NCBI GenBank assembly: GCA_051294905.1
Contig: CM119371.1
Span: forward strand, 4,218,001 to 4,282,000
Reading direction: 5' to 3'
Origin: Botryllus schlosseri
Taxonomy: Eukaryota
Length of the DNA: 64,000 nt
The translations under genes and the position numbers were made by a program. Below the pieces are notes generated by a model. The model saw only the letters and a list, made by a program, of their open reading frames with translations, was not told the origin of the DNA and searched no databases. Each line of letters begins with the position of its first letter. The stretch's first letter is position 1. Below are positions 1-64,000 of the stretch, piece after piece.

Positions 1-1451
1 ATTATTTTCAAATTTTTCCTTCAACCCCATGAAATTGTTGCGCTGTCTTCAAAAAAGATGCAAAACAAATTTGACTCAATTCCTCGCCGTACAAGCGCAG
101 CTCTTTGAGTTTTCCGAAGAGAATTCTTGGATTATCCTTGATCCTGCATCGTTTTTGAAGACAGCGCGCCTGAGTGATTTGTATCCGAATCCATATTGGA
201 ATTTTGAGACAACGAATCGAGTATCACTCAATATGATGTCATAACAGTATGAATGACGTGGAAAGTACAGATGCGTACCTTTTAGGCGACGTCAAAGAAT
301 ATAATGCCTCATCTGCCATTCTGCATTACATTGAAGATGATTTTGTATTTAATCGACCACACCTATTTCATTGCATTTCGTGACAATGCTGTGGGTTGAT
401 CACAACTTCACCGAAATGTCATTTCCATTAGCTTGCATAGATTTGTACAGCATGTTTTGTATGCTCTGACACGACCAATCGACATTTCAAGGCTTCCACG
501 GTGAACAGTAGGTTTGTTCAAAAATTACTGGTTCCCGAGTATTCACTGAATAACTTGTTGTGTAGCCGAAAAAAGGCTGCTGTACACTAAATTTAAACCA
601 GCGAAAGCCGCGGCAGAGCCAATTGAAATTTTCTAATTTATTTAAAAAATATAAATAAAATTGCAAATTTAACAGTTAACCCCACGGAATTGTTACTTAG
701 CCTAAAAGAATGATGCATAACAATTTTCGCTCACTCCCAAACGGGAGATGCGAAGTTATTGCAGTCGAGAGTTTTGGATTTGCAAAAGTAACATTGATGG
801 TGGGTAGTGCCACAATTATTGATGAAAAACTCAAATAACTTTGCTTCTACAGGTTGGTTGGAAGTGTGTCAAATTTGTTTTGCATCGTTTTTGTCGACAA
901 TTTACTTGGCTATGTCGCGTCTTCTGGTGGTTGGAATTGAGCCAAATTTGATGTGATAGGCAACCTTACAATTTAATCAGTGTATCACCGGGGTCTGGAA
1001 AAAAGTTGCTTTTGAACAACCCTAGTGACAAGTGCTATCAAAACCATCATTTTTGTCGAGTATCAATGATCGTATCATTTGGGTGCTCGAAAAAATCATC
1101 TCCCATTACTCGACTCGAATCATTGTGCCCAGCCTTACCTACGGCATATTGCAGAGACTTCTAACGTTATTATCAGTGAGGCTTGGCAAAATCAAGCATC
1201 TTGGTGATTGGATTACGTGTTGGGTATTGAGCGTGAAGCCGAGTGTTCTTGTAGCCTGTATCCTGCCAACAAGCTGTGCGAATTCGATTTCGTGTCTGGC
1301 TCCATGCTGAGTATAGACTTTTCATGAGGTCATTTTGATGAAGAAAAACCTACCAATCCACATTTTAAAGTGTCATACGTCTGAAAAAAAAATTCTCGCC
1401 CTCATCACAAATGCAGTGCTATTATTGCAAAGTTATTTCTTTACTTGACAG

Positions 1452-1610
1452 GTGCTGCTAATACTGAGACACAGGAGGACATATGTGACAAGCAAGAGGC
1501 GACCATCATATGCAGCAATCAATCACCAGCGTTCCATATGGCAAAATTGGAAGCACAGTTGAAGAGGTATACCCATACCAATCCAACTTTGAAGTCTGCT
1601 ACAAATATGG
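1452..1610 (+). pseudogene. PLK1: PLK1-like remnant, copy 1: linker exon F only within window
   Basis: AG/GT-bounded 159-nt exon GAANTETQEDICDKQEATIICSNQSPAFHMAKLEAQLKRYTHTNPTLKSATNM. Paralogues of this exon sit between the kinase and polo-box exons in copy 9, and FHM..LEAQL..L..TNP matches PLK1 DCHLSDMLQQLHSVNASKP. Confidence 0.75.
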
Positions 1611-2337
1611 GTTGGTATTTATGTAATCACTAATTGAGTGCATTTGAATCAATTTCCCTCTCACATGTAGGCCTACTTGTACAAATCAGAGATTTTACAC
1701 CGTTCATGACTGCCACGGCAACTGAAGAATATCAAATGTTCTCTGTGCAAATCAAGTTTGTCATATGACATTGACACAAATCAGGCCGATACCTCGGAAT
1801 CAATGGTTATCTCAAACTCATGTCAAGGTATAGAGATATGATAGATTTGAATTAAAGGGCTCTTGCTCGTATGTGAAGTTGTCGACAAGATTGTTGGCAC
1901 TTGAGCTGTGCAGAATAAATCGGGAAGGTGCTTGAATCTAAATCGCGCATTATTTTACTTGATTCCAGTTGAATAGTGAGAAACGATCGGCTCCAACACC
2001 GAAATCCTGCGCTCCTTATCATTCAGAGTTGATTGATCAATGAAAATGATTTCTTCGATACTCATGTCCACTGCGCAAAGCTGTAAACTTCGATTGGACA
2101 TATCGCAACATACTTAACATGAGGTACAGGCATGTACGCATATTATTGGAAATCACGTATCTGTCAAATAATGATCAACCTACAGTATTGTCGGTTTATC
2201 GGCTCAAAAAATTTGTTGTGAAATTTTACAAGCCCGCCAAGTCAAAACGATTGAGAACCACTGATTTAGACGTTCGCAACAACTAGTATTGTTGTTTTCT
2301 TGCTGTCACTCCAATTACCTTTAATTTATGTTTTCAG

Positions 2338-2455
2338 TCGCTGATGAAAGTTTACAAAAGAAGATACGCCATCACCGAAGCAGAGACTCGTTACTACATG
2401 CAACAGATTCTGAAGAAGGTCTTACGATTGTAAGATCATTCACAGAGATACAGAG
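2338..2455 (+). pseudogene. PLK1: PLK1-like remnant, copy 2: isolated kinase exon B
   Basis: ttttcag|SLMKVYKRRYAITEAETRYYMQQIL..(frameshift)..YDCKIIHRDTE|gtaat; compare PLK1 [33 protein letters not shown]. Confidence 0.85.
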
Positions 2456-2510
2456 GTAATGATTGTAATGTAGTTGTCTAATAAAACTAATTGGAGCGAA
2501 TGCCTGTCAT

Positions 2511-3821
2511 CAGGGCCATAACAGCACTTTGTCAGCCCCCCCCTCCCAAAAAAAAAACGTTGGTCTTGGGCCACATGATGATGAACCGAATCTATGGGGG
2601 GCTTGGCCCCCCAGACCCCCCTCACGCTATCCGCTGTTTACTGTCATACTTGTCATCTAGATTGGGCGCCTTTGACTGGGCCAGCTTTTCTCGCCTAGAC
2701 GCGCAAAGCGCGAAAATTTCTATAATTCATGATTGAATTGGCCAATATGATCGGGAATTGCATATATATTGCTATCAATTTTTATCCTCTCACTGCTCAC
2801 GTAATCAGATTTACAGGTGAGGTGTGTTTGAAAAGGTAGGACCTCTCAATAATAATTAAACACCTTCGGGCGTATACCGGTTGGCAGGAACAAAACAGGA
2901 CTTCGTCGGGGGCAGGAACAAAACAGGACTTCGTCGGGTCCCCAAAAAAACTTGGGTCTTGGGCTACCATAGGGTGATAAACCTACACCCAATCACGTTC
3001 GCTTTTGCCACAAATTAGCCGTGGGCCTACTGTGCAGTGAGCCAGCGCGAAGCACGAAAACTTTCGACAAATCATGATAAAATCGGTCAAAAGATGGGGA
3101 ATTGCATATCTATTGCTATCCATTTCTTGTTCTCTCTGCTCACGTAATCACTATTACCGGTAGAGTAGAGTGAGGTGTCTTGGAAACTGTAGGGCCTTTT
3201 GGTATGACTCCGTAACATGATGTTATTTAGTGACCTCCTGTATGCTATATCAAAATATATAGAATCGCCCAAACGTAGGCTGCGAAAGTAAAAGACGCAC
3301 ACTATTTCAAATTGGTATTTCTTCACTGGCATATAATTTTTCCCTGCGGGATGGTATTTGTCTTGTGAGGTTCAGCTTGCCAAGACAGGAATATTCGGCG
3401 CCAGTCATTTAGGCGCCTATGGACAAATAACCTATTCGTATTTTGTATGTATAACGAAGTTTTCGGTCAATATAAGGGCGGTCATTTTCAGCCAAAGTTT
3501 TCTCGCTGCCGATCATCCTGGCCCACTTCTTGGAGTCACATGTTACGTGACCTAAAACTTAATATGTCTTGGTAGGTAAATCGTGGCGCGGTAATGGCCA
3601 ATGCCGACATGCCCATATCTATAACTCTTGCGTATTTTTTCTTGGGGAGAGAGTACTCAAATTTCAAGACAATTGGCAACCGGAAATCGCGCTTTTGAAA
3701 AAGTTGCCTGAATTTTCAAAAATACTCTATAATTTATGCTAATTCACGAAATAATTTTGGACCCCTTCGAGCTCGCCCCCCTCCCAATTGTGGGTTTTGG
3801 GGTGCGGCAGTTACGGTCCTG
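2511..3821. mobile_element. Non-autonomous hAT-type DNA transposon
   Basis: TIRs CAGGGCCATAAC / GTTACGGTCCTG; perfect 8-bp TSD CCTGTCAT (2503-2510, 3822-3829); paralogous intron near 33232 is an empty site; internal perfect 28-bp tandem duplication at 2883-2938. Confidence 0.88.
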
Positions 3822-5782
3822 CCTGTCATCTAATTATAATATAATTTGACAAATTTTTCTATGCTCCCATTAATCTAATTTCTTGTTTTCCTGAAATTGC
3901 TACAAGAGAACTTTATCTTGTGAAAACAACCAAGCTTACTGCTGGTGTCACACCGTGTTGCTTCATTCTGACAATGTTTTCTACATCACAATTTTCATCA
4001 TGCGCTTCTTGATGTAAGAATGATGCAATGCCCAAGGAGTCTTACTTTAGTTAGAATGTTGCGGTACGTTGACCATAACACCACGTCCATCTATTTGTTT
4101 TATTGGACCGTTTATGATTCACAATCAGCAGACAATTAGCCAGTTACAACGGTAGGCCTATAAAGAAGGCAACAAGCTGTAAAATATCAAATGATAAGTT
4201 CATCGACAGTGCAAAATCTATGATACTAACGAAATGCAGACGTCAAAAAAAATTTGAATTTATGAACATTGAACAATTTTGACAAATTTTGACATGTAAA
4301 AAAACGCCCTAGTTATCAGATATTGCAATCTCCCAAACGCTCCAGAAACAAATATCTTTTGTGAGGGGCACACGATTCCAAGTTGGTATATCTATATGGA
4401 GTGCATCATTTTTCCCCGCTGCTAGAATCTCTTCTGGACTGTGGGGCTCAGATTGATAAGGGCATTACTACATTAAAATCAAAAAATGAAGTCTCATTGA
4501 ATCGCACGTAGCGCGAAGAAAATTTCAAGGTCAAATAAATCTCGCAAAGATTAATTAATCTCTCAAGAATGAGGAAGCCAATTCGTAAATTCAATTGTCA
4601 TGTCGACGGCCGCCAACACATAACTAATTGAATTTCGTGTCCACGGCCGCACAAATTTCCTTCTACTGTTGCCCAGTAACTGATGATAAGAATGACTGAA
4701 TTGCAAATGAGCCAAGAAATACTGACGGTAAAATCGGCATTTTAATAGGACGGGGTTCCCAGTTTGAAATGAGGGGGCTGCAGCTACACTATTCCTAGTA
4801 GTGATGACTCTTAGCTGACTGCAAGAACATCACACAACAGATCACCGGTATCATGATTGACGCAAAATGTGCAATTCGAACTAGAACTAGTCGGTCCTCA
4901 CTTTTCAAAATTCGCAACTCAAACTAGTATCTTCATTTCAGGCATTGCTCGTGAATGATCATCAGAAAGACAAAATGTGAGATCATCTCCACCACAGTTT
5001 GAATCACAAGCACGTCGATGGATTTCACGGATTTTTCCAAGACAAGGATTTTGTCTACATCGTTCTCGAGTTGTGCAAACGAAGGGTAAAAGCTTGATTA
5101 TGTTGTTAACTGATATCAAGTATACATATTTTGATTAACAGTAATTCTTGTGCGAAAACCTGTAATTCTAATTCTAAGCAGATTTGGAAAAACGGTGCAA
5201 TAATTCTAATCTAATTAGGAAAAAAACTTTTCAGCTATAATCCTAATTCTAATCAACTTAAATAAAGATTGTGTGACTGTAAGCTAGTTTGGAAAAGCTG
5301 AAAGTTTTCTAGTTACACAACTCATGAGGGCTGGTCGCAATGATTTGAGTACTCGGATCTCAACCGAGTAATTTATCAAATGATTCGAGTCGAGTAGTGG
5401 GATATGGTTTTGAGTGCGGTACTGAAATGATACGCTCCTTGCCAGAAGAGTCAAAATGATCAATGAACCTAGCTAAACCTACCTGAGAGGTAATTTGCCA
5501 ATGAGAATTATGGTTTCGAAAGGATTTCTCACTGTGGAAGGATGTAAATCTCGATTGATCGTATCTTAGCATACGAAACATGCAGTACAAAGCTACTGAC
5601 GTTACTGGAAATGACATATCTGTAAAGTCGTGATCAAGCCACAGCATCGTCAAAAAGTGCAATGAAATAGGTGTGGTCCAAGAAGCTGCAAAACTGGCAT
5701 TGCATTCTTTGTGGTCACATTAAAGGTACATATTCTAGATTGACTATTAGACTTCAAGTAAGAACTTGAGTATCATCTATAA

Positions 5783-6565
5783 CAGCGGTTCTCAACCGGG
5801 GGTCCGCTAAGCATTTTCAGGGGGTCCGCGAAGCCTCAAAATAATTGATAACCCAATTTTGTTTTAAATTCAGAAAATTACGAGGCAGTTTGGGTTCATT
5901 ATACTAGTAAAACTACAGAGCTCACATTAACAGAATGGCCATCTGAGATTAAATATCCTACCCTGTGCAGACTCATTTCAATTGCCAATAGCCTACTGAT
6001 ACAAAAATTCTGCTGTTTAGAAATGTTTTGTTGGGAATTGTAAAAAAAAAGTTGGATGAGTAGGCTGAAGTCAATCACGAGACTTCGAAATGTTTACAAA
6101 AATCGTTTTTCTTCTGATATATACATAATCATTTTTCCATGATAACTTCGAGATAAGCTGCTAGAATGCTAGATAGAAAGGACCAGGCTTGACGGTATAT
6201 ATTCATTAAAACATTTGTTTGTCAATTTTGGTACCATATTGGTTGCGATTATACCCATATGCGTCGTCGGAAGCGTTATGTGCTAATATTAAATTCGCCA
6301 CCACATATGTTTGTGCAAATGGATTTTCGGCACTCGTTCATATCAAATCAAAAGCGCGGATTTTCAAGACACGACCCCGTACATTTCAAGAAATGCAGTT
6401 ACGGAATTCGATTTGAAATAATAGAAGTCAACCCGAGTTTTACATGAATAGTTTGATCTTATTTTCAAGAAAAGTCATTTTGTGACTGTTTAACTTCGTG
6501 GGGGTCCGCAGGGTCCGTGACGTTCCGAAAGGGGTCCGCGAAGACGAAAAGGTTGAGAACCACTG
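5783..6565. mobile_element. hAT (Charlie/Buster-type) MITE
   Basis: TIRs CAGCGGTTCTCAACC / GGTTGAGAACCACTG; GGGGTCCGC subterminal motifs; perfect TSD ATCTATAA. Confidence 0.92.
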
Positions 6566-6605
6566 ATCTATAATGACGTAGTAAGAACTCGAGTACCATC
6601 TATAA

Positions 6606-7943
6606 CAGAGGTCTCAAACTCAAATGTGGTCGCGGGCCAATTTATAGTTTTTGTTGGCGCCGCGGGCCGCAGCAACATTAATAGGGGTTTTCAGTGTATT
6701 TCCCAGTATAGGCCTTATTTTATGGGACCTTGCAAACTGGCATAATGCACGCAACGCGAAATGTGATTTACTATCGTGAATTCACGCCTGGTACAAAAAA
6801 TATCACATTTTCAAATGTTTTAATAAAATTGTTGTTGTACTTGGCATAGTCTGTCAAAATATGTTGAATAAAATTGTTGCTACTTGGCATAGTTTGTCCA
6901 AAAATAAGTTATAAACACCATGCAAGAGTACAAATGCATCTCATGACATCGCAAAAGCTGTCGCGTTATAATTTGGCAGCTAGCGGACGTTTGACGTGCC
7001 GCAATTATTGGTAGATTATATAAAAGTTTAACATATATTGATCTGATCGAAGCATTGGAGCAATACATCCTAATGTGGGTTGCGGGCATACTCCTGATAA
7101 CTTGACTATTGCTCATGCCATTACCAAAGTAAAATTAAATCAGCGTTAGATTTACAGATCAATAACAAACTGTCGACCGATTAATGTGTTATAGCAATAT
7201 AAATTTCTAGTCGCCGACGAATCCATTGGTGTTACAGCAATAGAGCGTAACACCGCTAATTTATACTCGCCACCTTCAATAGGCAATATTACCATGGTTA
7301 AAGAGACCTAACATTACGCAGGAAATAACCAACTTCACATTAAGGAGGGGGGACAGAATGCCAATGGTTGCCATACCGGCCTACTTAGATGGCTAAATAC
7401 GCTCCGCAGCGTAAGCTACGGCCTTTTGATATATTACTATTTCAGTTTGTTCAGTTCATTTACTATAACATTTTGGTAGTTGGTTGCATCTGTGGTTGTA
7501 CCAAGTCACGGCTTTCCGAGTCACATGTCCTTCTCTGATTGTAACGTTTCACCCGACTCAACTCGAGTCATCCTTATTTTATCACCCATTCAGTACGAGT
7601 TCGAGTAATTCTAAAAAACGTCGCGCCCAAGTACAAATCACAATTTTCAGTCACGAATTATCAACGGGTCAAGTCCTATCATCATAAACAAGTAATGTAA
7701 CGTATATAGTTGATCTTCCACCGCATGGTCACTTTTGAAGGTGATGTGATAGTGAAGTTTGATGAGAAAAGTTTCAGGATTTTGGAGTAGTTTTAGAGCG
7801 AATTTCAAGTTCTCAGAACTAAAAAAAGATATGTTGCAGTTAAATATTGTCGAATACTTAAAATTCCAAAATGCCGACGCGGGCCGCACAAAATGATCTG
7901 GCGGGCCGCATGCGGCCCGCGGGCCGCGTGTTTGAGACCTCTG
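6606..7943. mobile_element. hAT (Charlie/Buster-type) MITE, second family
   Basis: TIRs CAGAGGTCTCAAAC / GTTTGAGACCTCTG; GCGGGCCGC subterminal motifs; perfect TSD ATCTATAA; partial copies at 39813 and 58369. Confidence 0.92.
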
Positions 7944-9763
7944 ATCTATAATGACGTCATAGGAGTATGAAAGATGTAGAAAGTTTAAGTATGTTACCGC
8001 AAACAATATAATGCCAGTTGCACATCACAATCAAGATAATTTTTTATTTTTTTGACCACACCTATTTTACTACGCTTTGTGACAATACTGTGGGTTGATC
8101 ACCACTCACAGATATGTCACCGATGCTTACAGCCTTCTATAGTGGGAATTTTATTCAAATCACTCGGGTTCTTCATTTCACCAAGACCTACATAGGACAT
8201 GTCTATTATCAAATAGGCAGCATTACATGTAATTTTTGATTAGAAAGGTTCACCGATATGCTAAATTAATCGTCAAATTTGACCAGCTCGCTAGCTGAAA
8301 TAGGTTGAAAATCTCTGATTCAGATGTGCCCGACAAATGATATTGTTGATTTCATTCGGGCAATCCAATTAGCTTTGATTTTTGTTGCCAGTCGCTGATG
8401 GAACTGCACAAAAGTCGGTAAGTTATCACAGAAGCAGAGACTCGTTATGACATGCATCAAATTCTGCTTGGAGTCGTTTATCTTCACAAAGGTAAGATCA
8501 TTCACACGGATATAAAGGTGAAATTTGGTTGAAGTCATACCGTTTGCACAAACTATTGAATTTATTGAAATGTGCTACTGGTACTAGAACTAGACTTGGT
8601 CACTTTCCAGAATTTTCAACTAGTGCTAGAACTAACGACTATTAAGAATCCACAACAGACTACTTAACTAACATATGAATTACTGAATTGTAATGAACTG
8701 AGAAATAAGAACATCACACAACAAAAAAAAAGGTATCACGATTTACACGGAACGTGTTTCCTAGCTGTCCGACAACTAAACTTTTCAAATCCGCATTTAC
8801 AACTACTAAAAAAGCAGTCTTTTGTTGGCCTCCAACTAACTAGATTGGTAATTTGTACAAGTCTTGTGTAACTAAATGCGGAATTTGTATTGACAGTTGA
8901 AGAATCTCTTCCTGAGCAACAACATGAAGATTGGAGATTTGGCCTAGCTACCGAGGTCGACTTTGACATCCAAACAAAGGACACGTTCTGCGGCACATCC
9001 AACAATATTGCCCCGGAAGTTTTACGGAAGTAAGGACACAGTTTCGAAGTGGACACCCGGTCGATGGGTTGTGTTATGTGAGTATGATGCAATATTGGGG
9101 TTTCAAGGTTCTTTGGTGTGGACATGGAAAATATCGCGCACCCGAGTAATTCGACTCTGAATCGAGTCGAGTATTTGAGTCGCATTCATGACACCGTTAA
9201 CAACATTATGAATGAAGTACAAAATTCAAATTTGTACTTTTTATGCAATCACAAAGGATATAACTCCAGTTGTACATCATAGGAAAGATAATTTTGTGTT
9301 TTTGCGGCCGTGCCTAATCCATTGCACTTTGTGACAATGCTGTGAGTTGATGAGCGTGAATTCGTCTCGAAACTCTAATTCTCGTTGATAAGTTAACTCT
9401 ACTGTCAAGGAGCGTATCATCTCAGTACTTGAAAAAATGATCTCTCGCTACCCAGCTCAAACTATCAGAATTGATACTCGATTCACATTCGAGCACTTGA
9501 ATCATTGTGTCAAACCCTATTGGAAATTTCTGATATTAAGACTCATCTGCCCAACAAACATTCCTCTTGGTAACTCGATGCATGTTTTGCTTTAGTATAC
9601 ATTGTTGGCCGGTAAGCTACTGTTTGCAAGCCAGGCTGGACTTGACTCGAGTTTAATTTACCGTTTGAGGGCCAGAATGGACTCAAGTCAAATTGTGTAA
9701 ACGGCATGTGACTTGTGGCTCGAAGATAGTTACTTGAATTGACTCGAGTCACGATATGATGAT

Positions 9764-10130
9764 AATGACTTCATATGACTTGTGACTAGAAAATAGTAAC
9801 TTGACTTGACTCGAGTCAAAATATGCAATGACTTTATATGACTTGTGACTCAAAATGGTAACTTGAGTCAAAATATGCAATGACTCGATATGACTTGTGA
9901 CTAGAAAATAGTGACTGGACTTGACTCGAGTCAAAATATGCAATGACTCGATATGACTTGTGAGTAAAAAATAATAACTTGACTTGACTCGAGTCAAGAT
10001 ATGCAATGACTCGATATGACTTGTGACTAGTAAATAGTAACTTGACTTTACTCAGTCAGAATACGTAATGACTTGATATGACTTCTGAATAGAAAATAGT
10101 AACTTGACTTGACTCTAGTCAAGATTGGGA
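9764..10130. repeat. ~63-bp tandem repeat (about 6 units) inside a TGACTCGAGTC-rich transposon-like element
   Basis: Units AATGACTCGATATGACTTGTGACTAGAAAATAGTAACTTGACTTGACTCGAGTCAAAATATGC start at 9764, 9827, 9879, 9942, 10005 and 10067. Related GACTCGAGTC-rich tracts lie at ~37820-37967, 38360-38900 and 62170-62870. Confidence 0.85.
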
Positions 10131-10384
10131 AAGACTTGAGATGACTTGTAACTTGAAGTCGACTTGATCCCAACACAGAATGTTATCTATTTACCCATCT
10201 TAATGACCTGCCGCTAAGCAAGTTGTGTCCACAGCCAGTTTTTGCAAGGCGACATACCTCAACAACTACCGACCATCTGCTTGACTATCACCATCACATT
10301 ATCACAACACATCAACTCGAGACAACGTTCAATGGTGAGGTTTTCATAATTCTACGACAAGGTTGTGATATATTGCGTAGCGGG

Positions 10385-11619
10385 CAGACTTGGACGACTA
10401 GATCATTTTCAGCTACCATAATTTTCCACGTATAATGTGCAAAATTTTACACGATTTTTTGCCCTAAAATTGGGGGATGCGTATTATACATGGTAACAAC
10501 AAACCTTGAAAAAAATCTCCCTCGATAAAAACTTGAAATCACACCTTTCTTCATGTTTGTTTCCTACGCGCTTCACTTTCAGCCATCGCGCCCAGTAATT
10601 GGTATTATCAGTGTAACGCGCTACCAATTAGGGAGAAGCGTGTTGCCAATTAACGAGAGTCGTCTGCACAGCACACGATCTCCTGCTGAGTTAGTTTGCC
10701 TGCTGTTCGTACGCGAGCGAAATTAGGTCATCGAACACGAGCATTGCTGCACGCGCGCGTGGCAATCCTCGCTAATTCATCGCGTCAACGACAGGCCTTA
10801 ACAATCGCATATACAACAGGCCATGTGCGCAAGATAATCCCTTCCGTGCTCAGTCGCCTCTCCAACAGTCCTGGTGCGCACGACATAACCGTTGGGCTGA
10901 GCAATCGCATTTAATAGGCCTCGTGCGCAAGATGTGTCGCTAGCCTCTGAACTATTGCGTCACTGGCTTTGGCTGCTATCTACTATCGTTTAGAGACAAT
11001 GCCGTTAATTGTATTATGATTAGCGATGGTTATGTCATGATTGTTGAACAGTGACATCGCAAAACAGAAGGACATCGTGTACTAAAACACAACTATTCAT
11101 GTAGTGCGAATGCAGGGTGCGTACTATACATGGGGGCGCACTATATTCGGAAAATTACGGTATTCAAATTGCATTACAGTTACAATTATAAATACAATTT
11201 TTTGTTCAACTTGGACTAGAACTAGAATTACAGCTACACAATAGTTGCCAAATTAGATTAGAATACTAATTATAGCTAGATATATTCAAAATAGTTTGTA
11301 ATAAAAATCAATGCTACACAGGTTTTTTTAAATTAGATTAAAATTTGATTTAAAGAATTCGCGAAAAGGAAATTGCATCAAGTTCGGTTCATATGAAATC
11401 AGAGCCCATTCTCATAAGCCCGAGAATGGCAAATTTCAGCCTGGATTGTTTTACATGATACAGTACTCTTGTAGCAATTTCAGGAAAATCAGAAATTAGA
11501 TTAGAGTTAAAATGATAGCGTGTAGAAGCATTTCCCAAATTAAAATTGAATTAGATTACAGGCATTTCGCTGTAACTAGTGTAATTAGACAACTAGAATT
11601 ATTTAATTGTTCAAACCTG
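10385..11619. mobile_element. Degenerate TIR element of the abundant CAGACTTGGACAACTAG / (TTAGAA)-rich family, interrupted by a pogo-type MITE
   Basis: Left end CAGACTTGGACGACTAGA, right end TAATTGTTCAAACCTG; the same terminus recurs at ~14722, 15468, 21535 and 42235; no TSD found. Confidence 0.5.
10416..11160. mobile_element. Tc1/mariner superfamily (pogo/Tigger-type) MITE
   Basis: TIRs CCATAATTTTCCACGTATA / TATATTCGGAAAATTACGG, flanked by TA on both sides; subterminal GGGTGCGTA(C/T)TATAC motifs. Confidence 0.8.
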
Positions 11620-13731
11620 ATCAGTAAGATTGGGCTAAATCAAGTCTCTGTGTGAATCGATTCGGAGCCTAATACTAAGTGTCGAGTAGACTATTCTAGT
11701 ATCGCTCCCCGACAAGTAGTAGTTTGCGAATCATATCGAGTCGATATCAGACTTTGAAAGAAGTATCGGTATTGGCCATGAGCGGCGATACAATATCAAC
11801 TATCTTGATGACGTCACAACTTGGTAGTAGGGAGTTAGAGAACTCTAATCTATGACTGTTAAACTGGAAACATTCATATGTCACTTTAGACTTCAGACAT
11901 AGATGGTCGAAGTAGTCAACGTTGATACTAAGCTACAAGTAGAGTTTTCACTCAATTACAGGTGGCTTGGCTAGACGTCTACTTCAGGTTTACGGCAATA
12001 TATTGGGCGTCGATTCAAGCCCTGTGGATGGCATTTTATGTTCTTTTTATGGATGCAGTGAAATTTTTGTCTGAAGGGCGGCCGATTACAAAGGGTTGAG
12101 CTAGATGCCAGACCTTTTGAATGTCGACCTAATGTATCAGCGTTTTTGTGACTCCTAAATCTGAATTCGGTCATGGTCTTGTCACGATTCATGACCGAGA
12201 CTCCCAACCTTGTTAAGTTGTAGGGTTGGGTAAAATCAAGTACCTGGGTGATTTGAATCCGAATGTATTGTTATATTTCAGTATAGTATTCGAGTACGCC
12301 GTACCATGAAGTTAATAACAGTTGTATTGAAACTATTTTTCGTGGTTAATATATTACGCTTAGTGTAGGTGACGATGCCTGATAATCCCGCTATGGATTG
12401 GGAAACATATAAAATATGACTACGAATTTCAAGAATCCTATTAATTCACACTCTAACCAATTATATGAAGTTTTACCAACTCATCACAAAGCTGATGCTA
12501 TTGTCGACTAGTTGTATCAATTTAATCTTGTTTTATTTTCCAGGTGCTGCTAATACAGAGACACAGACACTAGTTTGTGACAAGCCAGAGGCGACCAGCG
12601 TATGCAGTAACAAATCACCAGACTTCCATGTGACAGAATCGGATGCTCAGCTTCAGATATTGATCGATACCAATCCAACGGAGTAGTCTGTTATCATCTA
12701 TCAACAAACTTGCACTGATGGTCATTCTTCATGCAGAAAGCCGATTCTAATAAGATAAAGATGATGTCTATTCGGGATTGAATCTAGTTGTGTTTTATAG
12801 TTGTAAGAGTTTTTTCTAGCGTGTCTAAAAGTGAGTGATTTGAATTTTGGGTACTCAATTTGAAAATCCAGTAGTCGTAGGCTACAACTCTGACGGAGAA
12901 CGGTGCTTTTTCCATGCATGCATGCATATCTTAACAAGGGCCTGTAATAGAGTTTGCATGAAGATATATCTCCGAAAAGGTGATGATACCGAGTATTGAC
13001 ATTCTCCAGCACTTGTTCAGTACGCCTTTACACATTAAGAAGTGATCCCCATGATCACCACCTATCAGCGTTCCCAAAAATACCAGACTATGGTACACAA
13101 ACGCAAATGAAATATCTGACACTGTCACATTTTCGTTTTGGCGATCGAAAATGATGTATTGTTTGCGCACATTCCAAAGGTGCATTGCATTTCGCAAGTC
13201 AAATGCAACTCAATTGTCGTATCGATTAAAAGAAATATCCAGGTGAAGACAGAAGAGATGAAAATAGGGAGCACTTAAATATCACGCAAAAACCATAACT
13301 GTCAGCATGTTCATGGGGTTCATTGATCGGAGGTAATCATAGGGAACATTTCCCAATGTGTGCAGTATACCGAAGAAGGTATTGCAGCACATGCATAAGT
13401 TGGCTAATTGTCAAAATCTTCAAACTTATTGTTTTTGTATAAAGCTTGTATCCCTGGAAGTATTGATGTTTGTCTCATGTTGTTTGGTTCAAGTTGCATT
13501 ATGATTTGTGTTAGAAGCATATAGAGCTGCTTAATTATGGTCTCTTATTGTTGGTTCCTATATTCATATTTTCACTGTTGAAAATGTCTCTAGTACCGAT
13601 GGGCACAGGCACAATGATTCCAGTAACGTACACGAATGTAGTATTAATTGTGATAATTCAAGTTGAGTATTTAAAGATGATTTTTTCAAGTACGGTACTG
13701 TAATCATACACTCCTTGATGCGATACTATAA

Positions 13732-14439
13732 GGGCGGGGATAATAAAGTTCGATTAGCAACAAAGTCGATTATCGCGTTTGTCAGGATTTATCAACCCAG
13801 GATTAAGGAAACCGGTTGATCGCAACGCATAAAGTTAGTGTTAATCTCATGATTTAAAAAAACGAACAAACTATAGATAACTAGTTATCTATAGCAACTG
13901 CGGACGCTGCGTACCATTCCTACGCAGAAATATTTCCGATAATGACCATGTCAACCCGACTATATCCTAGGTAATGGCTTCACTAAACAATCAATGAATC
14001 ATGTACCCGCCATTGCAGAGCGATATCAATATTCTATAATCCGTTTCGTAGCTGTACCATTCGAATTGGACAAGACTTTCATTTCGCGATGATGATAATT
14101 CTACCTGCAATTGCAGTATCGTTATCAACCGAGGCTGCTGTTTCATTCAACTGTACATTCTATAATTCAACATATTAACAACTGACAGTGTATAACTCGT
14201 TTTCGCATTATGATGCAACAGATAACGCCACTTGATTGAAAACTCAGGGCATCTCGACTATCCATCGCGCGTAACCTTTCCCAACTTTATGCGTCGCGAT
14301 TTGCAGTAATTAATCACACGATTAGCGTTCTGCCGTATCAGCTAACATTATTATCTCCACCTAAAATGCATCCAGGTGAGCAGTTTTTAATCACATGATT
14401 AGCATTATTCCGGATCAGCTAACTTTATCATCTCCGCCC
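13732..14439. mobile_element. PIF/Harbinger-type MITE
   Basis: TIRs GGGCGGGGATAATAAAGTT / AACTTTATCATCTCCGCCC flanked by TAA and TTA (TWA target); right end internally duplicated (~14310-14363); truncated copy at 20264-20420 preceded by TTA. Confidence 0.78.
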
Positions 14440-15098
14440 TTAGGGTTGTATTATTACTGCCATCGGTGATTGAATTTGTTGGAAGTAAAGCAATCAGTTA
14501 TTATGAGCTGAATTTCTCTTTTTAAAATGTAAACAATTCCTTATCATGTTTCTATCTAATTAGGAGGGTCATTACTATTTGAAAATTGGTTTGGTATTTT
14601 TCATGCTGCCAACACAACGCCCGTAAAAATCATAAGTGGAAATGCAAATAAATTCATAGCGAGACTTACAAACGACTGCTGCCGAGATACTGGGTAACAG
14701 CCTATGTTTATTAGCACTACATCAGACTTGGATAACTAGATAATTCTAGTTGTATTATTAGACTAAATAGAGCAAAATAGTATGGTAGTTATATAATTGG
14801 AATCTAATTTGTGAAATGTTTATGTATTCTAATTCTACTCAAGTTTTTGCTGTTCCTGAAAATGCTACAAGAAATCCGTGTTGTTCGAAATCGACAAAAC
14901 TCTGTTTACAGACATTTCATATTCTCGATTTTATGGGATTTTATGGGACTGAATTCTGAGCTTCATTTTTTTTTCGATATTTCTTTGTGATGTGGAATTT
15001 AATTTAAGATTGAAGCTTTTGCGAATTCAGTAATTCTTATTTACTTTGTAAACATAATTTTGAAGAGCTTCTTGGAGGTACAGAATTTCAATATACAA

Positions 15099-15276
15099 TT
15101 GAATAGTATATTCATATTGAAATGAACCCAAATATTTTTGGCTGACACTCGTCAGGGGTAATCGTCAGCAACTAGTAGAGAAATGGAAAGAACATTGTAT
15201 ATCAACAATCGTATCACAAAACACGAGTGTCAGCCGAAAATATTCGGGCTCATTTCAATATGAATATACTATTCAA
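15099..15276. repeat. Fold-back palindrome (54-bp arms, 70-bp spacer), probably a small MITE
   Basis: 15099-15152 TTGAATAGTATATTCATATTGAAATGAACCCAAATATTTTTGGCTGACACTCGT is a near-perfect reverse complement of 15223-15276. Confidence 0.85.
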
Positions 15277-16691
15277 ACATAATTTTGTGTTGTTCTGAAA
15301 TTCTTCAATGGCAATCATCCCAATATTATTTTGATTTTAAATGTCGTCATTGTGTCGTAACATCCATCGATTATTAACGATGTTTGATTTTGACTGATCA
15401 CCAGACCTATGAACGAACAGAAAATTTCCCTGATTTGAGTGTAACTGATAAATGTCTATAGTTGTTAGCAGACTTGGACATTGAGATAGTTCTAGAGCAA
15501 AATGCCAGCAATCCGATACTAATCTAATTTTTACAATGTGTCATTACTTTAATTATAATTTAATGTCTTGTTTTCTTGGAAATGCTACAGGTAGGCTATA
15601 GTAGTTCAGTTTAACGTAGTTCTGTTTAATGTAAAACGAGTCAAGCTTGCCGTACAGACATTTGCTATTCTCATGCTTATGAGAATGGACACTGATATGA
15701 AGTGAACTTGATTCAAGTTTTCACGAATTCAGATAATTGTAATCGATTTTGGAAAGAAATGTGTTACTAGAATTCTGATTTTAATCTAGTTTTTGAAAAC
15801 CTGAATATCTATGTGTTCAAGTCTTCCTGTTATCTGTTGAGATATTTTCTGAAAAAGCACAAAGTCTGGCTAGGACACATTTTGTAGAATGCCACTCTTT
15901 CTTACATAGCACATTTGATGACTCCTAATGAACAGTATTTGAAATTAAATTTCCATGTTCGCTAAGAAATGTCCAAGTCTAGGACCAAACCTAAATTGGC
16001 TTTAGTACAGGCGACGTAAAACCTGTGAAGAGTTACTAATTTCGGATTGTGTGCGGACAGGTTTAAGACAAGTTGGATTGTAGAGGGGACAAAATACTGA
16101 TATATCTGCATGCTGAAGCTACATGATATTCTTGACGGAATATTCAAGAGCCTGAAAAGCAGAAGTCGCCCTTATTTGCAGTAAATCTTCATTAACATTT
16201 TTTGTTTCATGTGAAAATCATTTAATAATGGTTCTGTAATTTTGTCGCTGTTGTTTATGCACAGTTGATTTTGCGCACCAGTATTGCATAGTAATACATC
16301 AGTTGTGTAATGTGATGGATTTTGGTCTTTGTGGCTAGGCGAAAATTTGTGGTTTGTCGAATGCTTGCAGATTATTGTATGTGCTCGAAAGGTTATTTAG
16401 AAAAGGTTAAGAACCACTGCTATAAACGTCCCAAATGTTCTATCCGCAGCGAATGTCCAAAAGGGAATCTGAAATGTGATTGTGATCTTGTAAATTGTTA
16501 TATTGTTGTATATTATCACACTGCTCCGTTTTTGCTAATTCCTTCCGTGTTTCAGACTGTGTCATAATATAAGAATTATAATACTATGTAATAACTCATT
16601 CCAAGCTATCATTCAATACTCGTTTTCAAGAAGAGAGCGATTGATGTGTGATGCTTGAAGAAGTAAAGTAATATACAGATAATCCAGAAGA

Positions 16692-17966
16692 ATGACAAGG
16701 AAGGTGTGCTGGATCTGTGGAAAGAGCTTCCATCGTAAGGACGGATTGAAAGCTCACTTGCGATTCCACCTTATATATAGAAATACCGAATGTGAGATCT
16801 GCGGAAAAACTTTTGCTGCCATCAGTTTATTGAAAAAACATTTACTATCCCACACTCTTTTGAAAAATCATGAACGCAAGAGCAATGACAAAGAGTTTAA
16901 TCTCATCGGTCACTTGAAAAGACAAGCGGATACACGTCCTGCTCACCTTGGAGTCAAAAACAAGAACTGTCAGATCTGTGGAAAATCGTTTATGCGGGTT
17001 GGCGAACTGAAAACGCATGGAAATATACATACTGGAAGCAAAAACTATGCATGTGAGATCTGTGGAAAAACGTTTGCACAACTGAATCACTTGAAAACTC
17101 ATGGACATACACATACTGGTGTTAAAAACTATTTATGTCAGATCTGTGGAAAAGCTTTTAATCGGCTTAGTGACTTGAAAAGACATGAGGATACACATAC
17201 TGGAGTCAAAAACTATGAGTGTGAGATCTGTGGAAAAACGTTTGCACAACTGAGTCACTTGGAAACACATGGACATACACATACTGGTGTAAAAAACTAT
17301 TTCTGTCAGATTTGTGGAACAGCTTTTAATCGGCTTGGTGACTTGAAAAGACATGAGGATACACATACTGGAGTCAAAAACTACGAGTGTCAGATCTGCG
17401 GAAAAGCGTTTGTTTATCTCAGTAACTTAAGAACACATGTGAATACACATACCGGAGTCAAATATTATGAGTGTCAGATATGTGGAAAAGCTTTTAATCG
17501 GCTTGGTGACTTGAAAAGACATGAACATACACATACTGGAGTCAAAAACTATGCCTGTCGGATCTGCGGAAAAGCTTTTGGTCGGTTTGGTGTCTTGAAA
17601 ACACATGAAAATACACATAGTGGAGTAAAAAAGTATGCGTGTCAGATCTGCGGAAAAGTGTTTACCCAGCTTGGTAGCTTGAATAGACATGGACATACAC
17701 ATACGGGAGTCAAAAATTATGCATGTCAGACGTGCGGAAAAGCGTTTACTCTGCTTGGTAACTTGAAAAGACATGGGAATACACATACAGGAGTCAAAAA
17801 TTATGCATGTCAGATCTGCGGAAAAGCGTTTACCCGATTTAGTAACTTGAAAACCCATGTGAATGCACATACCGGAGTCAAAAATTATGCATTTCAGATC
17901 TGCGGAAAAGCGTTTACCCCGCTTGGTAACTTGAAAAGGCATGGGAATACACATGCAGTAGAATAG
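16692..17966 (+). CDS. Tandem C2H2 zinc-finger protein, 424 aa (13 canonical + 2 degenerate fingers, no effector domain)
   Basis: Uninterrupted ORF of CxxCGKxFx5LxxHxxxH units with TGVKNY linkers. In-frame stops upstream of the ATG and a candidate acceptor (ttccgtgtttcag, 16555) suggest a single coding exon. Confidence 0.93.
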   Translation: MTRKVCWICGKSFHRKDGLKAHLRFHLIYRNTECEICGKTFAAISLLKKHLLSHTLLKNHERKSNDKEFNLIGHLKRQADTRPAHLGVKNKNCQICGKSFMRVGELKTHGNIHTGSKNYACEICGKTFAQLNHLKTHGHTHTGVKNYLCQICGKAFNRLSDLKRHEDTHTGVKNYECEICGKTFAQLSHLETHGHTHTGVKNYFCQICGTAFNRLGDLKRHEDTHTGVKNYECQICGKAFVYLSNLRTHVNTHTGVKYYECQICGKAFNRLGDLKRHEHTHTGVKNYACRICGKAFGRFGVLKTHENTHSGVKKYACQICGKVFTQLGSLNRHGHTHTGVKNYACQTCGKAFTLLGNLKRHGNTHTGVKNYACQICGKAFTRFSNLKTHVNAHTGVKNYAFQICGKAFTPLGNLKRHGNTHAVE

Positions 17967-18620
17967 TGGAACGCATGTCTTTTTCTTCTCGCGATGATGA
18001 TCTCGAACATGATGCAGTAATATTGATAGAAATACCTTATACTAAAATATGCTGTAACTCTGCTATCATATCGATACGATTTCATATTGCGATCGAATCT
18101 GTACGAGTACTCAACACATATATCTTTGAATCACCTTTCCGGCTAAATGATTTCTGTGTGTGCCGGGTGTGTTGTGTAGAAATAAATGGTGGTGGTCTTG
18201 TATCTTCGTGTTACTAAGCCTCTTGCCCATGTCCATTTGTCGCTGGCACAATAAAATTTATGTTCACGTTGTTTTTCCCACCTAATTTTTTTTTGTTTGA
18301 AAATGTTTCTCCCGTTTCATATTTTAATCACACCGTATGATTACTGTCTGAAAATTTGTTTTTCACAGCCCTAATCAGTTTCAATGAACACTTTTTTATA
18401 GTAATTTGCGCTGGGTCTGTTGTTTAGAGAAGTTTGATGTGGATATTCAAATCTTAGTATCACCGTGTGATGGGCTAATACTATAGTTTATGTCACCTTA
18501 ATTTTAAGCTTTGTGCGCATTATCCTTTGTCACATTCTCGGGTAATTAGCGGTCTGCGCATATTATTTTCGATTTCATTTCAAATTGTAATGTTGTGGCC
18601 ATTTTGTAAATATGTGTCCT

Positions 18621-19273
18621 TTCCTGCCATTCATTTCATGCAATTTGTCGACATTTTCACTTCCTCATTTTCAATTTGTTAATAATAATGGTTCATTATA
18701 GAGCTACAATAAGCTCATTATAGTCTGATATGGTGTTCTGTCAGCTTCTGCTAGTAGTATCTTCCAATTCCAGCAGTATGCAGCATCCTTACAAAGACAA
18801 TGTGAAATGGATCCCTGCATGATTTGTGATACAGGTGATAAGCCCATCATTGATCGCTATCCTTTGTGATGATGTGATTGTAAACAGTCAGCCGCAGCAC
18901 ATATTATTATTATTCTGTTTAGCTGACTGCAAGAGCATCACATAACAGATCACCGGACGTGTTTCTTGCTACCATCCATTTCATGTAATTTGTCGACATT
19001 TTCACTTCCTCCTGAGATTTCAATTCATTCATATTAACGGTTAATCATGGAGGTACAATAAGAAGCTCCTTATTGTCTGATATGATGTTCTTTTAGATTT
19101 TTGCTAGTAATAACTCCTAATCCTAGCAGTATGCAGCATCCTTACAAAGACGACGTGTAATGGATCCTGTATGATTTGTGATACAGTTGATTAGCACATC
19201 ATTGATCGCTATCTTTTGTGATAATGTGATTATGAACAGTCGGCCGCAGCACTTATTTTTTTTATTCTGTTTC
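18621..19273. repeat. Diverged tandem duplication of a ~300-bp unit
   Basis: 18621-18923 aligns by eye with ~18963-19273, e.g. shared TTTGTCGACATTTTCACTTCCTC and CAGTATGCAGCATCCTTACAAAGAC. Confidence 0.88.
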
Positions 19274-19398
19274 GCTTCGAAATCTATTGAATATCTGATA
19301 AATAATGTGTGTATTTCTGTGATACACTCGCTGCATCTTGTCAACGATTTAATTACTTCATAAGATTTTGTTTCATTCAGATTATTTGTAATTCATAG

Positions 19399-19491
19399 TG
19401 CTACAACACTGCACCACTTGTTTTGTTTGATGAAACCTTGAGGCTGCTACGACGAACTCATGAACCCTGTTTACTTAAGAGGCAAACTGAG
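19399..19491 (+). pseudogene. Possible remnant of the PLK N-terminal exon
   Basis: AG..GT-bounded; PLVLFDET and, in another frame, VYLRGKL resemble PLK1 PEVLVDP..RYVRGRFLGK. Short and weak match. Confidence 0.3.
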
Positions 19492-20565
19492 GTATATCGT
19501 GATATGAATAATTAGTAGGCATGTCAATTGAACTACCCAGAGCTATAGACATTACAGACACTGTTGGCGAGAGCTGGATTATAGCTGCAGGCTGTACGGA
19601 AAATCAGTTTTGGTCGGTGTTTTCACCTCTGTCCAGCCACGCCAGATATTTATTTATTGTTTGATTCGTGACGGTTGCTTCTCCAAGAACTGAGCAGCTG
19701 CAGAGCAAAACCAGTGTCACTCCCTAGCCATCATGATTGCGTAAGGAAGGATATTCTGCGTGAAACTTGTGATGAATAATTGTACTGACAACATAGCGCT
19801 AATCTTCTGTGACAATGCAACACTATGGAGGCACATAATGGCTTAAAATCGTCATTCACTTTAACTTTGATTTTATCAAAATTGCGGATCACATAGAATG
19901 CCCTTTTGCAAGAAGTGTGCAGGGCACTATAAAACATTTCGCCATAGTAGTATTGTAATGATTTTTGGCTGTCCGTAAGTTGCATCACCTTAACCAGTGG
20001 CTCTCGACTGCCAGTCCCCAGACCTGTGCCAGTCTGCCTTAAAATTTCAGTCGGCTGAACAAATATATATTTGATATGTTCGTAATCGCAAAATGTAAGA
20101 GGTGGTAGTCTTGTTCAGAACTAGAACACCGCCTTCTTTTTATCCGTCATCACAGCGCTGCAATTAATGCACCGATCTGTTTGAAATCACCCAGAAACAC
20201 GTTTATTAGGAAACAACATCACTCTTCCGGCATGCTTGGAACGTGATGTTTGATTATGGCTTAGGGCGGAGATAATAAAATTGGATTAGCAATGAAGTCG
20301 ATTATCGCGTTCGTCTGGATTTATCAACCCAGGATTAAGGAGAACGATTGATCGCAACGCATAAAGGTAGTGTTAATATCATGATTTAACGAACCGGAAC
20401 AAAGTATAGATAACTACTATCGAGTTGTTGGCTCCTTCATATAAAACTTTGGAAATGAAATTTCCATGAGTACAACACGTAATGTTGGATAATCCAAAAA
20501 GTGTTACAATTGTCCCCGGTCTCCCCTACTATCTGTGATTTTGTTCATAACTGTGATCTCATTAG

Positions 20566-20720
20566 AATGTTAGAAATCGGCCCCTGTAAAGGAAGTGTCG
20601 GCGAGCAAGTATTTCAACGGCTGCATTCCTCAGAAACTGCCCATAACGTGCATGACGATGGCGCCTAGAATTTCGGAAAGCCAACTACAGCAAAGACAGA
20701 CGTCCTCTCTTGTGTTTAAA
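20566..20720 (+). pseudogene. PLK1: PLK1-like remnant, copy 4: exon E
   Basis: YFNGCIPQKLPITCMTMAPRISESQLQQ/fs/DRRPLLCL; compare PLK1 [31 protein letters not shown]. Flanks are paralogous to 33846-34410. Confidence 0.88.
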
Positions 20721-21896
20721 AAATTAGTTTTCGTAAGTCTTGGCTAAATCGAGTTCCTGATTTATTGGATTCTGAATCGAGTATTACGTTTCGAGATGTG
20801 TACTCGAGTCTCATCATAACTAGAGCAAGAGCATGACACAACAGTTGTCTTATTTTTGAGCCCATACCGATAAGTAGCACCTTCACCGATAACCTCGATA
20901 TATTCAACCTATATTAAAATAATTCGGCAAGTACCTCAAGACATATTTCCAAACCTTCAGCACATTCATTTGAACCACTTTGCAGCCGTTGCTATACTTG
21001 GACATGAAATAAACTAGAAAGTATGCAGCTGAATGCATGTAAGCAGATTCAGTCAGTAGCAATAGCACTTCTACAGAATACTCAATAAGGATTTGCTCGC
21101 GGCTCCACTATTATTAGTAGTGATGACTCTTAGACGGTTGCAAGAACATCACACTACGGAAAACCGGTATCATGATTCACGACAAACGAAGACACGTGTT
21201 TTCTAGTTGATTGGCAACTAAAATATTTTCACATGCACAACTAGAACTAGAACTACTCACTTTTTGAAACCTGCAACTAAAGCTATTATTCGAATTTCAG
21301 GCATTGCTTGTGAAGTAGCAGGAGAAAGACAAATGTGTCAAGAGATCAGTCTCCATCGAAGTTTGAATCGCAAGTACGTCGTTGGATTTCACGGATTGTT
21401 CCAAGACATGAGTTTTGTCGACATCGTTCTCGAGTTGTGTAAATGAAGGGTAAAAGTATTTCCTCATTAAAAATGTAATTTACCTGTAACTGCGCCGGTC
21501 GAGAATGCATTAGATCTGTAATGTTCATTACTAGCATACTTGGACAACCAGATTATTATTGTTCTCAAATAAATAGGGCGAAGTACTTGTAATGTAATTA
21601 CAATCTAATTAGTCAACCTAGTCTATGCTGTCTTTTTAATGCTAGTGTACTTCTGGTTTTTCTGAAAATGCTACAGGAGAACTCAATACTGTGAAACAAG
21701 TCAAGATTGGTGAACAGTCATTTACTCTCCTCATGCTTATGAATGATAATCAACTCCGATTTGATATGAACTGAACTTGATTTCTTTTCCCAACTAGGTG
21801 ATTGCAATTCTAATATAATTTGGATGAATGTGTTCAATATATTTCTAATCTACTTTGGATAATGTGATCATTTTCTAGTGGCACAACTGTGATCAC

Positions 21897-22366
21897 TAGG
21901 GCTGGGCACAATAATTTGATGACTCAAATCTGAATCGAGTATCAATTCTAATCATTTGGTTTGAGTAGTAGGAAATGATTGTTTCGAGTACTGACAATAT
22001 ACGCTCCATACCACAAAAGGGAAAAATTATATTGAGAATAAGCTGAACTGAACCAATGGGAATTATACTTTCGATCATGTTTCTCACTGTGAAAAGCTGT
22101 AAACCTGGATTTGTCGTATCGCCGCATGTGTCACAAAGCTACTCATGTTACTGAAAATGACATATCTATGAAGTCGTTATCAACCAAAAGCATTGTCCCA
22201 TAGTGCAAATTGCGATGAATACGTATGGTCATAAAAGTGCAAAATAATCTTTATAATGTAACTGGAATTGGCATTATATTGTTTGTGGTGTTGCTGTGAC
22301 GTTAACATGAGTGATTCAAACTCATTACTCGATTCAGAATCAAATCACTCGGCTTAGCCAGCCCTA
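21897..22366. mobile_element. Representative copy of an abundant ~0.5-kb interspersed TIR repeat (TAGGGCTG...CAGCCCTA)
   Basis: Inverted termini; the core GTGATCAACCCACAGCATTGTC..AAAGTGCAATGAAATAGG recurs in both orientations at about 170-510, 5330-5760, 7950-8120, 9120-9520, 24075-24310, 25290-25580, 26390-26650, 32520-32860, 35520-35980 and 37135-37590; no TSD resolved. Confidence 0.7.
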
Positions 22367-23105
22367 GGCTCTATTACACGTTCAGTATCAAAAAACAAGT
22401 ATTAAATGAACTTCATAGTTTGGAAGGTGCACCGGTCTGCAAAAACTGTTGTCAAATTTGACCAGCCCTCAGAAAGGTTGAGAACCACTGATTTAGGTGT
22501 GTCCAACAAATAATACTTTTTTCTCGTCCCAGCAAACCAATTACCATTGATTTTTGTTGTCAGTTGCTGACGGAAGTTTTCAAAAGAAGACGCTCCATCA
22601 CAGAACCAGAGACCCGTTATCGCACGCAATTGAATCTGCTTGGTGTTGTTTATCGCCACAATTGTAAAATCATTCACAGAGAGATAGCAAGGTAACATTG
22701 TATGTAACCGTGCAATTGTAAATGATCTTCAAAAATTATGTCCGGACTAGAGCCGACCAATGATTGGTTTGCCAATTTGGGGATAAAACTATGCACATTA
22801 TGTATCACTAACGAAAAATGATTGATGACGCTACAAGCTCTTGAAAGATTTTCAACATGCGCAGCAAGAATTAGAACTGCTCACTTTCCCAAATTCTCTA
22901 CTTGAACCAACAACGATCATTGATTTTCTGCTACTAACTAACTAATACACAACTCACTAATGATTGTTTGGTTACTAAATTACAAATGAGCTGTGAAATA
23001 TCGGAGATAGAATTCGCATCTCAAATCGACGGGGGCTCGAGCTTAAAACGGGGGTGGTTTCGGCCTGCCCTACCTATACCGCTGTTTGACTGGATGACTC
23101 TGAGC

Positions 23106-23540
23106 CAGGGCTGCAATAATTCGAGTCATGATTTGACTCGAGTCAAACCCAAGTTACACTTATTTGGTGACTCGACCTGACTCGAGTCATATGACTCAAG
23201 ACCAGGACTATCACTGTAACTTTAAAGAATAGCGAAGTCACCACATGATTTGTATTTTGTATATCAGTCCTGATATTTAAAAAAAAGGGCCAGAAACTGT
23301 TAACTGAGGTAAATAACGACATTATGAATGCGAGCCATTCTATATCACTTGAAGAGAATTGGAAAAAGTATATTGTACTGATAACTGAACAGTGAACATA
23401 ATGACTTCCACTTCCAGATACGGTTTTCTACTAGCTAACTTGGACTCGGACTTGACTCGATGGTGAATTCAAAATGACTCGACTTGATTCGGGTGAAAAC
23501 TATAAAAGTGAGATTGACTTGTGACTTGGTTACAACCCTG
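23106..23540. mobile_element. hAT-type MITE with GACTCGAGTC subterminal repeats
   Basis: TIRs CAGGGCTGCAA / TTACAACCCTG; perfect TSD CTCTGAGC. Confidence 0.85.
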
Positions 23541-26157
23541 CTCTGAGCTAGTGAAGGCTGCAAAATGATCATGCAACAGAACACCGGTATAATGGCGACA
23601 CACGTTTTCTAGTTGTTGTTGTCGGCGGCTACATTTTTTCTGAATGAACCACTCTTCAAGATCCGCAACTTCAACTAGAACAACTTGCTTTTATATTACG
23701 CAACTAAAACCTGAACTCCTCATAATGGCAGTAGTTTGTTAACCGTCAACTATCTGGATTGGTAGTTTGTACAAGTTTGTATACCTGAGTAATTGAATAT
23801 GAAATTTTTATTGACAGTTCGGAATCTATTCCTGAACAATATGGAGGTGAACATCGGAGATTTCGGCGAGATTTCATCCTGGCTACCAAAGTCTACTTTG
23901 ACGGCCAAGCCAAAAATACTTTTTGTGGCACTCCCAACTATATCGCTCCAGAAGTTCTCGGAGAGAATGGGCACAGTTTCGATGCGGAGACCTGGTCGTT
24001 GGGCTGTGTTTTGTGATTATATAAGAACATCCATGTGTAAGTTTATTATAAGGGAATCCAGAGGGTCTTGGGGATAGGACTGGGAGAATTCGAGCACCCG
24101 AGTGCTTTGATTCTGAATCCAGTGTTAGCCTTAGAGTCCAGTATCCGAGTATCACTCAATATGACGTCATAACAGTATGAATAATGTGCAAAGTACAGAT
24201 ACATAACTTTTACGTGAGCACAAAAATATAATGCCAGATCTGCAATTCTGCATCACATCGAAGATGATTTCATATATTCTCGACCACGCCAATTCTATTG
24301 CACTTTGTGACTTCAGAGACGCTGCCCAGCAGATTTGGCTCAATTCCAAACAGCCGAACCGCAGCAGAGCCAATTGAAATTTTTAAATTTATTCAAAAAG
24401 GTAAAATTGCTGCCCTCCCCACAGCTTGAGCTTATCCTCCTGTAGACCAAACAGCAGAAACCTGGTAGCCTGCTGATGTTTACTGCTATAATGACTGTTA
24501 ATCCGATGAAATTGCGAAGTTGTCTAAAAGAATGATGCATGGCAATTTTCGCTCACTTCAAACTAACCCTAGTAGACATGTCGCCAAAACTATAATTTTT
24601 GTTGAGTATCAAGGATCGTATCATTTCGGTGCTCGAAAAAATCATCTCATTACTCGACTCGAATCATTGTGTCCAGCCTTAGCTATTGCATATTGCACAG
24701 ACTTCTGACGTTATTATCAGCGGAACTGGGCAAAATCCAGCATCTTGGTGATTAGATTACGTGGTGTGTAGCCTGTATCCTGCCAACAAGCTGTGCGAAT
24801 TCCAGTTCTTGTTTGGCTCCATGTTGAGTATAGATTGTCTTTTTATGAGGTCATAAAACCTACCAATCCACATTTTAACCTATTATGCATTTGCGAAGAA
24901 AATGAATTTTTCCAGCCCTCGTCACAATTGCAGTGTCATTGTTTCAAAGTTTTAATATCTTATATCTTTACTTGACAGGTGCTACTAATACAGAGACACA
25001 GAAGCACCGCACTTGTGACGAGCAAGAGGCCACCATAATATGCAGCAACGAATCATTGGACTTTCATATGGCAAAATTGGAAGCTCAGCTGAAGAAATTG
25101 ATCGATACCAATCCAACATTGCAGTCTGCTATAAATATAGGTTGGTATTTATGTAATCTCTGATTGATTTCATTTTGAATAGAATTCCTCTTCCATGTAG
25201 GCCTGTCTACGAATCAGAGATTTGATACCATAATAGACTGTCACGATAACTGAAAGATAACAAAAATTCTCTGCGAAAATCCAGTATGTAAACTGTGCAA
25301 AGCTGTAAACCTTGACTGGTCATATCGCAGCATACAGATTATATTTTTTGCTTGCAAGGTTGTTTATTCGATATTCCATAGACATGAAAATCAATATAAC
25401 ACACTGGTCGCGACTTATCTGGGAAATCGCGATCAAACCACAGCACTGTTGCAAAGTGTAATGAAATAGGCTTGGTCGAAGGAATACCAAATTATCTGAT
25501 TATGTGATGTAAAACTGGTGTTGTATTCTCTGTAGTCGCATGATAGATATTTCAACTTTCCACATCATCCATACTGTTACCCACTGCTAGAGCTAAAAGT
25601 AGTGATGTTTTAAAATTCGCAACTAGAACACAAAATAGATCTAGAATCACTCGTTTTTGAAAACTCGCAGCTGGAACTAGAGCTACTTACTTTTCAAAAC
25701 TTGTAACAGCTAGCACTAGAACTAATGACCTTTGGAACCTTGCAACAGAATTAAACATGAATAACCAATAATTGCTAATGTATACAAATACTTCATTGTA
25801 AACGAGCTAAGAAGTATTGGAGACTAAATTCTAGTTTGAAATAAATGGCATTTCGACCCCCATATCCACCCATGGCTACGTCACTGTTAGTACTGACGAC
25901 TCTGATCTAGCAATGGCTGAAACATCACACAACGGAACACCGGTATCATTATTCACGACAAATGGAGATGTGTGGTTTCTAGTTGATCGACAACTAAAAT
26001 ACTTTTGCACAACTAGAACTAGAACTACTCACTTTTTAATGAGACTAGAACTTGTGCAAAAAAGCAGTAGTAGATTGGCCATCAACCAACTAAATTGGTA
26101 GTTTGTACAAGTCTGCTGTATAGGCTACATATTAAACATATTAATTTGCAATGACAG

Positions 26158-27289
26158 CTGGATAATCTGTTCCTAAACAACAACACAAAATCCGGATTGG
26201 AGATCTTGACCAAGCAACCAAGGTCGACTGTGACACCCGAGCAAAGAATACTTTTAGTGGCTTACCCAATGATATTCCCCCGGAAGTTCTCGGCAAGAAG
26301 GTTCACGTTTTTGAAATGGACAGCTTGACACTGGGTTGTGTTATGTAAGTATGACTCAACGTTAAGAGTCACAATAGCCTTTGGTGTATAGGGCTGTGCT
26401 GGATCGATTATCTGGTTGATTTGATTCTGCATCGAGAATTAGGCTTCAGATATTCGAGTATCATTATTATAACGTCGCGACATGGATGATTTTGAAAGTG
26501 CAACTATGTACCTTTCATGAGACCACAAACAATATAATGCCACTGCTGCATCACATTATATGCATCACAGTATAGATAATTTTTGGTTTGCCACCGTACC
26601 CATTTCATTACACTTTGTAACAATGCCGTGGGTCGATCAAGACGTATGCGATATGACCAATCAAGGTATACAGCCTACCTCAGTAGAAATTATCAAAACT
26701 GTGATCCTCATTGATAAATCTCCAGCTTTTCTGAATTATAGTCGAATTAGAATGATTGCTCAGCGAAAGTTTTTTTCTTTTCAAGCAACCGATGAATTGA
26801 CTCTGATTATAAGTCTGTCAAGTCAATGAATCTCATCACAAAGGCAGTGCTATTATCGAACAGTTGTATCAATATAATCCTGTTTACGTTTGCTATTACA
26901 GAGACACAGAAAACTGTTGGTGACAGACCAGAGGCGCCCATCATTTGTAGTAACCAATCTACAGACTTCCATATGACAGGCTCAGCTCAAGAAATCGATC
27001 GATACCAATCCAAAACAAAAGTCTACTATCAATATGGGTTGGTTAGCATTTAGTCACTATGGATCGATTTGCTCTTCAAAATGTATGCTACTTCTATAAA
27101 TCAGACATTTTATAAATGACGACTCTTGCCAGTATGTGAGATCACCAGCAAATTTATTAACACTCGCTATGTGTTGCATTTCTGTGTTTAAAAACTATAC
27201 TCATTTCAACAGGTGAGGAAGAGAACCGAGATGCGGCACCGGTGATGTGGAAAAGCAAACGGGCGGATTATTGGGATAAAACGAATTCG
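26158..27289 (+). pseudogene. PLK1: PLK1-like pseudogene copy 6 (exons C, F, G)
   Basis: C 26158-26344 (LDNLFLNNN..IGDL..ATKVDCD..KNTFSG.PNDIPPEVLGKK.H.FEMD); F ~26890-27037 (acceptor lost); G 27213-27289 (EEENRDAAPVMWKSKRADYWDK, compare [22 protein letters not shown]). Confidence 0.87.
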
Positions 27290-27690
27290 GTAAGGCAAAT
27301 TTAGTATCGTAGTAGTGTAAGGATATAATTATACTCAGTAGCCTACTGATAAAAGGAGCTTAAAATCGAATACGATAAATACAAACATGAATGAAGAACT
27401 CTGCGTGACTTCTCGACTACAAGTAAATCTCGAGTACAAGTAGAAGTAGCCATTTTAAAGACAGGTCAAAATTACTTCAAGTGGAAGTAGGTATCAATTC
27501 TCGCAATTTAAGTCGAGTAGTAGGAAATGATTGTTTCGAGTACTGACAAGACAATATAAGTTCCATGCGACAAAAGGGAAAAATTATATTAACAATAAGC
27601 TGCTCTGAAGCAATGGGAATTATATTTTCGATCATATTTCTCACTGTGAAAAGCAGTAAACCCGGATTGGTCGTATCGCAGCATGTAGTA

Positions 27691-29188
27691 CAGTGGTTCT
27701 TAACCTTGCCCCCAGCGCCCCCCAGGGGGCGCTGGCGATGTTGAAGGGGGCGGAAACGCTCAGGGGGCGATATGAGGGGCGCTGGGCTCAGGGGGGCGGT
27801 ATGGGGGCGCTGGAGAAAAATGGCTTCGCAGTAGATGATGTGGTGATAGGACATATCCTTAATGAGTATTCAGAGCAAATTATCACCGAAAACTTCGTTA
27901 CATATAGCCTTCAAAATATATATATGGTTAATTGTCCATGGGCGCCTAAAAAACTGACACCGAATGTTCATGTCTTGGCAATCTGAACCCCAGAAGACGA
28001 ATTCCATCTGGCAGGGAAAAATTATATGTCAGTGAAGAAATACCAATCTGAAATCGTGTGCGTCTTTTAGTTTAGTACGATTGGGCGACAGGGATATTCC
28101 TGTTGGGCGATATCCCCATTGAGTGATTCTATATTTTTTGATATTGCAGATAGGGGGTCACGAAATAACATCATGCAACGAAGTCATACCAACGGGTTCG
28201 CCCGCCCGAATATGTTTAATTATTAGTAACGGGCCCTACAGTTTCCAAGAAACCTCACAATGTTCGCTTCAAGTTTTGATGAGTCTGCGCACACTCAACA
28301 ACTCACTGCGCTGACCCCTGGACAACAGTGCGTATCGACTAAAAGAAGGTAATAACTTCGGATTTTTGTGCGCAACGTAGATTTTCTGTGCGCAGAGACC
28401 GTGTCAGCACTGCGCACGTGCGCAGCTCAGAGGGAACATTGCACCTCACTCAGCTCTACCGGTAAATGTGTTTACGTGAGCAGAGAGAGGATAAAAATTA
28501 ATCTCAATTTACATGCAATTTCCGATGATATTGACCAATTCAATCATTAATTAGTGAAATATTTCGCGCTTCACGCGACTAGGCGACAATAGCTGCCTCA
28601 GTAAATGGACACCCAATGTAGATACCTAACAGGCTTTCAGCAAATAGAGGACAGCCTAATTGGGGTCTGGGAGTGAAGTCCCCCGGAAGCTCGGTTTATC
28701 ACCCTATGGGGGCCCAGGACCAACGTTTTTTTTGTTTGGGGGGGCTGGCGAAGTGCTGTTACGGCCCTGGTGACGAATAATTGTGCCTGCGGGCACGCCC
28801 GAATATGTTTAATTATTAATTACGTGCCCTTTATCTTCCCATACAACAGCTCACTCAGTTTATCGCGACTTATATGTGTAATTGCCACCTATTCATTCAT
28901 TCATTAAAGAAAATTTTGGTACCTAGGGTGACCAGGCCACACAAACTTTGCTGACAATCGAAATCACGATAGGGGGTTCGTGGGGGCGAAGCCTACAGAA
29001 GTTCGGTTTATCACGCTATGGGTGCGCAAGGCAATCGTTTTTAGGGGATTGACGAAGTGCTGTTACGGCCCTCCCTCTTACTCATTGTCTTTATTACATT
29101 CCTTACATTATGAAGTTTGGGGGGGGGGCGCTGGAGCACGATAAGTTTTGAAAGGGGGCGCTGGAGGAAAAAAGGTTAAGAACCACTG
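27691..29188. mobile_element. hAT (Charlie/Buster-type) composite non-autonomous element
   Basis: TIRs CAGTGGTTCTTAACCT / AGGTTAAGAACCACTG; GGGGGCGC subterminal repeats; perfect TSD ATGTAGTA; empty paralogous site near 22125. Confidence 0.92.
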
Positions 29189-29617
29189 ATGTAGTACAAA
29201 GCTACTCAAATTGCTGAAAATGGCATATCTGTGAAGTTGTGATCAACCAAAAGCATCGTCCCATAGCGCGATGAAATAAGTATGGTAAAAAGGGCCAAAT
29301 AATCTTTGTAGAATCGGCATTATATTGTGGTGTTGCTGTGACATTAATATGAGTGACTCAAAGTCATTACTTGATTCAGAATCAAATCACTCACATGATC
29401 TATTTTAGCCAGCCCTATTTCTTACACATTCAGTATCGAACAGCAAGTATTAAATTAATTTATAGTTTGGAAGGCTCTCCTGTCTGCAAAAACGGTTGTA
29501 AAATTTTACCATCCCTCTAACTCAAAAAGGGTGAGAACCACTGATTTACGTGTGTCCAACAAATATTATTGTTTTTCTCATTCCACCAAACCATTTACCA
29601 TTGATTTTTGTTGTCAG

Positions 29618-32074
29618 TCGCTGATGGAAGTTTTCAAAAGAAGATGCTCCATCCCAGAACCAGTGACCCGTTATCGCACGCAACGGATTCTGATTGGTGT
29701 AGGTTATCGCCACAATTCCAAAATCATTCACAGAGATATCAAGGTGATATTGTATGCAGTAGTGCATTTGTAAATAATCTTCGAAAATTATGTCAGAACC
29801 AGAGCCGACCGATTATTGATTTGCCAATTTGGAGATAAAACTATGGACATTATGTACCACTAACGTAAAATGATTGATGGCACTACAAGCTCTTGAAAGT
29901 GGACTTGGACCAACTACTGGATTTTCAACATGCGCAACAAGAATTAGACCTGCTCACTTTTCCTAATTCTTTACTTGAACCAACGACCATTGAAAATCCG
30001 CTACTAACCAACTAATAGACAACTCGCTGATGATTGTTTGGTTATTAAATTACAAATGAGCTGAGAAATATCGGAGAAAGAATTGGCATCTCAAATTGAC
30101 GAGGTTTCGAGCTTAAAACGGGGGTGGTTTCGACCAACCCTGCCTATACCACTGTTTGGTTGGATAACTCTGAGCCAGGCCTGCAATGATTCGAGTCATG
30201 ACTCGATTCGAGTCAAACTCAAGTAACACTTATTTGGTGACTCGACTTGACTCGAGTCATATGACTCAAGACCAGGACTGTCACTGTAACTTCGAAGAAT
30301 AGTAAAGTCACCACACGATTGGTATTTTGTATATCAGTCCTGATACTGGAAAAAGGGGCCAGAAACTGTTAAACTGAGGAAAATAACAATATTATGAATG
30401 CGAGCCATTCTATATCACTCGAAGAGAATTGGAAAAAGTATATTGTACTGATAACTGAACAGTGAACATAATGACTTGTGAGCTCGGACTCAGTTTTCTG
30501 CTAGTTTACTTGAACTCGGACTTGACTCGATGGTGAATTGAAAATGACTTGACTTGATTCAAGTGAAGACTATAAAAGTGAGATTGACTTATGACTTGGT
30601 CACAACCCTGCTCTGAGCAAGTAAAGTCTGCTAAAATATCGTGCAACAGAACACCGGTATCACGACGACACGCATTTTCTAGTTGTCGGCAACTAATTTT
30701 TTTTGAATGAACCACTCACTATTCAAGATCTGTAAGCACAACTAGAACAACTTGCTTTTATATTACGCAATTAAAACCTGAACTCCTTAAAATGGCAGTA
30801 GTTTGTTGACCATCAACTGCCTGGATTGATAGTTGTACAAATCAATATACCTGAGTAATTGAGTATGAAAGTTGTTTCGACAGCTTGGAATCTATTCCTG
30901 AACGATATGGAGGTGTACATCGCAGATCTCGGAGAGATGTCATCTTGGCTACCAAAGTCGACTTTGACGGCCAAACAAAAAAATACTTTTTGTGGCACGC
31001 CCAAGTATATTGCCCCGGAAGTTATTGGAAAGAATGGGCACAGTTTCGATGTTGAGACCTGGTCGCTGGGCTGTGCTTTGTGAGTATATAAGAACATCCA
31101 TCTGAAACCTTATTAAACGGGGATAGCGCCGGTCTTAGCGGTAGGACTGGCAGAATTCAAGCAACTGAGTGATTTGATTCTGAATCCAGTGTTAGCCTTA
31201 CAGTCCAGTATCTGAGTATCACTCGATGTGACATCAGTATCAATGATGTGGATAGTGCAGATCTGCAATTCTGCATCACATTGAAGATGATTTCGTATAT
31301 TTTCGACCACACCAATTCTATTGCACTGTGTGACTTCACAGACGCTGCCCACCAAATTTGCCTCAATTCCAAACAGCCGAACCGCAGCAGAGCCAATTGA
31401 ATTTTTTAAATTTATTAAAAAAGGTTAAATTTTACTGTTAATCCAATGAAATTGCTAACTTGTCTAAAAGAGTGATGCACAGCAATTTTAACTCACTTCC
31501 AACCCACCCTAGTGGACAGTGCTGCCAAATCTATAATTTTTGTCGAGTAGCAAGGAAGGTATCATTTCGGTGCTCGAAAAAATCATCTCTCATTACTCGA
31601 CTTGCATGATTGTGCCCAGCCTTAGCTATTGCATATCGCAGAGGCTTCTGACGTGATTATCAGCGAGGCTGGGCAAAATCCAGCATCTTGGTGATTTGGT
31701 TGCGTGTTAAGTATCCTGCCAACAATCTGTGCGAATTCGAGTTCTTGTCTGGCTCCATGCTGAGTTTAGATTTGTCTTTTTGTGGGGTCATAAAACCTAC
31801 CAATCGACATTTTAACCTATTATGCGTTTGCGAAGGAAATGAATTTTTCCAGCCCTCGTCACAATTGTAGTGCTAATAATTCAATGTTGTATCATCTTGT
31901 TTCTTTACTTGACAGGTGCTGCTAATACAGAGACACAGAAGCACATATGTGACATGCAAGAAGCGACCATCATATGCAGTAATCAATCATTGGACTTTCA
32001 TATGGCAGAATGGGAAGCTCAACTCAAGAAATTGATGCATACCAATCCGACTTTGAAGTTTGCTATAAATATAG
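29618..32074 (+). pseudogene. PLK1: PLK1-like pseudogene copy 7 (exons B, C, F)
   Basis: B 29618-29743 (SLMEVFKRRCSIPEPVTRYRTQRILIGVGYRHNSKIIHRDIK); C 30884-31079 (..[36 protein letters not shown] lost); F 31916-32074. Confidence 0.9.
30176..30610. mobile_element. hAT-type MITE, duplicate of 23106-23540 at the equivalent site
   Basis: Same termini, same TSD CTCTGAGC and same flanks, so it was copied by segmental duplication. Confidence 0.85.
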
Positions 32075-33061
32075 GTTGGTATTTATGTAATCAGTAGCCT
32101 AATTGATTTCATTTTGAATTGACTTCCCTCTTACATGTAGGCCTACTTGTACGGATCAGAGATTTTATACCATTCATGACTTTCACAACTGAAGAATATC
32201 AAACATTCTCTGTGCAAATCCAGTTTGTCAAATGACATAGACGCAAATCTGGCCGATATCTTGAAGACCATGCTAATCTCAAATTGATGTCAAGTTATAG
32301 AGATATGATAGATCCAAATTACGGCTGTTGCTCGCATGTGACGTTGTCGTGAAGATTTTTGACGCTTGGGCTGTGCAGAATGAATCCAGTGGGTGCATTA
32401 TTTTTCTTGATTCCAGTTGAATAGTGAGAAACAATCCGTTCCGTCACTGCAATCCTGCGCTCCTTATCATTCAGAGTTGATTGATCAATGAAAACGATTG
32501 CTTCGATACTCATGTCCACAGTGCAAAGCTGTAAACCTCGATTGGTCGTACCTCAACATACTTAACATGTGGTACATGCATGACGCATATTACTGGAAAT
32601 GACATATCTGTGAAGCCGTGATCAACCCACAGCATTGTCGCAAAGTGCAATGAACGAGGTATGGTCAAAGGGATACAAAATCGTCTTCAATGTGATGCAG
32701 GACTGGCGTTATATTGGGTGTAGTTACGTATTTGAACTTTCCACGTCATCAACACTGGTAGCCTATAGCATCATAATAAGCGCTACTCGAACACTCGACT
32801 CGAAGCCTAATACTCGATTCAATAGCAAAGCGCCCACAAACTCGATTTTTGACAGCCCTACGTGTAACAAGTCGGATATCAAAATGGCACCATAAAATAA
32901 AATTTTGAATTAGGAAGGTTTATCGGTTCAAAAAATTGGTTGTCAAATTTTACAGGTCCGCCGAGTCATAAAGGTTGAGAACCACTGATTTAGATGTTCC
33001 CAGCAAATAATTTTGTTGTTTTCATCCCATCAATCCGATTAGCTTTGATATATATTTTCAG

Positions 33062-34051
33062 TCGCTGATGAAAGTTTACAAAAAAGACGCGCCATCACGG
33101 AAGCAGAGACTCGTCATTGCATGCGACTGATTCCGATTAACGTTGTTATCTTCACGATTGTAAGATCATTCACAGAGGCATCAAGGTAATAATTGTAGTG
33201 TAATTGTCTAATAAAACCAATCAAGCGGATGCCTGTAACCTAATTCTAATCTAATTTGTCCACTTTTTTTATGTTCTCGTTAATCTAATTTCTGGACTTC
33301 CTGAAATTGCTGCAGGAGAACTGTATCGCGTGAAACCAACCAAGCTTGATGTACAGACATTTGCCATTTTTGTGCTGATGAGAATTAATTCTGATTTGAT
33401 ATGGACTGAGCTACATTCGATGTCAAAGTTTTGTAAATTCAGTAATTCTAATTCTAATCTAATTTTGAAAAATCTGTGTAGCTATCATTTTACTCTGATT
33501 TGAATTAAAATTGTTTTGCCTCAACTCAAATTCAAATCTAATTTAATTCGTGAAAAACTGTGCAGCTATCATTGTAATACATTGATTTCGAAAAAGCTGT
33601 GTTGTTATAAGTGAAATTCTGCTTTATTGTGGATAAAAAAACTTGGCAGCTGTGATTCCAATCGTAATCTTATTTGGAAGAGCTGAAATTTTCTAGTTGA
33701 TCAAGTCTACAAATAGGTTTATCCTGATACTTGAATCTCTTCCTATCGGAAATAATTTACTATTTCAAAACCAAATATTGATTGACATTATAGTTTTAAA
33801 TCCACAAATCTTGATTCCCAAACAATCTCATAAAAATATGAGTTAGTATCTGTGATTTTGTTACTATTTGTGATTTGTCACTAGAATGTTGGCGTGCGAC
33901 TGCTCTCAACGACTCTCTGTAAAGAAAGTGCTGGAGAGCGAGTATTTCAACGGTTACATTCCACAGAAACTGCCCACAACCTGCTTGACCATGGCGCCCA
34001 GGTTCTCGGAAAGCCAACTACAGCGAAGGCGACCTCTATAGAGTTTGAACA
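33062..34051 (+). pseudogene. PLK1: PLK1-like pseudogene copy 8 (exons B, E)
   Basis: B 33062-33185 (frameshifted); E 33885-34051 MLACDCSQRLSVKKVLESEYFNGYIPQKLPTTCLTMAPRFSESQLQRRRPL*SLN with AG/GT ends and an RxxL D-box. Confidence 0.9.
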
Positions 34052-37000
34052 GTAAGATTTTTTTCTAGCTCATAGCAAATTAGAGTTCGTGTTTGATTCG
34101 ATTCTGAATCGAGTATTACGTTTCGAGTCGCGTACTCGAGTCTCATTCATCGTAACTAGAGCCCGACCGATATCAGATTTTGAACCAACACCGATAAGTA
34201 GCACTTTCACCTACAACCCCGATATATTCGGTTGATATTGAAACAGTATGACAACTAGCGTAAGGCACATTTCCAAACCTTCAGAACATTGATTTGAACT
34301 TTAGAGCCGTTGCTATACTTGGACATGAAATATACTATAAAGACTACACTTGTATGCAGAGACAGTCAGTAACAATAATAGCATACTTCACTTTTTTCAG
34401 AATACTCAAGTAGGTTTTGATGTATACCTGCACTAATACTCAAGTCACTCCATATTTTAGACGACTTGTGTACCACCTATGTAGCAGTTCAGTTTTTCGG
34501 CAAAACCAGTTCTAGAATACTTGCTTTAATACCGTACTGACTTTGAAATCGCTACTTCTGCGTATGCTCGAGTAGACATTTACAATTTTACTTAACTACT
34601 TCAATCCTCGAGTACCCACGTGACCACTTGTCAGTTAAGAGAAATAGATGAATATTCCCAATGTAGCAATCGCAAATAATAGTTTTCCCTGCTACCCTGT
34701 TGTGACGTCACAAATATTGCCTATAATTTTACCTCTCATATCCGATATAGGTCCAGCTCTACTATAGACTCGATATGACTGGCCAAACGATATCATGGGT
34801 GTGGCTATAATTACAACTTATTTAAATAAACCTCATCTCCTGACACTCATGAACTGGCAATATCTCCTGATTGTAAAATTCGTCTCTACTCCTAGTTCGA
34901 AACACAATTTGCATAGGGCCGCATATGGAACTGCTTTCTTTTCTTCTCAAGTCCGGGTTAAAGATCCCTAATTAACTAACTAATAGGCCTAACTGATAAT
35001 ATGAAATACTGATTTTCATGCACAAATTGAACTAGAACTACTCACTTTTCAAAATCCGCGACTAAATCTGGTACCCCGTATCTGAATGCCAAGCATTGCT
35101 CGCGGATGATCACCAGAAAGACAATATATCTCAAGATATCAGCCTCCACGCCAGTTTGAATCACAAGCACGTCGTTGGATTTTACAGATTGTTCCAAGAC
35201 AAGGATTTGTCGACATCGTTCTCGAGTTGTGCAAAAGAAGGGTAAAAGCATTTCCTTGTGATAACTGTAATGTCTCTCAAACTGTGGGGCTCGCAATCGC
35301 ATCAGCTCTGTAAGGTTCATTTCTGGCAGACTTTGACAACTAATTGATATCAAGTTTACTGATTTTTGGTGTATTTCTTTCACATCTTTAGTAATTCTAG
35401 CTGTAATTCTAATTCTAAGCACATTTGAAAAAAAACGGTAGCTATTGTTCAAATGTAATTTAGAAAAATTTATCCATCCCATTAGTCGGATGTGAATCAA
35501 GTATAAATACTAATGACTCGAGTCAAGGTGTGAGGCATGAATTTTGTTTGAGTACTGAAATGATACGCTCTGTGCCACAAGAGTCAAAATGATTACTCAT
35601 AAGCCTAGCTGAATTGTATTGTGAGGTAATTTAGCAACAAGAATTATGGTTTCGACAGTATTTCGCATTGTGGAACGCTGTAAACCTGAATTGGACGTAC
35701 GCAGCATATGAAACATGTAGTACAAAGCTGCATATCCGTGAAGTCTTGATCAACACACAGCACTGTCAAAAGGGCAATGAAATAGGTGTGGTCCCAAAAA
35801 TGCCAAATAATCTGGGACTGCACTCTTGTAGTTGCATGGAAGCTCCTTATTTGAACTTTATACATCATTCACGCTGTTATCATGACATAACGAGTTTTAC
35901 GGAAGTACACGTCCTGTCTCGAAGCCTAATACTCGGTTCAGTTTTAAATCAGTCAGGTATTCGATTTTGCACAGCCCTACGTATACCAAGTCAAATATCA
36001 AAATCGCAGCGTGATATGAAGTTTCTAACTTGGAAGGTTCACCGATCTGCAAAATTTGTTGTTTAAATTTTACCTGCCCTCAAGCTCACATTGGTCGGGA
36101 ACCACTGATTTCTATGTACCCAACAAATATTGCAATTGATTTCATTCTGTCGATACGATTAGCTTTGATTTTCATTGACAGTGGCCGATGGGTCTTGACA
36201 AAAAGGCGCGTCATCACAGAAGCGGAGACTCGTGATTTCATGCAACTGATTGTGCTTGGAGTCGTTTACCTTCACGATTCTAAGATCATTCAGACAGCTA
36301 TCAAGGTAACATTGTTTGCGGTGGTTCCAGACAGTGCGAACTGCTGGATATTTGATATGGGCAACTACAACTAGAACTACTTAGTTTTCAAAACTAGTAA
36401 CTAAGACCAGAACCAACGACCGTAAAAAATCCGCAACTAACTAACTAAAATATAGCTAAGTAATAACAGATAATTTAATTTCTGAATAACAAATGAGCTA
36501 AGCAATATTGGAGATAGAATCGGGAATTTAAACAGACGGGGTTTTGGATTTCAACAGGAGGGGTTTCGACTCCGTAAAACCACCCCTCCTTATATCACTG
36601 TCTTTTGGTAGTGATGACTTTGAGTTACCAATTGCTGCAAGATCATCGCACAACAGAACACCAGCATCATGATGACACACATTTTCTAGTTGTACGGCGA
36701 CTGCATTTTTAGTAAAATGCACAACTTGAGCTAGAACTGCTTTCTTTTAAAATACACAAATATGCAACTAAAATAGAACTACTCAAAAAAGCAGCAGCTA
36801 CCGTAATTCGCCATCATTTAACTGGATTGGTAGTTAGTACAACTTTATATACTTGTGTAACTTGATGTGAGATTTGTATTAACAGCTGGAGAACCTCTTT
36901 CCGAACAATATAAAGGTGAAGTTTGAAGATTTCAATTGAGCTACAAACGGTCGACTGTGACAGCCACACTCATTGCGGCAGTCCCAACTATTAATGACCC

Positions 37001-38904
37001 GGAAGTTCTCGGCAACGATGGACACAGTTTCGAAGCGGACATCTGGTCGCTGGATTGTGTTTTGTTATTATGATGCACCAATAACACCATTGATTAGGGA
37101 TTTTTATAAAAATACGTCGCAAGGGTCTTAAATGTAGGGCGGGGCTAAATCGAGTACCTGACTGATTTTATCCTGATCCGAGTATTAGGCTTCAGATTGA
37201 GTATTTGACTATCATCTCTTGTGACAGCATGACGTTATGGAAATTGTGGATAGTTCAAATATGCGATCACAAATAATATAATGCCATTTCTACATCACAT
37301 GAAATTATTTTGTATCGTTTCAATCATTGCTATTTCATTGTACTATGCGACAATGCTGTGGCTTGATCGCAACTTGATATATATGTTATTTCCACTAACC
37401 CTGTACCTTTATACTGCATATTTCTTAAGCTGTGATACGGTCAGTCGAGGTTTACAGCCTTTAACGTTATAAAATGGCGGCGAAATCATAATTCTGGTTC
37501 ATAAAATTACCTGATTGTGGCAAGAAGCCTTTCATTTCAGAACTGAAAATAATCATCTCTCACTTCTCGATTCGAATCATTGTGCCAGCACTAGCAACAA
37601 ACATCCGACTTGATAAGTTGATGCTTGTTTTTGTTTATCGTAGGTATATGCATTGTTGGGCGGTGAGCTACCGCTTGAATGCCAGACGTTGCAGGAAACT
37701 TTCATTAGAAGATTTAATAGACGATTCTACAAAATAATCACCACCAGCTTGTGGTCATGTCAAAAGGTCTGTTATAACTCTTTTGCCTTTTTTTCTAATG
37801 TGGGGATGACCGCGTCAACTTTGTCAAGTGTCTTGACTTCTCGAGTCACACTCAAAAATTGAGTAACTTGACTTGCCTCGAAAAATCGAGTAACTTGACT
37901 CGATTCAAAATGTGCAATGACTCGATATGACTTGCGACTCGAACATGGTGACTTGTTTCCAACACTGACCTACCATGATTTTCACAGGTTGTTGTCTATT
38001 GACCTATTAAAATGAACTACCGTGAATCACGCACTGTCCAGTGAGTCTTTCAAGGCTACATTCCACAACAACTGCCGACCACCTGCTTGGCTATCACGCC
38101 CACAATACTGGAGAGTCAAATGGAGCCTAGTTTGAAAAGTGAGATTTTTACGAGTCTTTAATATGGTTATGAATGGGCAAAATCGAGTGCATGAGTCTTG
38201 AGTATCATTTCAGTACCGCAGAGAATCATCTCTCACTTGTCAATTGGAATCATTGGAATAAATATTCGATTCAAAGTAGAGTACTTGAACCATTGTGCTC
38301 AACCCTAGTTACGATGAGAGCACGACCAATATTGGATTTTTGAGCCAAACCGGGGTCGTAATGACTTGAGTCATGACTCGACTCGAGTCATTGCACATGA
38401 CTCAACAAAGTCATATAACTTATGACAAATCAAACCAGAAAGTGTCTTATATCTGTTTGAATAAGCCAATTGAGAGTAGAGGTGGTCAAAGTATTCATCA
38501 CTGATACTCAAGTATAAGTAACGACGTAAATTGACACTCAAGTAAAACTAAAAGTTGCGATTACCAAGTAGGTAAAAAGGTCAATATACCAGGCGTTGTT
38601 TTGGATTGAGAACCGAAAATTGTGATGAAGAAATGAAATTTGTCTACAATCATAACCACTTGAGTAAGTATTGCAAGTAGACAAAACCTACTTGAGTACT
38701 TTGACGAAGTAAAAGTACTTCTTTACAGAGCATATCTGGTTGAGAGTGAGATAAACGAGTGTATTTAGAATCCTAGGAGTTGAACATGACTAGTGTTGGA
38801 ACTCGAGTCTCGACACTCTGACTTGGACTTGACTTGTTTGGTAAATGAATATGATTGGAGTAATTACCATAGAAGAAAGATTGACTCGTGACTCAGAATC
38901 GACT

Positions 38905-41600
38905 TTTTATGAGGTTGTATACATAAAACAAATTACCAATGCAAAGTTTAACCTGTTATATGTTTGCAAAGTAAAAGAAATTTTACACACCTTATCGTAA
39001 AGGGAGTGCTATTATCGAATACTTGTATCAGCTTATTGTTTTACATGATAGGTGCCGGTAATACAGAGACGCAGAAACCTGTTGGTGACAAGCCAGAGGC
39101 GACCTATATATACAGTAATGAATCACCGGACTTCTATATGGCAGAACTGGAGGCTCAACTCCAGAAATTGATCGATAGCCTACCAGTCGGACATTGAAAT
39201 CTGCAATGTATATAGGTGCGTATTTATTTTATAACCACTACTTGCCTTAATTCTGAAAACACTTCCTCTTTGAAATGTAGGCTGCTTCTATGAATCAGAG
39301 ATTTCATATATTAAAATCCCAATCTGATAATGGCTTAGGCTCAAATCAATTCAAGAGTGAGGAATATCAAAAATTCTTTGAGCAATGTCAGCTGTAAAAT
39401 GATATTGATGCAAATTTGTTCGATGTGTCGAAATTCAAATCGGTGCTAATCTCAAATTCGAAAAATAATGGTACGAATCATAGCTATTAGGTGCATATCG
39501 AGGTCAATGGATATCAGAAAATAGAGCACACAATATTCCCATTTACAAATTTGACTCAAATACTAAAATAGATGTTGAAATCCATAGCGATAAGGAAAAC
39601 CATATGCATATCGAGTTGAACATATATCATAGATCCAAATGACAACTCTCGCTTGTATGTGACGTTGTAAAAAGATTGTTAGCACTGGCCTGACTGGCTA
39701 TACGTTGAATTTCTGTATCAAAACTGCGTTTGATTCGACAGATAAGGCAGAAGACCCATCAGTCGTACCTATTTTTCACCCCTTATCACAAAGACAGTGG
39801 TATGATCTAATACAGAGGTCTCAAACACGCGGCCCGCGGGCCACATGCGGCCCGCTAGACCATTTTGTGAGGCCCGCGACAGCATTTTGGATTTCGAAGT
39901 ATTCGACAATATTTTACTACCAGTTTTTGAGGACTTAAAATTCGCTCTAAAACTACTCCAGAAGCCTGAAACTACTCATCAAACTTCACTAATACATCAG
40001 TTTCAAAAGTTACCACTGAGTGGAAGATCAACTATTACGTGACATTACTTGTTTAATATGGTAAAACATGACCCGTTGATGATTCGTGACTGAAAATTGT
40101 GATTTGGTCTTGGACGCGACCCTCTGTAGAATTACTCGTACTCGTCACGTCAAACGTTATAATCAGAGAAGGACTTTTGTGACTCGGAATGCCGTGGTTT
40201 GGTACAACCACGCAAATCTCAAGGCTCAGTGAAATTGGTGTACGTCATACTTTCCATTTGGTCGAAGGCTATTTGACGGTAATTTTTGTCCGGCTTGTCC
40301 TGTATTAGCCTAAATTTCATAAAACGAGTATCAATCGAAAGCTACCCCGGTACTGATTGCGCCCACGCTGGAGGCGCTTGATAAGGGCCCAAAACTGATA
40401 TCTTGATGTTCCTTTGTTTCCTGTTTTCTTTTGCCCTTTTATTTAATTGAAAGCCGATATATATATATATACTGATTGCGAAAATATTTATTTATTCTGT
40501 TCGTGGTCCCGGAACTCCCCAAAATAAGCCTCGAGTGTTGCATTGTATGTGACATTGGTAACTAGCACCTTCACCAATAAATCTGATATTCAGAAGATAT
40601 GACATGTAACGAAAGTCGCATTTTCAAAAGTACAGAGCATTTAATTGAACAGATTTACAGCTCTTGTTATGTTTGGATTTGAAATAAACTAGAAAAGCCA
40701 AACCTGCACACTTGTATGCAGGGATGTGTCTTTTACACCACAGTATAAAGTAGCCTTCGACTTTTTATTAGGTCTTATAGATGAAAAACTTACCAATCCA
40801 AAGTTTATCCTGTTATCTGTTTGCAAAGTAAAAGAAATTGTCCACCCCTTGTCGCAAAGGCAAGTGCTATTATCAAATAGTTGTATCAGCTTATTGTTTT
40901 ACATGACAGTTGCCGCGAATACAGAGACACAGAAACCTTTTGGTGACAAGCAAGAGGCGATCTACATAAAGAGTTACAAATCACCAGAAGTGTCAACTCA
41001 AAAAATTGATCGATAAGTCTGCTATATATATGGGTGTGTATCTATTTTCTTTTAACCACTACTTGACTTTATTTTGAATAGACTTCCCCTGTGAAATGTA
41101 AGCTACTTCTACGAATCAGAGCTTTCATATATTAAAATCCTAATCTGGTAATGGCTGAGGCGCAAATCAATTTATGAGTGTCGCGACAACATAAGAATAT
41201 CAAAAATTCTTCAAGCAAATTCAATTTGTAAAATGATATCGATGTATAGTTGACCAATGTGTCGAAATTCAAATTGGTGCTAATCCTAAATTCAAAAAGT
41301 AATGGTACAAATCAAAGCTATTAGGATTTCCATCTATATATATCGAGTTCAACATGTATCAAGGAATGGTGCATAGAATATTCATGTGTACAAATTTGAC
41401 ACAGATCAAAAAGGGTTGTTGAAATCCACAGGGATTAAGAACTCCGTATGCATATCCAGTCAAGCAGATATCATAGATCCAAATTACAACTCTAGCCAGT
41501 ATATGACACGACCAAAAAAATGGTTAGCATTAGCTATATATTGAATTTCTGTAAATCAAAACTGAGTTTGATTCAACAGATGAGGCAGAAGATCTTGCAG
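38905..41600 (+). repeat. Internal tandem duplication of the exon F-G block
   Basis: ~38905-39780 is similar to ~40770-41600, including intron sequence (e.g. TTTCATATATTAAAATCC, TTGATTC(G/A)ACAGAT). Confidence 0.82.
39813..40210. mobile_element. Truncated copy of the 6606-7943 hAT MITE (inverted)
   Basis: Begins CAGAGGTCTCAAACACGCGGCCCGCGGGCC; reverse complement of ~7490-7943. Confidence 0.85.
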
Positions 41601-42502
41601 CCTGTGCATTGGATTGGTGGATGTGACAGATGAAGCTGGATTCGGTAAGGCTATTTTTGTATCGTCACTATCTGTCTATACCGTCTGGATAAAAGGAGCT
41701 CGCTGACAAAAGGAGCTTACAATCTATTTCAATCGCACATCGGTGGTCAAAACAGTCCGCATGACTAATCCAATAGAAGTAGCGCCATAAATTTGCACTC
41801 CATTGCAAGCCAAAGTTGCAATTTCCAGGACATGTCAAAGCTATGTCATGCAGAGATAGAATGTAGTCAAAGTAGTCGGTAATGCTACTCAAGAAAAAAG
41901 TAACATCAATCCAAGTACTACTCAATTACAAGTAAATGTATCGATTCAAAGACAGATCAAGACTCATTCATGTGGAGATAGAAGGTAGACAAAGTAGTCA
42001 GCAATGCTACTTGAATAGAACTATCCTAGTAAATTATTTCTATTTAATTACTGCATGAGCGATTTCAACGACGAGGGAAAATTACTTCTCATAGCATTAA
42101 GGGGTAGTGAATGTAGTTATATTTGCTATGCTAGCACAAGTAGATGTAACACCGTAAATTTCAACCTAATTACAAGTAAAAGAAGCGATTTCTGCTATTG
42201 AATTACTGTGAGATGTTAAATACTTGTCCGCACATCAGACTTGGACAACCAGATAATTCTAGTTGTCTAATTAGACTAATTTAATCAAAAATTTTATATT
42301 GTTCCAGTCAAGTTTTTCAATTATAGTTCGAATCTCATTTCTGGTTTTCCTGAAAATGCTACAGGAAAACTCTAACGTGTGTAACGAACCAAGCTCAATG
42401 TACAGACTACTTCTAATTCATTACGCAAATACTTAACATTTTCTAGCTGTCAAACTCTGGTGGTGGTCATCTTGTACAGACTAATACACGCTAATACTGA
42501 AC

Positions 42503-44577
42503 CAGGGCTGTGGAGTCGGAGTCGGAGTCGGTGGAGTCGGAGTCGGAGTCTGGGTAATTTTCGCTTGATGGAGTCGGAGTCGGAGTCGGAGTCGTGAAAA
42601 CTATAATACCTGGAGTCGGAGTCGGAGTCGGAGTCGGTGGGAAAGTACTGACTGGAGTCGGAGTCGGAGTTTGTGAGAATGACCCTGACTTCGACTCCGA
42701 CTCCGACTCCAACTTCTCTATCATGAAAACATTTGCTTTCAAAGAATTTTCAATATAATTTTTATGTACCACTTATCACTGTTATTAATAACCATACAGA
42801 TCACGTGCGGCAAGCCCATGGCACGCAGGCCAAATTTGGCACACGAGAAGGTTAGGTGTGGCCTGTGAGGTAATTCTCGAAATTATTTAAGACATCAGGT
42901 ACAATTGCAAGGCCAACCAAAATTTGATTAGCATGACCGCGAAATTTGATGATGACTAAAGCAACAGTTCTGACGCATTGACGTATCCAGGGGCCAGCCA
43001 CATTTATCCCAGATCTTCGTATATGACCATAAAGTAGAATGTTTCATAGCTGATTTATTTGACTTGAAATTTTTCTCTGTACTTCGCGTGATTCATTGTC
43101 ACTAGATTTCTTGCATTCATTAGGCCTATTTGAGCCCCCTTCTGAAAATTATAAATACATATTATTTACAGAATTGAGTCTAACTATATTCGCAAAAAGG
43201 AGATACGGCTTCGCTTGTGCACTCGCAGCGAGATCGTCGACAAAACATTTGCACAAAATGATGAAGGCATGTTCACTGATACCGTCGATTTTGCTATGTC
43301 TAAACATCGAATAATTCTGTCCTTGCCAAATGAGCCCAGTGGTATACAAATGCGACCCAATGTATGTTAGCAACATATTTATTGATATAATTCAGACATT
43401 ATATTGCAAAAAATTTCGCGCTTCGCGCGACAAGGGCCTGATTGTGCACTACACAGTTACATGACATATTATCAATTTTAGAGCGTATAACTATTGTTTG
43501 CAATGTTACCTAATTCGGTTTGCTCATATCGGACGACTAAAACAAGGTTATCAACATTCCAGTTGCCCGCGCAATGGTTCGTAAATCTCATGTGTCCCTT
43601 TGGCCGACAAAGTTGCCCACCCCTGATATTGATAAAATTAGACATTACTTACTACATTAATTACAACTCGGTTGCACAGGGGAAGAAAATCGCAAAATGC
43701 GTTTTCGCGATGCAGTCGAAATTGATGCAATTCTTGGAATTATACCATGATACTGTGACAGAGCAAATTCATCGGCTGGTTTTGTAGAATTGTAAAAATG
43801 ATGTAAATATGACTAAACGATGCTTCCCGCTTGACAAAATGAAAAATATTTGTAGTGTAGCTTAGCTGTTTGCGTAGAACAAATGATTAAGAAAGACTGC
43901 AAGTCCCAATCCTTGAATACTTGATTAAGTACGTGTGGACTAGAAATAGGCTATGGTCTTTGACTACTTAACTAAATTCCATTTATGACCAATGTCTATT
44001 AGTAGTTAGAGTGTGTGTGCTTGTAATCAGGATAGTGTGCAATGACAAAATTAGTAAGTTCAATCTCTTTTATTAGTTGCTACCTCATACACAAGAGCTA
44101 CACTTGGATTTTTTATCTACATTTAATCATACATTATTGGATATCTGCCATATTTGAATGATTCATACATTTCAGGATATTAGAGAGTCCACGTTATAAA
44201 AACTTGAAAAGGGAAGGATATTAAGCAAATCTTTCTTTCATGTTAATTGCATAGTGGATAATTCGAGCTGTTCCACAATGAAACAATTTAGCATGCCACC
44301 GTTATTCATATGTTTGAATATGTTTAATGGTTGTATGATAGTCATTCAACCGACAATGTGGCATATCATTTTCGAAGTAAATTGGTAATATTGCTGGAGT
44401 CGGAGTCGGAGTCGGGAGTCGGAGTCGGTACGTTTAAAGACCCAGGAGTCGGAGTCGGAGTCGGAGTCGGTACGTTCGAAGACTCAGGAGTCGGAGTCGG
44501 AGTCGGTATATTGAAAATGTGTGGAGTCGGAGTCGGAGCCGGAGTCGGTGGTAAAATTTACCGACTCCACAGCCCTG
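42503..44577. mobile_element. hAT-type non-autonomous element with (GGAGTC)n subterminal arrays
   Basis: TIRs CAGGGCTGTGGAGTCGG / CCGACTCCACAGCCCTG; perfect TSD TACTGAAC; GGAGTC arrays at 42511-42710 and 44395-44550. Confidence 0.93.
42802..43625. mobile_element. Nested hAT MITE within the GGAGTC element
   Basis: Degenerate left end CACGTGCGGCAAG, right end GTTGCCCACCCCTG; imperfect TSD ATACAGAT/ATATTGAT; internal similarity to 63346-64000. Confidence 0.65.
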
Positions 44578-44639
44578 TACTGAACGTGAACTGAAAACTA
44601 GGAATTGTGTCGATATGGAACCGCTTCCATATTATATGG

Positions 44640-46213
44640 TAAGGGTCGGCAACCTACGGCCCGCGGGCCGGATGCGGCCCGCCAAGCGAAATCGTCCGAC
44701 CCGCAACGAAATAATTAGTTACCACAAGAATACAGCCCGCCGTTTCGTAACGAGTTCCAATCTGCAGTGCAGCACTGCTGCAATGCTTGGTAAGAATGCG
44801 GCATTGCTACGTTGTAAGTATCCTACGTCGTATTAGTCTATTGTTACGCCATAAAACTAATGCGAAGGCTGTTGATTAGTAGCCTATCTCGTACTAGAAG
44901 TAGGAGATGGAGAATGTATGTAGAGTAGACTAGACCAATGTTTATCAAGCGGGTGTATCGCGCAACCATAGGTAGGCCTATACCATACTTTTTAAGGGGT
45001 TGCCACTCTGATAGGGTGCGACATTGAAGGTGGCGGTTCCTCTGCTCCAAAAACGCTTGGAGCATCTCAGACGAAATGATAAAATCTCAAACTTTCCGTT
45101 TCATTTTAAATAACTAGCCTCCGTAGGTTAGTCATCTGCAGTTTAATTCACCAGAATACATTGTACGCCAAGACAGCAAACCTGAATAGTGTTTTGGACA
45201 CAGTGGGGAAAGTTGATTTTGTCTCACAAACTTAATCACCGACAGTTAGCCTACCCCATATATTACTAGAAGCAGAGAATCAATACGGCGTTGTCCTGTA
45301 TATCTGCCATGTTCGCACATTAAGTCGAGCAGCTATCCTTGCACGAGTGTACGAACTGAGAAACGAAATAGCAACTTTTCTTTGAAAATGCAAACATCGC
45401 CGACTCATAATCTTGTCATCGAAAATGGATATCTAATCTTGCTTTCGCAGTACATTTAACGTCACATCTAACAAATTGACTTCAGGAGGAAATAACTGAA
45501 TACATGAGATGTTGAGGCTCATTCCAAACAAAACTGCGACTCTGAGAATGTCAATAGTAAAAAGAAAATTATGCTCACTTTCCTATAGTGGGGGAGAGTA
45601 AACATAGTACCAGCACTATACATTTGTAACTGTGATACGAAATTTAATTACTGAATTTCCACCCGCTTTTCCGACATTCGTTCTGTACAAAATAAATTCT
45701 GACTACTCAGTACTCGATTTAATGTGAGCGCCAATACCGTTGCCTGAAAATTTAAAAGGGGCCTTTTGAAATGCGATGCAGTTGAATTGAATGACAAATT
45801 TCATACAAAGAGCATATCGCTGCATATTTTTGACTAAGAGTACGTTCTTGAAATTGATCTTTATCCCAGCTTGACCAACAATGCAAAAGAAATGGCATCG
45901 ACTTTTGATAGCACGTACGTATGTGAAAAATAGTTTTCAACAATGGAATTGACGAAGAGCAAGCTAAGATCACGTATTCTAATGCCCCTTTAGAATGTGG
46001 TTTGATTGTTGCTTCATCTGACTTGTTATTAGAAGTTGAAAATCTTTCACAAAGTATGCTGCGCCAAGTGTCACATTTATGCGGCATTGTTGAAGTGTAA
46101 ATACATGTGTTTTGCCCCCTTTTGTGATTTGTATTGTATTTGTAATTCCGGCCCGCCAAAAAGTTGTGCACTCGGAATTTGGCCCGTGACTAGCAAAAGG
46201 TTGCCGACCCCTG
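44640..46213 (+). mobile_element. Internally deleted Charlie/Buster-type hAT transposon with transposase relics
   Basis: TIRs (T)AAGGGTCGGCAACC / GGTTGCCGACCCCTG; perfect TSD TTATATGG. Relic motifs on +: CSLIHQNTLYAK (~45135, CxxH), KWISNLAFAVHLTSHL (~45423) and MASTFDSTYVCEK*FSTMELTKSKLRSRI (45892-45978, hAT dimerisation domain). Confidence 0.92.
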
Positions 46214-48044
46214 TTATATGGTATGATTCTGTCTTGGGTAATACATCTTGGCGTTTCGCTGCTCAAGGATGTATGTAAACATTTCAATATCGTCTGGAAT
46301 AAAGCAGGCCTTGGGATGTCTGTAATAATTCAAATCCAAATTTAATATTATCATTGTTATAGCAGGCCTTCAAATAGCTGCAAAATTATGATTTCCTTCA
46401 AATTTCAGGTTAGCAACTATGTGACAACAGCACCGGCGGACTTTTCAACGATAGCAAGCTGATACCTCTGTATACAAACGATGTGCAAGTGGAATACGTT
46501 GACAGAGACTTGACAGAGTCTTACTGCACAGCTCCCGAGCACTCAAACCGAGAAAGAAACCCTGCTCGAATGTTTCTGTACCTATATGTGCGAGCATTTG
46601 ATCAAGGATGGTCGAATCATTTTATTATACTTGCACTGAAAATTTATGAAATGACTTTACCAAAGTGTGACTTGGCATGAAAATTGATCAAATTACTCGA
46701 TTTGACTGAACTTGAGTCTACATTTCTGTGACGTGACTTGAAAAAATGATCAACTGACTTCGAATAAAGTCGAAATTTGTTGACTTTACTTGTAAAATTT
46801 ATGAAATGACTCGAATAAAGTATAGGCTCCTAGTTGAGTAGCATCACTGACTACCTCGGCTACATATATCTACTTTAAATAGTTTTGACCCATCTTTGAA
46901 ATCGTTACTTCGGCTTGTAATTGATTTCAAATTTAGGAGTTTACTTCTACTGTAACATCACTGACGACTTAAGGTACCTCCTATTTCTAATGATGATCGA
47001 CTTTTAATTTACGTTACCTCTACTTTCATATAAACACTGACTAATTTGATGACCTCATCCTACCAAGTTGTAACTCAGTATAAATATGTGGCATTACTTC
47101 TACTTCAAGTGTCTGCTTTTACTTGTAGTTGATTTGAAATTTACAATATCACTTACAATGGGGCCTAGTTTGAGCACCTGTGCTACTGTTATGTACGTTT
47201 TTCATCATCCAGGACAACGCCAAAGTGATTCTGCGTCATATGATGGAAACCCGTGATTTACATCGACCGATAACGGCACTTCACAACCTACAAATTCAAA
47301 CTGCTACAAAAATACGGATGCAATCTTGCGAAGATTCATGTTTGAAGATGAGAAGAGGATTCATGCAACGCTCAATACGACGAGCAGTATATTTCTATTC
47401 GCAAATTGCATCGCTCTAAGCTTTGCAGCTGACTCTTTTTTGAGATTAGAGTTCACAAATGAATGCATTGTTCGTTGCTATATTCTGAGTCTGAACCGCA
47501 TGGATATTATTTGATTGACTTTGTGTAAAATGACTTCAGATCGTTGTGTGTGTATAAATCCAGTGTTGATTTGTCAGGAAAACCTTTCTTCTGTAAAGCG
47601 AGTTAATGTTATTTATCATAATAGATCATATGTCGGATTGAATTATTGCAGTAATCGGTGTCACAGTAAAAGGTCACACAGTAAGGTCACTAAGGTGTCA
47701 CAGGTTATGTCAAAAGTAGTCTGACCTTGCTACTCGATTTGAATTGGAATTCACGAGGTAACTGTTCACTGGATTACGGGTGGAAGCAGCTATGTTACAG
47801 ACATGTCGAAACTTCTATCATAGGCAGATATTGAAATACCCCAGAAGTGCTGTAGTTTAAAAACTGAATACGGTGGATCAGGATCGAAACAGTAGCTCGT
47901 CAGCCCCCCTCCCCCCCCCAAAAAAAAAGACCAACGTCGACCAAAATCGCGAGTCGAATCATTACAACGCTGGACACTACGACGTTTCATGTGTGTGGGT
48001 GTGTTTTAGTTGTCCCTGTAAGGATGGGATTGACTGGTATTGTG

Positions 48045-49610
48045 GTTATCCACGTCGTCCAAATATCATATAATCGACCGAAAAGATCATCGCTCCATCA
48101 AATATGCCGGACCTGATGTGTGGAACAGTATCCCGCCGGCCATCCGACATGTCCACATTCAAGTCGAAATACAAGCAATTACTACTAAATAAATACAGTC
48201 CATCCTCAAGATTACCGGACAACGACTGAACTATCGATCTTGCTTCCCGTGACATGCCGCCCTATTGTTTGTCGCTTTCTTTTTCTATACTATCTTCTTG
48301 ACTTTCATTCAGTGTGTATGCCTCCTCTTTACATCGCCTAGGCCAGGGGTTTTCAAAGGGTGGGCCATGGCCCACGGGTGGGCCACAGGAGCATTTGAGG
48401 TGGGCCACAAAGCTATTTAGAAAATTTTAGAATTTATGTAAGTTTAGTTATATTTGTAATGTTGATCGCTAAAAATATATTCATGTAAAGCTTTTCATCC
48501 GACTCTGATGAGACGTGTTGGCACGTATGGAGTCAGCATGTACAAGTCCAAACCGGTGCTAACAGCAACTAAAATAATTTCGAGTATATAATAACTGGAA
48601 GGTAAAATGCTGAAGTAACCAAGCATTCCGGCAGGGGCTGGGGCATATGTCGTATGCCGTTGAAAGGGGTGTGCACTGTGCAATAAACTCGGAATGAAAC
48701 GTAATTGATGTATAGATTTACTGTAGGCTGCTTAGGCATGCCGTGTTATTGTAAGATAAAATAGCCCTAATTGCAAATTATTAGCACCGAAACGAATCGT
48801 AACGGATTGAGGAGTTAACGAAGTGCATTTATATGGAGTCGGTTTAAAATGTCCGCCCTGATATCATTGTACATAATCTAAGAGCCACGTGAATTGATTG
48901 TATCATTGGATTGAATATTCTGGCATCGCAACTTCAATTGGTTTGGCACAAGATGTGTTATTGCATGCATATTTAAAAAATCTTTCTCCACTTCTCTGTA
49001 GTACCCCATTCACCCATGAATTGTTTGAAGCTGACCCAGAATGATTACATTACTCCCAACAATAGTGGAACTAAAATCTCAATCACACGGCGGATGCGTG
49101 GATTTGATGTTTGTGTTTCGCGATGTGAATGGAGCAGCGGACGATCATAATATACACAGGAGTTTCAGCCTATGATCTACCAAGGCCGTGGGCCTAACTG
49201 CTGCACCCAAACCCCCGATTGTGGGACCTCGAAAGGGCCCAAGATTTGGAAATTTCCGCTTCGCGCGATCGAAAGGTCCGAAAGGTCTACATTTAAATAT
49301 CATCAGTAAATTGAGAGACAAATGCGCATATTTTGAAGGAATAGACATATCGGCGCAGTCGATTACCACGCATTGAACAGGATTATGACTCCAAGATGAG
49401 AGGTGGGCCACAGCACATTTTTAAACCGGAAAATGGGCCACGGTCAAGAAAGGGCTGAGAACCCCTGGCCTAGGCCAAGGTGGGTGTCAGATTCCATAGA
49501 ATACTCCTGGTCGCTTCGACATCTTCCTGTCTTTTCTTTGTATCGCATTTTTTGTGGTGTATTGAACTGATAAAATTGCTAATAAACCAATGATGATGAT
49601 GATGATGATG
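48045..49610 (+). mobile_element. 5'-truncated LINE (CR1/L2 group) 3' end, interrupted by a hAT MITE
   Basis: RSIKYAGPDVWNSIPPAIR/STFKSKYKQLLLNKY (~48091-48198) is the typical ORF2 C-terminal GxxxWNxLP..FK motif; ends in AATAAA followed by a (TGA)n tail at ~49582-49610. Confidence 0.75.
48344..49467. mobile_element. hAT (Charlie/Buster-type) MITE
   Basis: TIRs CAGGGGTTTTCAAA / CTGAGAACCCCTG; GTGGGCCA subterminal motifs; perfect TSD GCCTAGGC. Confidence 0.9.
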
Positions 49611-49748
49611 AGATACAATTACTGGAAATATAAGCAGTTACCGTGATGAAGAGATGTTTAGCCAAGATTTTTTTGACAATATCACTCGTAAAATTGATGC
49701 AGACTCAACTTAAATTTACGCTATACTTTTCAAAATACACCATACTTT

Positions 49749-51135
49749 TCAAAATACAAAGTGTGTCAAGTAAGTAGTGTTGCTGTAAAATACATGTGTG
49801 GCGAGATGCCGCAATATCTTTTCATGATGTTTTAAGTTACCAAGATGGGTAATAAACGCTTTTCCGCAGATCTGACATGCATAGTTTTTGACTTCAGTAT
49901 GTGTATTTCCATGTCTTTTCAAGTCACCAGGTAGGGTAAACGCTTTTCCGCAAATCTGACATGCATAGTTTTTGACTCCAGTATGTGTATTCTCATGCGT
50001 TTTCAAGTCACGAAGCCGGGTAAACGCTTTCCGCATATCTGGCATGCATAGTTTCTGACTCCAGTATGTGTATTTTAATGTTGTCTTAAGTTACCAAGAT
50101 GGGTGAACGCTTTTCCGCAGATCTGTCATGCATAGTTTTTGACTTCAGTATGTGTATTTCCATGTCTCTTCAAGTTACCAGGCAGGGTAAACGCTTTTCC
50201 GCAAATCTGACATGCATAGTTTTTGACTCCAGTATGTGTATTTATATGGCTTTTTAAGTCACCAAGCCGGGCAAAAACTTTTCCGCAGATCTGACATGCA
50301 TAGTTTTTGACTCCATTATGTGTATTTCCATGTTCTTTCAAGGTACGAAGCTTGGTAAACGCTTTTCCGCACCCTGACATGCATAGTCTTTGACTCCGCT
50401 ATGTGTATTTTCATGTCTTTTCAAGTCACGAAGCTGGGCAAACGCTTTTCCGCAGATCTGACATGCATAGTTTTTGACTCCAGTATGTGTATTTTCATGT
50501 TGTCTTAAGTTACCGAGACAGGTAAACGCTTTTCCGCAGATATGACATGCATAGTTTTTGACTCCAGTATGTGTATTTCCATGTTCTTTCAAGGTATGAA
50601 GCTGGGTAAACGCTTTTCCACAGACCTGACATGCATAGTCTTTGACTCCAGTATGTGTATTTCCATGTATTTTTAAGTCACCAAGCCGGGCAAAAACTTT
50701 TCCGCAGATCTGACATGCATAGTTTTTGACTCCAGTATGTGTATTTCCATGTCTTTTCAAGTTACCAGGCAGGGTAAACGCTTTTCCGCAAATCTGACAT
50801 GCATAGTTTTTGACTCCAGTATGTGTATTTCCATGTTCGTTCAAGGTACCAAGCTGGGTAAACGCTTTTCCGCAGATCTGACATGCATAGTTTTTGACTC
50901 CAATATGTGTATTTCCATGTCTTTTCAAGTTACCAGGCAGGGTAAACGCTTTTCCGCAAATCTGACATGCATAGTTTTTGACTCCAATATGTGTATTTCC
51001 ATGTCTTTTCAAGTTACCAGGCTGGGTAAACGCTTTTCCGCAGATCTGACATGCATAGTTTTTGACTCCAATATGTGTATTTCCATGTCTTTTCAAGTTA
51101 CCAGGCAGGGTAAACGCTTTTCCGCACCCTGACAT
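49749..51135 (-). pseudogene. Disabled 3' continuation of the zinc-finger array (about 16 more fingers)
   Basis: Same 84-bp units continue beyond -1 frameshifts at ~51126 and ~50371, a Cys-to-TGA change at 50126, a TAA at ~50076 and a further frameshift at ~50028. Confidence 0.88.
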
Positions 51136-53015
51136 GCATAGTCTTTGACTCCGCTATGTGTATTTTCATGTCTTTTCAAGTCACGAAGCTGGGCAAACGC
51201 TTTTCCGCAGATCTGACATGCATAGTTTTTGACTCCAGTATGTGTATTTTCATGTTGTCTTAAGTTACCGAGACAGGTAAACGCTTTTCCGCAGATATGA
51301 CATGCATAGTTTTTGACTCCAGTATGTGTATTTCCATGTTCTTTCAAGGTATGAAGCTGGGTAAACGCTTTTCCACAGACCTGACATGCATAGTCTTTGA
51401 CTCCAGTATGTGTATTTCCATGTATTTTTAAGTCACCAAGCCGGGCAAAAACTTTTCCGCAGATCTGACATGCATAGTTTTTGACTCCAGTATGTGTATT
51501 TCCATGTCTTTTCAAGTTACCAGGCAGGGTAAACGCTTTTCCGCAAATCTGACATGCATAGTTTTTGACTCCAGTATGTGTATTTCCATGTTCGTTCAAG
51601 GTACCAAGCTGGGTAAACGCTTTTCCGCAGATCTGACATGCATAGTTTTTGACTCCAATATGTGTATTTCCATGTCTTTTCAAGTTACCAGGCAGGGTAA
51701 ACGCTTTTCCGCAAATCTGACATGCATAGTTTTTGACTCCAGTATGTGTATTTCCATGTTCGTTCAAGGTACCAAGCTGGGTAAACGCTTTTCCGCAGAT
51801 CTGACATGCATAGTTTTTGACTCCAGTATGTGTATTTCCATGTTCTTTCAAGGTACGAAGCTGGGTAAACGCTTTTCCGCAGACCTGACATGCATAGTCT
51901 TTGACTCCGGTATGTGTATTTTCGTGTCTTTTCAAGTCAGGAAGCCGGGCAAACGCTTTTCCGCAAATCTGACATGCATAGTTTTTGACTCCAGTATGTG
52001 TATTTCCATGTTCGTTCAAGGTACCAAGCTGGGTAAACGCTTTTCCGCAGATCTGACATGCATAGTTTTTGACTCCAGTATGTGTATTTCCATGTTCTTT
52101 CAAGGTACGAAGCTGGGTAAACGCTTTTCCGCAGACCTGACATGCATAGTCTTTGATTCCGGTATGTGTATTTTCGTGTCTTTTCAAGTCAGGAAGCCGG
52201 GCAAACGCTTTTCCGCAGATCTGACATGCATAGTTTTTGACTCCAATATGTGTATTTTCATGTCTTTTCAAGTTACCAGGCAGGGTAAACGCTTTTCCGC
52301 AAATCTGACATGCATAGTTTTTGACTCCCGTATGAGTATTTACATGTTCTTTCAAATTACCAAGCTTGGTAAACGCTTTTCCACAGACCTGACATGCATA
52401 GTTTTTGACTGCAGTATGTGTATTTCCATGTTCGTTCAAGGTACCAAGCTGGGTAAACGCTTTTCCGCAGACCTGACATGCATAGGTTTTGACTCCGGTA
52501 TGTGTATTTTCATGTCTTTTCAAGTCACAAAGCTGGGTAAACGCTTTTCCGCATATCTGACATGCAAAGTTTTTGACTCCAATATGTGTATTTATATGCT
52601 GTTTTAAGCTACGAAGATGGATAAACGCTTTTCCACAGATCTGACACTCATAGTTTTTGACTCCAGTATGTGTATTTTCATGTGTTTTCAAGTGTCCGAT
52701 CCGAGCAAACACTTTTCCGCAGATCTGACATGCACAGCCTCCGGTATGTATATTTCCATGCGTTTTCAGGCCGCCAATCCGCACAAACGATTTTCCACAG
52801 ATCTCACAGTCGTGTTTTTTTACTCCAAGGTGAGCAGTACGTGTATCCGCATGTCTTTTCAAGTGCTTTTTCAATAAACTGATTGCAGCAAAGGTTTTTC
52901 CGCAGATCTCACATTCGGTATTTCTATCTATAAGGTGGAATCGCAAGTGAGCTTTCAATCCGACCTTACGATGGAAGCGCTTTCCACAGGTCCGACAGGA
53001 CACCTTCCTTGTCAT
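51093..53015 (-). CDS. Tandem C2H2 zinc-finger protein, 640 aa, 22 fingers; paralogue of 16692-17966, truncated by a frameshift in finger 23
   Basis: Long ORF of CQ(I/V)CGKAFx5LxxHxNTH-TGVKNYA units; N-terminus and ~240 bp of upstream sequence are shared with the + strand ZF gene. Confidence 0.9.
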   Translation of the reverse strand: MTRKVSCRTCGKRFHRKVGLKAHLRFHLIDRNTECEICGKTFAAISLLKKHLKRHADTRTAHLGVKKHDCEICGKSFVRIGGLKTHGNIHTGGCACQICGKVFARIGHLKTHENTHTGVKNYECQICGKAFIHLRSLKQHINTHIGVKNFACQICGKAFTQLCDLKRHENTHTGVKTYACQVCGKAFTQLGTLNEHGNTHTAVKNYACQVCGKAFTKLGNLKEHVNTHTGVKNYACQICGKAFTLPGNLKRHENTHIGVKNYACQICGKAFARLPDLKRHENTHTGIKDYACQVCGKAFTQLRTLKEHGNTHTGVKNYACQICGKAFTQLGTLNEHGNTHTGVKNYACQICGKAFARLPDLKRHENTHTGVKDYACQVCGKAFTQLRTLKEHGNTHTGVKNYACQICGKAFTQLGTLNEHGNTHTGVKNYACQICGKAFTLPGNLKRHGNTHIGVKNYACQICGKAFTQLGTLNEHGNTHTGVKNYACQICGKAFTLPGNLKRHGNTHTGVKNYACQICGKVFARLGDLKIHGNTHTGVKDYACQVCGKAFTQLHTLKEHGNTHTGVKNYACHICGKAFTCLGNLRQHENTHTGVKNYACQICGKAFAQLRDLKRHENTHSGVKDYACQGAEKRLPCLVT

Positions 53016-55266
53016 TCTTCTGGATTATCTGTATATTAATTTACTTCTTCAAGCATCACACATCAACCGCTCTCTTCTTGAAAACGAGTACTGAACGATA
53101 GCTTGGAATGAGCTATTATATAGAATTATAATTCTTATATTATGACACATTGGAAATACAGAAGGAATTAGCAAAAACGGAGCAGAGTGATAAACAACAA
53201 TATACAAGATCACAATTACATTTCATATTCCGTTTTCGAGATTGGCTGCGGATAGACATGTTACATGTCACTAAAGATTGGTCTGAATTAAGTTATGGTC
53301 AATTATATTTAAATCCTTTAAAAATTTTTGAGGAAGTATCTAAATCCTTTAAAACTTTTGAGGGGGTATTTAAATCTGATTAGAACGTTGTTACGTGGTG
53401 TCAAAATACCACGATAATATCGTCCATTTCTTTTCATTATCTTAGGCAAATCGAATATCATACTCGGTATTCGAGTAATGCGGACAAGGCGATATAAACC
53501 GCATTCCCCCTTGGATCTCGATGGAATTTGATACGAATAATGTAATGACACTACCATTGTTGCGTCTCGTTTAGGTGAAAAGAGTCCGATGTGATATAGG
53601 TACAGGTATCTTGAATCCAGCTACCCCTATGTGGATAGTTGCGATTTCAGTTTTGGAGGTGGTGGATCCTATATGCGTCCGGTGTGGCCGGAAAGAATTC
53701 ATAGGCTATATCAAACCTAGTATAGGACATTGCATTGGGCGATCATGGTTGTGATTACTCACATCGTCTGGGAGCCAATTATTCAGGATCTTGTCCAGTT
53801 TGGCGAACAAGATACCGTAGATTTTATGTCGGGAAAAGTTATGACCAACTAATCAGTGACCAGGAAAGTCGGCAAAGACGTTCCTATTCATGCACGGTAC
53901 CCGAATGCTGATCGGCGATGCGTGCTAGGAAATCGCTATATAATTTTCAAAATTCGCTAATATTATAGCTAGTCGCTGGATTGCTAGTTTTTATCGCTAA
54001 ACCAAATGAAAAATCGCTAGATTTGCCGACAAAATCGCTTAATTCGCAACCACTGGTTACCAACTGCCAGACTTATTTCTTTCACCTAAGGTATAAATCA
54101 CCCGACATCTTCAAAAACATGATGTTACATGCGTCACTATCTGTCAATAACGCTGAAGAAGCACCGATCTTCTAATAACCACCGCACATTCTTAATACCT
54201 CCGGAAGCCAAAATATATATTATTAGTATAAATGTCCGCGCTGCAGCCAACATCACGTGAAAATAAATATCGCGAATCCTCAAATTCTCACAAATTATTC
54301 TAGAGATCTGCCAGAATATTTGCGAACTGAACACATCACATCGCTTTGTTATATTCGATCCTGCTCGGGCGGCAATTCATTACCGCGAAGAGTGAAGTCT
54401 GCCTACAATCAGTCATAATATATGAACAACCTGCCGCCACGCCGTTCTGAAAACTGTTCTGTTCAACTATAAATATAGTATCAATGCAAGTAATAGCGTT
54501 CTTAGTCTGGAATGTTACGCCCTGGGCGCTCGATATAGCCATCGGCTACGCTATGTTATGATCGCTGTAGACATTAAAACGAGGCAAACTTCACCACCCG
54601 GAAAAGCGGTCTACCGTGAGAGAGAGAGAGTCTTTATTGAAAAAGCTTAGCTCATGTTTAGAAGGTAAAATCACTACATTTGATTTGTATGTCCGAGTAT
54701 GACAAATTAAACTGGCTCATGGTTGTTTGAGAACAAGTGTGACGCCGAAAGTCGTTGTGTTCATTGCTATCTTTTTTATTATTACACCTCTTAGCATATC
54801 ATCCTTTCTCGCAAACTGTTTTGTAGATTTACATTATTATTTGGCCGATAAATGTAGTTTTGTTATGCAACCAATCGCAAACATTAATGTTGCCTCTGTT
54901 TAATTACTGATACGGTGTTGGTCAGGGTTACCATACGTCCGGAATTTCACTGAGAAAAATGCGTATGGGTGGAAATTCTAAAATATGCCTAAATGTCCGT
55001 AATTTAGAAGGCTTGAAGTAGGCTCAAAAGTTTTTCGTAAATCAACAAACAATATTATTTTCAAGCTGATTTAGGCTATTCGAGATTTGTCTTCGCGCCG
55101 CGCGCTAGTTAGTGCAACTTATATTTTAATAACTATGGCGACCATGCAGGCACCGCCCTCGTAAAAAATGCAGTCAAAAATAAATATAAATACCATCATT
55201 TGATGAAATAAATCTAATTGTAATCGCAAATATGAGCTAGCGGTATATTCCTAGAGTTGGTTAAGG

Positions 55267-55448
55267 TAGGCTTAGGTTACCATATTTTGGAAATCTAAAA
55301 AGAGGACACTTATTCAGAAATCTGACCTAAATTTTCAAAAGAGGACAAAATCTCAAAAAAGAGGACAAAAGGGCGTCCTCCGAGGACACTTTCCAAAAAG
55401 TCAAAAAAGAGGACAAATCCTCTTAAAAGAGGACGTATGGTAAGCCTA
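55267..55448. mobile_element. Short hAT-type MITE with AGAGGAC repeats
   Basis: Termini TAGGCTTA..CCATA / TATGGTAAGCCTA; near-perfect TSD GGTTAAGG/GGTTAACG; a related left end CAGGGTTACCATACGTCC lies at 54923. Confidence 0.7.
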
Positions 55449-56528
55449 GGTTAACGCCGATTGATGTTTCCAATCACAGACAGTGGTTCCAGATCTTGGG
55501 GTCATTTGCCTTTATCTGTGGGTCACGAAGATATTGGACGTCACCAGCTTTCAAAATAGGCCGTGAGTAAGTCTGGGGAAGCTGAAATTTTTTAGTAATC
55601 ATCTTATCAAGTTTTGAGCTGTATCACATTTTCAAGTTGGAGATGAGGTCGCGACCATAATAACGGTTGAAAATCACAGGATGTGCAACCTGCTGGTGCA
55701 TTTTATAAGAGACTAATATATGGAAGAATCAAGCCAAATGCATATGGTAAGTGAACAGCAAGTTACATCGACTACCCTATGGTGGGCCCAAGTTCCGTGC
55801 TTTTTTGGGCGGGAGGGGCCAGAAAAATTGTTGTTTCGGACCTGATTAAAACACACAAACAGATAGCCGCACCGACCTAGTAGTACTGCATAGGGCTGTC
55901 AAACACAATCCTGACAGGCCAGACACGGCCCGACGGATGATTTCATTTGGCCCATGGATGAATCTATTGCAGACCCAGCAATTAAGTAGCAACCACCAGA
56001 GCTCACAATACAGATGGCCCAATTCATGGCATGTTCCACTCCATTCATGTATAGTGTATACCAGACCTGGGCAAAGTGCGGCCCGCGAATGGTTGCTTGG
56101 AATTCACAACAGAAAACTTGCTTTAGGAATGAATAAAACCATGGAATATGTATCAACTGATCGGGAAATTCGTTAAATTTAAAGCCTGTTCAATGTTCAT
56201 TAATATGCCACGATGACGCTGCCTACGTACCACGCATGCGTAATCCATATTCAAAATAAAGGCAAATTGGCAAAGTATGAGTAGCAATTAAAGTCACAAG
56301 AAATCACTCTTTCCATATAGTTTACTTCACACCTTCTTTGTTGCCATTGCCACATTAGGCGTTATACGGCGTTTGTTTCAAATTACGGGATACGCTTCTA
56401 AGTCCCTCATTCATAAAACAAGTCAGTCAGTGCTCGCGATTACTATTTGACGCATCCTATCTATCACCCATAAAGAATTACAGGCAAGCTAAAAAAGCCG
56501 AAAAATGAAATTAAATGAAGGTTTAGAC

Positions 56529-57350
56529 CGGGGGTCGGCAAAACCCGGCACGAGCCCCATTTGTGGCTCGCGAGAAAATTTTTCATGGCACGCCAAATGA
56601 TTTGATGCACACATATTATAACCATGTTTGTTACAAAATATGTAACCGGGGTCTACGACACTTAAGTACTTGAAATACAATAATCGCTGCATGTTGGCCA
56701 AATCGTTCGACATTGATATGTCCACTGTCCAAGTGCCGAAATGACCGGCGCTGAATAGTACAAATGAAACCCGCAGAGGAAAATCGAGTCCCGCGTCGAA
56801 ATGCGAATTTGGAATCGTGATCGTCTTACTAAAGGATGTACCTCTTAGTTCCGTCTGATACATGTAATCGAATCCAATATAGCTGGAGCAACGACAACCT
56901 TTACCACTTTAACGCGATCTTTGGAGCTTTGCAGACAAATCGAGTGTCATGCCAGCATGATTGTGACATTGTATGCTACGGGGGTGAGTCCATTATAATT
57001 ACCAGGCCATAACATCGAAACATCCTTGATGGGCCTGTCACCGAACACAGTGGACTTAGAAACAACCACAGCAACCACAAGAGATCGATAATTAGCTGAA
57101 TAAAATTAAATGATATAAACTTACGTACATTATGTGATAGGTCTAGTGCAGTAGCGATCAAAATTCATACCCTTCGCGACCAATAATGTAAGTAATACTG
57201 GCGTGACCGATGCCGTCACCAACTGCAGATAAGCGGTTGGTGGGATTCATTGCGTGGAACGCTAAATATGTCTAAAAATGATTGGGACGCCCGTGGGTAC
57301 TATTTTAAGATATTTTGACATTTTGACACGCTGCATCCGAAAGGTTGTGG
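56529..57350. mobile_element. Degenerate hAT MITE
   Basis: Left end CGGGGGTCGGCAAA..GGCACGAG; eroded right end GACACGCTGCATCCGAAAGGTTG; related fragment at ~57762-57860. Confidence 0.5.
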
Positions 57351-58368
57351 TGTACGTACGTAGATGAAATTGCGTAACAAGCTTTCTGGATTTTTATTAA
57401 AATTCGGCTACAATCAACTTTACGGGGAACTACGACATGCATTTCAACGCACATAGGCCTACATAAGCAACTGAGGTACGAACAGAATGAACAAAGCGAA
57501 GTTAACTATTTGCAGTAGTTTGCGCCTAGAAACCATTCACACCAAGCGTCTTGATAGATCGCCACACAACGGAAATAACGTACTTTCCTATTGAATCGTA
57601 CCATACCAATTATTTGGTATAAAATACGCTGTGACGCGGCATTCCAGGCAATATATGTAGCGGTTGCGTGATTCGTGACTGTGCGCAATTACATGCCGCA
57701 TATTCACTACAGCAAATAGTGCTAAGCAATACGTTTGGAATTACAGACCTACGAATCACCCTAGGGGTCGGCAGCCCCCGGCACGCGAGATGATCTTCCA
57801 TGGGATGCCAAATGATTTGACGTACACGACATATCATAACCCTGTTTGTTAAAAAACGTGTAGAAAATGCTTTTAAAGCGGAAATCATACACAAAGTCAA
57901 TACGTCATACAGCTCATGAAATGTTAGTTTCGCGCGGCAGAAGTATGACTGGACACGAGTTTATCCAGCATGGTCCTGGCGTACCATAGTCGATGGCCCA
58001 GGTTACAGCTACAGCCGCATTTGTCGATCAGGCTCAGCTTGTAGATTGTGAAGTTTCGTTGCTGGTCGATATAAGTCATTCAATCCATCAGCAGACTCAA
58101 AATGTCGTGGTTCTGTATGATGGAAAATACATTAAACCACATGAGCAAGTGTTTACAGTAGTCAGTGATGATACTCAAGTAGAAGGAACCTAGAATATTC
58201 TTAATCTTTTACAAGTAGAAGCACGATATGCTCAAAGTAGTCAGGGCAATAGTAAGGCTGGGAATAATGATTCGAGGACTCTAATCTGACGCGAGTAATA
58301 ATTCTAATAAATTAGTCGTCAGAGAGGATTTTTCGACTTCTGACATTATAACATTCTTGCCACTAAGA

Positions 58369-58845
58369 CAGAATTCTCAAACATGCGGCCCGTGACAATA
58401 TTCTCTACCTTTCTTTAAATTTGAGAACCTAAAATTCGCTCTAAAATTACTCCAGGAGTCAGAAACTACCAAACAAACTTCACTATTAGATCCCTTTCAA
58501 AAGTTACGACGAAGTGGAAGATTACCTATTATGATGGTTACACATGACCCGTTGTTGATTCGTACTGGAAATCGTGATTTGGACTTGGGCCGGCCTTTTT
58601 TAGAATTATTCGAACTCGGACTCAATAGGTGATAAAATAAAAATGATTCGAGTTGAGTCGCGTCGAAAGATACAGTCGGAGGAAGACTTTTGCGACGCGG
58701 AACGCCGTGACTTGGTAAAACCACTGACGCAACAAACTATCAAACTGGTATGGAAAATAGTAAAATATCAGAAGGCTGTAGCTTACGTGTCGTACCTTAT
58801 TTAGATATCAAAGCAGGTTTGTATGGAAACCATTGGCATTATGTT
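58369..58845. mobile_element. Old partial copy of the 6606-7943 hAT MITE family
   Basis: CAGAATTCTCAAACATGCGGCCCG start; similar to 39813-40210 and to the reverse complement of ~7360-7943. Confidence 0.7.
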
Positions 58846-59104
58846 GCAGCTGCAGCTGCAATATTCCACTAGAATTACAAGTACACGATTTTTCCAAATC
58901 GCACCAGATTATAAATATAATTATAGATACATTTGTTCCAAATTCAACTAGAATTAGAATTATAGCCAAGTTTTTTCCAAATTCGATTAGAATTAGAATT
59001 GAAAATGCATTTTCGTTTCAACTTTGATTAGAACTAGAATTATAGCCGTATTTTTCATAACTGGAATTATACAAGTGCATTTTTTCGAAATTAGGCTAGA
59101 AGTA

Positions 59105-59460
59105 GATTTATAGCTACGTACAGTATTTTCAAATAAGGTTAAAATAAGACTTATGACAACAGATTCTTTTTTCAAATTAGGTTAGAATTAGAATTATAAC
59201 AACACAATATTTCCAAGTTCGATTTATAGCTACAGTATTTCCAAATCAGCTTAAAATAAGAATTATGACTACACATTTTTTTCCAAAATAGGTTAGAATT
59301 AGAATAATAACTACACAATTTTTCCAAGTTAGATTTATACCAACAGTATTTCCAAATTAGCTTAAAATAAGAATTATGACTACACAGTTTTTTTCCAAAT
59401 TATGTTAGGATTAGAATTATAACTACATAACTTTCTCCAAGTTAGATTTATAGTTACATC
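59105..59460. repeat. ~111-bp tandem repeat (about 3 units) in a TTAGAA-rich tract
   Basis: Units containing CAAATTAGGTTAGAATTAGAATTATAAC..CCAAGTTAGATTTATAG recur at ~59171, 59282 and 59394. Confidence 0.75.
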
Positions 59461-62400
59461 GTTTTTTTTTCAAATTAGATTAGAATGAGAACGGCTGAAT
59501 TTGGAATTTGAATCAATTCCGACCTGGAATGAATTATAAAAAAATCTATCTCAGTTCATATCAAATATGAGTAAATTCTCATAATAGTCTATTCTCCGAG
59601 ACTGTCAAATATCAGTGGACCAAGTTTGGCTGGTCTCACATCATACAGTTCTTCTGCAGCATTTTCATGAAAACCACAAATTCGATTACAGTTAACATGA
59701 GGGCATAGAAACATTTCACAAATTAGAGAAAAGCTATAATTATGACGTTGAAACATTTCATTGTAAGATTATATTACTGGCATTTTGCTACAATTAATCT
59801 AATTACACGATTAGAATTATCTAATGCTGGAGCGTGTAGAGTAGAAGAAATTTGTTACTCTATTTTGTTGATTTAGGTGTCTCCTTGACATAATCTACAT
59901 TTTGAAACTTTTCTTTTCCAATTGAAGTAGTTTCGATAAGTCATAGACGTTCTAACTGTCATTGAGTATCAATTTACGGTATTACTTCTACTTTTGCAGC
60001 GTTGCCGACTACTTTGACCCCCTCCTACTTACACGTGAAGCAGTTTTGACCGTTGTTGAAATTGCTACTTCTGCTTGTAATTGAGTATAAACAGATGGCA
60101 TTATTTCGACTTGATATCACCAACTACTTTTACACATCCTAATTCAACTTGACACTACTGAGTAATGTTCAGGTCTTTCATTTTCTACTTTTATATTTGA
60201 AGTAGCTTTGATACGACTTGGAAATTACTTCAATTGTAACGACGCTGACTCGTTAACCTATTCTGATTTCAATTACCATAACGTAGCTAGCCAAACGCCA
60301 GTAGTGTAGGGGGTAGCAGTAGTCAAGTTTGTAACATCACTCACATTTCAAATGTAATCACGATATATCAACCAGCCATCATCCAATCCCCACAGATGTA
60401 TGTGAGGCAAGGTCACTTTCTTGGTTAGCATACTCGGGTATTGTTGGAGTATGTAGTGAGGTTATACCATGTCTCTGTCATTGTTCGTCGTTACCGTAGA
60501 GAAGTTGTTGAAAAGTACACCGTTGCTGTTGTCACGTGCTTGGAAGCCTGGAATTTATTGCATGTCAAAAATTTGCAGACATTTGAAGGTCTTCTATAGT
60601 AAGGACAGTATTGAAATCGGATTTGAATCAATGAACATTTTGCAGATATTTGAAGGCCTGCTTTACGCAGGACAATCTTGAAATAGTTGCATACATTCTT
60701 TAAGCAGCGAAATACCAAGTCGTATTACGTAACACATAACCATATATTGTAATATGGAAGTATCAGTGACACATTTCCTGGTTTTTGGTTTGTATATACC
60801 ATTAGCGTGTAGCAGTTTGTACGAGATGAGCTGCAGTGGCAGACTAGAAAATTTTCAGCTAATCCAGATTAGATTCGAATTAGGATGATAGCTGATTATT
60901 TTCAAATTAGATCAGAATCAGACTGACTGAATTCATGAGAACTTTACAACAGAATAAAATTCCGATCTACAAAAGAATGCAAATGTCTGTACAGCAAGCT
61001 CGAGCTAGCCTCGTTACACACAATACAGTTCTGTGTAGTGTTTTCAAGAAAACTAGAAATTATGTTAGAAATAGGGGGATTGCAATATTTCCGAAATATT
61101 TCGAATTAAATCACCGACCTTTCGATGAAATGAGTCTAATAGACAACTAGAATGATCATTAAATTTTTTGCAATTGAGTTGATATTTACGGCGCTACTTG
61201 TACTTCTATCTTTGAGTAGTCACGCAGACTACCGTATTCACTTGTGCATTTATGGAATTAGATAGTAAGCTCGTATCAATATTGTATAAATCCAGTCGCA
61301 GTGACGATACCAAGATTTCCTTACCAAATCCTGCTTTATCCGTCAGATCCACCCACTTGCCAATCCAAAGCACCGGTACAGAATCTGGCTCTTCTGCGTC
61401 ATCTATTGAATTAAAAGGAGTTGTAATACAAAGAAATGTAACATGTAGCCAGTGCTAACAATCTTTTTGGTAACGTCGCAGACTAGAAAGTGTCGTAACT
61501 TGGACCTATGATATTTGCCATTCTCAATATGGATATGGAATTCATAATCACTTTATCATACATGAAAATTTAAGGCACGCGAGTATTAGAGTATCGCTTA
61601 GTGACATGGAAAGGCCAATCACATACATTTTATGCAACTACAAACTATACAATTCCATTTCCACCTCACATAACAGATGATTTGTTTTTTTCAACCATAC
61701 CTATATCATTGCACTTTGTGACATAATAACTGCATAGTGCAAAACTAGCCAAGCTCGGTGTACAGCTATTTGCCATTCTCATGCTAGCGAAAAAGATGTC
61801 GGATTTGATATGATTTCAACTTGACTCAATTTCTGAGTAATTTTAAGCTAGAATTCTAGACGTAATCTGAATAAAAGCTGCGAATTTTCCAAATTTCAAT
61901 ATCCCAATATCGGTCAGGCTCAAACCACAACCTTGTAGTTAGGTTATAAAAAGCTAACTGTTGAAAGTTGGCTTCAATCGAGCTCTGTGGTGGTGATAGG
62001 CAAACAGGTGGTCGGTAGTTGTTGAGGTATGTAGCCTCGTGAAATGTGGGTTGACACAACTTGCTTTGTGGTAGGTCATTGAGATGGATCGATAGTTAAC
62101 ATGCTGTGGACAAAATCATGTTGGGTCAGTGTATGGTGCGTGTCACTACCAAAGAGTCACCAATCATTACAGATTTTGACTCGAGTCAAGTTGAGTCACT
62201 TAATTTTTGAATGTGACTTGAGTCAAATCAAGTCACTAACATCGAGTCTCAAGTCATATCGAGTCTTACAGGTCTTCGAGTCAAGTCAATGTCGTCGAAT
62301 TTGGGAAAGTGAGTAAATTAAATTCGAGCCATTAGATTTTTTCGGTTTTACTCTAGTCAAGTCAATCGACTCACTCGTCAGATCGAGCTATTACACATTT

Positions 62401-63345
62401 TGACTTGAATCGAGCCAAGTAAACTTACGACTCGGGGTTACTCAATATATGAAGTAACTCGATTCAAGTCACTCGATTTTTAAACATGACTCAATTCCAG
62501 TCACATCAGTCAAAATCAAGCGACTCAAAATTTTTAAGGTGGCTCTCGAGTGAATGTGAAAGCTGTGAAAATCAAGTCACTCGAAATTAGAAGTGACTCA
62601 AAACAATTCAAGTCACTTGAACAGTTGACACTACTTCCACAAGTTGTTACGATAAAGATTACTTCTATGTGATAGTTATCAGTCACTAGAAAAAACTATG
62701 CATAGAGAAGGCCTACATATTTTTCTACTTACTTGGAGACCACTACTTGTATTTGTAGGGTACACGAGTAAAAATTTACGACTCAACTTCTTCTTGAGTA
62801 CCAACGTTAACTATTGTGACCACCTTCTAGTTTGATTCGAGACACGACTCCAGCCATCCCAACACTGCAGTACATACAGGAATATATGAAAAAAAAATTC
62901 AAATCGGAGTCTCAGATATAACATACCCTTTTATAAGATCGCAAGTTGCAGATGATACATTATGCGGAGAAATGTATTCATTTCTTCTCCATTTTCAAGA
63001 AGGTTTGCTGCAACGTCTCACCTTTAAACGGTCGCTGGTTGGCCAACAATCGTTACCTACAATAAATAAAATAATGTATCAAGTATGTATCAAAACTGAA
63101 TCAAGTATTCATTCTAATGATTTGATGTGACTGGTGTAGTGAGAGATGGATTTTTCCAGTCCTGAAATTATGCGATCCTTGCCACGAAGAGTAAATTGAT
63201 CAATCAGAATTATATTTCTGATATTATTTAACACTATTATTGTACAGCAATAGATTCTCCAGCTTCTAATACAAATTTTACATTTAGTTACAAACGTTTA
63301 CTTGTACTTGTGTTCGAGAGTTCACGCTGGCTACTTTGACTAGAT

Positions 63346-64000
63346 CAGGGCCGGCCAACCCGTGGCCCGCGGGAAGGTTTTGAGTGGCCCGCGAGGTAAT
63401 TTCCGAAATTTCTAATATCATCAAAAATGGATTTCACAGATTTGTAGCTTGCAAGGCCAACCAAAAATTTGATTAGTCCGGCCGCAATACTTGAGATGTA
63501 ATGACTAAAATATCAGTTCCGACGCATTGACAGATCCATCAGTCATTCACATATTGGTACATCTTCGTACACTACAATAGAGCAGAATAATTTGCGATAG
63601 ATTTATCAAAGGTAAAAATTTTCTACAAGCTCAGCGCAATATGCTGTCACTCGATTTTTTTGTTTTTAATATTGTTGCCCTTTTGTGAAAATGGAAGAAC
63701 ACCTAATGTATCAGATTGAGTCTAACTATATTCGCGATTACGAGACAAAGTGTCGTTCAACATATGCGACCGTGCATTTGCGCTCGCAGTAAGACCGTCC
63801 ACCGTGAAACCTAGGAACGAAGTGATTGACCCATGTTGGTCACAGCTTTCGATATCGATATGACCAAGCGCCGAATAGTCCAGTCCTCGCAAACCTAGCC
63901 CAGCGATATACAGCAGGCCCACAATATAGTAAAGTGACAATATTATTGATCTATGAACTTCAAAATATTTTCGCGCTTCGCGCGGATAGTCGCCCGCGCA
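63346..64000. mobile_element. hAT MITE running off the window (family of 42802-43625)
   Basis: Left end CAGGGCCGGCCAACCCGTGGCCCGCG; shares GCAAGGCCAACCAAAA and CAGTTC.GACGCATTGAC with 42900-42985. Confidence 0.7.

Follow-up and report, generated by a model that had tools for sequence, protein, structure and literature searches.

What does a long array of repeated zinc-finger units encode, and does the variation among the units reflect a changing DNA target? The window analyzed here, 64,000 nucleotides of Botryllus schlosseri DNA, contains such a locus. The original prediction described a ~38-finger C2H2 array of near-identical 84-bp units, rapidly re-targeted in an arms race, possibly with MITEs nearby. 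Two overlapping features define the locus.

49749..52997, minus strand: the whole C2H2 repeat array, 38 units of ~84 bp, 22 in frame and 16 out of frame (TRF and unit anchoring)
51093..53015, minus strand: open reading frame P0001, 640 amino acids, made up of 6 residues, 22 C2H2 fingers (52997-51156) and a 20-residue end (translation, Pfam)

When anchored on the second cysteine, the 38 units span 52988-49868 of the minus strand. The 37 spacings between them are mostly 84 bp (32 cases), with three of 83 bp and one each of 105 and 78 bp, and TRF reported a period of 84, 34.6 copies and 86% matches. The predicted number and period of the units were therefore correct, but the 38 units do not make one gene product. 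The reading frame starts with an ATG at 53015, stays open over 1923 bases and stops at 51093 following a 1-base loss, so that the coding part consists of 22 fingers.

Only 6 residues lie ahead of the first cysteine of P0001, and its C-terminal end includes 12 frameshifted residues. Pfam recognized 22 PF00096 stretches, 18 of which form a single regular run, whereas the first four fingers are irregularly spaced. The zinc ligands are complete in all 22 fingers. P0001 has the series of at least three C-x2-C-x12-H-x3-H fingers at 28-residue spacing by which tandem poly-zinc-finger proteins are recognized. The C2H2 fold is not in doubt, and the finger geometry is, by sequence, the same as that of ZFP568 and PRDM9 in their DNA-bound PDB structures. 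The linker in the array is HTGVKN instead of the usual HTGEKP. The gene is a member of a clustered poly-zinc-finger family, and its finger exon evolves as a coding minisatellite. We consider it somewhat probable that this member of a lineage-specific cluster encodes a DNA-binding protein consisting of fingers alone, in which selection maintains the backbone, recombination between units reshuffles the specificity and the array was recently trimmed to 22 fingers.

A second gene of the same family is found in the window in the opposite orientation, 35 kb away, and shares a stretch of upstream DNA with the first.

16692..17966, plus strand: inverted paralogue P0002, 424 amino acids, 14 finger units, with the same start and an intact frame (translation, unit anchoring)
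53016..53256, minus strand: non-coding stretch 5' of the P0001 ATG, common to the paralogue (alignment)
16439..16691, plus strand: the paralogue's copy of the common upstream stretch (alignment)

The final finger of P0002 lacks its first cysteine. The common upstream stretch (~250 bases) differs at 7.5% of positions between the two genes, and the homology stops sharply at 53256. No collinear DNA was found between the paralogues beyond this stretch or on the 3' side. The sharp homology end would suit a mobile or retrocopied unit, but the genes have no common 3' flank, and neither a poly(A) tail nor a target-site duplication could be seen by eye.

The family appears to extend beyond these two genes. 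In DNA run X1, the summed contig depth, which is not a copy number, was ~13 over unique DNA, 575 over the 5' flank, 1487 over fingers 1-2 and 7228-9995 further in, values that suggest tens of genes in the family. Four protein comparisons returned generic C2H2 arrays, with a best identity of 46% among the 120 of 298 matches listed, 47% among 64 of 64 matches, 47% among the 120 of 923 matches listed and 49% among the 150 of 157529 matches listed. All clusters in an Atlas search were likewise generic C2H2. Only 1 of 434 fetched proteins, the two in the window excluded, reaches two HxGVK[ND] linkers. Given the nearby paralogue, the raised DNA depth and the lack of a close relative among the listed matches, these are lineage-specific clustered paralogues.

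All seven recognition-helix strings originally quoted (QLGTLNE, LPGNLKR, RLPDLKR, QLRTLKE, RLGDLKI, CLGNLRQ and QLRDLKR) are present in the array. Diversity was computed over 18 of the 22 fingers (5-22), with the irregularly spaced first four excluded. It is not evenly spread across the unit: the contact positions -1, +2, +3 and +6 account for 0.428 of the amino-acid diversity, where an even spread would give 0.143, and they rank first of 10626 four-position subsets. The differences are thus concentrated where the original prediction placed them, although other positions hold more than half of the diversity, with variation also at -2, +1, +5, +8 and in the linker. Of 354 other fetched arrays with at least 4 tandem fingers, 353 had a lower contact share, and the median was 0.273 in the 128 with at least 8 fingers; these arrays were chosen by similarity from many species and do not constitute a within-species null. 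The share in the paralogue P0002 is 0.289. To call the units near-identical was an overstatement, since fingers 5-22 have a mean pairwise identity of 0.877, and of their 153 pairs 39 (25%) exceed 90% and 4 are identical.

The units resemble one another more than they resemble the paralogue. All 21 distinct gap-free units tested (units 4-37 minus 23, 32, 36 and exact duplicates, with 1-3 and 38 excluded) have their nearest neighbor within the P0001 gene, and they fall into about five types. The backbone distance is 0.062 within the gene versus 0.125 to the paralogue, and the four-gamete test fails in 20 of 66 informative column pairs. After the gene duplication (~8% divergence from the paralogue), about five finger types supplied the units from which unequal crossover and gene conversion rebuilt the array. 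The predicted concerted evolution with helix-centered variation is thus borne out by the in-gene nearest neighbors, the contact share and the four-gamete failures.

Unit exchange copies whole blocks and creates hybrid helices. Self-comparison and unit alignment resolved the following features.

51699..52217, minus strand: in-frame block repeat, units 10-12 and 13-15 (self-comparison)
51109..51741, minus strand: 633-bp exact repeat, copy 1, units 16-22 and the frameshifted junction (self-comparison)
50354..50986, minus strand: 633-bp exact repeat, copy 2, units 25-31 and the junction, entirely out of frame (self-comparison)
51122..51139, minus strand: junction of units 22 and 23, with the 1-base loss that ends the reading frame (unit alignment)
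49749..51092, minus strand: dead tail, units 23-38 (unit alignment)

Both reshuffled blocks noted at the outset were confirmed. Units 10-12 recur as 13-15 at an offset of 252, with 206 bp exact and 267 bp with one mismatch. Units 16-22 recur as 25-31 at an offset of 755, exact over 633 bp, with units 23-24 between the copies; unit 24 is a hybrid without a counterpart elsewhere. Because the frameshift was copied inside the exact repeat, the second duplication occurred later than the frameshift, and no coding finger was gained by it. The largest reshuffle therefore sits in the dead tail, where turnover cannot reflect selection on binding. The contact positions of the tail hold 0.39 of its diversity (12 gap-free units), nearly the share found in the coding part. 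Because the signature outlives the reading frame, it is not sufficient evidence of selection acting today.

With the 1-base loss, only 22 fingers remained coding; the units that follow are decaying but continue to be duplicated. The lesion of the 22/23 junction recurs at the 31/32 junction, within 50384-50367. In unit 35, a TGA replaces the first cysteine (~50128) and a TAA occurs at +8 (~50077); unit 36 has lost 1 base (50041-50016), and unit 38 has a 3-base insertion (49859-49844). None of the five independent lesions precedes unit 22 of the ~29 ancestral units (p ~0.002-0.003, post hoc). Could the frameshift and the 755-base duplication be assembly errors, the true allele being one long open array? 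The two blocks are identical across 633 bases, and read placement covered 52390-58800, outside both blocks. Units 23-24 nevertheless separate the copies, and a unique hybrid such as unit 24 is not expected from a plain false duplication. The lesion that ends the frame is not a simple homopolymer change, and the tail carries four further, different lesions. A contig from X1, possibly the source sample, matches 1506 upstream bases with no differing letter and one gap. We regard an assembly error as highly improbable.

The rates of change were compared between the backbone and the contact codons. In a minimal-change (parsimony) count, the backbone omega was 0.28 (p=0.0014), and the backbone is under purifying selection. 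For contact codons, the pairwise pN was 0.446 against an overall pS of 0.164, a ratio of 2.7 from pairs that are not independent. The parsimony count gave an omega of 1.9 (15 nonsynonymous and 4 synonymous changes, p=0.058). Since the 15:4 ratio matches the neutral site ratio of 9.3:2.7, relaxed constraint accounts for it equally well, and positive selection is only suggested. The proposed dN/dS check thus supported a conserved backbone but returned a nonsignificant excess at the contacts. Of the proposed rapid re-targeting in an arms race, the turnover of units is supported, but positive selection at the contact codons is not established, and the largest reshuffle lies in the dead tail.

These data also bear on whether the gene is still alive. 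One alternative is that the gene has recently died within a cluster rich in duplications, that its helix diversity is a legacy of the finger types of a functional ancestor and that its blocks were copied by neutral mutation of the minisatellite. A young pseudogene of this kind would explain why the biggest duplication carries the frameshift and lies outside the frame, and why the contact share of the dead tail is nearly that of the coding part. It would also fit the comparison of fingers 1-3 with the paralogue, which revealed 17 amino-acid-changing and 6 silent codons and differences at 8.9% of bases, near the neutral ratio and near the 7.5% of the non-coding flank. The paralogue carries related helix types too, and its best acceptor-like site, 145 bases 5' of the ATG, lacks its AG in the P0001 gene. 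Pseudogene debris is found all around, the window being strewn with broken, decayed Polo-kinase pieces. On the other hand, every lesion lies behind 1923 open bases in which the zinc ligands of 22 fingers are complete. The three indels that separate the first 97 aligned codons from the paralogue (3, 72 and 6 bases) are all multiples of three, and the 72-base loss keeps both histidines of finger 2. The backbone omega also argues against neutrality, although it may be an old signal. On balance, a pseudogene is possible but unlikely.

A finger-only product raises the question of how the gene begins. Two stops in the finger frame lie near the P0001 ATG, one of them 12 bases before it in both paralogues. 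Fusion to the adjoining Polo-kinase pieces is ruled out, as the pieces are broken and in-frame stops precede the ATG. The common upstream stretch starts at an acceptor-like CAG, and two weak CAG sites are located 23 and 14 bases 5' of the ATG; 53016-53256 is a candidate 5' UTR, intron end or outron. In Ciona troponin I, a leader is trans-spliced near the ATG, according to the excerpted text of PMC3074122. If the DNA is ascidian, trans-splicing near the ATG could, by analogy, remove upstream ATGs. Downstream on the sense strand, no AATAAA occurs before 46626, which counts against a working gene; an ATTAAA is found at 50079.

Pfam detected no effector domain inside the P0001 frame, in line with the reported absence of KRAB, SET or ZAD. 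KRAB, SET, SSXRD, ZAD, SCAN and BTB had no Pfam match in 81 sense-strand stretches of at least 32 amino acids in 53016-64000 (11 kb), nor in 54 stretches of at least 34 amino acids upstream of the paralogue (9000-16690). The four weak Pfam matches listed upstream of both genes were all unrelated. With six residues before the first cysteine, a stop 12 bases before the ATG and no Pfam effector in these stretches, P0001 lacks the in-frame N-terminal effector that characterizes KRAB-ZF, ZAD-ZF, SCAN-ZF and BTB-ZF proteins. Emerson and Thomas (2009; PMC2604467, as excerpted) warn that missing N-terminal domains are often small exons that were not found. The frame could accordingly be the last exon of a longer gene, in which small upstream exons encode an effector outside Pfam and are spliced to it at the CAG 14 bases 5' of the ATG; this junction would be in frame (phase 2), and the CAG is present in both paralogues. 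However, pyrimidines fill only 7-8 of 18 bases at this site, an AG 9 bases upstream competes with it, no RNA joint was seen over 52390-58800 (low power), the 81 and 54 upstream open stretches yielded no effector match, and the upstream DNA of the paralogues is not collinear past 250 bases. A hidden exon is very unlikely.

RNA coverage was assessed over 52390-58800 only, in 4 of 24 listed runs, with raw RNA runs sampled in part. In RNA run X24 (~6 in 100 reads sampled), the depth was 0 on 53032-53245, 0.36 on 52818-53031 and at most 4.6 on 52604-52817. Most of its placed reads (761 of 773) fit only partly, and 9 of 13 show another letter at 52677; the finger reads of X24 are probably derived from relatives. 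RNA run X21 had no reads on the fingers. The 5' end had no full-fit RNA coverage in the two partly sampled RNA runs, where dips in depth count neither way. Run X12 follows DNA depth and was set aside. A run search with the locus returned no RNA run among the holders listed.

How does the gene compare with known systems? One mechanistic parallel to be weighed is PRDM9, of which the array could be the finger exon, or a fragment, from an orthologue that positions recombination hotspots. As in PRDM9, the array is an 84-bp coding minisatellite with intragenic duplication and conversion, the hallmarks named in the excerpted text of Oliver et al. (2009; PMC2779102), and its diversity is centered on -1/+2/+3/+6. 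The contact share, 0.43, lies at the low end of the range of 0.33-1.0 given for complete PRDM9 genes (human, 0.687; mouse, 0.910) in Table 1 of Baker et al. (2017; PMC5519329); two salmonid values, 0.49 and 0.55, are given in the excerpted text of Raynaud et al. (2025; PMC11703093). Several features differ. PR/SET, KRAB and SSXRD have no match in the frame or in the upstream stretches of at least 32 amino acids in the window, the gene has many paralogues, 16 of 38 units are out of frame, and positive selection is not significant. All finger pairs of mouse Prdm9 are >90% identical, compared to 39 of 153 here, and tunicate Prdm9 displayed no concerted evolution (both from Oliver et al., as excerpted). 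The P0001 gene fails on domains and unit identity and is not PRDM9, although its array mutates in a PRDM9-like manner; an orthologue or fragment is exceedingly improbable.

Clustered poly-zinc-finger genes offer a better match. In mouse KZFP clusters, blocks of 2-7 fingers are repeated inside genes or pseudogenes, and decay is found 3' of premature stops (Kauzlaric et al., 2017; PMC5363842, as excerpted). The mouse KZFP/rGU clusters and MMSAT4 share with our locus paralogues clustered on both strands, finger-block repeats within genes and decay behind a premature stop. Selection at -1/+3/+6 in lineage-specific zinc-finger expansions, and genes in which no N-terminal domain was found, are described in the excerpted texts of PMC2604467 and PMC10547256; variation in P0001 is likewise centered on -1/+3/+6. 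Unlike the mouse KZFP/rGU genes, P0001 has no KRAB that we could find, carries the HTGVKN linker and is more strongly homogenized within the gene than 353 of 354 fetched arrays. Lineage-specific tandem arrays with variable base-contacting residues also make up FiNZ-ZNF and other metazoan ZNF expansions (Wells et al., 2023; PMC10547256, as excerpted), but no N-terminal accessory domain was found for P0001, and the motif scan of the window predicted no target above chance. The zf-C2H2 family is the most variable in size among tunicates (72-310 genes) according to a Styela clava transcription-factor survey, in the excerpt of which in-gene concerted evolution falls outside the treatment (PMC8122590). 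We found no literature, mostly among sources outside subscription journals, on within-gene concerted evolution in non-PRDM9 tunicate finger arrays. Given that none was reported in tunicate Prdm9, the strength of in-gene homogenization in a non-PRDM9 array is somewhat unusual.

How might a finger-only protein of a lineage-specific cluster work? The 640-amino-acid product would be made now, or would have been until recently. It would bind the DNA major groove via -1, +2, +3 and +6, as in solved C2H2-DNA complexes, and selection would hold the zinc-binding backbone while the contact residues would be free or favored to change. Each rearrangement of the array would then alter the bound sequence. 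Such an effector-less protein would most likely work by site occupancy or through a partner protein and, by analogy with the KRAB-ZF and FiNZ-ZF families, may repress repeats or lineage-specific regulatory DNA. A binding motif was predicted from a recognition code, and the window itself was scanned with the arrays masked. Of 14 five-finger motifs, one outscored every one of 20 shuffles, and no predicted target in the window exceeded chance (low power). The scan thus gave no support to the suggested link to nearby MITEs, and an arms race with local MITEs is unsupported.

A bolder version of the finger-only reading would make this a sea-squirt zinc-finger-only family with independently acquired PRDM9-style turnover and no effector, respecified from generation to generation, in which frameshifts set the number of fingers, the tail serves as a donor pool for conversion into the coding part, and transposons or satellites impose diversifying selection. 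We hold this to be quite unlikely.

Block reshuffling by itself is no evidence of an arms race. As it stands, the locus is a strong yet familiar case of the birth, reshuffling and decay of a poly-zinc-finger gene. Should the gene prove live and polymorphic, it would provide a test, in an invertebrate chordate, of PRDM9-like turnover in zinc-finger families of the ordinary kind, with the dead tail as a built-in neutral control that separates mutation from selection in finger turnover.

The paralogue, the inverted finger gene at 16692-17966 (+), carries 72 additional bases past finger 2 (16839-16910, +), at a point that corresponds to 52865 (-) in the target array. This extra segment is a decayed finger; in the target, which has lost these 72 bases, two half helices are fused and a complete finger remains. 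The strand opposite the target also has two stop-free frames, 391 and 151 codons long (50677-52607, +), which arise merely from the repetition of the finger codons.

Mobile-element-like repeats were found near the array:

48344-49467: non-autonomous element, ~1.1 kb long and ending in terminal inverted repeats, located 280 bases past the end of the array
54958-55600: nested, very high-copy MITE-like repeats

The first is bounded by a perfect 8-base duplication (48336-48343 and 49468-49475) and is presumably hAT-like, judging by the 8-base rule. The MITE-like repeats reached a summed DNA depth of ~300,000, as opposed to 13 on unique DNA, and were the chief source of RNA reads within 52390-58800. 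At 42510-42670 and 44396-44549, GGAGTC hexamers form arrays in which higher-order units of 42 bases recur; these are probably the ends of a repeat element.

The forward strand of the window also contains at least six broken copies of an exon that we take, by resemblance, to come from a Polo-like kinase. Those listed here are all interrupted by stops and frameshifts, and two of the copies gave partial Pkinase matches in Pfam:

2208-2472, +: copy 1
8207-8525, +: copy 2
22386-22700, +: copy 3
29434-29763, +: copy 4
32890-33200, +: copy 5
35970-36325, +: copy 6

Self-comparison of the window revealed a duplication containing kinase debris:

22133-25295 and 29196-32234, +: direct duplication, ~3.1 kb, 83-84% identity

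A further piece appears to resemble the beginning of the first polo box, and had no hit in a Pfam search:

61300-61552, -: exon-like piece followed by a GT donor

Self-BLAST placed two more copies of this piece near 39586-39758 and 41430-41669 (+).

Upstream of the target, family homology and elevated DNA depth both stop abruptly at 53246-53256, ~240 bases 5' of the ATG, and the 1.4 kb beyond this edge is single-copy. Candidate readings of the edge are a rearrangement, insertion of the gene unit, or an exon boundary.
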